Source of the DNA: Candidatus Uhrbacteria bacterium
GTDB taxonomy: Bacteria; Patescibacteriota; Patescibacteriia; JACRJV01
Assembly: GCA_016215325.1 (NCBI GenBank)
Contig: JACRJV010000026.1
Location: 95,955-159,954 of the forward strand
Length of the DNA stretch: 64,000 nt
Direction: 5' to 3'
The first letter of the stretch is position 1. Every line of letters starts with the position of its first letter. A model generated the notes under the pieces. It was not told where the DNA came from. It saw nothing but the letters and a program-made list of their open reading frames with translations, and did not search any database. A program made the translations under genes and the position numbers. Positions 1 through 64,000 of the stretch are shown piece by piece.

Positions 1-10
1 TCATATCAAG

Positions 11-424
11 TTACGGGCGTGTCACGGTCACGCTTAATCCTTCGCTCGCCTGTTTATACGATCCCCGCGCGCTGATCGTCATCGAAGCGGTTTTGGCAGG
101 ATTCGTCCTATCTGGTGTGTACTGGAACTGACGTTTGCACGTTGCTCCATTTTGGAAATTAGCAATATCTTGATCCGAAAACCCTGCAGCAGACAAATCA
201 GTAGATCCCCCGAGCACCACATACTGTCGCAAACTCTGCTCGAGGCATGACTCTGCCGCATAAAACGCGGGGATCGAATCCGTCAAGAATCGCGTCGTCT
301 TATTGGCATTGGTTGCAAGAATGCTTAACGCGAGCGATGAACTCATCAACAGCGAAAGCAGGATTACAGCGTACACAAGAATGCTGCCGCGTTTATGTGT
401 CCGAAAAGAAGAATAAATGGTCAT
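11..424 (-). CDS. PilX-like minor pilin / pseudopilin; N-terminal motif RGSILVYAVILLSLLM followed by a hydrophobic helix. Probable start is the internal Met at 424.
   Basis: The ORF 11..556 contains a PilX_N-like segment (HKRGSILVYAVILLSLLMSSSLALSILA) and lies directly downstream of two prepilin genes on the same strand. Confidence 0.4.
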   Translation of the reverse strand: MTIYSSFRTHKRGSILVYAVILLSLLMSSSLALSILATNANKTTRFLTDSIPAFYAAESCLEQSLRQYVVLGGSTDLSAAGFSDQDIANFQNGATCKRQFQYTPDRTNPAKTASMTISARGSYKQASEGLSVTVTRP

Positions 425-428
425 ACCA

Positions 429-1115
429 TCACGGAGGCATTGGGGTGCAAACAAGGTCAATGTTATTTGCATCAACGATCTTATGATAGACACGCGATGA
501 CGTGGATGTCTGAATATATTCCATCCTGGCCCCACCCTGCTTTGGGACCAACACACCCAACGTCAATGTCACAAACGGCTGGCGGATATTCGCACCATCG
601 TTCATGCATGTCTTGTTATATGGGTTGCAGAGCGGCCGCACGTTGACAGCAAACGATTGAATATCCAAATCTTCGGCCGTGACGCGCGCCGATGGTACCG
701 GGTTCGGAGTGGATGAATCCCGCACACTCGCAATGCTGCCATAAAATGTTTTAACGATACAGCCATTATTCACACCAATAGAGCACGGCCGTTGGAATAC
801 GTAGCGCACGCGCTCTTTATCTTCGTCAATGAGGTACAATACGCCATTCGGCTGTGCGTTCAATCCACAATTACTTGCTGTAAATGTTGGGGATGAACCA
901 TTGGCATAGCCAGCATAATAGACGGTTCCGACGCGCAACGCCGTTGCCATCGCTTCAAGCGCATACCGGGCTTCAGAGATCACTTTATTCTCCCCCTGCG
1001 TACGGCGCTGCAACAATGAGACTTGTTGGTGGATCGCAACAATGAGGATGGACAAAAGAGAGAACACCCCCATCACCGTCAGGAGCTCCAACAATGTGAA
1101 ACCACGAGGATTCAC
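429..1115 (-). CDS. Type IV prepilin-like protein. The likely GTG start gives the leader MNPRG|FTLLELLTVMGVFSLL; the alternative ATG at 1178 would translate the upstream heptamer repeat.
   Basis: Classic prepilin N-terminus G-F-T-L-L-E-L-L followed by a hydrophobic helix. The long ORF 429..1481 overlaps the next pilin gene and is an upstream run-on. Confidence 0.6.
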   Translation of the reverse strand: MNPRGFTLLELLTVMGVFSLLSILIVAIHQQVSLLQRRTQGENKVISEARYALEAMATALRVGTVYYAGYANGSSPTFTASNCGLNAQPNGVLYLIDEDKERVRYVFQRPCSIGVNNGCIVKTFYGSIASVRDSSTPNPVPSARVTAEDLDIQSFAVNVRPLCNPYNKTCMNDGANIRQPFVTLTLGVLVPKQGGARMEYIQTSTSSRVYHKIVDANNIDLVCTPMPP

Positions 1116-1179
1116 AATAAAAATCCAATTTTCAGATATATGGAAAATTGAAAATGGAAAATTGAAAATTCGTCTCATA

Positions 1180-1812
1180 TCACCAATTGTACAACCGATC
1201 TTCGACTTCGATCTTGCGCGCCCGACCCCCCTCTTGCCACGTGACGCGCGCGATGACCTGCACTCCAATCGTCCCGCCTTGCCCAGAATCAATATCGTTA
1301 AACACGCAACTGGACGACGTATCGCTGCCCAAATCATCGACTTGCGTCGACCCAGAGGAGCAAATCGGATAGAGCTGGACCGCTCGATGATATTTTGTCG
1401 CCCCGCTCGAAGGACCTGGTTGGACAAATTGATTGGACTGGAAGGCGATAGTCGTATTATCCGGGGATGATGTTTTGGCAATCAGAATCGGGTTATCGGT
1501 GCCAATAGCAGCAGTGTTGATCGCATAGTCCCCTTCGATGTTGATCCCGGCATTCCACCGGACCGATTCGCCCGTGGCATCCCGCTTATATTTGTTCGAG
1601 TCGCGGATATTGCGGACAATCTCGATCCCCTCCCGGGCAAAGTTCGCGGCTTGCACTTCATTCAAACTTGTTTTCGTCTGCACCGCATTGCCAAAACTTA
1701 ACCCGATAATTGCAAACAGCCCAGTCGTAATTACAAACAAGGCGATCAACATCTCTAAGACTGTGTTTCCGCGTTCTCGATGGAACCTATTTTTATTTGG
1801 GTTCAACTGCAT
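1180..1812 (-). CDS. Type IV pilin / pseudopilin (leader MQLNPNKNRFHRERG|NTVLEMLIALFVITTGLFAII)
   Basis: Prepilin-type N-terminal methylation motif G-x-T-V-L-E plus a hydrophobic helix; it sits in tandem with the neighbouring pilin gene. Confidence 0.6.
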   Translation of the reverse strand: MQLNPNKNRFHRERGNTVLEMLIALFVITTGLFAIIGLSFGNAVQTKTSLNEVQAANFAREGIEIVRNIRDSNKYKRDATGESVRWNAGINIEGDYAINTAAIGTDNPILIAKTSSPDNTTIAFQSNQFVQPGPSSGATKYHRAVQLYPICSSGSTQVDDLGSDTSSSCVFNDIDSGQGGTIGVQVIARVTWQEGGRARKIEVEDRLYNW

Positions 1813-1830
1813 AATCGCCGAAAACCAACA

Positions 1831-1969
1831 TTCAATTTCTAATTCCCAATTTCTAATTTCTAATGTCCGCCAGAGGCTGATCAGCCCTTGGCTGAAAATG
1901 TACGCTATCGTAATTTGTTATTTTGACATTGAAATTTTCATTGGAAATTAGGAATTGGGTATTGGAAAT
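1831..1969. repeat. Large imperfect palindrome: left arm (TTCTAAT/TCCCAAT)n at 1831-1864, right arm (ATTGGAA/ATTAGGA)n at 1931-1969, with the perfect 12-bp palindrome GGCTGATCAGCC (1875-1886) in the middle.
   Basis: Read directly from the sequence. This locus belongs to the dispersed heptamer-palindrome family described in the findings. Confidence 0.7.
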
Positions 1970-2544
1970 CCGCCGCTGATGCGCCTTAATACTTCCGCTT
2001 CCAACCGGCAATCTTCCAGTGCATCATGGAATCCCCGCGGCGGCAAGCCAAAATGTTGGAACACGGTTTCAGAATCTGGAATGTTATTCCAACCCTTTTG
2101 CATCAGGTGCGCCCACGTGAGGGTAAAGAGGTCCAGCGCATGGTGGTTATATTCGCGACCCCATTGATAGCCAATGGATTTGAGCAGTTGACTCAAAAAC
2201 GCAACATCAAAGGCTACCACCCACGCCGCCACGATCACATCGGTGCCAAAGGTCGCTACAAACTTCTCGGTCACGTCTTCCATCCGCGGCGCTTGCGCAA
2301 TCGCATTGTAGTCAATCTGGATTTTTTTCAGTGCCCATTGCTCGATAGGGAAATGTTCGTCTTGGTGGATATGGGAAACAAATGATTTTTTCTCTACAAG
2401 TGTCTCACGGTCCAACAGCACCGCGCCGATTTGCAACGGCACATGGACATACGGGTCTGATCCGCTTGTTTCGATATCGATGATGAGGAGGTCTTTGGGG
2501 AACATAGAATTCGAACCTAGTATACTATAAAACCGCTCTTCCAC
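1948..2544 (-). CDS. DEDDh 3'-5' exonuclease (DnaQ / Pol III epsilon-like)
   Basis: Exo I motif IIDIETSG and Exo III motif H-DALEDC, in a stand-alone protein of about 198 aa. Confidence 0.6.
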   Translation of the reverse strand: MEERFYSILGSNSMFPKDLLIIDIETSGSDPYVHVPLQIGAVLLDRETLVEKKSFVSHIHQDEHFPIEQWALKKIQIDYNAIAQAPRMEDVTEKFVATFGTDVIVAAWVVAFDVAFLSQLLKSIGYQWGREYNHHALDLFTLTWAHLMQKGWNNIPDSETVFQHFGLPPRGFHDALEDCRLEAEVLRRISGGFPIPNS

Positions 2545-2577
2545 GCTAGCTTGGAAGAGCGGTTCCTTGTTGACGTA

Positions 2578-3513
2578 TTACCCTTGATTTCCAACCGATT
2601 GATGACGTCGGCGCCACCAGAATACTACAATCAATACTGGGATCCATACCACCGCAAACACTACGATCCAGATGATCGCATTGGCTGCATTCTGGCCGAC
2701 ATCTTTTAGTGATCTTAATGCGGCCTTCATAACGGCCAGGGGTTCCCATCGTTTCTGGGGATCGACGATCGGCAGTTGCGACTCTTCAGTCGACATATAG
2801 ACCGTAAGGGTCGCGAGATGAGCCGATTGGCTCAAATACTTTTGGCGCCCCAACACGCGCTCAATTTCTCCGCGTACCCGCTCGAGTTCACGCTGGACTT
2901 CAAGCACCTCACTAATCTTACCCGAGCGTTTCATGATTTCTAAAAATTGTTGTTCACTCGCGCGCAAATTCCGCAGTTGGCTCTCCAAATCCACATACTC
3001 CTCGGTCACATCCTGTCCGCTGCTGGTTTCGCTGGCGATTTTGACGGCTTTGCCCTTTACCCACTCATACGTCTGCCCGTACTTCTCCACCGGGATGCGC
3101 ACGGTCATGGAAGCTGTTGGATTGGCGCTCGCGCTGTTCAAAGAGCCACTCACCAAAAATCCGCTCTGGCCTTCCACATAGACCCGAACTTCATCCATCA
3201 CTAATGGAACATCCTTGACGACAAGGCTCATGGAGCCAGTGCGGATAATCAACCGATCCTTGGGCGCATTCGCATCCCCTCCGGCGCTCTGATCGGCTTG
3301 CGGCGCATACTCGGCCAACGGCGCCATCGACGGAGCGGCCAATTTGTTAAATGCCATGGAACGAGAGGAAACCATCCCCAACTCGTTCTGACCGAACATG
3401 TCCGGCGCTCCCGGAGTGACATACGGCCGCACACCTCCATTACGACTATTCACTAACACTGCCAGCGCGGCGACCACGATGACAACCCCTGCGATGTGAA
3501 AAAATTTTCGCAT
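2578..3513 (-). CDS. Membrane protein with a DUF4349-like architecture: N-terminal TM, central coiled coil, C-terminal TM
   Basis: N-terminal FFHIAGVVIVVAALAVLV; coiled-coil region LESQLRNLRASEQQFLEI...VQRELERVRGEIERV; C-terminal helix IIWIVVFAVVWIPVLIVVFWWRRR. Confidence 0.35.
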   Translation of the reverse strand: MRKFFHIAGVVIVVAALAVLVNSRNGGVRPYVTPGAPDMFGQNELGMVSSRSMAFNKLAAPSMAPLAEYAPQADQSAGGDANAPKDRLIIRTGSMSLVVKDVPLVMDEVRVYVEGQSGFLVSGSLNSASANPTASMTVRIPVEKYGQTYEWVKGKAVKIASETSSGQDVTEEYVDLESQLRNLRASEQQFLEIMKRSGKISEVLEVQRELERVRGEIERVLGRQKYLSQSAHLATLTVYMSTEESQLPIVDPQKRWEPLAVMKAALRSLKDVGQNAANAIIWIVVFAVVWIPVLIVVFWWRRRHQSVGNQG

Positions 3514-3624
3514 ACTTCAAATAATTAGAGGTGTAAGTACTGACAGTATAGCACAGAATTCCCAAAGCCCTCTGCGGTTGCTCAACTCACAACGGCGGAT
3601 GCTCCTCCGCCGTTCAATCAGATT

Positions 3625-4722
3625 CTAGAGTTCTTTTTGTAATTCCTCCAACAAGCGTTTTGCGTTGCGCGAAAGCCGCTTGGGCGTTTCAACCGTCACC
3701 TGCACGTATAAATCTCCGCGGCCGCGATTAGTTTGGATGCCTTTGCCTTTTACGCGCAGCCGCTGGCCAGACCCAATCCCGGCCGGGACTTCAACGTCCA
3801 ATTTTTCTTCGATCGCATCGATGGTCTTTGTTGTCCCCAGCGCTGCTTCCGCAACATTGACGGTGAGAGAGGTCACCAAATCAGCGGTTTCGGGGATCCG
3901 TTTAATGATGTGGTGTGGCCGCACCCGTACATGAATAAACAGGTCCCCCGTGGTTCCGTTTTGCACTGCCTCGCCTTTTCCTTTGAGCCGCAACGTCATG
4001 CCATCGTCAATGCCGGGCGGAACTTCCACGCGCAAATCTTCCTTTTTTGACTCCGTCCCCCGCCCACGGCAATGATCGCACTTTGTTTCAATAATTTTCC
4101 CGGTCCCACGGCACGTGGGGCAGACCCCAACCGATTGGAACACCCCAAACATCGTCTGCCGCGTGGTCGCCCGTTGTCCGTTGCCGCCGCAATCGCCGCA
4201 CGTCTTGAGCGCCGTGCCGCCTTTCGCTCCAGTCCCCTTGCACTGGTCGCAGGCAACATCGCGCTGGATATTGAGTTCAACCGTTCCGCCCATGACCATG
4301 GTGGTAAAATCCACGGTCACCGTTGTTTCGAGATCCCGCCCCCGAGCGGCGGCTGCCGCGCGACCACGCCGCCCGCCCCCCATACCAAACATATCGCCGA
4401 GATTGCCAAAAATATCGCCGATATCCTGGGCGTTAAATCCGCCCGCTTGCGCATAATTGCTCCAATCGCGGAATCCTTCAAATCCCCCGAATCCCCCTTG
4501 CGATTGGGCTTGTTCAAACGTCTGGCCGTACTGATCATACTGCGCCCGCTTGTCTTTGTCCGAAAGTACTTGGTACGCCTCATTAATCTCTTTAAACTTG
4601 GTGGCATCCCCCGTGGATTTATCTGTATGGTATTGATGCGCTAAACGCCGGAAGGCAGATTTGATCTCCTCCGGCGTTGCATGTTTTTCTACGCCTAATA
4701 CTTTATAGTAGTCTTTGGCCAC
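3625..4722 (-). CDS. dnaJ: Molecular chaperone DnaJ
   Basis: J-domain start MAKDYYKVLGV with HPD-type motif; G/F-rich linker; four CxxCxGxG zinc-finger repeats. Confidence 0.92.
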   Translation of the reverse strand: MAKDYYKVLGVEKHATPEEIKSAFRRLAHQYHTDKSTGDATKFKEINEAYQVLSDKDKRAQYDQYGQTFEQAQSQGGFGGFEGFRDWSNYAQAGGFNAQDIGDIFGNLGDMFGMGGGRRGRAAAAARGRDLETTVTVDFTTMVMGGTVELNIQRDVACDQCKGTGAKGGTALKTCGDCGGNGQRATTRQTMFGVFQSVGVCPTCRGTGKIIETKCDHCRGRGTESKKEDLRVEVPPGIDDGMTLRLKGKGEAVQNGTTGDLFIHVRVRPHHIIKRIPETADLVTSLTVNVAEAALGTTKTIDAIEEKLDVEVPAGIGSGQRLRVKGKGIQTNRGRGDLYVQVTVETPKRLSRNAKRLLEELQKEL

Positions 4723-4785
4723 AACACGAAGGTTCTAGGTTTTAACTAGAAAAAAATGCAATAACGTTTTACTAGAACCTCGCAA

Positions 4786-6774
<1,989 letters not shown>

Positions 6775-7275
6775 CTATTCTTGCTTATCCCTATCTTGTT
6801 CGGATTGATAAATAACGACTCTCGCTGGCCGCAGCACCCGCCCTTGTATCCGATACCCCTTGGCCACGACGCGCGCGATCTTCTGGTCCTGTTCCCTCTG
6901 CCCGGGCTCGTGCTCCACTGCTTCGTGCAATGACGGATCAAATACCTCACCAATCTGCCCATACGACTCCACCGCGTGGCGTTTGAGCAAATCTTCCAGC
7001 TCCCGACGGATGTGCGTAATTCCTTGGAGCCACCCCCCAGTCTCCGGTGGTACATGGGCGATCGCCTGATCAAAGTGGTCGACCACGGGCAATAAATCGT
7101 GCACCATCATGCTCACGGACCATGCGGCCAATTCTTTCTGCGCGGTTTCCGTTTCTCGTTTGAGATTCTGATAATCGGCCAGCGCCCGCTTCCAACCGGC
7201 TTCAAATTCTTTCATTTTGCGTTCGCATTCAGCATGGCTTGTATCATTAGCTTGTAGTGTATTCTCATCACTCAT
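6775..7275 (-). CDS. grpE: Nucleotide exchange factor GrpE
   Basis: It lies between hrcA and dnaK; coiled-coil N-terminus followed by a GrpE-like C-terminus (…HAVESYGQIGEVFDPSLHEAV…). Confidence 0.8.
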   Translation of the reverse strand: MSDENTLQANDTSHAECERKMKEFEAGWKRALADYQNLKRETETAQKELAAWSVSMMVHDLLPVVDHFDQAIAHVPPETGGWLQGITHIRRELEDLLKRHAVESYGQIGEVFDPSLHEAVEHEPGQREQDQKIARVVAKGYRIQGRVLRPARVVIYQSEQDRDKQE

Positions 7276-7976
7276 ATCATTTCTTGCGCTATCAATTCTT
7301 GCATGCGTTCAAACAGATTAATGTATTTCCCATACGCCATCCGCATCGGGCCCAATACCCCCACCATCGTCGGTGGATCGGTTGGCAGCGTCGTGCTAAT
7401 GGTACTCAAACGACTGCACAAGGGGTTTTCCCGGCCAATCATCACAGAAACTGTCCCGGATTCCCTGGCGTCCATCATCAGCGGCCACAATTCTTCCAAC
7501 CGATCAATGGCCTGGCTCCATGCATACACCAGTTCTGGATCGGCAAACTCCGGCTGGACAAACAACCGAGATGCACCCGTCCAATACACATGGTGCGGCT
7601 CTTGCGCAACAATCACCGCTTCATGAATATGTGCAGACATCGCATGGGCCAGCGTGCGTAACTGCTCAAATGGATCCGGGCGTTGGAACGCCTCTAATAC
7701 TTGCTGCTCCCATCCTGATCGCGTGGCCTTTTGGTGCTCGGTGGGCGAAGATTCACGCACATACCATTGGTAGGCTTGTTCGGTGGGAATTCGGCCAGCC
7801 GAGGTGTGCGGTTGCTCTAAAAATCCTTCTTGCTCCAGGTCGCGCATCTCATTGCGGATCGTGGCAGAACTCACTGGAAAATGATACTCTCGAACAACCA
7901 GCTGCGAACCAATCGGTTCTGCGCGGTCGATATACGCTTCGATAATAGTCTTCAAGAGATCAAATTTTCTGTCCAT
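7272..7976 (-). CDS. hrcA: Heat-inducible transcription repressor HrcA (short form)
   Basis: N-terminal wHTH (EPIGSQLVVREYHFPVSSATIRNEMRDLEQEGFL); gene is first in hrcA-grpE-dnaK-dnaJ and a CIRCE operator lies upstream. Confidence 0.8.
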   Translation of the reverse strand: MDRKFDLLKTIIEAYIDRAEPIGSQLVVREYHFPVSSATIRNEMRDLEQEGFLEQPHTSAGRIPTEQAYQWYVRESSPTEHQKATRSGWEQQVLEAFQRPDPFEQLRTLAHAMSAHIHEAVIVAQEPHHVYWTGASRLFVQPEFADPELVYAWSQAIDRLEELWPLMMDARESGTVSVMIGRENPLCSRLSTISTTLPTDPPTMVGVLGPMRMAYGKYINLFERMQELIAQEMI

Positions 7977-7985
7977 ATTTACTAT

Positions 7986-8012
7986 TTAGCACTCCATTAT
8001 ATAGAGTGCTAA
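7986..8012. promoter_or_regulatory. CIRCE operator TTAGCACTC-N9-GAGTGCTAA (HrcA binding site)
   Basis: Exact consensus match: ttagcactc cattatata gagtgctaa, 10 bp upstream of the hrcA start. Confidence 0.9.
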
Positions 8013-8054
8013 AATCATTATATCCACTTTTTAAACGGTGTCAAGGGAGGAGGG

Positions 8055-9896
8055 TCACTGCAGCAACTCTCCGACCACCGCATCGCCTTCAGACAACCCC
8101 GACTGAACTTCAACCCACCCATCATCCCCTCGCATGCCAATGGTCACCGTACGCGATTGGAGCTTACCATCCCCCATCAATACCGTCACAGCGGCGGGTG
8201 TTGTTTTGGGGGCAAGCCAACCCGGTATCGCAACCACGGGATTGCCCGTGCTCAATACGATTGTTGCTGTTACTGATGCAGATCCCCCCTCTGCCACAGA
8301 CCGCAATGGAGAAAGTTGAATAACACCCGCATCCGTCCGCCCGTGGACAATCGCAGTTTCAACGCTGGTTGCACTTCCGGTACCCGTAAGTTCCACAACC
8401 ATTCCCGGTGCAATAGTCGCAGCGTCGTTGGGGTCAACCTGTGTTTCCAACGTAGCGCCTATCGAACGGATACGAAGCAATGGCTCGCCCGCGTGCACGA
8501 CATCACCGATATGCACCAACGTTGCATCAATAACACCCGCAACCGGGGCATGGATCGTCAGTTCCTCCAGAGCCTCTTGTTGGAGGGCCACGTTCGTTTG
8601 CAACGCCGCAGATCCTTTTGCACTCGCAGGAGCCCGCTGACCACCCTTCGTCTTTGCGTCAAAGAGTGCCGAGAGTCGCTTCTGTTGCTCGATCAATGCC
8701 GAACGCTGTTGCCGGCTTGCGACAACCTGGGCCCAGGCAGAGGCAATCGCGCGGTCATAAGCGGTCAATTCTTTTGACCGTGCAATAAACGCGGCCTGCA
8801 GCGCCGCTCGGATTTGCTGCCCCGCCGCAAGCTCCTTTGCTAGGCTGTCCCCTCGTTCTTGCCAAACCCCAAGAAATCGCTGTTCATGCGCTTGGAGGGT
8901 ATCAAGGGTCGCCTCGATCGCAGATCGATTGCGCTCGATCAATCGCTCTGTGGCTTGATGCTCGGCCAGCGGGAACTTGTCCGACGGTTCAATCGTTCCC
9001 AGAAGGTCTTTGAGCCCACCGAGGATATCAATTGCCGTTTCACTAATAGCCTTAGAAGTCAACAACAGTTGTTGTTCCGCTTGCGCGTCATCGCTTGCCG
9101 GTTGCTTCAAACGATCCGAAACGATTCTTTGGAGGCGCTGGGCCTCCAGCAATTTTTCCCACAACGGTACCGCCAATTGCGGTTGGGGCAACGCCTTCAG
9201 GAAACTGCTCGTGGTCCCATCCACACCGAACAACGAACGGATATCGCTCAAGGTCAGGTCTTCAGACAGTGCCCCCCCTTCCACCGAGATCCGCATGAGC
9301 GATATGGCATCCTGCACTTCTTTGGACTGGGACTGTTGTTCTCCTTGGGTCGCTGGTTGCGGCAAATCCGCCAAGTCTTTCTCAAACCCCGCAATCGCAT
9401 CCTGTATTTTTTTTAGCACCTGCTCATGCTCGGCAACAACGGTGCGGGCACGCTGCAACGCCTGGTCCGCTTGCTTGTTGGCAGTATTCAGTTTGCCCTC
9501 AAGACTTTGAAGTTGGTCACTCGCTTCTCGCGCGCTCATCGTGGAATCGGCGACCGGCATCGATTGAAGATATTGCTCTACGGCGCTCAACACCAGATTC
9601 TCTTGAGCCGACCGCTCAAATTCAACCAACACATCCCCCCGGGCTACGGTCTGCCCCTCCAAGGCGGGAACAATACTCACAATCCCGTCGCGCGCCGCCT
9701 TCACCTCAACAAGCGTGTCGGTGCCGGTCCGATGCGCCGTTGTTTGGATCCGTCGTGTAATAGGGCGCAGTTGCGCCTTCACTGTGGGCACCGGAGTTTT
9801 GGCAAACCCGCGATACACGGTCCAGGCACCCACCACAACGGCCCAAAGGCCGAGCAGCATGATAAGCGTGCGCGCTTGCGGAGAACGAGAAAGCAT
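8055..9896 (-). CDS. HlyD-family membrane-fusion / periplasmic adaptor protein with an unusually long coiled coil
   Basis: N-terminal TM; biotinyl/lipoyl-like beta start (EVKAARDGIVSIVPALEGQTVARGDVLVEFE); about 350 aa of coiled coil; C-terminal beta-barrel segment (HAPVAGVIDATLVHIGDVV…VTIGMRGDDGWVEVQSGLSEGDAVV). Confidence 0.55.
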   Translation of the reverse strand: MLSRSPQARTLIMLLGLWAVVVGAWTVYRGFAKTPVPTVKAQLRPITRRIQTTAHRTGTDTLVEVKAARDGIVSIVPALEGQTVARGDVLVEFERSAQENLVLSAVEQYLQSMPVADSTMSAREASDQLQSLEGKLNTANKQADQALQRARTVVAEHEQVLKKIQDAIAGFEKDLADLPQPATQGEQQSQSKEVQDAISLMRISVEGGALSEDLTLSDIRSLFGVDGTTSSFLKALPQPQLAVPLWEKLLEAQRLQRIVSDRLKQPASDDAQAEQQLLLTSKAISETAIDILGGLKDLLGTIEPSDKFPLAEHQATERLIERNRSAIEATLDTLQAHEQRFLGVWQERGDSLAKELAAGQQIRAALQAAFIARSKELTAYDRAIASAWAQVVASRQQRSALIEQQKRLSALFDAKTKGGQRAPASAKGSAALQTNVALQQEALEELTIHAPVAGVIDATLVHIGDVVHAGEPLLRIRSIGATLETQVDPNDAATIAPGMVVELTGTGSATSVETAIVHGRTDAGVIQLSPLRSVAEGGSASVTATIVLSTGNPVVAIPGWLAPKTTPAAVTVLMGDGKLQSRTVTIGMRGDDGWVEVQSGLSEGDAVVGELLQ

Positions 9897-10223
9897 AGAT
9901 ACTCTCTAGTATATCCTAACATTGGGCAATTCAGCAATTGGGTATTATGTGGATCGTAGCTCTCGTCATACGTAAGGAGTATACCAACGAGCTTCTACAT
10001 CCCAATTTCGCCATTCTGGTCACCGCAGCGGGCGGAGTCCCGCCCTCGGCGTTGCCTTGGGCAGAATCTGACGAAATTGACTTGAGTACAATGCCCGACC
10101 TGGACAAGATTCCAGGTTTGTGCTATACTTACTTCTCAAAAAGAAACTGCCGTGCTGACAAACGTCGAGGTTCGCCCACAGTTATCGATTTGAATTTTAT
10201 TCGCCCATTTCTTGACTATTGCT

Positions 10224-10427
10224 ATGCAACAAGGAACAATCGCCCGTCTCACAGACCGTGGCTTTGGATTTATCGCCCGCGAAGGTGAGGAAAAAGAACT
10301 CTTTTTCCACGCTAGCGCCCTGGTCGGTGTCCAATTCACCGATCTCAAAGAGGGGGACAAAGTGACCTTCGAAGTCGGACAAGGCCCAAAAGGCCCGAAC
10401 GCCACGAATGTCCAACGCGTGAGCTAA
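10224..10427 (+). CDS. cspA: Cold-shock protein (CspA family)
   Basis: MQQGTIARLTDRGFGFIAREGEEKELFFHASAL… carries the RNP1/RNP2 motifs; 67 aa. Confidence 0.9.
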   Translation: MQQGTIARLTDRGFGFIAREGEEKELFFHASALVGVQFTDLKEGDKVTFEVGQGPKGPNATNVQRVS

Positions 10428-10439
10428 CTCCTTCCGCAA

Positions 10440-10470
10440 AAAACACTCCGGTTCACCGGAGTGTTTTTAT
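10440..10470 (+). terminator. Rho-independent terminator of cspA
   Basis: Stem aacactccgg / ccggagtgtt with a ttca loop, followed by TTTTAT. Confidence 0.8.
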
Positions 10471-10526
10471 GTACCAAAATTCTTCGGAATGGGAGAGTGC
10501 TGGGGGTCATAACCCGTTTTTATGTT

Positions 10527-11003
10527 TTACAAATCACTCACGTTGTCTGGCAGATGATCGATTCCGCCAAATTCTTTAACAATGATGGATTTGATTTTTT
10601 GTTTCATTTCCGGTTTTACGAAAGTAATGGTCATTCCTTTTTCGCCGCCGATACTTTCGCAATCGTCTTCGATTAAAATTTCGGGTATGACACGCTCTGC
10701 TACATCTTTGTATTCTTCGGCATCTTTTCTAAATTCCAAAGTACCTGTGGGGAAATTTTGTAGGACACCACGAATATCATTGATCTCTTTATCAGTTCGG
10801 CGAGAAGTTAAATAAACGATTTCCTCACCTTGCTCTTTCCATTTTTTGATTTTCTCAATAGCATCTCCAATCGGTACATATTCAGCGTAACTTTTTACGG
10901 AGGACTCTTGCTCTATAACTTGCTTAACAATTGTAGAGCGGTCATGTCCGACTCCATTTTTTGGCATTAAGATTGTACCTTCGGTAAAGATGAGGATTTT
11001 CAT
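10527..11003 (-). CDS. Hypothetical protein in an AT-rich insertion
   Basis: 158-aa ORF with clean coding appearance. Its 4-nt overlap with the downstream gene suggests an operon. No motif recognised. Confidence 0.4.
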   Translation of the reverse strand: MKILIFTEGTILMPKNGVGHDRSTIVKQVIEQESSVKSYAEYVPIGDAIEKIKKWKEQGEEIVYLTSRRTDKEINDIRGVLQNFPTGTLEFRKDAEEYKDVAERVIPEILIEDDCESIGGEKGMTITFVKPEMKQKIKSIIVKEFGGIDHLPDNVSDL

Positions 11004-11398
11004 ATATTTGCCTTCATAACTAATTCTTTGTGTCCGCTTTCCGAGTCAAACTCTCTTGAGAATTCCAAATCCTCAATCTCCCCAATAGCAACCTCTGCCG
11101 TAACTCCAACCACTGAACCGTCCTTTAAGTGTCCACCAAAAGTTTTACCCTCTTCATCAGAAAGACAAACATGGATATGACTATTTCCCGCTTCTACCGT
11201 TCCAACTACGGAAACAATTTCAAAACTCCCATCCCATGTCTTAATAATTTTTGCGTTAGCCATGCGCAAAACAGCTTTTGTTAAATTGCCCACGCAAGTA
11301 AGAATGATGCCAGCGCGAATATTATTTTGTACAACATATTTATCAATTTCTTCTTTGAAGTTTTGTCCTGGATGCAAACGAAAGATGTGAGTTTTCAT
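11000..11398 (-). CDS. PPC (DUF296) domain DNA-binding protein
   Basis: Matches the PPC/DUF296 pattern: …NIRAGIILTCVGNLTKAVLR…FEIVSVVGTV…HIHVCLSDEEGKTFGGHL. Confidence 0.5.
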   Translation of the reverse strand: MKTHIFRLHPGQNFKEEIDKYVVQNNIRAGIILTCVGNLTKAVLRMANAKIIKTWDGSFEIVSVVGTVEAGNSHIHVCLSDEEGKTFGGHLKDGSVVGVTAEVAIGEIEDLEFSREFDSESGHKELVMKANI

Positions 11399-11540
11399 AG
11401 TTTATTCTCTGAATAAGTCCATCTCCTTATTCCACTTCTCAACTCGCAATATAGCATTTTTGTACACTGTCGATTTTGGCTGGTCAATCAATTCTGCTAA
11501 ATCGCAAAGTTCGTTGATTCGCCCGTAGATTACCATTCGC

Positions 11541-11582
11541 AAAATGGGGTCAGCCACCAAATGAAAATGGGGTCAGCCACCA
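11541..11582. repeat. Left terminal repeat of the RAYT element: tandem aaaatggggtcagccacca x2
   Basis: It is an imperfect inverted repeat of tggtgactgaccctatttttcatttgg at 12270-12296. Confidence 0.55.
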
Positions 11583-12247
11583 TTTCTTGGCCTCCCAACC
11601 CCACGCACCGTTTGATCCAGTCCAAAGCGTTGAATCATTGTACTCTGCCATTCTGGTTCTCCAAAGGGCATGCTTTTTAGTACACTCCGTTGAATAGATT
11701 TTTCCTCATCTTCGGTCTGCGGCTTGTTAAGCCACGTGAGATACCCCCTACCCGGTGGAATGGGCCAGATAGACAATAACTTTTTTTGTTCATCGGAACC
11801 ATTCTCTCTTCTCCAAACACTTGACCACTTCCAATCTTCTGCCTTTTCTACAATGTTTGCCCGTTTTGCATTGCGCTCCACGTATCGAACCAATGTAAGA
11901 AAATATATATCGTCCTGCACGAGAAATGCCTTATAGCGACCTTGATACAAGTGGCCTTGTCCAATAGTTTCTTTTTGCGCGTGCCATCGGCGCGTATGCG
12001 TATTGGTGAGCCAGCCCATAAACTGAGAAAGATCCCCATCGTTCTGAGGATGCACCACTAGATGCCAATGATTTGGCATGACACAATATGCCAGTAAACG
12101 CATCTTGTACTTTTCGATCGCCTCCTCGAGGATTTCTTCGAACTGTTGGTAGTCTTTCTTATTATCAAAGATACGCACGCGAGCGTTAGCGCGATTGAGA
12201 ACGTGATAGATATAATCGCCAGCATCGACGCGTGCTAATCTGGGCAT
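11573..12247 (-). CDS. IS200/IS605-family Y1 (HUH) transposase, RAYT / REP-associated tyrosine transposase type
   Basis: HUH motif CVMPNHWHLVV; N-terminal YHVLNRANAR; YxxxY…RY tyrosine region (RYVERNAKRANIV). Confidence 0.7.
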   Translation of the reverse strand: MPRLARVDAGDYIYHVLNRANARVRIFDNKKDYQQFEEILEEAIEKYKMRLLAYCVMPNHWHLVVHPQNDGDLSQFMGWLTNTHTRRWHAQKETIGQGHLYQGRYKAFLVQDDIYFLTLVRYVERNAKRANIVEKAEDWKWSSVWRRENGSDEQKKLLSIWPIPPGRGYLTWLNKPQTEDEEKSIQRSVLKSMPFGEPEWQSTMIQRFGLDQTVRGVGRPRNGG

Positions 12248-12269
12248 ATGATAGCATTATATCATAATA

Positions 12270-12296
12270 TGGTGACTGACCCTATTTTTCATTTGG
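12270..12296. repeat. Right terminal inverted repeat of the RAYT element
   Basis: tggtgactgaccctatttttcatttgg is approximately the reverse complement of aaatgaaaatggggtcagccacca. Confidence 0.55.
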
Positions 12297-12575
12297 AACA
12301 AACCCAAAATGCCTGGCTCGAACCCATGCGAGAATGGATAAAAGAGGCCCAAACTATAGGTGCAATCGCAAGGAATGACGACCTCTTTGCGAAAAAGGTC
12401 ATCGCCAAAAAAATATTTGGCTCAAACCTCCGTTTGGGGACCCGAAATTTAACGCTCGAATCGATATCGGAGGGGGGAAATGTATTGAAAACCAAAGAGG
12501 AAACGCACTGGGCGGCCTTTGTGGCCGCCCGTGAAAAGTTTTTGCGTTGTCCGGAAATGGACGTTTGTATGATGT

Positions 12576-12653
12576 TGGTAGCCCCATGGGGATTCGAACC
12601 CCAGTTTTCTGGCTGAGAACCAGACGTCCTAGACCGGGCTAGACGATGAGGCC
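12576..12653 (-). tRNA. tRNA-Glu, anticodon CUC, with encoded CCA and a G1-U72 wobble pair
   Basis: On the minus strand: GGCCTCA TC GTC… anticodon arm TCTGG-TTCTCAG-CCAGA; T-arm TGGGG-TTCGAAT-CCCCA; 3' acceptor TGGGGCT-A-CCA. The acceptor pairs throughout, with two G-U wobbles. Confidence 0.6.
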
Positions 12654-12700
12654 CCGAAAGACTGAACTTGAGTATACTCAAACGCTCGCGAATAGACAAT

Positions 12701-12748
12701 GACGGCTCGAACCCAGGGCGTACGCGGACACCGTGAACTCGAGCCGTC
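12701..12748. repeat. Hairpin GACGGCTCGA-N28-TCGAGCCGTC at the edge of high-GC islet 1
   Basis: Perfect 10-bp inverted repeat read from the sequence. Confidence 0.5.
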
Positions 12749-12779
12749 GGAATGAAAGTGAGGTCAGCCGTCGCCTGTG

Positions 12780-13073
12780 CTACGGCTTGCCCACGCCGGC
12801 CACGGCCTGGGCGTGCTGCTCCAGATCCGGGCGGGGATTGCCCGCATCGGTGGCGTTGGCGGATGTGGCGTCGACTTGGGCACCTAACGCGTCTTCGATG
12901 ACGTCGAACTTCCGGACTGTCGAAGCCAACTCCCGGAGCTTTCCTAGGGTGTACACCCTAGGCTCCTTGAACTCGTCGTCGACGAATTCCCAGTGGACGA
13001 TTCTGCCCTGATTGTCCTTCTTGAGGATCAGGGTGAGCCCTTTGGCCACGCTGATCTGCTCGATGAGAGTCAA
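12780..13073 (-). CDS. Hypothetical 97-aa protein encoded in a high-GC islet
   Basis: ORF MTLIEQISVAKGLTLILKKDNQGRIVHWEFVDDEF… sits in a roughly 0.4-kb stretch clearly GC-richer than its flanks. Confidence 0.3.
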   Translation of the reverse strand: MTLIEQISVAKGLTLILKKDNQGRIVHWEFVDDEFKEPRVYTLGKLRELASTVRKFDVIEDALGAQVDATSANATDAGNPRPDLEQHAQAVAGVGKP

Positions 13074-13187
13074 TGATAAATGAGTATGACAAAATCACTG
13101 GTGGCAGTCAACGACACGTACTATTAAATACACCGTCCAAATTCTTTGGACGGTGTATTCGGATGGGAGAGGACACTCTGCGGTAGT

Positions 13188-14318
13188 CTAGATCAACGTC
13201 TCGCGGTTCAAGGGAAACGTCGTGCCATCCATCACATTCTCTGATCCTCTTACCCATTGAATGATCCGCGACATGCCAAAACCGCAGCCCGCGTGCGGGA
13301 CGCTCCCGGCACGAATACGCGAGAGGTACCACTCAAAGTCCTTGATATCGCCGCCCTTCTCCAGCAGCCGTTTGTACATCCGCGAGTTTAAGAGCCTCGC
13401 CTGCATTTGGTCGGCATCGTGCACCCGTGCTGCAGAACCCACCGACTCTCCCGAAAACGGGAGGATGAGATCTGAACTTAACACGCGTCCGGGGTTTTCT
13501 GGGTCTGGGAGCATATTAAAGAACTTTTCAACCTCGATGTGTTTGCCAAAGTCCACCATCGGGTCAGGATAGCGCGTGATAAACACGGGGGCATTGCCAT
13601 GGTGCTGGATGAGGATGCGTTCTAGGGCACTGCTGATGTCATCCCCCCATTCAATGCGGTTGCCGAGTTTTTGGAGCTCTTCGATCGCTTCGTCATACGT
13701 GATCCGATCAAACACTTTGGGGCAGGCTTTGAGGCGTTCGATGTCGGCCGCAATTAACCCTAAAGTCGCAGGGTCCTGGGCATTGGCAATATCTTGGGCA
13801 ATCGCATACACAAATCCATTGATGTAGCCCAGCAGGTCATCGAATGAGCCCGGGAATTCGATTTCCATCATTTGGAATTCTACTAAATGCCGTGCGTCGG
13901 CAATCGGTTCAGCGCGGAAGCTGGGACCAGAGCAATATACTTTCCCGAGTGTCGGCACTAACGCTTCCAGATAGAGTTGCCCTGTTTGCGAAAGGTACGC
14001 GCGCCGACCGTTGAACCACTTAGTATCCTCATCAACCGCTACTTCAAACAACGTATTCACGTTTTCGCACGCGCCACTGGCGCGCACCAGGTGCGGGGTC
14101 ATGACTTCCACAAATCCCTGACTTTCCAAGTACGACCGACCGCTTTTAAATACCGCCGCAACCAGCCGCGTGGCATCTAACCATGCCTTCGGAGCACCGA
14201 TGGATGGATCAACCGTCGTATGCGTGGGGTGGATCGGCAATGTCGGGGAAGCTGGCGTTGAAGTGACGGATTGCGTGAGTGTCGCGTTTGGTAAGATGGC
14301 TCCGGGTTGTGGGGACAT
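13188..14318 (-). CDS. AsnRS-like class II aminoacyl-tRNA-synthetase catalytic core without an anticodon-binding domain (archaeal AsnA / AS-AR-like asparagine synthetase candidate)
   Basis: GFVEVMTPHL…; motif 2 SGPSFRAEPIADARHLVEFQMMEIE (FRAE is AsnRS-type); motif 3 GCGFGMSRII. The N-terminal roughly 45 aa are low-complexity P/T-rich instead of an OB fold. Confidence 0.55.
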   Translation of the reverse strand: MSPQPGAILPNATLTQSVTSTPASPTLPIHPTHTTVDPSIGAPKAWLDATRLVAAVFKSGRSYLESQGFVEVMTPHLVRASGACENVNTLFEVAVDEDTKWFNGRRAYLSQTGQLYLEALVPTLGKVYCSGPSFRAEPIADARHLVEFQMMEIEFPGSFDDLLGYINGFVYAIAQDIANAQDPATLGLIAADIERLKACPKVFDRITYDEAIEELQKLGNRIEWGDDISSALERILIQHHGNAPVFITRYPDPMVDFGKHIEVEKFFNMLPDPENPGRVLSSDLILPFSGESVGSAARVHDADQMQARLLNSRMYKRLLEKGGDIKDFEWYLSRIRAGSVPHAGCGFGMSRIIQWVRGSENVMDGTTFPLNRETLI

Positions 14319-14324
14319 AGAAGT

Positions 14325-14365
14325 TAAGAGATAAAGAGATAAGGAGATGAAGAGATAAAGAATAC
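14325..14365 (-). promoter_or_regulatory. CU-rich tandem octamers (CTTTATCT CTTCATCT CCTTATCT CTTTATCT, mRNA sense) ending 6 nt before the AsnRS-like start codon
   Basis: Read from the sequence; a related copy lies ahead of pyrE at 15217-15245. Confidence 0.4.
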
Positions 14366-14378
14366 GCTCATAAAAAAA

Positions 14379-14409
14379 GACTCTCCGTCAACGGAGAGTC
14401 TGGAAAAAC
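14379..14409 (-). terminator. Rho-independent terminator after pyrE
   Basis: Minus-strand stem GACTCTCCGT-tgac-GGAGAGTC followed by a T8 run. Confidence 0.7.
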
Positions 14410-14554
14410 GAAACAATGAGTTGTTGCGCGGTATCGTACTGGCACTGGTGATTGAAGAACCTCACAGGTTTCTTATCATGGATTTATGTACAAATTACAT
14501 AGTATAATAGCACAACTATTGATTCTGTCAAGGGCCTTGGTTATCCACACTCAA

Positions 14555-15208
14555 CTACAACGCCTTTGCGGCCGGAACGCCAGTTTGGCCTACCAAATAC
14601 CCACGGACCTTGTCGTACATCTCTGCGGTGATCATACCGCTCTCTTTGTAATACGCCAACATATCCGAAAGCGTCATCACGGCATGGAGCGTCACCCCGT
14701 GCTCCTTGAGCTCCGCCGTTCCGCCTTGTTCGCGATCCACCAATACCACAACATCGTTGACCACGAGCCCTGCCTCGCGCAGGGCATTCGCGCCTTCGAC
14801 TTTGGTATCAGCCTTGGTAACCAAATCGTCGACCATCAAGGCGGTCTGCCCTTTTTGGAAGACGCCTTCAATTTTAGCACTAATCCCATGGGTTTTGGTG
14901 TCTTTCTTCGGGGTAATCATCGGGATATCGGTACGATCCATGAGCAACGTTGCAATCGGTGTGGCAGCCGTTGGTAAGTCTGCCAACACATCGCATTTGA
15001 TTCCATCGCGCGCCATCATCGCCTTGAGTTCATCCACGGCCAAGCGGATGGCATACGGGAACGACCGAAGCACGCGAAGATCGACATAGATCGGCGAAAG
15101 TGGAGCATCGGGGTTGGTCTCGTGGAGTTTGAGCTTAAACGCGCCGAACTTTACCGACCCGATATCGAACAGTGCTTTCGCGAACTTTTGACTTGTTTCG
15201 GTGAGCAT
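14555..15208 (-). CDS. pyrE: Orotate phosphoribosyltransferase
   Basis: PRPP-binding motif ALMVDDLVTKADTKVEGANAL; N-terminal FDIGSVKFGAFKLKLHETNPDAPLSPIYVD. Start trimmed to Met-47. Confidence 0.75.
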   Translation of the reverse strand: MLTETSQKFAKALFDIGSVKFGAFKLKLHETNPDAPLSPIYVDLRVLRSFPYAIRLAVDELKAMMARDGIKCDVLADLPTAATPIATLLMDRTDIPMITPKKDTKTHGISAKIEGVFQKGQTALMVDDLVTKADTKVEGANALREAGLVVNDVVVLVDREQGGTAELKEHGVTLHAVMTLSDMLAYYKESGMITAEMYDKVRGYLVGQTGVPAAKAL

Positions 15209-15245
15209 AGACGTGGGAGATAAAGATATGAAGATATTAGGGGTG

Positions 15246-16130
15246 TTAAGATTGATTGAACTGCGTAATATCATCGTGCATTTTTTGGGCCACTGCTCTT
15301 GCGGCCAGGGCAAAATCGGGGCCACTCGATGCGAATAGTACTCCACTGGAATTATTGATGATCATCCCCTGCTTTTTGGCATTGCGGCCATTCTTGACCG
15401 CTTTTTCCAAATCCCCTCCTTGTTTGCCAATACCGGGGATGAGCAATGGCATATCGCCCACGAGTTGACGAATGATGCCAAGTTCTTCGGGATACGTCGC
15501 GCCAGCAACAATAGCACAATTGCCATTTGAGTTCCACACTTCTGATACTTGTTTTGCAACCACCTGATATAATATCGCACTGTCCAAAGCTGGCTTCACT
15601 GGATTTACCGGCTTTACCGGCGAGCTGATCGTAAGATCCTGGAACTCCCCTGCCCCGGGGTTTGAGGTCCGAGCGAGCACAATGATCATTTTATCGGCAC
15701 GATCCAAAAAGGGCTTGAGGGCCTCTTTGCCGAGATACGGATGCACCGTGATCGCATCCGCCCCCAGCCAATCAAACGCGAATTTCACGTACCCATTGTT
15801 GGTATTGCCAATGTCCGCCCTCTTGGCATCAAGGATCAAGGGGACCTCCGGAGCTTTTTCATGAATGAAATCCACGGTGCGCTTGAGCACAGAGATCCCG
15901 CAGGTGCCGAGCGCCTCATAAAATGCGCTGTTCGGCTTATAAGCGCAGACAATATCTTTGGTCGCCTCAATAATCTCGGCATTAAAATCCACAATCGCGT
16001 CTTCCTCAAAATCCGGTTCCTTTTTAAGGTGCGGCGGGAGTTTTTCGTAATCACTATCAAGCCCCACGCACACAAACTTCCCTTCAGCCCAACGGGCATT
16101 GAATAATTCCATGGCGTTACGATCGGACAT
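15246..16130 (-). CDS. pyrF: Orotidine-5'-phosphate decarboxylase (type 2, long form)
   Basis: LDAKRADIGNT, …VCVGLDSDYEKLPPHL…, and VHPYLG. Confidence 0.75.
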   Translation of the reverse strand: MSDRNAMELFNARWAEGKFVCVGLDSDYEKLPPHLKKEPDFEEDAIVDFNAEIIEATKDIVCAYKPNSAFYEALGTCGISVLKRTVDFIHEKAPEVPLILDAKRADIGNTNNGYVKFAFDWLGADAITVHPYLGKEALKPFLDRADKMIIVLARTSNPGAGEFQDLTISSPVKPVNPVKPALDSAILYQVVAKQVSEVWNSNGNCAIVAGATYPEELGIIRQLVGDMPLLIPGIGKQGGDLEKAVKNGRNAKKQGMIINNSSGVLFASSGPDFALAARAVAQKMHDDITQFNQS

Positions 16131-16155
16131 AAACGATGATAAAAAATCTTAAATT

Positions 16156-16521
16156 TTATTGCGGCTCTCTTTCTTGCTCTTTCAAAAGCTCGAGCACCTT
16201 CGCCTTCGCGCGTTCGAGCACGGCTTTTGCCTCAGCGCTGCTCCATCGGGCTTGAGGGATTTCTTCTCGGATGACAATTTCGGTATAGGCATTGGCCATA
16301 ATCTCTTGCAGTTCCGGCCGCGGCGTTATGTTGTTGGTGGACTCTGCGAGTTTCCCGATCGCTCGATCAACCGCTGTTTCGATAACAGTGTCGGGGACTG
16401 TTTGGAGTTCGTGGGTTTTTGCTTCAATAACTCCACCGTGATCAGGCCCAGCAACAGTCATCGCCGGGGTCTCGGCATCCTCGTTCGAATGAAGCCATTC
16501 GGGGATCGGAGCATCTTGCAT
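16156..16521 (-). CDS. Hypothetical acidic protein
   Basis: 121-aa ORF between pyrF and pyrD; no recognisable motif. Confidence 0.35.
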   Translation of the reverse strand: MQDAPIPEWLHSNEDAETPAMTVAGPDHGGVIEAKTHELQTVPDTVIETAVDRAIGKLAESTNNITPRPELQEIMANAYTEIVIREEIPQARWSSAEAKAVLERAKAKVLELLKEQEREPQ

Positions 16522-16538
16522 ACGCTCGTAATATTATT

Positions 16539-16886
16539 GTGTTTAAAGAAAGGACCTTGATCTTTATTGAGCACTCATTATACTGGAAGTACTATCATTC
16601 ACCACACTCTACTATGGGAGCCGAAATGCCTCAATCTCTTCCAGAGCAAGAAATAACGGACAGAATCAAAGAGTTCACCCGCGGGATGGCCCCCCTTGTA
16701 GGGTCCCCGGAATCCATCGCAGAACATTCTACGGAAATTCAGGGATTATTGGATCGTTTCCAAGGGCTCATTATTCAAATGGAGAGTGACGCCGTACTCA
16801 TGAGTAAACCCTATGGACCAACATTGTTAGATTCTGCAAAAACAGCACGGAGAGGGTATGTGGAAACTCTCAATAAAGCCGTGTAG
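16539..16886 (+). CDS. Hypothetical protein (start possibly at Met 16614)
   Basis: ORF divergent from the previous one; no recognisable motif. Confidence 0.35.
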   Translation: MFKERTLIFIEHSLYWKYYHSPHSTMGAEMPQSLPEQEITDRIKEFTRGMAPLVGSPESIAEHSTEIQGLLDRFQGLIIQMESDAVLMSKPYGPTLLDSAKTARRGYVETLNKAV

Positions 16887-16918
16887 GTGGCAAAAGAACG
16901 ATCAAACTAACGTCGGTC

Positions 16919-17872
16919 TTACGCCCCATGCGCCACCCCGATCAATTCTTTAATATCGGTGATATTGTTTTGATCCATATAGTCCAATAGTTGCTGCTTG
17001 AGCTCAACGATCACTTTCATGCCTTTGGTGTACGTCACGGTGCCGATCCCCACGAGCGCAGAACCCGCCATAAACATTTGGACAATATCGGTAACTGTCG
17101 AAACTCCGCCCATCCCAATTATCGGAATGTTTACGGCATTGTAAATTTCGTACACGCATCGCACGGCAATGGGCAAAATCGCCGGGCCGCTGACGCCCCC
17201 CATCTTGGCGCCAATGATGGGCTTCCTCTTTTTAATATCAATAATCATCCCCGGGCCGGCGGTATTAATGGCGGTGATGCCATCGGCGCCGCCGTCTGCG
17301 CAAGCCTTGGCGATCTCCGCAATGTTGGTCACATTGGGCGAAAGTTTTGCAATCACCGGAATAGATCCAGAAATTTTTTTTACCTCTGCCACAATCTGCC
17401 CGGCCGCGCCCTTTTCCATGCCGAGGGGTTTACCAAATTCATCATCCACATTCGGACAAGAAAGATTAAGTTCGATCGCTGCGGGGGCTTGAGGCACAAT
17501 CTTCTCCACGAGATACAAAAATTCTTTTATCTTGGTTGCGAACAAACTCACAATAATCGGCGCTTGGGCGCCATAGGTTTTGATAAACTCTCCAGCCTCT
17601 TTACTCCCCTCTTCGATACCAGCGTTTCGCAGACCCACCGAATTAATGAGTCCCGCATCGTATTTCCAAAGCCGCGGCAAAGGGTTGCCTTCTCGTCGCT
17701 CAAACGTAAATGATTTGAGCGTGATGCCGCCATAGCCCGCTTCCACGGCCCGCTTATGCTCGGCCGTTTCAGTCACAATACCAGAGGGTAAAATAAAGGG
17801 ATTTTCGAACAAAACTTCGAAAACGTTGGTCGCAAGGGTGGCCATAGGAGCTTGATGAAAGCGATGATGCAC
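16919..17872 (-). CDS. pyrD: Dihydroorotate dehydrogenase, class 1 catalytic subunit
   Basis: LKSFTFERREGNPLPRLW, GLINSVGLRNAGIE, NLSCPNV, and C-terminal GMGGV…GAS…G. Confidence 0.8.
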   Translation of the reverse strand: MHHRFHQAPMATLATNVFEVLFENPFILPSGIVTETAEHKRAVEAGYGGITLKSFTFERREGNPLPRLWKYDAGLINSVGLRNAGIEEGSKEAGEFIKTYGAQAPIIVSLFATKIKEFLYLVEKIVPQAPAAIELNLSCPNVDDEFGKPLGMEKGAAGQIVAEVKKISGSIPVIAKLSPNVTNIAEIAKACADGGADGITAINTAGPGMIIDIKKRKPIIGAKMGGVSGPAILPIAVRCVYEIYNAVNIPIIGMGGVSTVTDIVQMFMAGSALVGIGTVTYTKGMKVIVELKQQLLDYMDQNNITDIKELIGVAHGA

Positions 17873-17904
17873 GATATACTGATAATATCCTTGTTTTCAA
17901 TTCT

Positions 17905-18093
17905 ATGCAAGAATTTCGTTGCCGCGTTGACCATAAATTGCTGCTCAAGGCATGTTTGGTCGATGCCGATGTCGAGATTAAATGCCGCAGTTGCGGCACC
18001 ATGAATCTCTTCAAAAAACATGAGCATGTGGATCCAACGATGCTCTGTTACAAAGAAGGATGCCCCAATCGCGTTCAGCAACCGGCGACGTAA
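17905..18093 (+). CDS. Small CxxC zinc-ribbon protein
   Basis: CRVDH…CRSCGTMNLF…CYKEGCPN; it overlaps the upstream part of the sufS ORF frame, so low confidence. Confidence 0.25.
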   Translation: MQEFRCRVDHKLLLKACLVDADVEIKCRSCGTMNLFKKHEHVDPTMLCYKEGCPNRVQQPAT

Positions 18094-18193
18094 ATGTCCT
18101 GCCTACATAAACAGAGCCCCGGCGATACCGATGACGCCCTCGCACAACGAAGCATTCAATGCTCATGCGATACATGAGTTTTCTTTTTGGTTT

Positions 18194-19411
18194 ATGGATC
18201 TACAAAAACTCCGCAATGACTTCCCACTCCTGGCTTCGCCTTCGAACAAGCCAGTGATGTATTTTGACAATGCGTGCATGAGTTTGAAGCCCCGAGCAGT
18301 GATCAACGCAATGAACCAATATTATGAACAGTTCCCCGCCTGCGGCGGCCCTGGCCGCAGCGGCCATGCGCTGGGGGCCCGCGTCCGGGAGGCAGTCGAT
18401 CAGTCGCGCCAAACAATCGCACGCGCCATCGGCGCCCAACACCCCAATGAGATTATCTTCACCCGCAACACCACAGAGAGCATCAACCTCGTTGCCCGCA
18501 GTTTCCGTTGGAACGCCGGCGATGTCGTGCTCACCACCGACAAAGAGCATAACTCTAATTTGATCCCGTGGCTCAATACCCGGAGGTTGTCCAACATCCG
18601 GCATGCCGTAATCCCGTCCCTGCCGGACAACACATTCGATTTAAGCGCGTTCGAGCAGCTGCTCAAACTGGGCTCCGTCCGGCTCGTGAGTGTTGGCCTC
18701 GTCTCCAATCTCGATGGCGTGCGCGTCCCTATTGCTGAAATCATCAAACGCGCTCACGCCGCCGGCGCAATGGTCATGGTTGATGCGGCACAGGCGATGC
18801 TCCATTCCCCCCTAAACGTCCAAGCGCTTGGTGTCGACTTCCTCGCATTCTCCGGCCATAAAATGCTCGGGCCCACCGGTACGGGCGTTTTGTATGGTAA
18901 ACGGGAGCTGCTCGAAAATCTCGAACCATTCCTACTGGGCGGCGATACCGTGAGCGCAACAACCTATACCGATTTCCAACTCTTGGACGTGCCAGAGCGT
19001 TTTGAAGCAGGACTCCAAGACTACGCCGGCATCATCGGCCTAGGGGCAGCAATGGAGTACCTGCAATCCATTGGTTGGCCATTCATTGAGTCGCAGGATC
19101 AGCAGATGAATCGGATCATCACAGAAGGGATTGCCCACCTAAAAGGAGTACACATGATCGGACCAGCTGATCCGGCCCTTCGTGGCGGCATTGTGGCATT
19201 TACCATCAAGGGCATGGACCATCACCAAGTGGCGGTGATGCTCGAGCAGATGAACGCCATTCTTGTGCGGTCTGGCCAACACTGTGTACACTCTTGGTTT
19301 GGGAGCCGCGGCATCCCCGGCTCGGTACGCGCTTCGGTGGCCTTCTACAACACTGTCGACGAAGCCGAGCAGTTTGTGCAAGCCATGGAAAAAATAACGA
19401 CGTTGCTCTAA
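18194..19411 (+). CDS. sufS: Cysteine desulfurase (SufS / class V aminotransferase)
   Basis: MDLQKLRNDFPLL…VMYFDNACMS…; PLP-lysine region SGHKMLGPTGTGVLYGK; the C-terminal Cys motif is typical of SufS. Confidence 0.8.
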   Translation: MDLQKLRNDFPLLASPSNKPVMYFDNACMSLKPRAVINAMNQYYEQFPACGGPGRSGHALGARVREAVDQSRQTIARAIGAQHPNEIIFTRNTTESINLVARSFRWNAGDVVLTTDKEHNSNLIPWLNTRRLSNIRHAVIPSLPDNTFDLSAFEQLLKLGSVRLVSVGLVSNLDGVRVPIAEIIKRAHAAGAMVMVDAAQAMLHSPLNVQALGVDFLAFSGHKMLGPTGTGVLYGKRELLENLEPFLLGGDTVSATTYTDFQLLDVPERFEAGLQDYAGIIGLGAAMEYLQSIGWPFIESQDQQMNRIITEGIAHLKGVHMIGPADPALRGGIVAFTIKGMDHHQVAVMLEQMNAILVRSGQHCVHSWFGSRGIPGSVRASVAFYNTVDEAEQFVQAMEKITTLL

Positions 19412-19456
19412 CAATTTTTACCGCGATTCATTAGACATGAGAAATTTTGCAGGAGT

Positions 19457-20389
19457 ATGGTCTGTATCCTTTCCTTTATCGTCCTTTCTATCACAGGGCT
19501 CTTTAGCTCAACGCACCGGGAGCTCGCCAAAGAGGCATGGGGGTGCGTGTGGCGGCGCGTGACATTGCGACCCTGCACGGTCGGGTTCAAAGAAAAAATA
19601 AAAGGCCGGCTCGTGGCATGGCTGTTGGGCCGATCCACACTCGCGGCAAAAATCCTCAACCGCTACTTTGAACTCCTTTCCTGGACGTTAGTGGTGCTTA
19701 CCATGGTGAGTACATTCTGGACCGTGCGCGGGCTCTACAACTATTATTTCTATGGCAGTTGTAATGGTTTAAACAGTACCGGCTTTTGCGTGTTTGACCC
19801 TGCCGGAGAAAATAATCAAGTTTCCTCGCTCAATACCCAATGCAGCGACAAACCGCAAAAAGAATCCGACGTAATTCTCTCCCCGGTCCCTGTGGAGGAA
19901 TTCCCCACCAAAAATGCGGGAGTAAAAAATCAGGTCGTCTTCATTGGGTGCTACAGCTGCGACTATACGCGGAAGTCGTATCCGCTGATCCAACAACTCA
20001 TCAAAGAAACAGGTGCTCAATATACGTTTGTCCATTTCCCGGTCAAACCGGAAACCAAATATTTAAGCGCCTACGCGCAGTGCATCGCAGATCAGAATAT
20101 CGAACAATTCTGGAAATGGAATGATGTCGTCTTTGCTTCAGAGAAATCCGATATTGCCAAACCAGAATACATTCAAACGCTGATGGAAAAGAATGGCATT
20201 GATACAAAAAAAGTTTTGGAGTGCGTCAACGACCCCAAAACCGCCGAAACCGTCAATCGACAGTATAACCAAATCAAGTCCACGCATCTCTACGGCACGC
20301 CCACGATTTTTTTCAACGGACGCGCCTACGTTGGCCCCAAGCCTTACCGCGTCTACCGCAACGCCCTGCGACGATTCCTTCCCTGGTAA
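19457..20389 (+). CDS. Membrane-anchored thioredoxin-fold thiol:disulfide oxidoreductase (DsbA-like)
   Basis: N-terminal TM segments followed by the CxxC motif VVFIGCYSCDYTRKSYP in a Trx-like domain. Confidence 0.5.
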   Translation: MVCILSFIVLSITGLFSSTHRELAKEAWGCVWRRVTLRPCTVGFKEKIKGRLVAWLLGRSTLAAKILNRYFELLSWTLVVLTMVSTFWTVRGLYNYYFYGSCNGLNSTGFCVFDPAGENNQVSSLNTQCSDKPQKESDVILSPVPVEEFPTKNAGVKNQVVFIGCYSCDYTRKSYPLIQQLIKETGAQYTFVHFPVKPETKYLSAYAQCIADQNIEQFWKWNDVVFASEKSDIAKPEYIQTLMEKNGIDTKKVLECVNDPKTAETVNRQYNQIKSTHLYGTPTIFFNGRAYVGPKPYRVYRNALRRFLPW

Positions 20390-20495
20390 ACCATGTACTT
20401 CCTTTTAAAAGCGCCTACAAAGGATTTATCCCATACCCCTCTCATGAAAGCCGCTTAAGACAGTCCGGCGGATTGTCTTTCTTGATAGCGAGGAC

Positions 20496-21785
20496 TCATC
20501 TCCACCACCACTGCTGTCGCACCAGCAACTGCGCCGCTTCTAAGGGTTTGGCCATCAGCTCTTTCACCACGCGCTCCATGCGCATCACTTGCGAGCCCTT
20601 CACAAGGATGACATCCCCCTCGCGAATATTCTCTTGCAGGAATCTCCCCGCTTCCCACGCATCCGTCATTTTGTATACCCTCTCCGGCGGGAAACCCGCC
20701 GCAATCGCTTCGGAAGCAAAGAATCGCGCATTAATCCCGACCACCACCAGCGCCCCGGGCCGCTTCTCTGCAATGGTTTTGCCAACGTCTCGATGCGCGC
20801 TTTCGGTCTCGGCTCCCAAATCGGCCATATCACCGAGCACGGTCCAGGTAGTGCGCCCCTCATTGAGGCCAAGATACTCCAATACGTTCACAGCCTGCAG
20901 TACTGCCTTTGGCGAAGCATTGTACGAATCGTCAATCAATATCGAATTGCGGATCCCATCCAAAATGCGCATCCGTCCCGCGGGCCATTCTACGCGCTTG
21001 AGTGCATCGCTGACCGCAATGAGATTCATGCCTTGCGATAATCCCACTGCCGCAGCCATGCAGCTGCTTTCGACCACGGCCCAGCCGGCGACGTCCACGA
21101 GCGTGCAGGGGACGACCGAACCGTTCCAATGCAATTTAAAAAATGTTCCTCGGCCCGGCGCCCCTCCTGGTCGGGAGACGCGGATGCTCACATCCGTCGC
21201 AAACACATCGGCGCTCGAATCGATCCCGGCCGTCGTCATACGAGCGCGCGTGGCCCCCTTCACATCCCACGAGCGCGCCACGGAGCTATTCACGATCGCT
21301 GAACCGTTTGCCGGCAAGGCAGAAAGCAAACTAAGTTTTTCTTTTGCGACATGTTGAATCGTGCGCAACTTCTCCAAATGGACGGCTGAAATGGATGTGA
21401 CGACTCCCACGTGCGGCCGCACCCAGCGGGCAAGCCGCGCAATATCGCCCGGTCGATCCGCCCCAAGCTCAAGGACGATCGTCTTGGGGTATGAGCTGTC
21501 GTGCCACAAGAGCATCCCTACCCCGCGCGCGAGCACTCGCAACCATTTCCAGGGCGATCCCGCGGGGTACTGCCCCCCGATAATAGTCAGCGGCACCCCC
21601 CAATCGGTATTAAAACTCCCTTGTGCCACGCGCGTTGTGGGGTCAGAAGCGGCCAACAAGGCGCCAATCGCTTGCTTGGTTGAGGTCTTTCCCACCGATC
21701 CGGTCACGGCAATAATCCGCGGTTGATAAATAGACAGCAACGACCGGGCTATTTCGGTGATCATCCGGCGGAGCAGACGTTTCAT
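20496..21785 (-). CDS. murF: UDP-N-acetylmuramoyl-tripeptide--D-alanyl-D-alanine ligase
   Basis: Mur ligase P-loop TGSVGKTSTK, the GxDRxxD-type middle domain, and position within the dcw cluster. Confidence 0.8.
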   Translation of the reverse strand: MKRLLRRMITEIARSLLSIYQPRIIAVTGSVGKTSTKQAIGALLAASDPTTRVAQGSFNTDWGVPLTIIGGQYPAGSPWKWLRVLARGVGMLLWHDSSYPKTIVLELGADRPGDIARLARWVRPHVGVVTSISAVHLEKLRTIQHVAKEKLSLLSALPANGSAIVNSSVARSWDVKGATRARMTTAGIDSSADVFATDVSIRVSRPGGAPGRGTFFKLHWNGSVVPCTLVDVAGWAVVESSCMAAAVGLSQGMNLIAVSDALKRVEWPAGRMRILDGIRNSILIDDSYNASPKAVLQAVNVLEYLGLNEGRTTWTVLGDMADLGAETESAHRDVGKTIAEKRPGALVVVGINARFFASEAIAAGFPPERVYKMTDAWEAGRFLQENIREGDVILVKGSQVMRMERVVKELMAKPLEAAQLLVRQQWWWR

Positions 21786-21860
21786 AACGAGATTGAATGA
21801 TGTATTAATTTATTACTTTATTCGTTTGTTGACGCACACCAAAAATAAATAAACGAAAAA

Positions 21861-23624
21861 CTATCTTGAGATCGTTCTCGTCGGCGGAATCTGATCATAT
21901 GGAAGCAAAAATTTGATAATTTTGCCAGCAGTGGGAACAGCGGTCGCCTCCGCATACAACGCTTCCGGGCTCTTAATGCTCACCACCACCAAAAACGATG
22001 GGTCTTCTACCGGACCAAACCCGACAAATGTATGATTAAATTTGCTGGTATACCCCCGGGCTCCCTGCGCGGCAATTTGGGCCGTCCCGGTTTTCCCCGC
22101 AATGTAGTATCCTGGGGCAGCAGCGCCTTTCGAGTGCCCCTCTTCGACCACTTCTACCATCATACTGGAAATGAGCGAACTAGTTTCCGGTGAAATCACT
22201 CGGATCTTGGGCTTTGGCACTTGATTGATGGTTATCCCATCGGATGTACGGAAGGACTGGATAATGGTCGGCGCAACAAGCTCCCCCCCGTTGGCAATGG
22301 CCGAGAATGCCCGTGCTAACTGGATCGGAGTCACCGTAATGCCCTGCCCGAACGAAGCAGTGGCGGTATAAATAAATTGCGGTTTGCCCAACGATGAAAG
22401 CCATCCCGAATTTTCGTTTGGTAATTCAATACCCGTCAACTGACCGAATTGAAAATTTTTGATGTATTTGGTCAACCGATCTCCGCCCAAGCGTTGGGCA
22501 ACAAATACCGCACCCGTATTAATCGATTCTTTGAGCACCCCCACCATGTCCTGGAGCCCGTATGACTTATCGGCGGCATTATGGATCGTATCGGGTCCGA
22601 TGCTCACAAACCCTTGGTCTACATAGGTCGTCTTCGGGTTTACCGCCTTTTCTTCGATACCGGCAGCCATGGTGATCACCTTCATCACAGAGCCCGGTTC
22701 GTAGGCATCATCAACCGCCAAATGATTGTACACCCCGATATCGCCCACTGCATTATAACTATTCGGGTCAAACGATGGCAGCGAGCATAGCGCTCGAATC
22801 GCGCCGGTCTTAGGGTTTAACACGATCACGCTTCCGCCGAGTGCTTTAAACCGATCAACGGTTTCCTTGAGCGCCTCGCAGGCGGTAAACTGCACCGACC
22901 GCTCAATGGTGAGGATGATATTAATCCCGTCCATGGGCTTACTGCTGCTCGTCCCCGGCGCTGGAATCAATCGGCCGCGTCCATCGCGCAACAGATACTC
23001 CCACCCTTTCTGTCCGGACAATTCTTTGTCAAAATACCCTTCAATTCCATATTGCCCGCGCAAGGTATCATCGTCTTGGCGCACAAATCCCGTGATGGAC
23101 CCCAAGAGCTCCTTTTCCGGGTATATTCGCCCGGCAGATGACTGGGTATAAATCCCCTTCCAATGCTGCTGCTCAATCTGTTGGGCGGTGGCCACATCTA
23201 CACGCCGCTTGAGCGCTGCGTACTGCGTGTCGCGTTTGGAGAGTTTGGCGGCCACCTCTTTTGGATCGAGTGAAAGCAGACGCGCGAGCTGCTCGGATAC
23301 GATTCCCCCTTCTTCCACTTCTGGCGGCACGGCATACACCGTCACAAATGGTTGATTGGCCGCCGCCGGCAACTCTTCTTGGCCGTGGTCATCGGTAATA
23401 GAGATTTCGCCACGGCTGGGCAGCACCTTTAAAATTTTTTGCCGGCGAACAAAGATGTCCTGTCCAGAATTGCCGCTCGAACGGATAATCTGAATCCAAA
23501 ATAATCGGGAAATAATCAATACCGCAATCAATGCGCAACCCATCATGCCGATCCAATACCGCTGCCCAGTATTGATGATGTGGGGAGTAAAAGAATGCCG
23601 CACACCCGGACCCCGAGCATTCAT
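21861..23624 (-). CDS. ftsI: Peptidoglycan D,D-transpeptidase (PBP2 / FtsI class)
   Basis: N-terminal TM; active-site SxxK (GSVMK); SxN; KTG (AGKTGTAQ). Confidence 0.8.
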   Translation of the reverse strand: MNARGPGVRHSFTPHIINTGQRYWIGMMGCALIAVLIISRLFWIQIIRSSGNSGQDIFVRRQKILKVLPSRGEISITDDHGQEELPAAANQPFVTVYAVPPEVEEGGIVSEQLARLLSLDPKEVAAKLSKRDTQYAALKRRVDVATAQQIEQQHWKGIYTQSSAGRIYPEKELLGSITGFVRQDDDTLRGQYGIEGYFDKELSGQKGWEYLLRDGRGRLIPAPGTSSSKPMDGINIILTIERSVQFTACEALKETVDRFKALGGSVIVLNPKTGAIRALCSLPSFDPNSYNAVGDIGVYNHLAVDDAYEPGSVMKVITMAAGIEEKAVNPKTTYVDQGFVSIGPDTIHNAADKSYGLQDMVGVLKESINTGAVFVAQRLGGDRLTKYIKNFQFGQLTGIELPNENSGWLSSLGKPQFIYTATASFGQGITVTPIQLARAFSAIANGGELVAPTIIQSFRTSDGITINQVPKPKIRVISPETSSLISSMMVEVVEEGHSKGAAAPGYYIAGKTGTAQIAAQGARGYTSKFNHTFVGFGPVEDPSFLVVVSIKSPEALYAEATAVPTAGKIIKFLLPYDQIPPTRTISR

Positions 23625-23629
23625 ACGCT

Positions 23630-23977
23630 CTACGGCGTCCCGACCCGATAGGCAACCGGGGAAGCGGGACGAGCGTATTCAACCGCACCTTCGGGGATAA
23701 AGCTCAACTCTTTCAACCGCTTTGCGACAGAATTCATCGACTGCGCAATAGAAGCGTTCTGCTTAATCTTCGCCAATTCTTCTGCTGTTTGCGCCGAAGT
23801 GGTACGCAGCGATTGAATTTCGTAGCCCTTTGTCGACACATCATTCACCAAAAACACGTAGGTCACACCGGCCGTGGCCGTAAGGATTGCCAACAGCAAC
23901 TGCAGACGGATGGAACCGCGTGCCATCTTGCGACGCGTGCGAAATACCGTTTGTCGTCCAAGTTGGTGGTGGAGCAT
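23630..23977 (-). CDS. ftsL: Cell-division protein FtsL-like (single TM plus coiled coil)
   Basis: Sits between rsmH and ftsI; TM LLLAILTATAGVTYVFLV followed by a coiled coil. Confidence 0.55.
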   Translation of the reverse strand: MLHHQLGRQTVFRTRRKMARGSIRLQLLLAILTATAGVTYVFLVNDVSTKGYEIQSLRTTSAQTAEELAKIKQNASIAQSMNSVAKRLKELSFIPEGAVEYARPASPVAYRVGTP

Positions 23978-23980
23978 AGA

Positions 23981-24931
23981 TTATACGTGTTCGGCGGCCC
24001 GCAATCGTGCACTGCGCGAGGTGGGGTACTGGCGGAGTTCTTCGGTCGAAGGAGTAATAGATCTTGCCGTTAACAATTTGACGGTCGCCGAGGTACCGCA
24101 AATGCAAATCGGCGCCTCGGGCGGGCAAACGCAGGACTTCGCTAACATCCGCAGCGTCTGTTTTACAATCCGATCTTCGAGCGAATGATACGAAATAATC
24201 ACAATCCGGCCGTTTGGGTTCAGGACATCCACCCACACCTTGATGGCACGCTGGATAATGGCCAGCTCATCATTGACCGCAATCCGAAGGGCTTGGAGCA
24301 CCAGTGTCATCGGATTGTGGCGGCGATGCGCTCGCACAAGAGGGACAACAAGGAACTCTAACTCGCCAACAGTGGTCAGCGGCGATACGCCGCGATACTG
24401 GACGATAGTGCGTGCAAGCTGTTTTGCAGATGGCACTTCTCCATATTCGCGCAACCAGCGTTCGATCTCTTGCGCACTCTTGTCGCGTAAGAGGTCTGCA
24501 GCGGTCGGGATGGCGGCGCTCGGATCAAATCGCAGATCCAACGGGGCGGAGGCGTAGCGGAAACTCATCCCGCGTCTGGGATCTTCGAGGTGCTGGATCG
24601 CCACTCCCAGATCGAGCAGCACTCCATCGACGTGGGTTTTACCGGCAGCCCCGAGAATCTCTGCCACGTGGTCATAAGAGTTATGGACAAGCATGACACA
24701 ACTCTTCCAGGCAGCAAGGGTTTCCGCGGCAGCCAGCAGCTGCTGCGGATCTCGATCGACGCCGATGAGCATCCCATCATGACCAGCGCAAATGACTTCT
24801 GCAATGCGTTTGGCATGCCCTCCGGATCCGACAGTACCATCGACCACTGTCTGACCGGGAGCGCACGCTAAGTATTGAATAGCTTCATTCGCGAGGACGG
24901 GATGATGGCTCAAAAAAATTCCAATTTCCAA
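23981..24931 (-). CDS. rsmH: 16S rRNA (cytosine1402-N4)-methyltransferase RsmH / MraW
   Basis: VDGTVGSGGHA…, DLGVA-type SAM-binding motifs; gene adjacent to mraZ. Confidence 0.85.
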   Translation of the reverse strand: MEIGIFLSHHPVLANEAIQYLACAPGQTVVDGTVGSGGHAKRIAEVICAGHDGMLIGVDRDPQQLLAAAETLAAWKSCVMLVHNSYDHVAEILGAAGKTHVDGVLLDLGVAIQHLEDPRRGMSFRYASAPLDLRFDPSAAIPTAADLLRDKSAQEIERWLREYGEVPSAKQLARTIVQYRGVSPLTTVGELEFLVVPLVRAHRRHNPMTLVLQALRIAVNDELAIIQRAIKVWVDVLNPNGRIVIISYHSLEDRIVKQTLRMLAKSCVCPPEAPICICGTSATVKLLTARSITPSTEELRQYPTSRSARLRAAEHV

Positions 24932-25004
24932 TTTCCAATTTCCAATGAGCGATCGGCATCGATATTGAAAATTGAAAATTGAAAATTCATTGTAAATTGA
25001 AAAT
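24918..25004. repeat. mraZ-rsmH intergenic palindrome: (TTCCAAT)x4 on the left arm, (GAAAATT)n on the right
   Basis: attccaatttccaatttccaatttccaat … gaaaattgaaaattgaaaattcattgtaaattgaaaattt. Confidence 0.7.
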
Positions 25005-25469
25005 TTATACTCCCAGTTCTCTCATCTGCTCGGCAATATCCACACTATTGGTTTCTGCCTGGAGCTTGTACTGCTCCCACGCCTCCTCATCCCATAATTC
25101 GATCCGAGAATACAAACCGGCGACAACCACCTGCTTATTCAACTTTGCGTATTGGCGGAGGTATTCGGGCAATACGATCCGACCATTACCATCGAGCTCC
25201 GCGTCCATAGCGCCGCCGAACATGAGCCGAGCGAATGCCCGCGGATTGGATTGGGATATCGGCAGCGCGGAGAGCTTTTCTGCCAACTGCTTCCAGGAGT
25301 CTGCGGGGAACAAAAAAAGACACTGGTCAATTCCGCGAGTAACAACAGCGCCTTTCTTGAATTGTGCTTGATATTTTTTGGGGATGGCAAGCCGCCCCTT
25401 ATCGTCCAATGTGTGGTGGTATTCTCCGATGAAGATTGCCATACGTGAATGAACAGGACTTATCCCCAC
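25005..25469 (-). CDS. mraZ: Transcriptional regulator MraZ
   Basis: MFLGEYHHTLDDKGRLAIP motif duplicated (…GAMDAELDGNGRIVLP…). Confidence 0.9.
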   Translation of the reverse strand: MGISPVHSRMAIFIGEYHHTLDDKGRLAIPKKYQAQFKKGAVVTRGIDQCLFLFPADSWKQLAEKLSALPISQSNPRAFARLMFGGAMDAELDGNGRIVLPEYLRQYAKLNKQVVVAGLYSRIELWDEEAWEQYKLQAETNSVDIAEQMRELGV

Positions 25470-25546
25470 TTATATCCACTTTGAACCACTATGTACCAAT
25501 TATACTCCAAATTGTCCACAACGTCAACCAATCTTAACCACAGGTC

Positions 25547-25647
25547 GCTGAACGAATTACGACCGAATCAGACCGAATAGTCAAGAACATAAAAGACCAC
25601 GCACGGGGGCGCGGCTCATTCGTCCTGATTCGTTAGATTCGTTCAGT
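25547..25647. repeat. Palindrome upstream of mraZ: gctgaacgaat-tacgac-cgaatcagaccgaatag … cctgattcgttagattcgttcagtg
   Basis: Arms of about 25 nt built from (CGAATCAGAC)-type units, roughly 45 nt apart. Confidence 0.6.
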
Positions 25648-26068
25648 GTTTCGCTGATTTTGTGATATTCGGCTTTCTGCCATAGCGAATTGTTGGCAGT
25701 AACCGTGCAGGGAATCGGCCCCAAACGGGGGGGAGGTCGATCGGATGTTCTAATAGATTCATGGGGAGATATCGAACAAACGGAGTGTCAGAGTTTGTAC
25801 GAGCCAGGATATGCGCAAACACGATTGCCTGTCGCAAACGGCTAAACGGCCCGGGACCGCGATAAACACCCACCTCAAGTCCTTCGTGCGGTATTGGGAT
25901 AAGCATCGATTCCGCCAGCTCTGGGAAAGACTCGCGCGCCAAGCCATACGATTCTTTCCAGTCCCAACGGCTTGTCAACCGTCGCCCCAACAAGATCCGG
26001 CGATTAAGGCCGTCGACAATCAGAATAACCCGGGGGGTGTGTATTATTTTTTTGGTATTCATAGTCAC
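25643..26068 (-). CDS. tsaB: TsaB/YeaZ-like tRNA t6A protein (short, N-terminal ASKHA half only)
   Basis: VILIVDG near the N-terminus, then …GVYRGPGPFSRLRQAIVFAHILA, which matches the TsaB GPGSFTGLRIG motif. Confidence 0.45.
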   Translation of the reverse strand: MTMNTKKIIHTPRVILIVDGLNRRILLGRRLTSRWDWKESYGLARESFPELAESMLIPIPHEGLEVGVYRGPGPFSRLRQAIVFAHILARTNSDTPFVRYLPMNLLEHPIDLPPVWGRFPARLLPTIRYGRKPNITKSAKH

Positions 26069-26105
26069 TCTACGCTATACTAACATCAAATAGCTCCCCC
26101 TTGCC

Positions 26106-28403
26106 ATGGCCGAATCCTATTTTTTGCCATTTGAATACCCGCATAAAAGCACGAGTCGCTCTCATCGCGTCTGGGTTGCTCCTGTTTCGAGTCGGCAACA
26201 AGAATCCTGGGGCACGCTGTGTGCCGTGGTTCAGGTCCCCTCTTCCGCCAATGCCGACCATCTCTTCCGCCAATTGTGCGATCTATTTACCAAGTTGTAT
26301 TATCCCACCACCATCGCAACAAGAACCAAACAGAGCCAAAGCGATCAAGCGCACGCGCGCACGCTCCAGTTTGAACAAATGCTGCAAGAGCTCAACGAAG
26401 ATTTTGTCAATCTCGAACGATTCGGGATTGATGCGCGAGAGCGCACGGAATTTGACGTATTGCTCGCACTCATCCACCCCGACGAAGTATTGATTGCCAA
26501 CCACGTTGGCGCACATGCCTGGTTCGTGGGCGCCAACGGCCAAGGACCATCAGAAGATTTCCGGATGGAGCAGCTCACAAATGAAAACAATGGCGAAGAC
26601 TTCTTCTCGTCCGTAACCAGCGGCACCTTGTCTTCCAGCGAAACAATCGTATTGGCCACGGGAGATTTTTTCTCGTATTGGCGGCCCGAGCGGGTGATCC
26701 ATCAGATCGATACGGCCGAAAGCACCGAAGAGCTCCTAGAGATATTAGAACAGGAAGGCAACGATTCGCAAGCACAACCGCAAGCGGCATTATTTGTTCT
26801 CGGGTTAAGCCCCGAAACCCAATCGGAGCCAGAAGAAGGAGAGGACGAAGAACCAGTCTCGGAGTCCGGCGAGGTCTCATCACGGCCCACAAGGCCTGGG
26901 ACGCACACCACAACATCCCCCCAATCCAATGGCCGGCAACTTCATCAAGCTGCCCAAGCAACAGTTGTATCGTTAGCGCCGATCCTGCAATTTTTCGCCA
27001 ACGCCGTCATCCGCAGCGTGCGATCTCTTGGGGTCGGGAGCGTACGCGCCGTCCGCTGGCTTGTCCGCAACCGGCATGAATTGCCGCAGGTCGCCAAAAC
27101 AATTGCAGATCGTTTCCAACGGGCAATCCGCTGGGTGGTGATGGTGTTGTTATGGTGCTGGTCGCTCGTGCGCAGCGTACTCCTGCTGCTGGGATTTGGC
27201 GTGGCAACGCTCATTGGGCACACCGCAGGGAAAGACGCGTTTGCAAAACAATTGGAGAAAGAACCGGCCATGCGCAGCGCCCGCCTCACCACTGCAATCC
27301 AACAACAGTCGAATGTTGCCAATGCCATTGCGATTGGGATGGTACTGATTATTATCGCCGGCGCCGGAGCGGTCACGCGCCTCCAATACAGCCGCCTCAA
27401 ACAACTCGAGCAAGACCAGCGCCAAGAAATTGAGCAAAAAATTACCCAAGCGCAAGGGCCGCTCATCTATGGTGACGATACGACGGCAAAGTCGCTGCTC
27501 GAGCAGGCGCGCGCATTATTAGATCAGCTCCCCGATCGCGCCAACGACCCTACCAAAAGCCAAATTCAAAAAGAATTGGATGAGTTAGCGCAGCAACTCC
27601 GGCATGAGATTCTACTGCCCGCGCCGACCGTAACGATTCCAGCGATCGAGGAGGCGGCGGCCATGGCAGCAACGCCCACAACGTTCGTGGTCGCGAGTAC
27701 GAGCCAAGTCGCTATTTTTGATGCACGCGACCTTGCCCGCAAGCGAGTCCCAAGAATTATTAAACTGCCCGCCGGCAAAATCCAAACGATCAGCTCGATT
27801 GATCTCACCACAACCCTGGCGCTGATCCATGACGGACCCAATGTTCATCGAATTCCATTAGATGGAAAATCCCCAATGACAACGGTGGCACTCCCCTCGA
27901 CGGTCGGCCGCGTTCGCACACTGTTTAACAGCCGTCTCTATGCGGTCGACGCCGCAGGGAAACAATTGCTCAAATTAAATCCTGCCAGCAATACATGGGC
28001 AAAACCCACCGTGTGGTTTACCGATCCAGCACTTCAGCTACCGCGTGGACTCAGCGCAATCGCCGTGGATGGGGCGGTGTATGCATCGACCGACCATGAC
28101 GTCGTCAAGTATTATCAAGGCAAACCAGAACTGTTTACCACCACAATCGAGCCGCCCCTTGAGCGCCCGCAACACATAATCGCGCCGGAAAATGATCCAA
28201 ATCTTTTTGTACTCGATTCAAAGAGAGTTATTGTTCTTGACAAGGGGGCAACAAAGAAAGAACGCGGCGGCATTACCGTTGGACAATTAGTGGACAAGCG
28301 CTGGAATCAGGTTCAAGATTTTGTTGTCGACACAAAACTCAAACATTTGATAGTACTGGCAGACGGCAATATTCTGCAGTACCCCCTGCCGACACTTAAA
28401 TAG
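26106..28403 (+). CDS. Large hypothetical membrane protein: cytoplasmic N-domain, acidic linker, two TM helices, C-terminal repeat domain
   Basis: Two TM helices (VVMVLLWCWSLVRSVLLLLGFGVATLIGH and VANAIAIGMVLIIIAGAGAV); acidic segment PEEGEDEEPVSESGEV; repetitive beta-rich C-terminal region. Confidence 0.5.
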   Translation: MAESYFLPFEYPHKSTSRSHRVWVAPVSSRQQESWGTLCAVVQVPSSANADHLFRQLCDLFTKLYYPTTIATRTKQSQSDQAHARTLQFEQMLQELNEDFVNLERFGIDARERTEFDVLLALIHPDEVLIANHVGAHAWFVGANGQGPSEDFRMEQLTNENNGEDFFSSVTSGTLSSSETIVLATGDFFSYWRPERVIHQIDTAESTEELLEILEQEGNDSQAQPQAALFVLGLSPETQSEPEEGEDEEPVSESGEVSSRPTRPGTHTTTSPQSNGRQLHQAAQATVVSLAPILQFFANAVIRSVRSLGVGSVRAVRWLVRNRHELPQVAKTIADRFQRAIRWVVMVLLWCWSLVRSVLLLLGFGVATLIGHTAGKDAFAKQLEKEPAMRSARLTTAIQQQSNVANAIAIGMVLIIIAGAGAVTRLQYSRLKQLEQDQRQEIEQKITQAQGPLIYGDDTTAKSLLEQARALLDQLPDRANDPTKSQIQKELDELAQQLRHEILLPAPTVTIPAIEEAAAMAATPTTFVVASTSQVAIFDARDLARKRVPRIIKLPAGKIQTISSIDLTTTLALIHDGPNVHRIPLDGKSPMTTVALPSTVGRVRTLFNSRLYAVDAAGKQLLKLNPASNTWAKPTVWFTDPALQLPRGLSAIAVDGAVYASTDHDVVKYYQGKPELFTTTIEPPLERPQHIIAPENDPNLFVLDSKRVIVLDKGATKKERGGITVGQLVDKRWNQVQDFVVDTKLKHLIVLADGNILQYPLPTLK

Positions 28404-28498
28404 TACAAATCGCTGACCGAATACGAAAACGCCGTCCAATGTTAGACGGCGTTTTTCGATTCGGGAAAATTCGGACCGGGTTCGGTCACCGATTCGTA

Positions 28499-28909
28499 CT
28501 ACTTGAGGGTTACTTTCCCGCCAGCCTCTTCCAGCTTTTTCTTGATGGTTTCGGCTTCTTGCTTTGACACGCCTTCCTTCACCACCTTTGGCGCCCCGTC
28601 CACAAGATCTTTAGCTTCTTTCAAGCCCTTTTCCGTCACCTCGCGGATCACTTTAATCACATTGATCTTGTTGGCGCCAGAATCCGTAAGTTCAACCGTA
28701 AAGGCGGTCTTCTCTTCTGCCGCTTCGGCCGGGGCGGCGCCGGCGGCCGGCATCGCACCCATCATCACCGGGGCTGCAGCGGACACGCCAAACTTCTTCT
28801 CCAAAATCTTCACGAGTTCTGCGCAATCCAGCACAGAAAGTTTTTCGATCGAATCCACCAGAGTTTTAAACTTCTCTGGCACTTCGACCACTTGCATTTC
28901 TTCAGACAT
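28499..28909 (-). CDS. rplL: 50S ribosomal protein L7/L12
   Basis: …[22 protein letters not shown]…, an alanine-rich hinge, and C-terminal KVIREVT…GLKEAKDLV. Confidence 0.9.
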
Positions 28910-28915
28910 ACATTC

Positions 28916-28992
28916 GAGTGAATCCCGCTTAGCCAGTGAATCCCGCCGGCCAGCTACTGGCTCACCGGATTTACTGGATTTACTGGATTTAC
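28916..28992. repeat. rplJ-rplL intergenic palindrome: (AGTGAATCCCGC)x2 on the left arm, (GGATTTACT)x3 on the right
   Basis: gagtgaatcccgcttagccagtgaatcccgcc … ggatttactggatttactggatttact. Confidence 0.65.
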
Positions 28993-29514
28993 TTATTTCT
29001 TAGAATTTCCAATCGCGTCAATAACACTGACGAGTTGTCGAATATTGGCATTGAGCGCTCCCACCACGCCGGAAATCGGCGCATTGAGTAACCCAACCAA
29101 TTGGCCGCGCAGTTGTTGTTTTGTCGGCAGCGTACTCACCGCTGTGACCTCTTCCGCAGTAATCCATCGCCCCTCGAAGATTCCCCCGAGCGGGTTGATC
29201 ACCTCATTTTTCTTGCGGAAGGTCATCAAGACCTTTGCGGGTGCGACTTCGTCGCCATATCCCAGCAACAGACTGATGCTCCCGGCTAAGCTGCGGGCCG
29301 ACACGGTCCAACCCGTGTCCTTCACCGCCACGTCAAGCAAAGTTTTCTTGACCGAGACATATTCAGCCTGTTCTGCTTCCAGTTGTTTGCGCAGCTCCTG
29401 GCTCTGAGCAACGCTCATCGCGTTGTAGCTTGCAACCACAACAGACTTGGCACGGCCCAAATGATCCTTGAGCCCGGCAACGATTTCTTCTTTTCGACTT
29501 CGTGTTTTTGCCAT
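28993..29514 (-). CDS. rplJ: 50S ribosomal protein L10
   Basis: [19 protein letters not shown]…[21 protein letters not shown]. Confidence 0.85.
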
Positions 29515-29825
29515 AAAACAATAAAACTGTGGTTCTTATCCCACAGTGTTCTATCACTTTCCGTCACTGTCATCCTTGGGCTTGATCCCGCTTCTCGCAG
29601 AGGCGGGATGACCCGACGAGGATCCAGAAAAGAAAAGGTTTTTTCCTATCATCGGATTTACGGTCTCTGACGACCTTTAAGGCAGAGATGACCGATGGTC
29701 TGTGGAAATAGATTGTGCCAATACGATACCGGATATCGGCTGACTTGTCAACTATTCAGCACTTCCGCTACACTGCCGCTACCACAGTGTATCCTTAACC
29801 CTAACCAAGCCCGGAAGGAGGGCTC

Positions 29826-30239
29826 ATGAATCACAACGGAGGGGACCACCTCGCACTTGCCCAGGCGATCATGGTCGAGTGCATGGGCAACAACTTCACT
29901 CGGTTTCCCATGCTCAAGGATCTGATCTCGCGCAACAAGGTGAGGTTCACTCAGCTCGGGATCGAGACGGCAACCCTCAACCAGTGGGAGTTCGGCTGGA
30001 AGGAGGAGACGGAAGTCGAGGCCGAGCTCGAGCGCGAGCGGCTTCGAGACCAGGCGAAGGAGTTCCTGTACAGGGGGCTCCAGCCCTACGTCGGTCGCCA
30101 TGGCGAGACCAAAGCGCGCGTGGGGATCAAGAAGATCTTCCAGGACTTCGCGGGCGCTGCTCGCGAGAACCGCGATAAGGTCGCCAAATTCCTGAAAATC
30201 CACCCGGCAGAACTGCAACGCATCCTCGCTGGACAATAG
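29826..30239 (+). CDS. Hypothetical protein, first gene of high-GC islet 2; preceded by the strong RBS GGAAGGAGGG
   Basis: ORF with canonical SD spacing in a region clearly GC-richer than its flanks; no motif recognised. Confidence 0.45.
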   Translation: MNHNGGDHLALAQAIMVECMGNNFTRFPMLKDLISRNKVRFTQLGIETATLNQWEFGWKEETEVEAELERERLRDQAKEFLYRGLQPYVGRHGETKARVGIKKIFQDFAGAARENRDKVAKFLKIHPAELQRILAGQ

Positions 30240-30245
30240 GAGGAA

Positions 30246-30626
30246 TTGATGAGCACCGAAGAACAGGAACTCATGGAGCAACTCAAGCAGCGGATTGGTG
30301 AGGTCAGCGTCGACTCTCACCTCGCCACCGCCGAGCGCATCCGTGAGCATATGCACGATTTCAGCCCCGAACTCGTGGCAAGAGCAATCGGGGTCGAACT
30401 GCGGGTGCTGGAGAGCGTGCTGCACGCCATCGAAGTCAAGCAGGCCGCCTGGCTGCTGGAGCAGTACCGGAAGGCTCCGGGCGAGACGTGCCATGGCGGC
30501 GATCTCTGCTGGCTGATGGTCGGACGGGAAATCGCCGATCACGAAATCGGCCTCACGCCGTGCGAAAATCAGGCCCTCGGCCTGGATCGGTGCCGGCAAT
30601 TGATCCGGCAGCTCCAGCAAGCCTAG
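30246..30626 (+). CDS. Hypothetical protein, second gene of the islet operon; RBS AGGAGGAATTG
   Basis: Starts 6 nt after the previous stop and has a strong SD. Confidence 0.45.
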   Translation: MMSTEEQELMEQLKQRIGEVSVDSHLATAERIREHMHDFSPELVARAIGVELRVLESVLHAIEVKQAAWLLEQYRKAPGETCHGGDLCWLMVGREIADHEIGLTPCENQALGLDRCRQLIRQLQQA

Positions 30627-30858
30627 GGCAATCACGAATAGACCATCAACAACGAGCACTGTGGGAGCCCCGGAATCGATGCGAAGGAGGCGCGTCGGTC
30701 CGGGGTTTCTCATATTGTTCCTGCCATCCCAGACTAGAACCTGGGATCCAGAAACGTCAAAATAAACGAGTCTTGTGCTAACGTATTAACACGCTAATAC
30801 AGAACAACTAGGGCAGGAGGAATGCATGTCCCCTGCCCCGCTGAAATCGCTCCTCCCT

Positions 30859-31365
30859 TCAGGGATCGATATCTCCGCCATATTGTTCCCATAGTTCCTG
30901 GAAGTCTGCTTCGACCTGCCGATGCAACCGATCGTCGTCTTCATCGGCAAGTTCTGCCGCGATTGGACCGTCTACCTCGGGCTCGGGCATTGGGGGCAGC
31001 GGACTTGGCGCTGCCGACGGTGTTTCGGTCACCGCGGTATTGTCCAGCGGCTTGGTGCTGCTATCGGCATCGAGGGGATGTTCTGGGGAAGGCCCAGAGC
31101 GATGGTTGCGTGGCGGGATCCGCCGGGCACGCAACCAAAGCCGGTATGTACCACGCCGAAGAAGTTCAAGGTGTCGCTCATCCGAAAAGATGACTTGAAT
31201 CGCCTGCACCAGCTCTTCCGCCCCATCCACAGCGCATGCCCAAAGGATCGATCCCCGCCAGGAGCGAATCGTGATCCGGAATCGAAACAAAAACGCCTCC
31301 CCAAAGGAAGGCAAATGCGGTTGATTCCTGATCAACTGATGATACAGTTGCCGGATGTCGCGCAT
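30859..31365 (-). CDS. Hypothetical protein with a Pro-rich / acidic C-terminus, convergent in the high-GC islet
   Basis: ORF in the high-GC segment with a low-complexity tail; it could still be an antisense artefact. Confidence 0.3.
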   Translation of the reverse strand: MRDIRQLYHQLIRNQPHLPSFGEAFLFRFRITIRSWRGSILWACAVDGAEELVQAIQVIFSDERHLELLRRGTYRLWLRARRIPPRNHRSGPSPEHPLDADSSTKPLDNTAVTETPSAAPSPLPPMPEPEVDGPIAAELADEDDDRLHRQVEADFQELWEQYGGDIDP

Positions 31366-31434
31366 CTCACACTCCCTTCAAGGTAGAGCGTCCGTATGGC
31401 GTTGCCGATACTATAGCAAAATACTTCCTTCTCG

Positions 31435-32160
31435 TCACGGATGCAGCGTTGTTGCGGCAAACGCTTTGCCCTCTAAAGCATTTTTCAAATTGGCCAATTT
31501 ACCCCCATCCATAACCGTGACTGTCAACCCGTGGCGCTGCGCAAACGCAGCGGCCACTGGGTCAAACGGCGCGTGGGCGGACGGTTTGAACGTCTTCATA
31601 CCCAGAATTTTTTTGTACTGCTTCCACGTGAGCTCTGGGTATGCCACCGCATGTTTATCATAACGAGGGTCGCCGGAGTAAACGTAGTCCACGTTTGTAA
31701 GATTAAAAATTCGCTTTGCATGGTAGGTCTTGCCGAGCACCACCGCATCTTTGTCCGTTGAATGCCCAGGTAACCACCCGGCCGCGATCGCAACAGGATG
31801 ATCAAGATTCACTCGTACCGTTGGGTCACCCAGCACGGCGGGATGGCTATAGGGGGAAAACAACACCCTAAAAAATTCTGCGTTTAATTTTGTGGCCGCA
31901 ATGCCAATCCAATGGCGGTCTACTTCCTTGGCTTTGGGGTTCAACGCCAAAGCAGCCTTGGCATAGGAACGACTCGGTCCCCCGCCGCCGGTGACAATAA
32001 TAAACCGCTGTCCACGCCGAACATACTTGAGGATCAGCTCTCGGAACTTCTTAAGATAAACACCCTCAATATGGCCGATGGTCTTGCCAGAATGATCCGT
32101 TGGGGCAATCAGAGACCCGCCGATAGACAGAACGATCATACTTAGATTTCTAATTATCAA
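31435..32160 (-). CDS. pyrH: Amino-acid-kinase family protein, archaeal-type UMP kinase-like
   Basis: MIVLSIGGSLI…; RFIIVTGGGGPSRSY; the C-terminal region is AAK-like. Confidence 0.5.
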   Translation of the reverse strand: MIIRNLSMIVLSIGGSLIAPTDHSGKTIGHIEGVYLKKFRELILKYVRRGQRFIIVTGGGGPSRSYAKAALALNPKAKEVDRHWIGIAATKLNAEFFRVLFSPYSHPAVLGDPTVRVNLDHPVAIAAGWLPGHSTDKDAVVLGKTYHAKRIFNLTNVDYVYSGDPRYDKHAVAYPELTWKQYKKILGMKTFKPSAHAPFDPVAAAFAQRHGLTVTVMDGGKLANLKNALEGKAFAATTLHP

Positions 32161-32201
32161 AATTTGGACATCAAAAATTTTATTGGGAATTGGGAATTAG
32201 A
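32143..32201. repeat. Weak member of the heptamer-palindrome family (…ctaattatcaaaat … attgggaattgggaattag)
   Basis: Read from the sequence. Confidence 0.4.
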
Positions 32202-32937
32202 TATTATGTTTCCGTATAATAATATTTTTTGCTGCTTGATACCTCTCTATCGTCTTCTTCCACCATGGCAAATATTTAAAGGGGGCGTGATACGCGAATG
32301 AGGGAACCCACTGGCTCATGGTCCCGCCGGTGGCTATGGTGTAGAGTACTTCCGGGATGAATACCCCCCTGCCGCCGCGCTCGGCAATTGTTAAAAAGAG
32401 GTCCCAGTCCTGGAATTTCTTGAGGCTCTCGTCAAACCGCGGGAAGGCACCGCGGCGCAGTAAAGAGCTAGTATGAATGTAGTTCAATTGGCGCAATGTT
32501 GCAAGATCAAAGGGGAATGAACTAAACTTCTTATGACTAAAAAGGAATTGGCTGTAGCTGAATGCCGCGTCCGGGTGTTGCTCGAGCGCTTCCCACATTT
32601 TTTCAAGACAATCCGGCTCCAGACGAATATCGGCATCACAAAAAAAGAGAAGGTCACCATTGCAAGCATCAAACCCGCGATTGCGCGCAGCGGCTGCTCC
32701 CCTATTTTGTTGATCAATCCATTGTATGGAGAATCCCTTACGTTGTAGTAAATCTGCAATCTGCAATCTGCAATCTGCAATCGTATCCGTCGATCCATCA
32801 TTGACAATAATAATCTCAGTTTCTATTCTAATGTTTTTAAGAACATTAGAATAGATAGATTGTTCAAGAATACTCTCGACACAGGCTTCGAGTTCTTTGG
32901 CGTGATTATATACCGGGATGATGATCGAAACTAGCAT
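32197..32937 (-). CDS. Family 2 glycosyltransferase
   Basis: MLVSIIIPVYN…; IIVNDGSTD; …FCDAD. Confidence 0.8.
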   Translation of the reverse strand: MLVSIIIPVYNHAKELEACVESILEQSIYSNVLKNIRIETEIIIVNDGSTDTIADCRLQIADLLQRKGFSIQWIDQQNRGAAAARNRGFDACNGDLLFFCDADIRLEPDCLEKMWEALEQHPDAAFSYSQFLFSHKKFSSFPFDLATLRQLNYIHTSSLLRRGAFPRFDESLKKFQDWDLFLTIAERGGRGVFIPEVLYTIATGGTMSQWVPSFAYHAPFKYLPWWKKTIERYQAAKNIIIRKHNI

Positions 32938-33003
32938 AATCTAAGTCACAGAGGTACAATAGTCGCAACACTGCTAGAGTATCAGAAGCATCAAAAATCA
33001 ACA

Positions 33004-33330
33004 ATGTTTATGGATCCCATTGAATTCCTCCGACAATTCCGCTTTGGTGGATATGCCATTTTCGATTTTACCACGGCATTTTTAGGCATCGCCATCATTT
33101 CGCCGTTACTGTCAAAACTGTTCCGCAAGATCAGACTCGATATCCCCAAACGAAACTGGATATTTTTGACATTGCCAATCGGCATCATCACTCATCTACT
33201 GATCAACAAAATCACACCAATGACCGCGCGCTTCCTAGACCTCCAGGGTCATTATATTCTCAAAATAGTGATCGTCGCTCTGCTCATTCTGGGGTTACGC
33301 GGGATTAAAGTGGTCCAGAAATCTAAATAA
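33004..33330 (+). CDS. Small membrane protein (three predicted TM helices)
   Basis: Three hydrophobic segments; lies in the AT-rich island. Confidence 0.4.
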   Translation: MFMDPIEFLRQFRFGGYAIFDFTTAFLGIAIISPLLSKLFRKIRLDIPKRNWIFLTLPIGIITHLLINKITPMTARFLDLQGHYILKIVIVALLILGLRGIKVVQKSK

Positions 33331-33336
33331 CATCTT

Positions 33337-34311
33337 ATGCACCCCGACAGAACCATTCCCGGCATCACCCACACCGCAGACTCACCAATAACTGAGCATG
33401 CCTCAATGGAAGCGGATCGGACGAAGCAAAATACGGAACGAGCCGCACAAGAGCTACAGGAACGATTGGAACAGATCAAACGCGAAGTTCTCCTACTGCT
33501 AAAACAAAAAGAAGAAGCCTCCACGAGCGCCTCCCAAGAGCGCGGCAAACTTTTAGATTTATGGAGGAAGAAGCTCATTAGCTCAAAAGATGAGTTCAAA
33601 CTTCTCTCCGATAAACTTTCGGAATTAGAAAATTCTATCGACAATCAAATCGTCAGAAAGAAAACAGAGTACCGACTAACAAGAATGGAGTATCTTTCTG
33701 AAACGACTCCTCCCGATGCCATCCGCCAACGCGTACTGGACTTGCATATCGAGGATAACATCGAACAATTTACAAACCTCAGCATCCAAGCGGGGGGCTC
33801 GAATGCTCAAGGAGTTTTTGAAATTGAAAATGGTGACTTTGTGTTAATAAAGAAAGTGCCGGAAAGTTATGAATACAACGTTGCCCTGCCCTTCATCATG
33901 CAGGGAATACAAAGCGATAGGATTCCTCGTGTACTGCAAATCTTTAAAACCGATGATGCAACGTATACTGTTACAGAGAGGGCACGGGGCACTCAAGTCG
34001 ATCAACTCTCCGAGGAACAAATCGCAGAGATTCCACAAGAGCATTTTAATCAGTTCCTCCGCGATCTTGCAATGTTAGGCGAAAAAGGGTTGCAGATCGA
34101 CCCCTCCAAAAAAAGTAATTTCTTCTATGATGCTCAGAAAGGGTTTAGCATCATTGATATTGGAGACCATCACAACGCCCCAACGCAAACCGGGATACCG
34201 AACAATCTACGCGTTAACGATCTGCAAGCAATTCTCACAGGACCAAAGCAAGACCAAAGAATTATTGATAAAATCCAAGAAGCTCTTACACAGATAAATC
34301 GCCCACTATGA
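33337..34311 (+). CDS. Coiled-coil protein with a C-terminal atypical protein-kinase-like domain
   Basis: Gly-rich loop GGSNAQGVFEI; Lys strand VLIKKV; catalytic-loop-like LQIDPSKKSNFFYD; DFG-like IIDIGD. Confidence 0.35.
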   Translation: MHPDRTIPGITHTADSPITEHASMEADRTKQNTERAAQELQERLEQIKREVLLLLKQKEEASTSASQERGKLLDLWRKKLISSKDEFKLLSDKLSELENSIDNQIVRKKTEYRLTRMEYLSETTPPDAIRQRVLDLHIEDNIEQFTNLSIQAGGSNAQGVFEIENGDFVLIKKVPESYEYNVALPFIMQGIQSDRIPRVLQIFKTDDATYTVTERARGTQVDQLSEEQIAEIPQEHFNQFLRDLAMLGEKGLQIDPSKKSNFFYDAQKGFSIIDIGDHHNAPTQTGIPNNLRVNDLQAILTGPKQDQRIIDKIQEALTQINRPL

Positions 34312-34478
34312 AGGTAACACTATACATGGCAACAACCATCAATGGATATGTTTGAGTACCAAAAAATTATCGAAAGATACTATACAATTGCATTATGAGA
34401 TTTCGCGTTGATCATCATTGGTCTGCTTATTCTGGGGTTATGGAAGACAAAGACTGTGAAATAATAAGACGAACATGA

Positions 34479-34808
34479 ATGTCTAATCTAATACATATAA
34501 CATCTATGCGTCCAAAGAACCTAGGCATACTGGTCGTAATTGTGATGGTAATTATTTTAGGTGTTTCACTTTATATTGATATTGCAACAGAAAATGAAAA
34601 AATACCCCGGATTCTCACCACAACAGAGCAGTACGCGTGTCCTGACCGCAATAAACTTGATTATAACAAAACAACACAAACGTACATCCAATGGAATAAC
34701 TGCATGCCCTGTCCAGGAGTGAGACCGCCATGTCTCCCTGATTCTCAATTTGAACAATGGGTCAACAAAAATTGTGGGATAAAATTCAAAATTAACGTCG
34801 CGGAGTAG
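34479..34808 (+). CDS. Small secreted or membrane-anchored cysteine-rich protein (6 Cys)
   Basis: N-terminal signal/anchor LGILVVIVMVIILGVSLYI, then CPDR…CMPCPGVRPPC…NC. Confidence 0.4.
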   Translation: MSNLIHITSMRPKNLGILVVIVMVIILGVSLYIDIATENEKIPRILTTTEQYACPDRNKLDYNKTTQTYIQWNNCMPCPGVRPPCLPDSQFEQWVNKNCGIKFKINVAE

Positions 34809-34821
34809 AACAGACTCTTGA

Positions 34822-35817
34822 ATGCATTGTGTTATGCCCAACGCGATCGAACTCCAAAACTTGAGAAAAATATTCACGTTCTCGGTAAAAAATCCGCGCT
34901 ATAGCATTTGGAAAAACTTTTTTAATCCAGACCGTCAAGAAATCGTAGCGGTGGATTCAATATCCCTCGCGGTTGAACGCGGGGAATCTGTGGCCTTCAT
35001 CGGCCCCAACGGCGCTGGCAAATCCACGACCATCAAGATGCTCGCTGGCATTCTATACCCCACCAGCGGAACGATTTCTGTGCTGGGCTTAAATCCGCAG
35101 CGTGAGCGGCAACGCCTAAGCTACAACATTGGAACGGTGTTCGGGCAGCGCTCGCAGTTGGTGTTTAATCTTCCGGTTCGCGATTCCTTTCGGTTGTTCG
35201 GAAAAATCTATGAGCTCTCCGATCGGATGATCCAGCAGCGCCAGAAAGAATTGGTGGCGCTGTTTGCGATTGAAGACATTATGGATCAACCGGTGCGCAA
35301 ACTCTCCCTTGGGCAGCGCATGCGGGCGGAGATTGCGGTGTCGCTCATCCACCGGCCGAAGATTATTTTCTTGGACGAACCCACCATTGGCTTGGATATT
35401 GTTGCTAAGCGCCGGTTGCGCGAAGTGCTCAAGAACCTCAACCGAAAGTTTGGCACCACAATTTTCCTCACATCTCACGATGCGGGTGATATTGAGGCGC
35501 TGTGTGCGCGAACGATTATCATCAATCACGGGAGGGCGATTTTGGATATGGAAACGGCAGTCTTACAACGAAAATTTCTTACTCAAAAACGCGTGCGCGT
35601 GGATTTTAGCCAGCCCACCAAATTTACGGCGATCGCCGACACCAGACTCGTGCACCGTGATGACAATTCAGTACAGTTTATGGTTGATACGTCGAAGATT
35701 GCGCTCAAAGATGTTCTTGATGAACTGACAACACACTACTCTATTGAAGATATGGACGTCGAACATCCATCATTGGAAGAAATTATCAGCACAATCTATG
35801 GCCAGCAGGCACGGTAG
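34822..35817 (+). CDS. ABC transporter ATP-binding protein with a C-terminal extension
   Basis: Walker A GPNGAGKST; signature LSLGQRMR; Walker B IIFLDEPT; H-loop TSHD. Confidence 0.85.
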   Translation: MHCVMPNAIELQNLRKIFTFSVKNPRYSIWKNFFNPDRQEIVAVDSISLAVERGESVAFIGPNGAGKSTTIKMLAGILYPTSGTISVLGLNPQRERQRLSYNIGTVFGQRSQLVFNLPVRDSFRLFGKIYELSDRMIQQRQKELVALFAIEDIMDQPVRKLSLGQRMRAEIAVSLIHRPKIIFLDEPTIGLDIVAKRRLREVLKNLNRKFGTTIFLTSHDAGDIEALCARTIIINHGRAILDMETAVLQRKFLTQKRVRVDFSQPTKFTAIADTRLVHRDDNSVQFMVDTSKIALKDVLDELTTHYSIEDMDVEHPSLEEIISTIYGQQAR

Positions 35818-36610
35818 CGCCAAGTACTGGCACATTTTCTCAGCGTCATTTCGAGAAAAATTCGATTCTCGCGGCACGATCGTTACGTATGGTATCATGT
35901 GGTCAGTGCGGGTGATTGTCCTGCTGCTCATATACTCCTTCGCCTTTCGATATCGCGGCGGATCTCCCGTCAACGGGATCACCTTGCCCACAGCACTGTG
36001 GAGCATGGCAATTTATTTTATCGTTCTTTCGTTTGATATTCGCTGGCTATACCGCGCCATCTCCCGAGACATCCGCCTGGGAACCATCGAAGTAAAGATA
36101 ACGAAACCGTATCACTACGTACTCTATCACGCATCACACAATTGCGGACGAGGATCCGCTTCGTTGCTATTTGTTCTTTTTATCACCATTGCAGTGCTCC
36201 CATGGTTGGCCGGCTTTCCCCCCGTGGTACTTACGGGGCAAATCATTGTTGCGGGCACACTCCTGTTGTTCATGGGAAGTACCATTGCAATTCTCCTGTA
36301 TTCTGCGATTGGACTTTCGGCCGTGTGGCTCCATGACGCCGACCCGCTCTACTGGATTATGGACAAAACCATCATGGTGCTCGGGGGATCATTCGTGCCG
36401 ATGGCGCTGTTCCCCCCGTCGGTGCGATGGTTTGCCGAACATAGCCCCTGGGGAGCAACGATGTTTATCACACAGATTGTCAATCCTGATTTTATAGAGC
36501 GGTGGCCGCAGCTGGCGCTCTCCCAAATATTTTGGGTAATGATAATGGCGGCAATCACGGGACTGATCGCACAGCAAGCCAATAAACGACTTTCTATTCA
36601 TGGGGGCTGA
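35801..36610 (+). CDS. ABC-2 family permease (6 TM)
   Basis: Multi-TM protein whose start overlaps the ATPase stop; start trimmed to MASRHG. Confidence 0.6.
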   Translation, partial: ASRHGSAKYWHIFSASFREKFDSRGTIVTYGIMWSVRVIVLLLIYSFAFRYRGGSPVNGITLPTALWSMAIYFIVLSFDIRWLYRAISRDIRLGTIEVKITKPYHYVLYHASHNCGRGSASLLFVLFITIAVLPWLAGFPPVVLTGQIIVAGTLLLFMGSTIAILLYSAIGLSAVWLHDADPLYWIMDKTIMVLGGSFVPMALFPPSVRWFAEHSPWGATMFITQIVNPDFIERWPQLALSQIFWVMIMAAITGLIAQQANKRLSIHGG

Positions 36611-37415
36611 TATGGTTACAATCTTCAAAGAATTGCGGATTGCGTTAGAAATACTTCGCACCCATTTTGCGGCGGCACGCGAAATCCGTTCTGCTTTTGC
36701 GCTCCAAGTGGTGGGTATGATGATCAACAATATTGCATTGGTTTTGGTGTGGATTTTTTTCTTTGAAGCGTTTGGGGAGATCCAGGGCTGGAGCTCGATG
36801 GAATATGTTGCGATGCTGGGCATGAGTGCCTTGGCGTTTGGCATTGCCTTTACCTTTATGAGCGGCGCAGAAATGCTTTCAGAATACGTCTACAATGGGA
36901 CATTGGACCAATTTCTGCTCACGCCGCGGCCGCTGTACCTTCGAATCCTTTCATCCTGTGTCCGCGTCTCAGCGATTGGCGACATGTTTTTTGGCCTTAT
37001 TTTGCTAGCCATCTACGCGGTGTGGTCTCATGCATCGTTGCTCACTATGGCGATGCTCTTGAGCTCAGCAGTACCGGCGGCATTACTGATGAGCAACATC
37101 GCATTAGCAACTTCGCTGGTGAGCTTTTTTATTCCCGACGCAGAATTCATCGCCCATAATCTGTTCGAAGTGTTTCTCTCCCCGAGCCTCTACCCGGGTG
37201 GATTATTTCAAGGAGCATTACGATTCGTGTTTGTATTTATCATTCCCTCGTTGCTGGTCGGGGGCCTGCCGGCCGAAGCGGCGATTGCGAACAATGGGTG
37301 GCTGTATCTGTTTATTTGGGCAATGGCCGGGGCGTGGACAGCGCTCACACTCGTGTTGCTCGGCCGGGCCGTGAAAAGATATGAGAGTGGGAACCTCACC
37401 GGCGCCCGAGTGTAA
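36600..37415 (+). CDS. ABC-2 family permease, second subunit
   Basis: Multi-TM paralogue; its start overlaps the previous gene. Confidence 0.6.
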   Translation: MGADMVTIFKELRIALEILRTHFAAAREIRSAFALQVVGMMINNIALVLVWIFFFEAFGEIQGWSSMEYVAMLGMSALAFGIAFTFMSGAEMLSEYVYNGTLDQFLLTPRPLYLRILSSCVRVSAIGDMFFGLILLAIYAVWSHASLLTMAMLLSSAVPAALLMSNIALATSLVSFFIPDAEFIAHNLFEVFLSPSLYPGGLFQGALRFVFVFIIPSLLVGGLPAEAAIANNGWLYLFIWAMAGAWTALTLVLLGRAVKRYESGNLTGARV

Positions 37416-37588
37416 TAATAATGTTAACTGACCCCATCCATACGCCCTTGCATGATAGGCACGTCATCGGATACATGGAGGGAGTCGCTTTCACAGGGGC
37501 TTTTTCTGTTGTAGAATATCAGCACCACCCAAAGGGTAGCAAACACCAACAAAAACAGTAATCAAGCGTTTGAGAATGTTGGCATGTA

Positions 37589-38179
37589 TTGAGGAAAACT
37601 ATGCTTCGGCTTACTCGGCATATTCATTATCCTAAACTTCTTACACTGTTGGCCTGCATTGTCGCAGCCTATATCCTATTCCAAACGGATTTCTTTTTGG
37701 CAATCTCACAGGCATTCAATTCCAGCGGTTACTCTACCATCCTGCTTGCGGGGTTCTTATTCGCCTATGGATTCACGGCGCCGTTTGCCGTGGGCTTGTT
37801 TGCTTCCGTTGCTTCCGAGGTGAATATCTTTACCGCTGCGCTGCTGGCCGGCGGTGGCGCGCTCGTTGCTGACCTCATCATATTCCAATTTATTAAAACA
37901 TCCTTTGCCGATGAATTCGACCATCTCCGCCTCACCCGATTATTCCAGCGTATCCGTGACATACTGGACCACAATTTCGGCGATACCCTCAAAAAATATC
38001 TACTCTGGACAGTTGCCGGATTTTTGATTGCTTCACCGCTACCAGATGAATTTGGCGTCACCATGATCAGTGGATTCACCACCATCAATAAGCGGATTTT
38101 TAGCGTGCTGTCCTACGCACTCAATACCCTTGGGATTCTGGCCATTTTGGCGATTGCGAAGATGAGTGCGGGTGTCTAA
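37589..38179 (+). CDS. Hypothetical membrane protein
   Basis: Multiple hydrophobic helices; no motif recognised. Confidence 0.4.
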   Translation: MRKTMLRLTRHIHYPKLLTLLACIVAAYILFQTDFFLAISQAFNSSGYSTILLAGFLFAYGFTAPFAVGLFASVASEVNIFTAALLAGGGALVADLIIFQFIKTSFADEFDHLRLTRLFQRIRDILDHNFGDTLKKYLLWTVAGFLIASPLPDEFGVTMISGFTTINKRIFSVLSYALNTLGILAILAIAKMSAGV

Positions 38180-38184
38180 ATCCT

Positions 38185-38631
38185 ATGGCAGCAGAAAGCT
38201 CTGACCGCTATCGCTTATTCGCCGCAACGTACCTCGTTCTAGAGCAGGGCAGCAAGATCCTGCTCCTCCGCAGATTCAATACCGGGTACAAAGACGGTTT
38301 CTATAGTTTGCCCGGTGGGCACTTTAATGGCGGCGAAACCGCTCGCGCATGCATGGTCCGCGAGGCAAGCGAAGAAGTCGGTATCACCATTCGGCCAGAA
38401 GACCTAACCGTTGCCCATACAATGCACCGCTGTACACCCAGCCGGGAGTATGTCGATTTTTATTTGTTGGCTCACGCTTGGGAAGGAACACCAAGTCTCA
38501 ACGAGCCGGACAAATGCGACGATCTCCAATGGTGCGCACGCAAGAATCTCCCGGAAAATCTCGTGCCCGAAGTCCGGCAAGCGTTGGACTGCATGGACCA
38601 AGGCATTCCGTACAGTGAATTCGGCTGGTGA
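38185..38631 (+). CDS. NUDIX hydrolase
   Basis: Nudix box GGHFNGGETARACMVREASEEVGI. Confidence 0.8.
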   Translation: MAAESSDRYRLFAATYLVLEQGSKILLLRRFNTGYKDGFYSLPGGHFNGGETARACMVREASEEVGITIRPEDLTVAHTMHRCTPSREYVDFYLLAHAWEGTPSLNEPDKCDDLQWCARKNLPENLVPEVRQALDCMDQGIPYSEFGW

Positions 38632-38667
38632 CACGCATCAGGTGGCGAAATAAACCGCGGTCGCGGT

Positions 38668-39792
38668 TTATAATGCACCTCCGGTGCGTTCCAGGATACG
38701 AGACAACTTCTGTACCCGTTGAGTCCACTGAAACTCTCTTAACACCCGCTCTCTTCCTGTAGCTCCCATAGTATTCATCCTGTCCGAGTCATTCAACAAA
38801 TCAATAATGTCCTGGACGATTTTTTTGATATCTGTCGGGCTCGTGAGCACCCCAGTGCCGCCATCTTCCACCGCCTCCGGCACGCCTCCACTGCGTGCTG
38901 CCACCACCGGCAAACCATACAGTGCCGCTTCCAGGCACACCATGCCAAACCCTTCCACATCGCCGTTGGGCAGTTCTCGCGGCAAAAAGACAAAGCAGTC
39001 GGCAGCGCGATAGAATTGAGCAAGCCGCTCTACAGAGGCCGAAGGTTCAAATCGAATGACATCGTGGACATCGAGTTGATCGGCCAATACTTCAATGCGC
39101 CGGCGATCCGGTCCGTCGCCGACAAACGTCCAGTGGAATTTCTTTCCCTGTTTTTTGAGTTCGGCGGCAACAGACACGGCGGCATCGTATCCTTTGCGTT
39201 CAACAAACCGGGCGATGGTAAGGAGGCGCCAGGTCGTCGCGTCATCCTGAGGGAAGGCCGAAGGATCTCGAGATTCTACGCTCGACCCAGAATGACGAAC
39301 AGCGGCAATGACGGTTGCCGACGGACACGGAGTGAGCACTGTTATTTTTTCTTTATCAATTCCGTACTCCAAAACAATCTTTTTTGTATATTCCGAATTC
39401 GTGATGACCCAGGTTGCACGCTGCATCACCTTTTTTGCAATCCATCGCTTGCGGCCGTTCAGTGCGAGATCAAGACCATGCGCAAAAATTCCGTAACGAA
39501 ATCCAGGTATTAAATCATTAAACCAATAAACTAATAAATCAATAAACCAAACCGCTTCTCCAACAGGCAATACCTCGCCCGCAAATATGATGCTTGCCTT
39601 GTGTCTTTTCATCTCCCTGAGAATCCGCCACAGCATCGGGAGCCACCGCGGAAAAAATCCCCAGTATAATTTTTCTTCGCCCACGAACGGAATAATCTTT
39701 CCTTCACTCGCATCCACAAGTCCGCGATAATATTCCCCCACTCCGCCCACCATGGGCGGGTATTCCAACGCGGCTAACAGTATTCTGTTCAT
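38668..39792 (-). CDS. Family 4 (GT-B) glycosyltransferase
   Basis: …FVFLPRELPNGDVEGFGMVCLEAALYGLPVVAARSGGVPEAVEDGGTGVL (EX7E-type motif). Confidence 0.8.
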   Translation of the reverse strand: MNRILLAALEYPPMVGGVGEYYRGLVDASEGKIIPFVGEEKLYWGFFPRWLPMLWRILREMKRHKASIIFAGEVLPVGEAVWFIDLLVYWFNDLIPGFRYGIFAHGLDLALNGRKRWIAKKVMQRATWVITNSEYTKKIVLEYGIDKEKITVLTPCPSATVIAAVRHSGSSVESRDPSAFPQDDATTWRLLTIARFVERKGYDAAVSVAAELKKQGKKFHWTFVGDGPDRRRIEVLADQLDVHDVIRFEPSASVERLAQFYRAADCFVFLPRELPNGDVEGFGMVCLEAALYGLPVVAARSGGVPEAVEDGGTGVLTSPTDIKKIVQDIIDLLNDSDRMNTMGATGRERVLREFQWTQRVQKLSRILERTGGAL

Positions 39793-41246
39793 ACTACTGC
39801 GGACGTGCTGTGTTTCGCAAATGCGCGGACAAGACGCTCAACATCCGCGCGCGTGATAAGCCCAACCGCAACACTCAAAAGCATAAACACCATCGCACCG
39901 ATAAGAATCACCACAACAAGCGGCATAGTCTCCAACAGCGATCGCACGACAACCATCATTGCTGCTCCGGCAACGATAGAGCGTGCAAATAACCCAAGGA
40001 TGCCGCCAAAGGGGAGCGCAATCACCTGATGCGCCTTATACCAGCTCACCAGTAGAAATACGGTGTTCGCGATCAGCGAGGCAACCACAGCCCCCATCAT
40101 GCCCCACTGGGGAACAAACAAAAAATTCGCAATCACATTCACCACCATCCCCACCCCCATGGCTGTGGTTTGAAACCGCTGGTTGTTGGAACTGTTGAGC
40201 AATGCGCCAATCGGATACTGGGCGAACAAAATCACCAGCACCAGCGGCAACACTTGCGTTGCCGCAATAGCAGGTGAAAAATTGTTCCCATAAATGAGCG
40301 GCACCAATATACTGGCAATCGATGCGATCCCAAATCCAATCGCAGCGGATGCCACCACGAGCAACCGCACGCTTTCCATAAAGACTGTTGCAAGGTCCGG
40401 GCTTTTTTGTTTATAAAGGTGGCTCATGGCGGGATAGAGCGTGGCCACGAGTGCCAATGGGATAAATTGGAAGGAATAGGTGAGCTTGTACGGCACGCTA
40501 TAAAACCCAACAATTTCCTTGGGGTAATACAACCCCAACACCACGGTGTCGGTATACGCAATCATCTTGACAAACACGGCCGCCAAGGCAAACGGCCAAC
40601 ACTCCCTCAACATGGAGCGCACCGCAGTTGTATCAAATCGCGGGCGTACCCACGTGAGCGTGAACCGATGCACCAGACCCACGGAATACAGGAGGTGGAA
40701 TATGCTCGCCAACGCTAACACCAGCAAGAGCAAGGCGACCGAGCGGGATGTTGCCAGAACGGCAATCCCCCCTAAAACAGTGAGAATCTGCGCTAACACC
40801 ACCGCGATGGCCTCGTATCCGATTTTCTGTAATCCCCGTAGATAGGAATAGAGTGTGACCTGGAGCGCCTCCATGCCTACGACAAAAAATGCGATGGTCA
40901 GCAACATAGTGTCTATCGGCAACCATCCCAAAAAATGGAACAGCGCGATCCAAGCGCTCACAAACCCCATCAATATAATTTTGGCGCCCAGCGCGTCTTC
41001 GGCGTACCGCAGGCCCTGGCGATCGTCGCGAGCCGTCTCACGCACAATATAATTGGCAAATCCCCCATCCAAAAAAACGGATAGAACCTGCGAAACCGAC
41101 AATGCGTAAAAATAAATCCCCGTATTTTCGGCTCCCAGCAGTCGTGCAATCGCCGCAAAATAAAAAAAAGACAGCACTTTTTGCGCAGTGCTGGCAAAGG
41201 CCATGTAACTTGCGTTGCGAATAATCGTGCGACCGGTATGGGGCAT
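39789..41246 (-). CDS. Polysaccharide / lipid-linked oligosaccharide flippase (Wzx/MOP superfamily)
   Basis: About 14 TM helices; Wzx-like N-terminus (…FASTAQKVLSFFYFAAIARLLGAENTGIY…). Confidence 0.6.
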   Translation of the reverse strand: MPHTGRTIIRNASYMAFASTAQKVLSFFYFAAIARLLGAENTGIYFYALSVSQVLSVFLDGGFANYIVRETARDDRQGLRYAEDALGAKIILMGFVSAWIALFHFLGWLPIDTMLLTIAFFVVGMEALQVTLYSYLRGLQKIGYEAIAVVLAQILTVLGGIAVLATSRSVALLLLVLALASIFHLLYSVGLVHRFTLTWVRPRFDTTAVRSMLRECWPFALAAVFVKMIAYTDTVVLGLYYPKEIVGFYSVPYKLTYSFQFIPLALVATLYPAMSHLYKQKSPDLATVFMESVRLLVVASAAIGFGIASIASILVPLIYGNNFSPAIAATQVLPLVLVILFAQYPIGALLNSSNNQRFQTTAMGVGMVVNVIANFLFVPQWGMMGAVVASLIANTVFLLVSWYKAHQVIALPFGGILGLFARSIVAGAAMMVVVRSLLETMPLVVVILIGAMVFMLLSVAVGLITRADVERLVRAFAKHSTSAVV

Positions 41247-41248
41247 AA

Positions 41249-41851
41249 TTATGAATTGTTTGGAATCCTAGGGTTAACCTTAGGATTCTTTTTGTACAGC
41301 CGCTCCAGCAGCGCATCAACTCCTTGCTTTGTTTTGGTGGAAAAAGGAATAATCTCTGCCTCAGGAATTTCGTTTTGAAGGGCGCTCAATTGCCACTGGA
41401 CCGGTTTAAGCTTATCAATTTTATTGGCAATAACAACAAAGGGTATTCCCCCCGCAGTCAAAACTTGGATCATCTCGCGATCAAAACCGGTGAGCCCCAC
41501 CACGCTATCGATGGCCAGGGCCACTGTCAACGACTCGACTCCCGACCGCGTCAGATACCAAAGGATCATCTTTCGAATTTTTTCACGCTCGTCATGACTG
41601 GTGCGCGCATACCCATAGCCCGGTAAATCTACAAAATAAAATTCGTTGTTGATCAAATAAAAATTAATCTCCGTGGTCTTTCCGGGTTTTTTCCCCACGC
41701 GCGCCAACTCATTCTGGAGCGTCAACGCATTGAGGAGGCTGGATTTGCCCACGTTGGATCGCCCCACAAAAGCAATCTGCTTGCGACCATCCGTCACAAT
41801 ATCATCTGTCCCCCGAATTCCTTTAATAAACCTCGCAGATCGTATCATCAT
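41249..41851 (-). CDS. engB: Ribosome-biogenesis GTPase EngB (YsxC/YihA)
   Basis: IAFVGRSNVGKSSLLNALT (G1); DLPGYGY (G3); NKIDK (G4). Confidence 0.85.
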   Translation of the reverse strand: MMIRSARFIKGIRGTDDIVTDGRKQIAFVGRSNVGKSSLLNALTLQNELARVGKKPGKTTEINFYLINNEFYFVDLPGYGYARTSHDEREKIRKMILWYLTRSGVESLTVALAIDSVVGLTGFDREMIQVLTAGGIPFVVIANKIDKLKPVQWQLSALQNEIPEAEIIPFSTKTKQGVDALLERLYKKNPKVNPRIPNNS

Positions 41852-42417
41852 ACATCCCCGTCCTTCACCAACCCAATATCCTTAAAAAAAATTTTGATGG
41901 TCTCTCCTTCGCTGCAGTCCGCAGACGGATGTTGAAATATTTCAAAGTGGAGATGTGGCAGAAACCCATATCCGGTTCTGCCGCTATATCCAATGAGTTC
42001 GCCTTCAACCACACGTTGCCCAACATGAACCAATACTCCTTGTGGTTTAAAATGCTCATACGCGCTGTACTCATCATGATCGTGCCGAATCACCACGCGA
42101 TTGCCTTGGAGCCAATATTTTTTTGCGACCCCTCCGTAGAGTCCATCATTTTTTACCCAAACGACAAGGCCGGATGCTGCGGCTACAATCGGCGTGCCCG
42201 TTGGTACCATGATATCAATCGCATGACGCACGGTACCCGAGTGCGCCCCAGCCACCCAATCTTCAATCAACCATAATAATTTTCTCCAACGTTTTGGACC
42301 GAGACGTGATAGGTCCAAGGGCAACCGATAGTCATTTTTAGATTGCATACCCCAACACCATAGCACGATCAGAAAACTTAATATACCCCTCGATAGGCAG
42401 AAAACGTACCGACACAC
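41848..42417 (-). CDS. M23 family metallopeptidase (LytM domain) with an N-terminal signal-like segment
   Basis: HxxxD…HLHFE pattern: …VVIRHDHDEYSAYEHF…GYSGRTGYGFLPHLHFEI. Confidence 0.75.
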   Translation of the reverse strand: MCRYVFCLSRGILSFLIVLWCWGMQSKNDYRLPLDLSRLGPKRWRKLLWLIEDWVAGAHSGTVRHAIDIMVPTGTPIVAAASGLVVWVKNDGLYGGVAKKYWLQGNRVVIRHDHDEYSAYEHFKPQGVLVHVGQRVVEGELIGYSGRTGYGFLPHLHFEIFQHPSADCSEGETIKIFFKDIGLVKDGDV

Positions 42418-42452
42418 TCATTCTCACATTCTCAAGTTTGTAAGGGTGTTTG
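42415..42452. repeat. Copy 1 of the conserved 31-nt element cattctcacattctcaagtttgtaagg(g/a)tgt
   Basis: Direct repeat occurring at 42415, 43393 and 43759. Confidence 0.75.
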
Positions 42453-42453
42453 T

Positions 42454-43383
42454 CTAGTACCGGAACTCACTACTGTTAAAGCGCCATCCGCGCCCTTCTT
42501 CGATCTGTTTTTGCTCATCGGGCTTTAATACGGTCAACAAGAAATGTTCATCAAAAATGTGCCACACAAACTGATAGCCTGAATCCTTGATCAACTCATT
42601 TAACTCTCGGAATGGCTTGGCGGTCCACCACCGCTCATAGGGATGTGGAAAATGGATGACAAGAGGCCGTCCATTCCAGCGGAATCGAACGGGGATCCAC
42701 TTTTGCTCATTCTCATAATCTTTCTCCGGGTCACCCGACAACGTCGCGCGCCACAATTCTTCCCGGCGCTCCCATTCTTCACCAGACACCGATTCCCACC
42801 GATGCTCATGTTCGGAATAATCGATATCCGTTGGCGTAAATACTCCCCGCGAGATGCTTCCCCACTGCTCGAGAAATTTTTTATACGAATCTTTGTCGGT
42901 ATTCTCTGAGATATGTTCGGTGCTGAATACCCAAACGCGTGTCGTATCGCACTGCAACAAAAGAATATCTTCTCCGGGATATTCCGGATCGAAGCCAGTG
43001 CATGGGTCCTGCGGAAGAAACACACTCTGAAGCGCATCCTTGCCCTCGTTTCGAATACGAATGATTTCTTGTGTAACGTCTTGGTCGCTCATTGCGGACT
43101 TACCGGCAAAATCAAAGAATCCGAATGATCCATAAAATCGAGTCGATTCAAGAAGCCACTGCTCGGGCGATAACATCTCCAGATATTTACGATTGCGCCT
43201 CATCGTTCTTTTTACTTTTCGATCGGGAGAAAACCGATCGTAGAGGAAAATGACAATGGCCAGTTTGACAACCAATCCAATTGTTTTATATGGATCGACC
43301 ACTCCGTTATCAATCATCCCCAATACAGTCAGTATGACGTCAAAAAGATACACTAGGATAACAAAGGAGATGAAACGCGTCAT
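42454..43383 (-). CDS. Hypothetical membrane protein (two N-terminal TM helices plus a large acidic domain)
   Basis: Start trimmed to MTRFISFV because the ORF-track start lies inside the conserved 31-nt element. Confidence 0.45.
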   Translation of the reverse strand: MTRFISFVILVYLFDVILTVLGMIDNGVVDPYKTIGLVVKLAIVIFLYDRFSPDRKVKRTMRRNRKYLEMLSPEQWLLESTRFYGSFGFFDFAGKSAMSDQDVTQEIIRIRNEGKDALQSVFLPQDPCTGFDPEYPGEDILLLQCDTTRVWVFSTEHISENTDKDSYKKFLEQWGSISRGVFTPTDIDYSEHEHRWESVSGEEWERREELWRATLSGDPEKDYENEQKWIPVRFRWNGRPLVIHFPHPYERWWTAKPFRELNELIKDSGYQFVWHIFDEHFLLTVLKPDEQKQIEEGRGWRFNSSEFRY

Positions 43384-43392
43384 ATTGACAAA

Positions 43393-43430
43393 ACTCATTC
43401 TCACATTCTCAAGTTTGTAAGGATGTTGTT
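43393..43430. repeat. Copy 2 of the conserved 31-nt element
   Basis: actcattctcacattctcaagtttgtaaggatgttgtt. Confidence 0.75.
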
Positions 43431-43713
43431 AGTTCCGCTGGAACGACTTCAAGAATCGGACAAGTGTTTTGCCGTACGGGGAGAGCGTATGCTCAACAAA
43501 CTTCCCGCGATATTTCTTGTCAATCAGTCCTGCAGTAAACAAACGGCGCGTATGTTCCCCGATCGTTTTCGTATTTGCCCCGACCTCATCGACAATGTCG
43601 AATAACGTCATGGGCCCGCGCTGTGCAACGAGCAGCAAGATCTCAATGCGATAATGATTGGCGACCCCCTTGAGGTGGCGCTCCATCTGTTTGGCGGTTT
43701 TAACTTTTTGCAT
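43429..43713 (-). CDS. ArsR/SmtB-family winged-helix transcriptional regulator
   Basis: HYRIEILLLVAQRGPMTLFDIVDEVGANTKTIGEHTRRLFTAGLI (HTH plus wing). Confidence 0.65.
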   Translation of the reverse strand: MQKVKTAKQMERHLKGVANHYRIEILLLVAQRGPMTLFDIVDEVGANTKTIGEHTRRLFTAGLIDKKYRGKFVEHTLSPYGKTLVRFLKSFQRN

Positions 43714-43747
43714 ACACAAAACAATTACCCATCGTCGAGATAACGGG

Positions 43748-43776
43748 AGTATATCAAAACATTCTCACATTCTCAA
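43748..43776 (-). promoter_or_regulatory. Putative sigma-70-type promoter of the ArsR gene: -35 TTGAGA (inside the 31-nt element), 17-nt spacer, -10 TATACT
   Basis: Minus strand reads TTGAGAATGTGAGAATGTTTTGATATACT; spacing counted directly. Confidence 0.35.
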
Positions 43777-43794
43777 GTTTGTAAGGATGTCAGG
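43759..43794. repeat. Copy 3 of the conserved 31-nt element
   Basis: acattctcacattctcaagtttgtaaggatgtcagg. Confidence 0.75.
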
Positions 43795-43927
43795 ACTCAA
43801 TCCGCTTTGTAGTTGACCGAAGAAATGTGGATCATCCACCTCTGCTGACGCTGTGGCGAGAACATTCTTTCGTCGTATCAAAAACACCCCCACAGAAAGG
43901 GGTGTTTAGTGTTTTTGATCCCCGGGC

Positions 43928-44542
43928 TTAGCGTTTGGAGAATTGTGGCGCTCGGCGCGCTCCCTTGAGTCCTGGCTTCTTTCGTTCACGACGGCGCGGA
44001 TCGCGCGTGAGATACCCACTCTTTTTAAGAGCCTTTCGGAATACAGGGTTGAGCTCGAGCATGAGTCGCGAGATTCCATGGCGTACCGCCTCGGCCTGGC
44101 CCATCGTGCCACCGCCGCTGACCTTGCAAGTAATCTCGTGCCGCTCCCATTGGCCGACCGCTTTCAGCGGCGAGCTTACCATCAGTTGCAATACTTCGGT
44201 CGGAAAATATTCTTCCCAGGGTCGGCCATTCACCGTAATCGACGCGCTCTTCCCACCCCGCTGCAACCGCACCCGCGCCACGGAAGTCTTCCGGCGTCCC
44301 ACGGCTTCAATATACGTACCGCGGTTAGCGACTTGGACGGCGCGAACTTCCGATTCAATCGGTGCCGGCACTAATGATGGTTCTTCTGTTTCTTTCTTCA
44401 CAGCAGTTTTGCGCGGGCTGGTTTTGCGGACAGCGTCTGATTTTGCCGTAGCTGATTTACGCGACGCCCTTCGTGGCTTGGCTGGTTCAGTCTGTTCCGA
44501 TTGTACGGGAGTCGTTGTGGCAGTCGGTTCTGGCATAATCAA
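43928..44542 (-). CDS. rpsI: 30S ribosomal protein S9 with a Lys/Ala/Thr-rich N-terminal extension of about 70 aa
   Basis: …GRRKTSVARVRL…GGGTMGQAEAVRHGISRLMLE…RDPRRRERKKPGLKGARRAPQFSKR. Confidence 0.85.
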   Translation of the reverse strand: MIMPEPTATTTPVQSEQTEPAKPRRASRKSATAKSDAVRKTSPRKTAVKKETEEPSLVPAPIESEVRAVQVANRGTYIEAVGRRKTSVARVRLQRGGKSASITVNGRPWEEYFPTEVLQLMVSSPLKAVGQWERHEITCKVSGGGTMGQAEAVRHGISRLMLELNPVFRKALKKSGYLTRDPRRRERKKPGLKGARRAPQFSKR

Positions 44543-44545
44543 ATA

Positions 44546-44908
44546 TTATTCAATTATTAGGCGTTTCATCATCCCGATTCGGAGGCGATTTTCCGGCAAC
44601 ATTCCCATCACGGCATGCTTGAGTACCCACGCCGGATCCTTCGACCAAATCTCGTTAAGCTTGCGCTCTTTCATGCCGCCCAGATAGCCGGAGTAATGAT
44701 AATACACTTTTGTCGCGAGCTTAGAACCCTTGATGCTGGCTTTAGAAATATTTTTGACCACAACCATATCGCCCTCATCCAAATGGACACGGAATGATGG
44801 TTTATGTTTTCCACGCAATAGTGTCGCAATCCGCGTTGCTAAGCGTCCGACCGACTGGCCTTCGGCATCCAGCTCGTGGCGATCACGATGGAGAGTTCGA
44901 GTAGGCAT
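44546..44908 (-). CDS. rplM: 50S ribosomal protein L13
   Basis: …VVVKNISKASIKGSKLATKVYYHYSGYLGGMKE…. Confidence 0.85.
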   Translation of the reverse strand: MPTRTLHRDRHELDAEGQSVGRLATRIATLLRGKHKPSFRVHLDEGDMVVVKNISKASIKGSKLATKVYYHYSGYLGGMKERKLNEIWSKDPAWVLKHAVMGMLPENRLRIGMMKRLIIE

Positions 44909-44913
44909 AGATT

Positions 44914-45306
44914 TTAGGCTTTTTTGCTTAGTTGCGTTCCCGCTTCTGGAGCACTTTCGACAAACAATAACGCGCTCATTTCGGCGTTATCCCCTTTTCG
45001 GGCAGCTAATTTTACCCGTCGAGTGTATCCACCGGGTCGGCTCTGATACCGGACCGAAAGAACTTCGAGCACCTTGCTGACCGCCTTTGGTTTTGGAAGC
45101 AACTTTAACAATTGCCGGCGATGTGCCAGGGTCGGCTGTTTGCCAATGGTGATCAGCTTTTCCACAAATGGCTGCACCGCGCGCGCCTTTGCATGCGTTG
45201 TCACAATTTTTTCATGATAGACAAGCGATTCGGCCAGGTGTTGCAATAATGCCTTTCGCGGGGCCTTTGCTCTATCTAAAACAAATCCCTTTTTTCGATG
45301 GCGCAT
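44914..45306 (-). CDS. rplQ: 50S ribosomal protein L17
   Basis: MRHRKKGFVLDRAKAPRKALLQHLAESLVYHEKIVTTHAKAR…. Confidence 0.85.
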   Translation of the reverse strand: MRHRKKGFVLDRAKAPRKALLQHLAESLVYHEKIVTTHAKARAVQPFVEKLITIGKQPTLAHRRQLLKLLPKPKAVSKVLEVLSVRYQSRPGGYTRRVKLAARKGDNAEMSALLFVESAPEAGTQLSKKA

Positions 45307-45314
45307 ACGGAAGC

Positions 45315-46064
45315 TTAGGGTTGATCAGTGCTTTCCAAAGGGGCTTCTTGTTCAACCACTACTCCCTGGCCCGTAGAAAGTGTTTGCAAAAATTGAAATT
45401 GATCGATCAAAATAGCAAGGGACTGTTCCACCGCCTCTTGTGGCGAAACCGTCCCGTCGGTTTCCACCGCTAGTTGGAGTTTATCATAGTTGGTCATCTG
45501 CCCGACACGAACGTTTTCGAGGTGTACTCCAACGCTGCGCACAGGGGTAAAAATGGCATCCACAGCAATTGTGCCAATCGCGAGCTTCTGTTTTGTATCG
45601 CGAGTTTCCGTCGGAACATATCCTCTCCCCCGTTCAATGGTAAACTCCATTGAAAGGCGAGCGTCCTTCGCTGTGAGGGTAGCAATGACTTGTTCCGACG
45701 ACGCAACCTCTACCTGCGCATTGGGTTCAATGTCAGCAGCAGTCACTGTTTTCGCCCCTCGCGCATTAAGACGAACGGTGACCGGTTCATCGCCGTGGAG
45801 GCGGAATCGCAACTGTTTGATGTTTAACAAAATTTCGACGATATCTTCCTTCACGTTTTCTATCGTTGAAAACTCATGACTTACGCCATCAATCCGGACA
45901 GCGACGACGGCAGCGCCGGGTAACGAATTGAGTAATACCCTTCGCAAGGCATTGCCCAGCGTTGTCCCATACCCTGGGAACAACGGCTCAATGACGAGCG
46001 TCTTACGGTTGCTCGAATCGCCCTGTTGCCATGCAAATTTGCTTGGCTTGGAAATAGTTTCCAT
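45315..46064 (-). CDS. rpoA: DNA-directed RNA polymerase alpha subunit, N-terminal domain only (no alpha-CTD)
   Basis: LFPGYGTTLGNALRRVLLNSLPGAAVVAVRIDGVSHEFSTIENVKEDIVEILLN; the protein ends at about 249 aa. Confidence 0.85.
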   Translation of the reverse strand: METISKPSKFAWQQGDSSNRKTLVIEPLFPGYGTTLGNALRRVLLNSLPGAAVVAVRIDGVSHEFSTIENVKEDIVEILLNIKQLRFRLHGDEPVTVRLNARGAKTVTAADIEPNAQVEVASSEQVIATLTAKDARLSMEFTIERGRGYVPTETRDTKQKLAIGTIAVDAIFTPVRSVGVHLENVRVGQMTNYDKLQLAVETDGTVSPQEAVEQSLAILIDQFQFLQTLSTGQGVVVEQEAPLESTDQP

Positions 46065-46070
46065 AATGCG

Positions 46071-46688
46071 TTACCGTGAATAGAATTCGACAATCGAACG
46101 AATATTAAATTGCGGGGGCATCTCATTTGCTTCGGGGCGCCGAACAATCGTGGCTTCCAGAGTCTGATTATTGATCGCAATCCATTGCGGTAGCGCGCGA
46201 TCCGATCGCTGGTCAGCAATCGATTTTATCCCGGTGGGTACCTGGCCGCTCCCATTGCGCTTGAGGCCAATGACATCCCCTGGTTTCGTCTGATAGGACG
46301 GAACGTCCACGCGTTTCCCATTCACCGTAATGTGGCCATGGCTTACGATCTGTCGGGCCTGAAATTGTGTCTGCGCATATCCCGATCGCACGACAACGCT
46401 ATCCAAACGCAATTCGAGTGCTTGCCCCATCAGTGTTCCAGTATTGCCTTTAATACCGATCGCAATATCGTAATATCGTCGCATTTGGCGCTCTCGCAAC
46501 CCGTAACTGCGTTTGACCTTTTGTTTTTCGCGCAACTGTGTTCCGTAGGGGGTCAGCTTCCCGTAGCCATTCGGCCCATGGATCCCCGGAGGAGACGGAC
46601 GGCGTTTGACCGCGCATTTGACGCGGCCGCACAACGATACGCCTTCGCGGCGACACATTTTGCAGGTTACTCGATACACACTAGCCAT
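46071..46688 (-). CDS. rpsD: 30S ribosomal protein S4 (start trimmed to MASVYR)
   Basis: CKMCRREGVSLCGRVKCAVKRRPSPPGIHG…; S4 domain. Confidence 0.85.
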   Translation of the reverse strand: MASVYRVTCKMCRREGVSLCGRVKCAVKRRPSPPGIHGPNGYGKLTPYGTQLREKQKVKRSYGLRERQMRRYYDIAIGIKGNTGTLMGQALELRLDSVVVRSGYAQTQFQARQIVSHGHITVNGKRVDVPSYQTKPGDVIGLKRNGSGQVPTGIKSIADQRSDRALPQWIAINNQTLEATIVRRPEANEMPPQFNIRSIVEFYSR

Positions 46689-46697
46689 ACTGTCGAT

Positions 46698-46789
46698 AAT
46701 TTTCAATTTTCAGTTTACAATTTTCAATTCAGTCGCATGTTTGAAAATTGTGTCTTGAAAATTCATTGGAAATTGATAATTGAAAATTT
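46698..46789. repeat. rpsK-rpsD intergenic palindrome of (AATTTTC)n and (GAAAATT)n arms
   Basis: aattttcaattttcagtttacaattttcaatt … ttgaaaattgtgtcttgaaaattcattggaaattgataattgaaaattt. Confidence 0.7.
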
Positions 46790-46797
46790 ACTATATA

Positions 46798-47286
46798 CTA
46801 TACTCGACGTACTTTGGGCGGTCTCGGCCCATTATGCGGCAATGGAGTAATGTCCTTGATCGATAATACCTCGAGACCATTGGCATTGAGCGCCCGCACG
46901 GCAGCTTCCCTGCCTGCTCCGACACCTTTCACGAACACTTCCACCTCTTTGAGCCCCGATCCTTCGATACGGCTCACTGCATCGCGCACCACGATCCCTG
47001 CGGCATAGGACGTCGACTTCTTGGGTCCCCGGAAGCCCACCTTCCCAGACGAAGACCACGATAAGACGTTGCCTTGCGGATCAGTAAACGTGATGATGGT
47101 ATTATTGTACGTTGCCTGGACATAAGCGCGTCCACGCGGCACCATCCGGACCAACTTTTTCTTTTTTCTACGATCTTTCGAGGGTTTTTTTTCTGCCCCT
47201 TCAGACTTCACAACATCCGTAGCAAGACTTGCGTCTAGGGCCGCTTCTTCTGTTGCTGGAAGTATTGTTTGATCATCCATTGCCAT
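46798..47286 (-). CDS. rpsK: 30S ribosomal protein S11 with an N-terminal extension
   Basis: …AYVQATYNNTIITFTDPQGNVLSWSSSGKVGFRGPKKSTSYAA…. Confidence 0.85.
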   Translation of the reverse strand: MAMDDQTILPATEEAALDASLATDVVKSEGAEKKPSKDRRKKKKLVRMVPRGRAYVQATYNNTIITFTDPQGNVLSWSSSGKVGFRGPKKSTSYAAGIVVRDAVSRIEGSGLKEVEVFVKGVGAGREAAVRALNANGLEVLSIKDITPLPHNGPRPPKVRRV

Positions 47287-47310
47287 ACCGTGTGGTACGA
47301 TAAATTCTTA

Positions 47311-47703
47311 TTACGTCTTCTGCGCGGGCGCCTTACGGCCGCTGCCCATGGTCTTGCGTACGTTGCCGCGGACGGTACGGGTGTTTGTTTTGGTGCGCTG
47401 GCCGCGAACCGGCAAATGTTTTGAATGCCGGATTCCACGATACGAACCAATTTCCTTGAGTCGCTTGATATTAAGCAATACCTCTCTACGCAAGTCTCCT
47501 TCAATGATGTAACTTTTTTCAATAAAACTTCGGAGTTTGGTTGCCTGATCTTCGGTAAGATCCTTGGTTCGAATCCCTGGCGCCACACCGGTCTGTTCCA
47601 ATGCAATATTCGCGCGTTTGGGGCCGACGCCATACAAATACCGCAGTGCAATTTCAATGCGCTTGTTTGCCGGCAACATCAGTCCTTTGATAATAACGGC
47701 CAT
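47311..47703 (-). CDS. rpsM: 30S ribosomal protein S13
   Basis: …IALRYLYGVGPKRANIALEQTGV…. Confidence 0.85.
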   Translation of the reverse strand: MAVIIKGLMLPANKRIEIALRYLYGVGPKRANIALEQTGVAPGIRTKDLTEDQATKLRSFIEKSYIIEGDLRREVLLNIKRLKEIGSYRGIRHSKHLPVRGQRTKTNTRTVRGNVRKTMGSGRKAPAQKT

Positions 47704-47708
47704 AGTGT

Positions 47709-47789
47709 AATTTCAGATTTTAGATTGTAGATTGATGATTCTAGAGCGTATGCGATTATTCTGCAATCTGAAATCTAAAATCTGCAATG
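47709..47789. repeat. rpsM-rpmJ intergenic palindrome of (CAGATTT/TAGATTG)n arms
   Basis: aatttcagattttagattgtagattgatgattctag … attctgcaatctgaaatctaaaatctgcaatg. Confidence 0.7.
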
Positions 47790-47792
47790 TGT

Positions 47793-47906
47793 TCAACCTT
47801 GTCTCTGTTTGTGCTTTGGCACAATACAACTCACCACAACGCGGCGACGGCGACGGCTTAATACACATTTATCGCAAATTTTTTTCACGCTCGGTCGAAC
47901 CTTCAT
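47793..47906 (-). CDS. rpmJ: 50S ribosomal protein L36 (37 aa, absent from the ORF track)
   Basis: Hand translation of the minus strand gives [37 protein letters not shown]. Confidence 0.8.
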
Positions 47907-47911
47907 AACTA

Positions 47912-48148
47912 TTAAAACCGATACACGATCCTCCCTTTTGTGAGGTCGTACGGTGTCATCTGCACCTTCACCTGATCGCCGGGAATAATCCGTATACTAT
48001 TAAGGCGCATCTTTCCCGAAAGATGCGCGATCACAACATGTCCATTTTCCAGTTCTACCCGGAATGTCCCCGCAGGCAATAATTCAACGACTTTTCCAGT
48101 AAATTCAATGACTTCTTTGGAATCACTCACAAGGGACAGAGATAACAT
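47912..48148 (-). CDS. infA: Translation initiation factor IF-1
   Basis: …[66 protein letters not shown]. Confidence 0.85.
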
Positions 48149-48205
48149 CGACTCCCCAAGATTTCGGAGAGTTTAGCCACACGATAGCATAAATGAAGGG
48201 TGGGG

Positions 48206-50140
48206 TCAAGACCGCCCTGGGTACTCTTCACCGGCCTGTTCGCCCTCGGCCATGGTACTGCCCCCGGAAATCACGGCTTTAATGCGACGAATGCCAGCGC
48301 TCACCGCTTCCTCCTTGGTGATCTTGAGCGTCCCGACTTGGCTCGTATGCCGCACATGCGGCCCTCCGCAAATTTCGACAGAGTAATATTGCCCCAAGGC
48401 GCCCATCTTGTAGACTTTGACCGTTTCGCTGTAGCGCTCATCAAAAACGCCGGTCGCGTTCTCCGCCCTCGCCTGCTCTAATGGCATCACCTCATAATGC
48501 ACCGGTAAATCCTTCGACAGATGTTCGTTGGTCAACGTTTCGATTTCGGCAATCTGCTGGGTGGTTAACCTTTCGGGATAATTAAAGTCTAACCGCAGAC
48601 GCTCGGAAGTAATGTTACTCCCCCTTTGGTTCACATCGCGGCCCAACACGCGCTTCATGCTTTCGAGCAACATGTGATTGGCGGTATGGAGCCGTACGGT
48701 GTTCACGGCGTGGTCCGCAAGCCCGCCATGAAATTTTTGCCCTGCACCCGAGCGTGAACGCTCTTGGTGCTTTTTGAGCTCTTCGTCAAACGCCGCTCGA
48801 TCGATCATGATCCCCCGTTCAACGGCGAGCTCTTGGGTCATCTCCACGGGGAATCCATAACTTTGGTACAAATCAAACGTTTGTTGCGTGGGTAACGTTC
48901 CCCCCGCGCTCACTGCGCCGCTGGCTTGCTCAAACACTTTGAGGCCAACGGCAAGGGTCTTGCGGAATTTTTCTTCTTCCGCTTGCATAATCAGCGCCAC
49001 ATCATCTTTTTTTGTTGTAAGGTATGGCATCGATCGTGCATATTCTTCGATCACTGCTGCCGCAACATCAGCGCAGAATCCCGGCCGAAGATCAAGGACA
49101 TTGCCAAACCGGATCGCCCGGCGCATGAGTCGGCGCGTAAAATAGCCTTGATCTTTATTCGATGGCAATGCCCCATCGGCAATCAAAAATGTTGCCGCCC
49201 GAAGGTGATCCATAACGACACGGAATGCCTTTGTGTGCTCTGGATCCGCGCCATAGGATTTGCCGCTGGATTGTTCGAGGATTGTTTTTGACTTTGCAAA
49301 CAAATCAATCAAGAACATATCCGGGCTATCATTGAGTGCCGCAGCGATCCGTTCAAGCCCTCCGCCAAAATCAACGTTTTTTTGTGGGAGTTCTTTAAAC
49401 CCCTCTTGGACACGCTGGTATTGCATGAACACGCTGTTGCCGATTTCAAAAAACCGTCCGCAATCGCAATTGACATGGCAGGGGAGGGCCTTCCATGGCG
49501 ATTGCTCATGCAATTCCCGCTCCACTCCAAAATCCCAAAAGATTTCGGTGTCTGGTCCCCCGGGCTCCCCCACCGGCATATTAGCTGGTACCCCGGATCG
49601 GCTCCACCAATTCTTTTTTTCATCGTAGTAAAAGATCCGGCCGTCGCGCATACCCAGTGTTACTGCATCCGCATACGCAATCGCATCAATGCCAACCTGT
49701 GCATAGACTTCCTTCCAAAGCGCTACCGCTTCGTCATCGCGAGGGATCCCGATTTCTGCATTGCCGCCAAACACCGTACCATACAATCGTTTGGGATCAA
49801 GCCCGACCTCCGTAGTCAAAAATTCAAACACCCACGGGATCTGCTCTGCTTTAAAATAGCTGCCCAACGACCAATTACCCAACATTTCAAAAAAAGTCGT
49901 ATGGCGATTGTCGCCCACCTCATCCATATCAACAGCGCGGAAACAGCGTTGGGAATTTACCAACCGATTGCCTTCAGGGTGCTTTTCTCCTAGCAAAAAT
50001 GGGACCAACGGCTGCATGCCCGAACTTGTAAATAACGTCGTCGGATCGTTATCCGGCAACAACGGCGCCGAGGGCAGCACCGCATGGCCGCGAGCCTTAA
50101 AAAAATCAAGATATTTTTGGCGGAGTTCATGGGAAGTCAT
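48206..50140 (-). CDS. alaS: Alanine--tRNA ligase, short form lacking the C-terminal DHHA1 extension
   Basis: MTSHELRQKYLDFFKARGH…FTSSGMQPLVPFLLG…NRHTTFFEMLGNWSLG…; editing-domain HxxxH region present. Confidence 0.85.
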   Translation of the reverse strand: MTSHELRQKYLDFFKARGHAVLPSAPLLPDNDPTTLFTSSGMQPLVPFLLGEKHPEGNRLVNSQRCFRAVDMDEVGDNRHTTFFEMLGNWSLGSYFKAEQIPWVFEFLTTEVGLDPKRLYGTVFGGNAEIGIPRDDEAVALWKEVYAQVGIDAIAYADAVTLGMRDGRIFYYDEKKNWWSRSGVPANMPVGEPGGPDTEIFWDFGVERELHEQSPWKALPCHVNCDCGRFFEIGNSVFMQYQRVQEGFKELPQKNVDFGGGLERIAAALNDSPDMFLIDLFAKSKTILEQSSGKSYGADPEHTKAFRVVMDHLRAATFLIADGALPSNKDQGYFTRRLMRRAIRFGNVLDLRPGFCADVAAAVIEEYARSMPYLTTKKDDVALIMQAEEEKFRKTLAVGLKVFEQASGAVSAGGTLPTQQTFDLYQSYGFPVEMTQELAVERGIMIDRAAFDEELKKHQERSRSGAGQKFHGGLADHAVNTVRLHTANHMLLESMKRVLGRDVNQRGSNITSERLRLDFNYPERLTTQQIAEIETLTNEHLSKDLPVHYEVMPLEQARAENATGVFDERYSETVKVYKMGALGQYYSVEICGGPHVRHTSQVGTLKITKEEAVSAGIRRIKAVISGGSTMAEGEQAGEEYPGRS

Positions 50141-50494
50141 AAGCGATTACCATTGTACTCAAATTGTCGCATTGGAGCAAGAAAAAGTCACCGGAATCTT
50201 GAAAGCATGGGCCCAACGCAAGGGGGGGCGGAGCGCAGAGCATTGGCTTTACAAGGTGAACGCGCGAGCGACCGCAGTGTTGCAGCTCGCTTGTTCGATC
50301 CGGTGACTTGAGTGAATGTGGCGGCCGAAGAGGCGGTACTGGGATCAACCGTGGCGCTGCAGATTTACATAAGTATCACGCGGCGCCGCGAATGTGGCGG
50401 CGATCGTACCGCCTGCTCCGGCCATGATCGAGAAGACTTACACGTCTGAGGCTTTGTGTACCAGCAGCCGCAAACGCGTAAGTCCTCAATAGTG

Positions 50495-51685
50495 TTAACG
50501 TTCCACCATTTCAATAATCCCCCCTCCCAGCAGTTCAAGCCCTTCCGCAGTGTCCTGGTAGAATACCACGCTTTGGCCGGACGTCAAAGCCCGCTCCGGC
50601 TGATCGAACGTGCAGATGATCGTCTGCGCACTGGCCCCTGGAACTCCCGCCTCAGCGGGGCCCCGCCCTGGCGGTGACTGGCCCCTGGAACCTGAAACCA
50701 CGGCTGTCGCGCCCGGGTGCCGATACCGCGGCTTAGCAATCACCCGAATCGGCTCTGGTGGAGGTTGACCGCTCAACCAGTTCACTTTTGATAAAATAAC
50801 AGTCCGCGCAAAAAGCGTCTTATCTTCTGCACCGATCGAAACCACCAGAGTATTTGTTACATAATCTTTTTGTGCCACATAATACGGCCCGCCGCCGCCC
50901 AGCCCCAACCCCTCGCGCTGGCCAATCGTATAAAATGCGAGCCCGCGATGCCGGCCGATTTCCTCGCCCGTTGTGGTCACAACCACTCCTTCAGATTGCT
51001 GCCGGATTCGCGATTGTAAAAACTCTTGGACATTGTTTTTAATAAAACACACCTCTTGGCTTTCCTTTTTGAGCGCCACGGGCAACTCCATCTCTTGCGC
51101 CAATGTCCGCACCTGCGGCTTGGCGAACTCGCCAATCGGGAATAGGAGGCGCTTGAGCTTTTCTTGCGTCAAGGTATACAAAAAATACGACTGATCTTTG
51201 TGGGGGTCTTGGGCGACAAACAATCGTTGCCGAAATTGGGAATTGGGAATTGGGAATTGAAAATTTCGTACATAGTGCCCGGTGGCAAAATAAATACTCT
51301 CTTTCTCTGCTTCTGCCGCTTCAGAAAGGATCCTGTCAATCAGCTCAAACTTAATCGTTCGATTGCACTCCACGCAAGGGTTCGGGGTGAGCCCAGACTC
51401 ATATCCAACCAAAAATGGTTTCACCACGTTCTGACGAAATTGTTCTCGTAGATCCATCACCGTCAACGGGATGCCAAGGTGGTCGCACACGCGTTGGGCA
51501 TCATTCATGGCATCCAAATTGCAGCAATTGGTAAAATCCTTTCCACCCGGCACAAGGCCATCCACATCCCCCCAGTAGCGCATAAAAACTCCGCGTACCT
51601 CAAAACCGCGCTGCCCAAGCAGCGCGGCGGCGACCGAGGAATCAACTCCGCCGGACATCGCGACGTAGACTATTGTTCTATCCAC
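50495..51685 (-). CDS. mnmA: tRNA-specific 2-thiouridylase MnmA (carries an in-frame copy of the heptamer repeat)
   Basis: PP-loop VAMSGGVDSSVAA; …KDQSYFLYTL…; C-terminal GQSVVFYQD…GGGII. Confidence 0.85.
   Translation of the reverse strand: MDRTIVYVAMSGGVDSSVAAALLGQRGFEVRGVFMRYWGDVDGLVPGGKDFTNCCNLDAMNDAQRVCDHLGIPLTVMDLREQFRQNVVKPFLVGYESGLTPNPCVECNRTIKFELIDRILSEAAEAEKESIYFATGHYVRNFQFPIPNSQFRQRLFVAQDPHKDQSYFLYTLTQEKLKRLLFPIGEFAKPQVRTLAQEMELPVALKKESQEVCFIKNNVQEFLQSRIRQQSEGVVVTTTGEEIGRHRGLAFYTIGQREGLGLGGGGPYYVAQKDYVTNTLVVSIGAEDKTLFARTVILSKVNWLSGQPPPEPIRVIAKPRYRHPGATAVVSGSRGQSPPGRGPAEAGVPGASAQTIICTFDQPERALTSGQSVVFYQDTAEGLELLGGGIIEMVER
51231..51268. repeat. Intragenic copy of the (AATTGGG)n heptamer element, in-frame in mnmA (encodes NFQFPIPNSQFR)
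   Basis: cgaaattgggaattgggaattgggaattgaaaatttcg with palindromic ends cgaaatt/aatttcg. Confidence 0.65.
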
Positions 51686-51990
51686 AAATTTATTTTATAC
51701 CATCATCTCGTTTAATAATCCGATCAAGATTCGAAACAATCTCTTGGAGCCGTGCACGGAATTCTGGCAACATCGTGGGGCTCATGTGCTTGAAGATTGC
51801 ATCATAGTCTTCGCTTGCTGCCCCGCGCAGTCCCGACCAGAGCGTATTCAATGCATGAATAAACGGCGCGCTCTCAACAGGCTGGGAGAAATCGACGTTC
51901 TCAACTGCGTGCCCCCCCCGCTACAGGATTAATGGGCCGATTGGGATCAAACGGTTTTTCGCCTTCCATAGACGTTTTTTAATAGATACA

Positions 51991-53895
51991 TCATTGCCGC
52001 AACCGCATGCTCTGCCCAGGCTTCAGCACCGTGGGTTTCACAGGGACCGGTTTGGGCTCTGGGGCCCCGCGATCTGAGGCCCCAACAATGGGGGATGTAG
52101 CCGGGGCATCGGCTGGTGATGGTATTGCGCTTGGCCCACCGCTCGTTCTGGGTTGTTGTACTCGGCCGCGGAAATCTACCGGCTTCATCTGCATCGCCGC
52201 ATCCAGACTCATGGGGGCAGGCGTCTCTGCGCTTTTGGCAGACAGAGCAGGAGGTTTCTCTGCGACAACCACCACCGGCGCTGCTCTGCCGGAGCGTACC
52301 TCTTTGAGGCACTCTTTGCAATAAATCGGTTTGGAGGGGTCTGGAATAAAATTGAGCATGGTGTCGGTCCCGCAGCGGCTGCACTTGTATACGGCTGGGT
52401 TGTCCACCGGCGGCTTGGCGTTTTCGGGCGGCTTCTTTTTTTTGCGTTTTTTTGTTTGGAGTTCACCACTGCCTGCTCCGCTGCCCGGGATGGCTGCGGG
52501 GGCGGGGACAATCGTTTTTACGGGTTGCGCCGCAGGCGCTGCATCCATTCGGCGTACCACAACAGGGGCGCTGGAGGCAGCCGAACCCGTTGTGGTCGCA
52601 ATCCCTTCGCTCCATCGATTAATCTTATCCTCAACCACCTCTCTGCTCGTGCCATACCGTTCGCGAGAGACTGCGATCACTTTCGCGTTGTTGTTTTGCC
52701 GCTGCGAAAGCGGCGGCAAAATCGTTGCAGAAAATGGGTCCGAAGAGACTCCGTCAATCATGAGTTTCAAATATACGGAGTATTTAGCCAGATTCACAAG
52801 GTCTTCCTCCGTAAATCGGGGGGTAAACTCTGGCACCAATTTGAGCGCATCCGCCCCGCCCACCCGGAACGAAATAATCGTGCCCACGTTGCCGAACACC
52901 GCGGCTGCCACTTTCTCATCCAGCTGTTCAATATACTGGTGTGCGACAATAAGGCTCAAACGATATTTCCGCGCCTCGGACAAAATGTTAGAAAAACTTT
53001 CTGTCGCAAAATTCTGGAACTCATCCACGTATAAGTAAAAGTCTCGGCGGTCATCTTCGGGCGTGTCCACGCGCTCCATGGCGGCCAGTTGAATCTTGGT
53101 GATTAGCATCCCGCCCAAAAGCCTTGAATTATCCTCTCCAATGCGCCCTTTTGCCAGGTTCATCACAAAAATCTTCCCGCTGTCCATGATATCGCGCACG
53201 TTAATGGTCGAACGGACTTGGCCCACAATATTGCGGATCACCGCCGTCGACAGAAATTGTCCAACCTTATTTTGGATTGGCGCGATGGCTTCGGATGCGT
53301 AGCGGTCATTGTATTTCGCAAATTCATTCACCCAGAACGATTTGACCACCGGGTCGTTAATCTTGGCGATCACGCGTTTACGGAAGTTGGTGTCCGCCAA
53401 CATCCGGTTGATCCCCAGCAGCGTCGATCCCGGGTAATCCAAAAGCGCTAAGACAGTATTATTTAAGATGTATTCCATGCGCGCGCTCCACACATCCGGC
53501 CAGATTTTTTTGAACACGCCCATGAGTCCCGACGCGATCAAGTGTTTGTGCGTTTCATCCACGGTTTCGAGTATATTGAATGCAAGCGGATAATTCACAT
53601 CCGACGGATTCATATAGACCACGTCGTTGATCCGATGCGAGGGAATAAAATCAAGGATGCGCTCTGCAAAATCGCCATGCGGATCCACGATGCCCACCCC
53701 ATGTCCGGCCATGATGTCATTGAATAAGAGATTTTCGAGCAAATTGGTTTTGCCCATGCCGGTTTTCCCAATCACATACATATGCCGGCGTCGATCGTCG
53801 GTTTTAATGCCAAACCGACGCCGTTGGTTCCGAAAGTTCGTTTCGGCAAACACGGCGATTTCATCATTATGGTCGTGGTCGTATTCTATCGGCAC
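51991..53895 (-). CDS. VirD4/TraG-type (type IV coupling protein-like) P-loop ATPase with a C-terminal zinc ribbon
   Basis: Walker A IGKTGMGKTNLL; VDPHGDF; Walker B/DEF YLYVDEFQNF; ARKYRLSLIVAHQYIEQL; C-terminal CSRCG…CKEC. Confidence 0.55.
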   Translation of the reverse strand: MPIEYDHDHNDEIAVFAETNFRNQRRRFGIKTDDRRRHMYVIGKTGMGKTNLLENLLFNDIMAGHGVGIVDPHGDFAERILDFIPSHRINDVVYMNPSDVNYPLAFNILETVDETHKHLIASGLMGVFKKIWPDVWSARMEYILNNTVLALLDYPGSTLLGINRMLADTNFRKRVIAKINDPVVKSFWVNEFAKYNDRYASEAIAPIQNKVGQFLSTAVIRNIVGQVRSTINVRDIMDSGKIFVMNLAKGRIGEDNSRLLGGMLITKIQLAAMERVDTPEDDRRDFYLYVDEFQNFATESFSNILSEARKYRLSLIVAHQYIEQLDEKVAAAVFGNVGTIISFRVGGADALKLVPEFTPRFTEEDLVNLAKYSVYLKLMIDGVSSDPFSATILPPLSQRQNNNAKVIAVSRERYGTSREVVEDKINRWSEGIATTTGSAASSAPVVVRRMDAAPAAQPVKTIVPAPAAIPGSGAGSGELQTKKRKKKKPPENAKPPVDNPAVYKCSRCGTDTMLNFIPDPSKPIYCKECLKEVRSGRAAPVVVVAEKPPALSAKSAETPAPMSLDAAMQMKPVDFRGRVQQPRTSGGPSAIPSPADAPATSPIVGASDRGAPEPKPVPVKPTVLKPGQSMRLRQ

Positions 53896-53904
53896 AAAAT
53901 CGTA

Positions 53905-53975
53905 TGAATTCCCAATTCCTAATCTCTAATACCCAATGAAATGGCGGGTATTGGAAATTGGAAATTGGAAATTGG
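53905..53975. repeat. Palindrome of (CCCAATT/CTAAT)n and (ATTGGAA)x3 arms between the ATPase gene and its membrane partner
   Basis: gaattcccaattcctaatctctaatacccaatg … cgggtattggaaattggaaattggaaattt. Confidence 0.7.
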
Positions 53976-53979
53976 AAAT

Positions 53980-55401
53980 TTACGCTACCGGAAGGTCTCC
54001 CGGCACTCCATCTTGCTCGTGCGCTGGCTCTTGTGCCGGTGTACGGAAGGGGGCGTGTTTCACGCCGGTAGACTCGCGCGAAATCCGCGAACCGGCATAC
54101 CGCTCCGAGACCGGCAACGCAAATGGCGGCTCGGCCTGCTTGGTGAGGGCCTTACTAATCAGCGGCGCCTTTACCGTTGCCACTGGGAAGTGGTAGAGCG
54201 TTGCGAGCTCTTCGATGTTGAGCACTTTACCCTCACCTTCTCCAGCCTCATCCTCGCGCAAATGAAACGCATGCATAAGCTTTCGTTGTTTGCTCGCAAT
54301 CCGTTCCTTCACAAAATAATATTTTGCGGCCGTCGTCACCTTCCCGCTCGGGCTCAACCCATTCATGTGTTGGGTGCTAAACTGGCGCATGGCACCCAAA
54401 ATCGGTACCACCCCCCGCGCTTTGTTAAAGACTTCTTTTTTGGCGATATACACAAATCGCATTTTGGTAAAATACCCGATCTTCGCCATTTTGAGCTGCA
54501 CCCCCTCTAACACCGCGCGTTCGCCCGGCGTTAAATATTGCACTTTATTGGGAGCCTCGTCTCCCCCGCCATGCTCACCACCGCCTTCACCCGGTGGGAA
54601 TATAAACGAAAGCAAAAATTCAAAGAGCTTAACTGGGTACCCCAATAACGTTGTGATAAAGGGTGGCGCGTGCTCACGATGCGCCCCAATCATCTCGTCG
54701 ACGATGTGCTGGGCGTGCTCTTTCCACCCATCCCCGGTCGGCTGCACGACATACTGGAGCCAAATATGCTCATCAGGTCCCAGTTTGCTCATACTCTCGA
54801 GCATTCCCGCTAAGGGGTCTTTGAGCTCTTGGCTCATGGTGTGTTCAAATTCGGGATAGGTGCGCAACGGGTAAGCTTCGTGCTTCGTAAGAATAAATTC
54901 CGTGCCCCACATGTCCCACTCCGGGTTGGGGAATTTATGCGGGAAGTGATGCGTGTAGTCTTCCACTTCGATAATCTCGGCATCCGGATACTGCGAAAAA
55001 AATGCGGCTTCGATAAGATCACGGAATGCCGTGTTGGTCCATACAAAAAATCGAATATATCCGCCGCTGGAAACAATCTCAAAGCTAAACCGCTCTTGCG
55101 TTTTGCCCAGCCACCATTTTTCGTAGAAATCTGCTCCCGAAAGCGCGCCATGCACTTGAGCAAAAATTTGTTCGACAGCTTTGGGGCTTTGTTCATTCAG
55201 TTTCGGGATATTAATCGCCAATAGCAGGAATGAACGCTGATGTTCAAAGTGATGTCGGACGCGCTTGAGCCACACGAGCTGTGAAATTTTGATACCCCCC
55301 CAGACAACAATAATCCACCCGCCGTGGGTAATGATGTACCACAAGAGGGAAAAAAATGAGAGATTCGCGAAATTCGCAAAGAAATCAAGGTTCAATACCA
55401 T
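53980..55401 (-). CDS. Hypothetical membrane protein co-oriented with, and 5' of, the VirD4-like ATPase
   Basis: N-terminal TM pair (FFSLLWYIITHGGWIIVVWGGI…); large soluble domain with a Gly-rich acidic loop GEGGGEHGGGDE. Confidence 0.45.
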   Translation of the reverse strand: MVLNLDFFANFANLSFFSLLWYIITHGGWIIVVWGGIKISQLVWLKRVRHHFEHQRSFLLLAINIPKLNEQSPKAVEQIFAQVHGALSGADFYEKWWLGKTQERFSFEIVSSGGYIRFFVWTNTAFRDLIEAAFFSQYPDAEIIEVEDYTHHFPHKFPNPEWDMWGTEFILTKHEAYPLRTYPEFEHTMSQELKDPLAGMLESMSKLGPDEHIWLQYVVQPTGDGWKEHAQHIVDEMIGAHREHAPPFITTLLGYPVKLFEFLLSFIFPPGEGGGEHGGGDEAPNKVQYLTPGERAVLEGVQLKMAKIGYFTKMRFVYIAKKEVFNKARGVVPILGAMRQFSTQHMNGLSPSGKVTTAAKYYFVKERIASKQRKLMHAFHLREDEAGEGEGKVLNIEELATLYHFPVATVKAPLISKALTKQAEPPFALPVSERYAGSRISRESTGVKHAPFRTPAQEPAHEQDGVPGDLPVA

Positions 55402-55521
55402 ACATGACGAGAATGTCTATGGAATATCGGTGGTCGAGGCCCGCATTGGTTGGTAGGTCTCGTCAGCTGGCCGGCTCCCGATGACCGTTTGACAATACGG
55501 GCATCGAGATCCGATAACCCA

Positions 55522-56658
55522 TTATCCCTGCGCTTTTACCGTTTGGGCGAGTTGATACCGACCGTCAGCCGTTCGATCAAAACGGGAACGATCGGTCAGC
55601 GCAAGCACAATCGTACTCTTGCGCACCATGCGCCGTTTGAGGACCTCTTGGATGATTGTATCGCGATGGAGGGGTGCGGGGGAAGTGGAAAGAATCTCTG
55701 CGATCACATCCGAAACAACCCCGGGGGTATACCCCCATTCGGCCAAGGCATAAATGCCCCGCCCCACAAGGATATACTTCTTATCGAGGATCAGTTCATT
55801 ATGGACGGTCGATGGGTACGCCGTCTTTTGGTCAAATCCGGTTTCGTTAATGCGTTGGGTAATGTCATTAAAGTGCAACGGTTTCCCCTCTTTCTTGAGA
55901 ATCAAATAAATCTTGTCATTCACGCGTCGCGGTGCAATCACATTCCAATGATGCAGACCCCACTGGCCTAAGACATTCTTGCGGATCCGTTTTGAAAGTC
56001 GAATATGCGATCGGATGACGGATTCCGAATGGTCCGGATGCCGATCAGACAGTGACCGGAAAAAAATCGGCTCATCCATCGGTGCGGCATGTGCTTCCAA
56101 CACCGCTATGGCAGAAGTAACTGTCTTAAGCCATCCCTCGATATCAAAAAAATGGAGTTTCCAACCCTCATGCCGATCTTTGGTTTCAGCCAACGCGTCA
56201 ATCCGATCACCCAGTAAATGCTCAAGGACAAATTCCAACGCTTGTCGTACCCCGCTATCCGGTGATGACGTATCGCTATGTTCGCAAATGACTTCCCACA
56301 ACTGTTGTCGGTTGATAATCCCCCCATGGCCTTCAATTAAATGGACGGTGCTCGTAATCATGGGGTCGACGACATCGCGCACAGAAGCGTCGCGGACGAG
56401 TTCTTTGAGCCGCGCCAGCGCGCTGGACTCGATTTGGCGGACGCGTTCACGGGTGATCGCAAATTGCGACCCAATATCCTTGAGAGTGAGTTGTTGTTGG
56501 CCATATAAGCCAAATCGGCGGGTCAAGATGTCCCGCTCGCGGCTCGTGAGGCGCGAAAATAGCGCATCCAACATCTCCGGGATCTGGAGATGCGATGCTC
56601 TCTCGTTTACTTGCGCTTCCATGACCTTATCGAGAATCGAATGGTCCATAAGAACCAA
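55522..56658 (-). CDS. DNA-binding protein with a sigma-70 region-4-type HTH at the N-terminus and about 290 aa of unknown C-terminal domain
   Basis: LTSRERDILTRRFGLYGQQQLTLKDIGSQFAITRERVRQIESSALARLKEL. Confidence 0.5.
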   Translation of the reverse strand: MVLMDHSILDKVMEAQVNERASHLQIPEMLDALFSRLTSRERDILTRRFGLYGQQQLTLKDIGSQFAITRERVRQIESSALARLKELVRDASVRDVVDPMITSTVHLIEGHGGIINRQQLWEVICEHSDTSSPDSGVRQALEFVLEHLLGDRIDALAETKDRHEGWKLHFFDIEGWLKTVTSAIAVLEAHAAPMDEPIFFRSLSDRHPDHSESVIRSHIRLSKRIRKNVLGQWGLHHWNVIAPRRVNDKIYLILKKEGKPLHFNDITQRINETGFDQKTAYPSTVHNELILDKKYILVGRGIYALAEWGYTPGVVSDVIAEILSTSPAPLHRDTIIQEVLKRRMVRKSTIVLALTDRSRFDRTADGRYQLAQTVKAQG

Positions 56659-56760
56659 CTATCAGCAGGGTCAAATAAAATTGCTTAAAATATGCCAAAA
56701 AATTCTGCTTTTTTTGATATAAACATAATATAGCACAAAATTAACATTCTGTCAAGAATT

Positions 56761-57930
56761 TTGCTTTTCTCCCTACTTTGTGGTATATCTACGACAATTC
56801 ATGATGTCATCCGGTCCACTATGGTACTTTCAAAAGAAATACAACAAGCATGGTTCAAATTATCACTCTTCCCCCACTTTGGACCGGCGCGCCTCATGCG
56901 GATTTACTCGCGATGCCCAGATCCGCAATTATTATTCGGCCCAGAAGCACGCCCTGTCCTCGAGCAAGCGCATATTGAAAACGCGCTCATCGAACAATTT
57001 TTAAGTATCCAACACGACCCGTCATGGCAAGCGCGATGGCGCACCATTGAGGATGAACACATCAGCATCACGGTGTTTGGCAGCGCAACATACCCGCCGC
57101 TGCTATCGACCATTGCTCATCCGCCGGTCGTTCTGTTCCATCGCGGGCCACTGGAGCAGCCGTGGCAGAACATGATCGCAGTGGTCGGCACTCGCTCGCT
57201 CTCGCCCTATGGCCGCGCAATCACCCCACTGCTCGTTGGGCAAATCGCGACGCGCGGCGTCGGTGTTGTCAGCGGGCTTGCCTTTGGCATTGACGCGCTT
57301 TCCCATCAAGCCGCATTGGAGGCCAATGGCCCAACGGTGGCGGTCATCGCTAGCGGCGTTGATCGAGCTTCGATCTTTCCCTCGGCGCACTCAATGCTTG
57401 CCGAGCGCATTGTGGATTGCGGGGGGTGCGTCATGAGTGAATTTCCTCCCGGTACCATGCCGCTCAAACACTATTTTCCTATGCGCAATCGCATTATTGC
57501 CGGGCTTGTCCGCGCAACGCTGGTCATTGAGGCGGATACGCAGTCTGGGGCGCTCATTACTGCGCGGTCTGCTTTAGAGGAAAACCGCGATGTTTTTGCC
57601 GTACCGGGCCCCATCACGACACAAACGTCTGCCGGCACCAATGCCCTTATCCGATTGGGCGCCCACTGCGTTACCAATGCAAATGATTTGCTGGACGATC
57701 TGGAACTTTCCACAGTAAGAACAGCGATTGTTCCTCGGCGGCCGCAATACGCCGATATCAACACGCAAGAACGCTCCCTCCTTGATCATCTCACCGCCGA
57801 ACCCATGGAGATAGATACGATCATTCGTGCGTCTGGACTGCCCGCTACCGACGTGTTGAGTACGTTATCGTTAATGGAATTGAAGGGTTGGGTGCGCTCC
57901 GTAGGGCCGTCGTTGTTCGTAAAAGTGTAA
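56761..57930 (+). CDS. dprA: DNA-processing protein DprA (Smf)
   Basis: …[14 protein letters not shown]…[33 protein letters not shown]…[11 protein letters not shown]…. Confidence 0.85.
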
Positions 57931-57989
57931 CAGATATTCGACATGCGCATCGATGGTGTGTTAGACTATCGCCAATGCATTGCAAAATT

Positions 57990-58346
57990 ATGCCTCCATC
58001 AAAAAAAATAAAAACCCTGGTGATTGTAGAGTCGCCCACCAAAGCAAAGACCATCGCAAAGATGCTTGGCCGCGAATTTAGCGTAAAATCATCATTTGGT
58101 CACATCCGCGATCTGCCAAAAAGTAACATGGGGATCGACCTTGCCCACGACTTCGATCCCCAATATGTGATCCCGAAAGAAAAGCAGCAGCATGTCACAG
58201 AATTAAAGGCCGGCGCGAAAGCCGCTGGGCGTATCATCCTTGCGACGGATGAAGACCGCGAAGGAGAAGCAATCGCATGGCACCTTGCCCAAGCCCTTGG
58301 CTTGGAGAGCGCAAAAGGCAAAGCGCAAAACCCGTTGATCGGATAG
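57990..58346 (+). CDS. topA: DNA topoisomerase I, N-terminal TOPRIM fragment; ends at a frameshift
   Basis: …[18 protein letters not shown]…GHIRDLP…[15 protein letters not shown]…, terminating just before the conserved RIVFHEITK. Confidence 0.7.
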
Positions 58347-60280
58347 TGTTTCACGAAATTACCAAGCGGGCGATTGAGCAGGCGCTGGAGCACCCGCGCA
58401 CCATCAACAAGGATCTTGTTGATGCGCAACAAGCGCGGCGCGTGCTCGATCGGCTCGTCGGGTACGAACTTTCGCCATTCTTATGGCGCAAAGTGGCCCG
58501 CGGGCTATCGGCCGGACGCGTGCAATCAGCGGCGCTGCGGCTGATTGTCGAGCGAGAAGAAGAACGCGAGCAATTCAAGCAACAAGAATACTGGACCATC
58601 GAGGCCGAAATGCAATCAGCATCCGGATCATTCCATGCTGTGCTCACGCACCTTGATAACACTCTGCTATCAAAGTTCGCAATCCCTTCTCAGCAGCGCG
58701 CCGATGAAATTTTGAGTGCCATTGCCCACGGCAAGAGCACCATTGACAAGATCGAAAACAAATCTGCCCGCCGCACGCCCCCGCCGCCGTTCACCACCTC
58801 AACACTCCAACAAGAAGCCAACCGTCGCCTTGGGTACTCGGCAAAACAGACCATGCGCCTCGCCCAACAACTCTACGAAGGAATCGATTTGGGAGCAGAA
58901 GGGCACGCAGGCCTTATCACCTACATGCGTACTGATTCGGTCAACCTCTCGCAAGATTTTCTCGCTGAAGCCAAAGAAGCGATCCAACAACAATTTGGCC
59001 CAACGTACTGGCAGAGCTCGCGCGCATTCACCACAAAATCAAAACTTGCCCAAGAAGCGCACGAGGCAATCCGACCGTCCATGGCTCATCGATCGCCAGA
59101 ACTCGTGAAACCATTCCTTGATCCGCAACAATGGAGACTCTATGACCTGATTTGGCGGCGAGCGGTGGCAAGCCAAATGGCTTTGGCCGAAGTGGATCAA
59201 ACCACCGTGGCAATCCGCACCATCGCCAAACAGCACGCCCAATGGCATGCCAGCGGTGCGGTGATCCGTTTTGACGGTTGGCTTCGTTTGTACCCCACGA
59301 ATACCAAGGAGGGAGAATTGCCAGCACTTTCGGAAGGCGCGCCCGTCACACCAAATCCGATCACACCAGTCCAACATTTTACCCAAGCGCCCGCACGCTA
59401 TAGTGATGCAACTCTCGTCAAGGCTTTGGAAGAGCACGGGATTGGCCGCCCATCCACATATGCCCCGACCATTTCAACGGTCGTTGACCGTAATTACGTT
59501 GAGCGCGACGATGACAAGCGCTTGAAGCCCACGGACATGGGCCGACTCGTCACAAAGGTACTCAAAGAACACTTCCCGAATATTGTCGATCTTGCCTTTA
59601 CCGCAACCATGGAAGATGACCTCGATGCGGTGGCGGAAGGCAAAAAGAAATGGCAGCCGCTCATTGCATCATTCTATACGCCGTTCCACGAAAATCTCCT
59701 CGCAAAAGAAGATGTTGTTTCCAAGAAAGAATTAACCGAAGAACACAGCGACGAGCTGTGCCCCAAGTGCGGCAAGCCCATGCTCATCAAGATCGGACGA
59801 TTTGGGAAATTCTATGCCTGTAGCGGTTACCCCGAATGCAAAAGTACCAAACCCCTTGCCACGGAGGCGGCGGAAACCGGGGCCGCAGCGGCCTCGTCCG
59901 AACCAGCGCCCGATTGCCCCGAATGCGGCAAACCCATGGGGCTGAAACGCGGGCGCTTTGGTTCCTTCTGGGGCTGCACGGGGTACCCCGAATGCAAGGG
60001 CATCAAACGCATTGAGCGTTCCACGGGCATTGTCTGCCCAAAATGCGGGAAGGGTGAAATTGTCGCTCGCCGAAGCAAACGTGGCAAAACATTCTACGGG
60101 TGCAACACGTATCCAGATTGCGACTTTGTACTCTGGAGCAAACCCGTCGTGGATCCAGAAACCAAACAGGCAAAACTTTGCCCAAAGTGCAAATCCTTTC
60201 TGGTATTCGGAGCAAAAAATACAATTCGGTGTTCGAATAAGGAATGTGGGTACAGCGAGGAATCGACGATGGCGGAATAA
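58277..60280 (+). CDS. topA: DNA topoisomerase I, main body with four C-terminal zinc ribbons (+2 frame relative to the N-terminal fragment)
   Basis: [16 protein letters not shown]…[20 protein letters not shown]…[16 protein letters not shown]…; four CPxCG…C zinc ribbons. Confidence 0.8.
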
Positions 60281-60320
60281 TGTGGTACGGTGAACGTATC
60301 AGCATTGAATTCTCTTTTCT

Positions 60321-60509
60321 ATGCTCAATGAAGAGTTCAAAAAAGTTCGTGAAGAAATAAAGTCTGCCAAAGACGATACCTTGACCGCATTGGATGAACA
60401 ATCAGTCATCCTTCGGCGCTTAGACCAAGAACGGACATTCGCCTTGGAAAAGGTGAAGAAGTCAGAGGAAGAGGGGCGGCAGATAAAACTCAAACTTGCG
60501 ATTGCATAG
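60321..60509 (+). CDS. Small coiled-coil protein
   Basis: 62-aa ORF followed by a strong terminator hairpin at 60583-60620. Confidence 0.3.
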   Translation: MLNEEFKKVREEIKSAKDDTLTALDEQSVILRRLDQERTFALEKVKKSEEEGRQIKLKLAIA

Positions 60510-60582
60510 CCGTATCAACATCGTGCGCGTTTCCGGGAGGGTACTACTGCTAACTAAACATTGTAACTCAATAAAAAAAGTA

Positions 60583-60620
60583 TGAGCCGCCGGACAGGAA
60601 GAACCTGTTCGGCGGCTTTG
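60583..60620 (+). terminator. Rho-independent terminator GCCGCCGGACAGG-aagaa-CCTGTTCGGCGGC followed by TTTGTCTC
   Basis: Stem and U-tract read from the sequence. Confidence 0.6.
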
Positions 60621-60827
60621 TCTCTTGCATGGTAGGAAACGATGTGGTCTAATACGAGTGGTGGGGTAGGATACACTCCCTAACATCACCTTTGGTTTTC
60701 TAGGGGTTAATATCACTACCTCACCGCATCAAATAATACGAACACCGCGAATAGCGCGGTATTTATTCTGCGCTCGCAATCCCCTCACCCTAACCCTCTC
60801 CCGCGGGAGAGGAAACTCTGCGGTAAT

Positions 60828-60875
60828 AACAAAACTCCTCCGTTCCGTTTCGGACGAAGGAGTTTTGCGTTTTTT
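60828..60875. terminator. Bidirectional terminator hairpin AACTCCTCCGT…ACGAAGGAGTT with T-runs on both strands
   Basis: Followed by TTGCGTTTTTTGG on the + strand and by TTTGTTATTAC on the minus strand (serves the gene 60938..63493). Confidence 0.6.
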
Positions 60876-60937
60876 GGAGTATGCCTTACGGCATCCCTAA
60901 CATCACACATTCACGCTATCACAAATTTGTGCAAATG

Positions 60938-63493
60938 TCAATACGTTGACGCCCCTGCAGGCGCATAAACGCTCAACGCATTCGAAAGACTGGTGATCAT
61001 AACAACATCGCCTGCAGAGGATGCACTCCTTGTAATGCGAACTTTTATCGATTGAGCGGCGATACTCCTAGGGAACTGGGCATGGAATACACTCTGCTGC
61101 CACGATTGCATGACATCACCCCCTGCAACCGGCCGATACACACCGTCTGCCCCAGCAACAAAAATCGCGACTGAGCTCGTTGAGGCCCCGACACCCTCCA
61201 ACGCCAACGTGAGCGATTGGATTGTTTGGAGTTGATTAAGTTGCATTCCAACGCTCGTTGAATCATCCGGGGCGATGATAACCCGTGACGGTGTTGATTC
61301 GTCCGCAACGCTCATCGAAGAAGGCTCTTGACCGGGCGTGACAATCACGGGGCACGATTGTGCTGCCGACAGAATATCACCCGAAGAGGAACGCAGCTCC
61401 ACCTGCACAGGCCACCCGTCGGGGGTGGGGGCTGGTGCAAAGGTATGGTCAATACGAAGATTTGCTTGAGCACTACCGAAGATGGCGGTATTGGATGGGA
61501 CCTGTACGCGTTTGCCATCACCCCAGTCGATAGAGATATCCGGAGTTTGTCCGACATCCGATCGATTCTTCACTGCGAACACCATTGTTGATGGTCCCCC
61601 CGCAGCAGGGTATCGGTTCGGTAACAATCCAATCGCCTCGATAGTGAGCGGATAGGATGGCCGATCCGTCGATGCGGCATTGCAGGACAAAAGAGAGTCA
61701 ACGGTGAGCGCCGCATCTTCTTTAGAAGGCACCGCGCCCCCGGCAACCAGCACCGGACCGTGGAATGGAAGCCCTGGAATCGACGGCAGATCCACGGCCA
61801 TGGCGGCGCTCATAAAGGGCATAAACCACTGGATCCCGCTCACCGTGGCGTGCGCTCCGGGGAAGGAATCTGCCCCACCGATGTGGAACTGGAGCTGCTG
61901 CGCTCGGTCGCACTGCGTGTCCATGCGCAGTTCAAATATTTTTGCTTGTCCGGCTCCCAACCGGATAGGAGTATTGCGATATGTGCTATAGATAAGGTTA
62001 TTCGGCATGACGTTCTCCCAAACGGCTACTTCATTGATTTGAGGATCCGTGATCTCTACTAACCGGGCTCGTCCCGGCTTGTTCATCCCATTATTGCATG
62101 AACCCGTACCAACGAATTCAATGGTCTTCACACGGATATCAGTTGTTTCCGATCGCAATCCAAATCGAAACACCGCCTCATCAATTCGGCCTCCGGTAAA
62201 CCCGGCAATGGGATCCTCGGGCTGTTCAACCAGCAATAGGCTGGGGATGATCATGTGGGCGCCGACGGTGCTTTCCGCTTCGGTAGCCGAAATCGGGTTC
62301 GTGATGGCGACCGAGACCGCTTCCAACGTAACGGCATTGCGTGCCGCTATGCCGGGTTCGATCCCGAGTCGAGCGAGGATAATGTCGCTGCCGATCCGAT
62401 TGAGATCACCGGACAAGACTACATACACCGAACTGTTATTGGGAATCCGCAACGGCTCCTCCGAAAAATCGATTCGCGCTTTGCCGCGGGCATCCAGGGC
62501 AACCCCTCGATCAGAGCCAAGAGCGATCTGATGCCGCATGGTCGGATCGGTATCAGCAAAAACATGTATAGACGACAGCGGCGCAACAACAGCATTGTTC
62601 CTGGATTGGCTTTGGGCGGTAAGCACAACGGGGATGGCGCTCACAACGACATCAGCCCCTCGAGCAGTCAGGCGATATTGTATCCATTGGGTACTGCGCT
62701 CGCCGGAAGAAAAAATGTACTTGAGCGGGAGCTCACGGGAAAGACTTACCTCCAAACGGGCTTCTGCTGCCTCCGACGATGGTGGATCCGTTGGCCCGAC
62801 GACAGACTCCTGCGCTTGGATTTGTACTCCCTCTGTGCTTGTGGAAGAACGCACCGGCCCCAATGGCAAAACCCCATTCACATCGTGGTAAGCGACCCCC
62901 ACCGTGCCGACGAGCCGCCGGGGGCGAACACGCGCATCCGCAGGGACGGTGAATCGGGGCGCGATCTCGGCGAGCCCCACATCGGTGGTGGTGCCACTGA
63001 CTGCATCAATCACGAAACGGAATCCGAGCGTTCGCTTCGGTTCTGCCAGCATCACGGTCGCATTTGGAAACCCCGGATCTGCTAATGACGCGATACCAGC
63101 AATGGACCCATCAGGACGCGGGGCCGGCAGTCGAGACCCGTCAAAGAATTCGAAATGGCCATCCGTGATCGACTGGAGAGCGCTCCCGCGATCGAATAAT
63201 CGGATGGATTCGAGGATCACTTCTTTTGGGAACTGCACCTCGATAAAGGCGCCGCTGCCCTGCCCGTCACTCACCCACTCACCGCTGGCGTTGGGCAAGG
63301 CATTCGTACAGTGATATCGATTACTGGCATCCGGTTTTGTCGTTGAACAGACAACCGTCCAATCAAGGGCGCTCTCGGATGTATTCCCAAACGATTGACC
63401 AGGCCGCACCCAATTGGGTATAACAACCATAGCAGCCATGGCGAGCACCCCCAGTGTGGCCATGGATGCAATATGATAATGGTGCTTATTCAT
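60938..63493 (-). CDS. Large secreted / surface protein of about 850 aa with an N-terminal signal peptide (start trimmed to MNKHHYHIASMATLGVLAMAAMVVI)
   Basis: Signal-like N-terminus and a long Ser/Thr/Gly/Ala/Val-rich body typical of extracellular beta-rich proteins. Confidence 0.5.
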   Translation of the reverse strand: MNKHHYHIASMATLGVLAMAAMVVIPNWVRPGQSFGNTSESALDWTVVCSTTKPDASNRYHCTNALPNASGEWVSDGQGSGAFIEVQFPKEVILESIRLFDRGSALQSITDGHFEFFDGSRLPAPRPDGSIAGIASLADPGFPNATVMLAEPKRTLGFRFVIDAVSGTTTDVGLAEIAPRFTVPADARVRPRRLVGTVGVAYHDVNGVLPLGPVRSSTSTEGVQIQAQESVVGPTDPPSSEAAEARLEVSLSRELPLKYIFSSGERSTQWIQYRLTARGADVVVSAIPVVLTAQSQSRNNAVVAPLSSIHVFADTDPTMRHQIALGSDRGVALDARGKARIDFSEEPLRIPNNSSVYVVLSGDLNRIGSDIILARLGIEPGIAARNAVTLEAVSVAITNPISATEAESTVGAHMIIPSLLLVEQPEDPIAGFTGGRIDEAVFRFGLRSETTDIRVKTIEFVGTGSCNNGMNKPGRARLVEITDPQINEVAVWENVMPNNLIYSTYRNTPIRLGAGQAKIFELRMDTQCDRAQQLQFHIGGADSFPGAHATVSGIQWFMPFMSAAMAVDLPSIPGLPFHGPVLVAGGAVPSKEDAALTVDSLLSCNAASTDRPSYPLTIEAIGLLPNRYPAAGGPSTMVFAVKNRSDVGQTPDISIDWGDGKRVQVPSNTAIFGSAQANLRIDHTFAPAPTPDGWPVQVELRSSSGDILSAAQSCPVIVTPGQEPSSMSVADESTPSRVIIAPDDSTSVGMQLNQLQTIQSLTLALEGVGASTSSVAIFVAGADGVYRPVAGGDVMQSWQQSVFHAQFPRSIAAQSIKVRITRSASSAGDVVMITSLSNALSVYAPAGASTY

Positions 63494-63582
63494 AGGGTAG
63501 AATTCATCTGTACTATAGCAAAAAGCCATTGCTCGTGGAAGTGAATATCCCCCACGCACCAACGATGGTACAATGAGAACGT

Positions 63583-64000
63583 ATGTCCACCCCCCCCACA
63601 TTCCAACGCCTCAAAACCATTTTGCTCACCAACGCCCCAAAACGGGACATCGAATTAGTCCATCGAGCGTATCATTTTGCAAAAGATGCTCACAAGGGCC
63701 AGCGGCGCGCAAGCGGAGAAGAGTATATTGTTCATCCGCTGGCAACAGCCATCACGCTGGCCAAGATGCGGCTGGATAACGCAACGGTTGCGGCAGGCCT
63801 GCTCCACGATGTTTCGGACGATACCCCGATCACCATCAATGAGATTGAAAAGGAATTCGGCTATGATGTTGCGCAACTGGTCAGCGGCGTCACGAAGCTC
63901 GGGAAAGTCCGTTATCGCGGGATTGATCGGTACGTCGAAAACTTGCGCAAGATGTTTGTGGCCATGGCGCAGGACATCCGGGTCATCATCATCAAATTTG
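63583..64000 (+). CDS. relA: (p)ppGpp synthetase/hydrolase RelA/SpoT family, N-terminal HD domain; truncated by the window end
   Basis: Hand translation gives …HRAYHFAKDAHKGQRRASGEEYIVHPLATAITLAKMRLD…AAGLLHDVSDDT…MFVAMAQDIRVIIIKF, a SpoT HD-domain match. The ORF track omits it because it has no stop in the window. Confidence 0.8.
   Translation, partial: MSTPPTFQRLKTILLTNAPKRDIELVHRAYHFAKDAHKGQRRASGEEYIVHPLATAITLAKMRLDNATVAAGLLHDVSDDTPITINEIEKEFGYDVAQLVSGVTKLGKVRYRGIDRYVENLRKMFVAMAQDIRVIIIKF

Follow-up and report, generated by a model that had tools for sequence, protein, structure and literature searches.

Does a coupling-protein-like ATPase that is encoded beside dprA belong with its neighbours to a single DNA translocation or uptake module? 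The question arises from a window of 64,000 nucleotides on the chromosome of a Candidatus Uhrbacteria bacterium (CPR/Patescibacteria), where a preliminary description had grouped this ATPase with a membrane protein, a protein bearing sigma-70 region 4, dprA and topA. A large part of bacterial diversity belongs to the Patescibacteria, which cannot synthesise their own nucleotides and are host-attached; hence, the transport of DNA and protein across the envelope is central to their biology. The positions given for the five genes proved correct, with an open reading frame present for each, and the motifs quoted for the ATPase (IGKTGMGKTNLL, VDPHGDF, YVDEFQNF and ARKYRLSLIVAHQ) are genuine. The dprA and topA genes occupy the plus strand and are divergent from the other three, which occupy the minus strand. 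We consider it rather likely that the interval comprises two unrelated units, a patescibacterial split-motor gene set on the minus strand and a housekeeping dprA-topA pair on the plus strand.

The ATPase resembles type IV coupling proteins

Profile matches identify the ATPase (634 aa; 51991..53895, minus strand) as a soluble, coupling-protein-like member of the FtsK-HerA superfamily. After its core (residues 1-430), a disordered linker leads to a zinc ribbon and a tail that is again disordered; at the N-terminus, conservation begins with the GTG at 53895. More than 8000 homologues are found, at identities of 55-77%. In alignment A1, residues G43, K44, G46, G48, K49 and T50 of the Walker A motif (GKTGMGKT, residues 43-50; codons 53746..53769, minus strand) are invariant; in the Walker B motif (LYVDEF, residues 288-293; codons 53017..53034, minus strand), L288 to F293 are likewise invariant and are followed by an invariant AHQ at 318-320. 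The treble-clef zinc ribbon (CxxC-x17-CxxC, residues 505-529; 52309..52383, minus strand) matches zf_Tbcl_2 (32 bits) and TIGR04272 (34 bits) through C505, C508, C526 and C529, the first three of which are invariant, and in three related loci (L014, L019 and L031) this domain forms a separate gene just 3' of the ATPase.

The Pfam matches comprise TrwB_AAD_bind (45 bits, cut-off 20.5), which spans residues 33-346, DUF87 (33 bits), in which the likeness to HerA is confined to the P-loop, and TraG-D_C (29 bits, cut-off 22), with no match to CagE_TrbE_VirB. Among NCBIfam models, TraD scores 45 bits and VirB4 17-19 bits (TIGR00929: 17 bits, cut-off 643), while FtsK_SpoIIIE is matched in neither collection. 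A profile search of the PDB retrieved TrwB (E 4e-6) and DotL (E 2e-5), with HerA at only 0.17 and neither FtsK nor VirB4 among the matches. By these profiles the ATPase is nearest to type IV coupling proteins (TrwB, TraD, DotL) and not to FtsK, HerA or VirB4, its structural model being mediocre and unable to tell the four folds apart. This is the class that the preliminary description had preferred over FtsK/HerA. An FtsK/SpoIIIE assignment was rejected as the motor profile and gamma domain are missing, a HerA assignment as the combination of a HerA-type core, its N-terminal barrel and a partner (NurA or an effector) is missing, and a VirB4 assignment by sequence as the scores fall far under the family cut-offs, with coupling proteins nearer.

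Two hallmarks of coupling proteins are nevertheless lacking. The ATPase possesses no hydrophobic segment (its top 19-residue window, at 1.35, is a beta strand) and hence no N-terminal transmembrane domain; the membrane helix comes instead from the adjacent DUF8128 protein, as in a known subfamily of coupling proteins without a transmembrane domain (TMD). Genes of a type IV secretion system (T4SS) or for a relaxase do not accompany it either. The ATPase had been called a stand-alone motor, and indeed no conjugation gene, VirB4 and relaxase included, occurs among the window's open reading frames of at least 300 aa, and none lies in 80 related loci. Competence genes were likewise not found among frames of that size, nor was a paralogue of the ATPase and its partner found in the window.

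A membrane partner with a predicted VirB4-like domain

The partner gene (473 aa; 53980..55401, minus strand) shares its strand with the ATPase gene, which begins 84 nt further downstream, and the partner matches Pfam DUF8128 (PF26449). An N-terminal hydrophobic helix is followed by a cytoplasmic alpha/beta domain and a disordered tail with EPPxxLP and NLP motifs. The protein had been described as having two transmembrane segments. That it is a membrane protein holds, but the number of segments is uncertain, since AF2 draws residues 16-55 as one long helix. The hydrophobic stretch of some 30 residues (residues 14-44; 55270..55362, minus strand), in which the highest Kyte-Doolittle window begins at residue 15, carries a conserved HGGW, and thus a central GG, and leads into a basic stretch, KRVRHH.

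According to structural modelling, the cytoplasmic domain is folded like the N-terminal domain of VirB4, the part of VirB4 that touches VirB3 and VirB8 in R388; the likeness is structural only, and the partner's sequence profile matched nothing in the PDB at E values up to 10.

The partner and the ATPase as a probable split motor

In 62 of 73 related loci the two genes are direct neighbours, separated by a median of 6 nt and often overlapping by 4 nt or 1 nt. Paralogues of 856 aa and 831 aa in loci L027 and L040 are collinear fusions, partner first and ATPase second, and a fused homologue, SEML1_0293 (922 aa, PF10412 at residues 402-719), is found in Southlakia epibionticum ML1 of the Saccharimonadia, where the link rests on one published genome. 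This adjacency, together with fusions both in paralogues and in Saccharimonadia, indicates that partner and ATPase are one split motor, which bears out the earlier view that the ATPase works with its membrane neighbour. The N-terminal domain and C-terminal ATPase domain that characterise VirB4 are both present in the pair, distributed over two genes.

In a tree, all 80 ATPases form a single clade and the loci devoid of a partner fall in nested, derived subclades; these 80 are the loci most similar to the query and belong mostly to two or three classes. The pair is an ancient and tightly linked chromosomal pair across Patescibacteria and, with the sigma region 4 gene, forms an ancestral trio. 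The surroundings of the trio are chromosomal core, with secD-secF upstream and mnmA-alaS-infA-rpsM-rpsK-rpsD-rpoA downstream.

A conserved sigma region 4 neighbour

The third minus-strand gene (55522..56658) encodes a 378-aa protein with sigma-70 region 4 (Sigma70_r4, 55 bits, residues 34-86) followed by HARE-HTH/winged-helix domains (HARE-HTH, 37 bits, residues 250-279). The N-terminal region 4 had been reported correctly, but not as the only recognisable part, the HARE-HTH having been missed. The protein was rejected as a sigma factor, with region 4 alone present and TIGR02937 at 36 bits (cut-off 42.9). Every named match comes from Patescibacteria. Upstream of the gene, a sigma-70-type promoter-like site (56727..56755, minus strand; TTGACA-17-TATATT with TG) matches at 11 of 12 positions, better than any other site within 50000-61000, and the two intergenic gaps downstream of the gene hold no promoter-like and no convincing terminator-like site.

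Of 61 loci, 42 have this gene directly upstream of the pair and in the same orientation; ML1 also has it upstream. The link to the pair by gene order is therefore real, and the neighbourhood of all three minus-strand genes is conserved in relatives. A median of 108 nt separates the sigma region 4 gene from the partner gene, which is more than lies between partner and ATPase, and synteny in this region is generally conserved, which weakens a functional reading of the adjacency. The ML1 orthologue SEML1_0294 is essential and the adjacent ATPase SEML1_0293 is dispensable in co-culture (Wang et al. 2023, PMC10633639). A role confined to activating the pair is thus unlikely for this protein, and the proposal of a dedicated regulator loses ground. 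The protein is probably a factor that binds DNA or RNA polymerase rather than a regulator reserved for the pair.

dprA and topA

The identity of dprA (56761..57930, plus strand) is secure, with TIGR00732 at 230 bits passing the equivalog cut-off of 191, DNA_processg_A at 235 bits and DprA_WH at 49 bits. The topA gene (57888..60280, plus strand) retains all its domains (Toprim, topoisomerase core and zinc ribbons; TIGR01051, 653 bits), divided between two frames: a Toprim frame (58346 being the end of a frame that starts at 57888) and a Topoisom_bac frame (58277-60280), separated by a frameshift near 58320-58335. The gene is hence correctly named, but is not intact in the window. In the relatives L035 (772 aa) and L083 it is intact and in frame; the frameshift may reflect either an error of sequencing or a genuine pseudogene.

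Neither gene belongs to a module with the trio. The dprA-topA genes adjoin the pair in one of 80 related loci, plus one close relative; outside the window, dprA adjoins the trio in L035 and L083 only. They are a conserved pair by themselves, present without the trio in L084, and are encoded on the opposite strand. With adjacency so rare and dprA-topA occurring elsewhere without the trio, the link to dprA is unsupported, and this part of the neighbourhood shows the lack of conservation that the preliminary description had named as grounds for abandoning the module. The dprA-topA genes are a housekeeping pair unrelated to the module and located here only in close relatives.

Possible functions of the pair

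The analysis shows what the genes are, which folds they match, how often their order is kept and where they are fused; how such a split motor might be docked and assembled as a ring, and what it might move in which direction, we infer. The DUF8128 partner would provide anchorage in the membrane together with a cytoplasmic domain of predicted VirB4 N-terminal-domain fold, and the next gene would contribute the motor, a soluble ATPase of the FtsK-HerA superfamily with Walker A/B motifs that is coupling-protein-like and carries a zinc ribbon in its disordered tail, so that the two combined would recreate the VirB4 layout of N-domain plus ATPase domain. The partner may bring the ATPase to the membrane and arrange it as a ring, in which ATP hydrolysis could power or gate the passage of a macromolecule, the substrate most likely being nucleic acid. 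The pair might act alone or dock on the chromosomal T4SS encoded elsewhere in most Patescibacteria, and the sigma region 4/HARE protein encoded upstream, a conserved neighbour, would have an essential role that goes beyond the pair.

It is possible, though on the unlikely side, that the pair is the coupling ATPase of that chromosomal T4SS, which is related to monoderm conjugation systems, and delivers protein or DNA with its N-domain docked on VirB3/VirB6/VirB8-type subunits. The sequence affinity to TrwB, TraD and DotL points this way, as does the modelled VirB4-domain fold that contacts VirB3/VirB8 in R388. The survey of Quinonero-Coronel et al. 2025 (PMC12102498) reports VirB4 in 80% of Patescibacteria genomes and coupling-protein homologues in 2,918 of 3,035, mostly distant from virB4, with possible exaptation noted. 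That coupling-protein genes are often distant from virB4 suits a T4SS encoded elsewhere, but only 148 of 5,713 homologues lie near virB4 and they occur in some 500 more genomes than VirB4 does. In ML1 (PMC10633639), the secretion cluster has no recognisable coupling protein, which again suits this explanation, yet SEML1_0293 is dispensable while the secretion system is essential. For the cores to be 55-77% identical between classes would also be unusual, coupling proteins being heterogeneous according to a review (PMC7434980).

More boldly, the pair, possibly with the sigma region 4/HARE protein, may be a secretion-system-independent nucleic-acid translocator, near-universal in Patescibacteria and, through its VirB4-type N-domain and coupling-protein-type motor, preserving an architecture intermediate between VirB4 and coupling proteins; we offer this as a speculation that is unlikely to hold. 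If true, the machine could take DNA in, whether for transformation or to scavenge nucleotides, or send it out.

A ComFA-type motor pulls single-stranded DNA through ComEC. It is doubtful, and in our estimate quite unlikely, that the pair is a stand-alone motor of DNA uptake or export serving natural transformation together with DprA, for instance in place of such a motor. The adjacency of dprA in the window, L035 and L083 is offset by the absence of dprA-topA from 79 of 80 related loci and by its divergent orientation and conservation as its own pair (L084), and the surroundings of the pair, in the window as in the clustered loci, are free of comEC, comF and pilus genes. The coupling-protein-like ATPase and the zinc ribbon in a basic disordered tail do suggest nucleic-acid binding. 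Phenotypes are compatible as well, as comEC, comF, dprA and SEML1_0293 are all dispensable for growth of ML1 (PMC10633639). The family occurs in 96% of Patescibacteria genomes, more than the share with VirB4 in the same survey (PMC12102498), which argues against strict dependence on a T4SS.

A housekeeping chromosome or DNA pump that replaces FtsK in division or segregation, with the sigma region 4/HARE protein as its DNA-recognition subunit, is very improbable. It would fit the very high conservation, the housekeeping neighbourhood and the essential DNA-binding neighbour in ML1, but ML1 has a canonical essential FtsK (SEML1_0096, with 4TM, alpha, motor and gamma domains), and its dispensable SEML1_0293 already suggests normal division and segregation without the ATPase. 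The missing FtsK_SpoIIIE match speaks against such a pump too.

Defence islands are typically patchy and variable, and an anti-phage module of HerA/DndH/MADS type, with a HerA-like ATPase scaffolding an effector, is scarcely credible for a near-universal, highly conserved family amid ribosomal, tRNA-synthetase and Sec genes, whose partner matches no PADLOC model and which lacks adjacent nuclease, Sir2 and methylase genes.

Comparison with known systems

The split motor of DUF8128 partner and ATPase belongs to the same family as the "T4CP homologues" of the survey (PMC12102498) and SEML1_0293 (PMC10633639). In the sections of the two papers that were searched, we found no description of the DUF8128 partner, the VirB4-like fold, the split/fused relation or the sigma region 4/HARE neighbour, and no published description of a VirB4-like split architecture was found. 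What is new beyond the survey is that one orthologous group of ATPases is paired with a DUF8128 membrane protein, that DUF8128 receives a structural assignment, the modelled VirB4 N-domain fold, and that the pair is fused in other lineages. This provides a concrete architecture for a coupling-protein-like family and a hypothesis testable in the genetically tractable ML1; a motor acting without a secretion system would bear on the divergence of VirB4 and coupling proteins.

The closest parallels are coupling proteins without a TMD that have membrane partners, namely TraJ/TraI of pIP501 and the TraG-TraJ pairs of R27-type plasmids (PMC7434980). As in these, a TrwB/TraD-like ATPase devoid of its own membrane segment adjoins a presumed membrane anchor. 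Unlike them, the pair is chromosomal, near-universal in the phylum and far more conserved, has no relaxase, oriT or secretion genes nearby, and has a partner of ~470 aa with a large cytoplasmic domain resembling the VirB4 N-domain rather than a small polytopic one. In contrast to VirB4 (TrwK of R388) and VirB3-VirB4 fusions, its halves are separate genes, and VirB3, VirB6 and VirB8 genes are not adjacent. EccE-EccC of type VII (ESX) systems is a much weaker structural match, EccC being a multi-domain FtsK/SpoIIIE-type ATPase, and other ESX components are absent here.

The essential (in ML1), phylum-specific sigma region 4/HARE-HTH protein is a candidate transcription or DNA-handling factor. 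It shares region 4 with the C-terminus of RpoD (E 1e-17), though without sigma regions 2 and 3 and under the superfamily cut-off, and its HARE-HTH resembles that of the RNA polymerase delta subunit (RpoE) of Firmicutes (TIGR04567, 35 bits); its domain order is new with respect to both.

Identity and class of the ATPase

The 634-aa ATPase is encoded at 51991-53895 on the reverse strand, and this ORF contains all of the motifs quoted for it in the preliminary description, together with a CxxC-x17-CxxC ribbon. Profile searches returned TrwB_AAD_bind (45 bits, residues 33-346) and TraG-D_C (29 bits); the match to DUF87, the HerA model, was confined to the P-loop stretch, and FtsK_SpoIIIE gave none. 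Among family models, TraD scored 45 bits as against 17-19 bits for VirB4. When a profile built from 20 homologues was compared with all PDB sequences, the matches included TrwB (4e-6) and DotL (2e-5), HerA appeared only at 0.17, and VirB4 and FtsK were absent. The coupling-protein class proposed earlier is thereby borne out, at least in so far as sequence profiles would place the ATPase there. Walker A, Walker B and many further positions are invariant in the alignment, and the more than 8000 database homologues share 55-77% identity in the core, a very high level for an ATPase of this kind. Examination of hydrophobicity revealed no membrane segment.

In the public annotation this gene (P0001, 596 aa) begins at the Walker A motif, which is 38 residues too late (window 53782-53895, reverse strand); conservation among homologues extends to the GTG at 53895 and takes in an N-terminal Y-x-HDHENE motif. 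The C-terminus (51991-52030, reverse strand) is a disordered tail ending in a conserved short motif, PGQ-x-(I/V/M)-(K/R). Among the PADLOC models, the ATPase matches mad8 (MADS defence system) best, and at 58 bits this match exceeds the Pfam coupling-protein score; mad8 may belong to the same ATPase branch, and the MADS preprint contains no domain information on it.

A membrane partner with a VirB4-like fold

The gene for the 473-aa partner (53980-55401) likewise lies on the reverse strand and stops 84 nt short of the ATPase, which follows it. The protein matched no family in local copies of Pfam or NCBIfam, and precomputed annotation assigns it to PF26449 (DUF8128), a family of which our literature search found no mention. 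When the partner profile was run exhaustively against representative sequences, it gave 3,368 clusters at 50% identity, the matches listed being close relatives. The same profile retrieved nothing from PDB sequences at E values up to 10. An AlphaFold model, rated good (pLDDT 79, pTM 0.74), consists of a long hydrophobic helix (residues 16-55), an alpha/beta domain extending to approximately residue 410, and a disordered tail. The ten best Foldseek matches of this model were all TrwK/VirB4 chains, and since neither fold-match list contained a P-loop ATPase other than VirB4, it is the non-ATPase N-terminal domain of VirB4 that the partner matches. Basic residues directly follow the hydrophobic helix and the C-terminus of the partner is naturally fused to the ATPase in some proteins (see below); hence the large domain must be cytoplasmic. 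The tail (residues 424-473; 53980-54130, reverse strand) carries a conserved EPPxxLP and a terminal P-x-NLP, and these short motifs, like that of the ATPase tail, look like docking peptides as judged from their sequence.

Evidence for a proposed split machine

We assembled 80 loci encoding the closest relatives of the ATPase, one genome per species. In 62 of the 73 loci with sufficient flank, the partner gene immediately precedes that of the ATPase in the same orientation; the median gap is 6 nt, and overlaps of 4 nt and 1 nt are frequent. Furthermore, fused paralogues in which a partner-like N-terminal half precedes a coupling-protein-like ATPase occur at two loci (L027:162-2732, 856 aa; L040:11200-13695, 831 aa), and these align collinearly to both window proteins. 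For Southlakia epibionticum ML1, the homologue SEML1_0293 has been annotated as a 922-aa protein with its coupling-protein domain at 402-719 (Wang et al. 2023, PMC10633639), and this is the same fused arrangement. In a neighbour-joining tree, the 80 ATPases and that of the window form a single clade that excludes the fused paralogues, and the eleven partner-less loci sit in two nested, derived groups. The fused paralogues share genomes with the split pair and are flanked there by other genes; a search of the window found no fused paralogue, secDF or separate zinc-ribbon gene.

On the best-supported reading, the pair represents a translocation ATPase that is split in two and docked at the membrane. 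DUF8128 would supply a membrane anchor and a VirB4-type N-domain, and the downstream gene a coupling-protein-type motor whose zinc ribbon is likely to bind nucleic acid; we infer ring assembly, membrane docking and a substrate for the pair. The ribbon is a detachable module of the system, since one of the two partner-less groups encodes it as a gene of its own just downstream of the ATPase (L014:11946-12278, L019:12108-12464, L031:4444-4779). The product of 110-118 aa has two copies of the CxxC-x17-CxxC domain and a glycine/arginine-rich tail, and a literature search on this motif gave nothing useful. In the other partner-less group (L006, L007, L012, L022, L025, L045 and L057; about 5000-12500 in each), nrdR, nrdD, nrdG and the gene for a small protein of 81-143 aa come before the ATPase, and an RNase T/DnaQ-type exonuclease gene comes after it; the small protein has a C-terminal membrane helix and occupies the place of DUF8128. 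This context hints at a link to nucleotide or DNA metabolism.

The upstream sigma-region-4/HARE-HTH gene

The 378-aa protein encoded at 55522-56658 does possess the Sigma70_r4 domain reported previously (residues 34-86); this is not its sole recognisable part, as a HARE-HTH is also present at 250-279. It was rejected as a sigma factor, having only region 4 at a score under the family cut-off. The family is large and its named members are all from Patescibacteria, where proteins combining sigma-70 region 4, HARE-HTH and further winged-helix domains are widespread. Each of the two modules united in such a protein contacts RNA polymerase elsewhere, one in sigma and the other in delta. A literature search found no paper mentioning HARE-HTH in CPR bacteria.

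The gene is directly upstream of and collinear with the partner in 42 of 61 loci, at a wider gap (median 108 nt) than that between partner and ATPase. On this strand of the window, a strong promoter-like site occurs only upstream of it, and no convincing terminator separates the three genes. Many genomes are, however, syntenic across the whole region, with secD-secF upstream and mnmA, alaS, infA and the rpsM-rpoA operon downstream, so that adjacency alone is weaker evidence here than elsewhere. In ML1, which belongs to a different class, SEML1_0294 has the architecture of the window gene and immediately precedes SEML1_0293; transposon sequencing found SEML1_0294 essential and SEML1_0293 non-essential (PMC10633639). 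This difference speaks against the suggestion of a purely dedicated activator and argues for a wider role.

dprA, topA and the remainder of the window

It had also been proposed that dprA (56761-57930, on the strand opposite to the three genes) and topA (57888-60280, forward strand) form a module with the ATPase. This neighbourhood was conserved at only one of the 80 loci (L035, with the divergent arrangement of the window) and in a close relative, L083, one of only two loci recovered by a metagenome scan for DprA. The other, L084, is a distant relative (39% identity) in which dprA and topA are adjacent with none of the three genes within 8 kb. On the strength of the low count and this independent occurrence, dprA and topA were rejected as members of the module, and for these two genes the preliminary description is refuted by its own test, a neighbourhood that relatives do not conserve. 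L084 indicates instead that they form a conserved pair of their own, a pairing found in Bacillus subtilis as well.

The topA gene is split into two overlapping frames (a Toprim ORF at 57888-58346 and the remainder at 58277-60280) by a one-base shift near 58320-58335, beside short A and C runs. It is intact and in frame in L035 (772 aa) and L083. From the sequence the break looks like a single-base deletion, which could be an assembly error or mean that topA, normally essential, is a true pseudogene here.

A database protein with 100% identity assigns the window to a Candidatus Uhrbacteria genome. The remaining window is ordinary chromosome, encoding DnaK/DnaJ, a penicillin-binding protein, MraW, a Mur ligase, ribosomal proteins, rpoA, alaS and mnmA. 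As noted in the preliminary description, no other conjugative machinery is apparent: ORFs of at least 300 aa in the window included no VirB4, relaxase or competence genes. The alanyl-tRNA synthetase (48206-50140, reverse strand) is short at 644 aa (614-617 aa in relatives), the typical bacterial enzyme being near 870 aa. An 887-aa protein (60938-63601, reverse strand) that combines a DUF7402 domain with a hydrophobic segment at its N-terminus is found at the same position with 52% identity in L083 and is probably a surface protein.

Possible roles of the pair

Both the ATPase family and the fact that it stands alone have been published before. Quinonero-Coronel et al. 2025 (PMC12102498) counted 5,713 VirD4-type homologues, spread over 2,918 of the 3,035 Patescibacteria genomes, and VirB4 in 2,417; only 148 of the homologues were near virB4, and the authors note possible exaptation. 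Within the portions of the literature covered by our search, we found no earlier description of how the partner folds, of the pair being split in some cases and fused in others, or of the essential gene conserved next to it.

Two functions may be considered for the pair. It may serve a type IV secretion system encoded far away on the chromosome, though this is doubtful. The ML1 system is essential and its cluster is without a recognisable coupling protein (PMC10633639). In the published table, ML1 has a second coupling-protein-like gene, SEML1_0142 (1019 aa, TraM-recognition domain), which is essential and preceded by two small hypothetical genes (together SEML1_0140-0142); as the coupling ATPase of that system it is more plausible than SEML1_0293.

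Distinctly less probable is DNA handling independent of secretion, the import device suggested previously included. As to import, comEC, comF and dprA are dispensable in ML1, where transformation requires comEC (PMC10633639). Finally, defence and FtsK replacement are unlikely, as the partner has no PADLOC match and the distribution is wrong for defence, despite the 58-bit mad8 match of the ATPase, and ML1 already has a canonical essential FtsK.

The arrangement proposed for the pair resembles that of known systems: coupling-protein subfamilies without a transmembrane domain depend on adjacent membrane proteins, as exemplified by TraJ/TraI of pIP501 and by TraG-TraJ pairs (PMC7434980).
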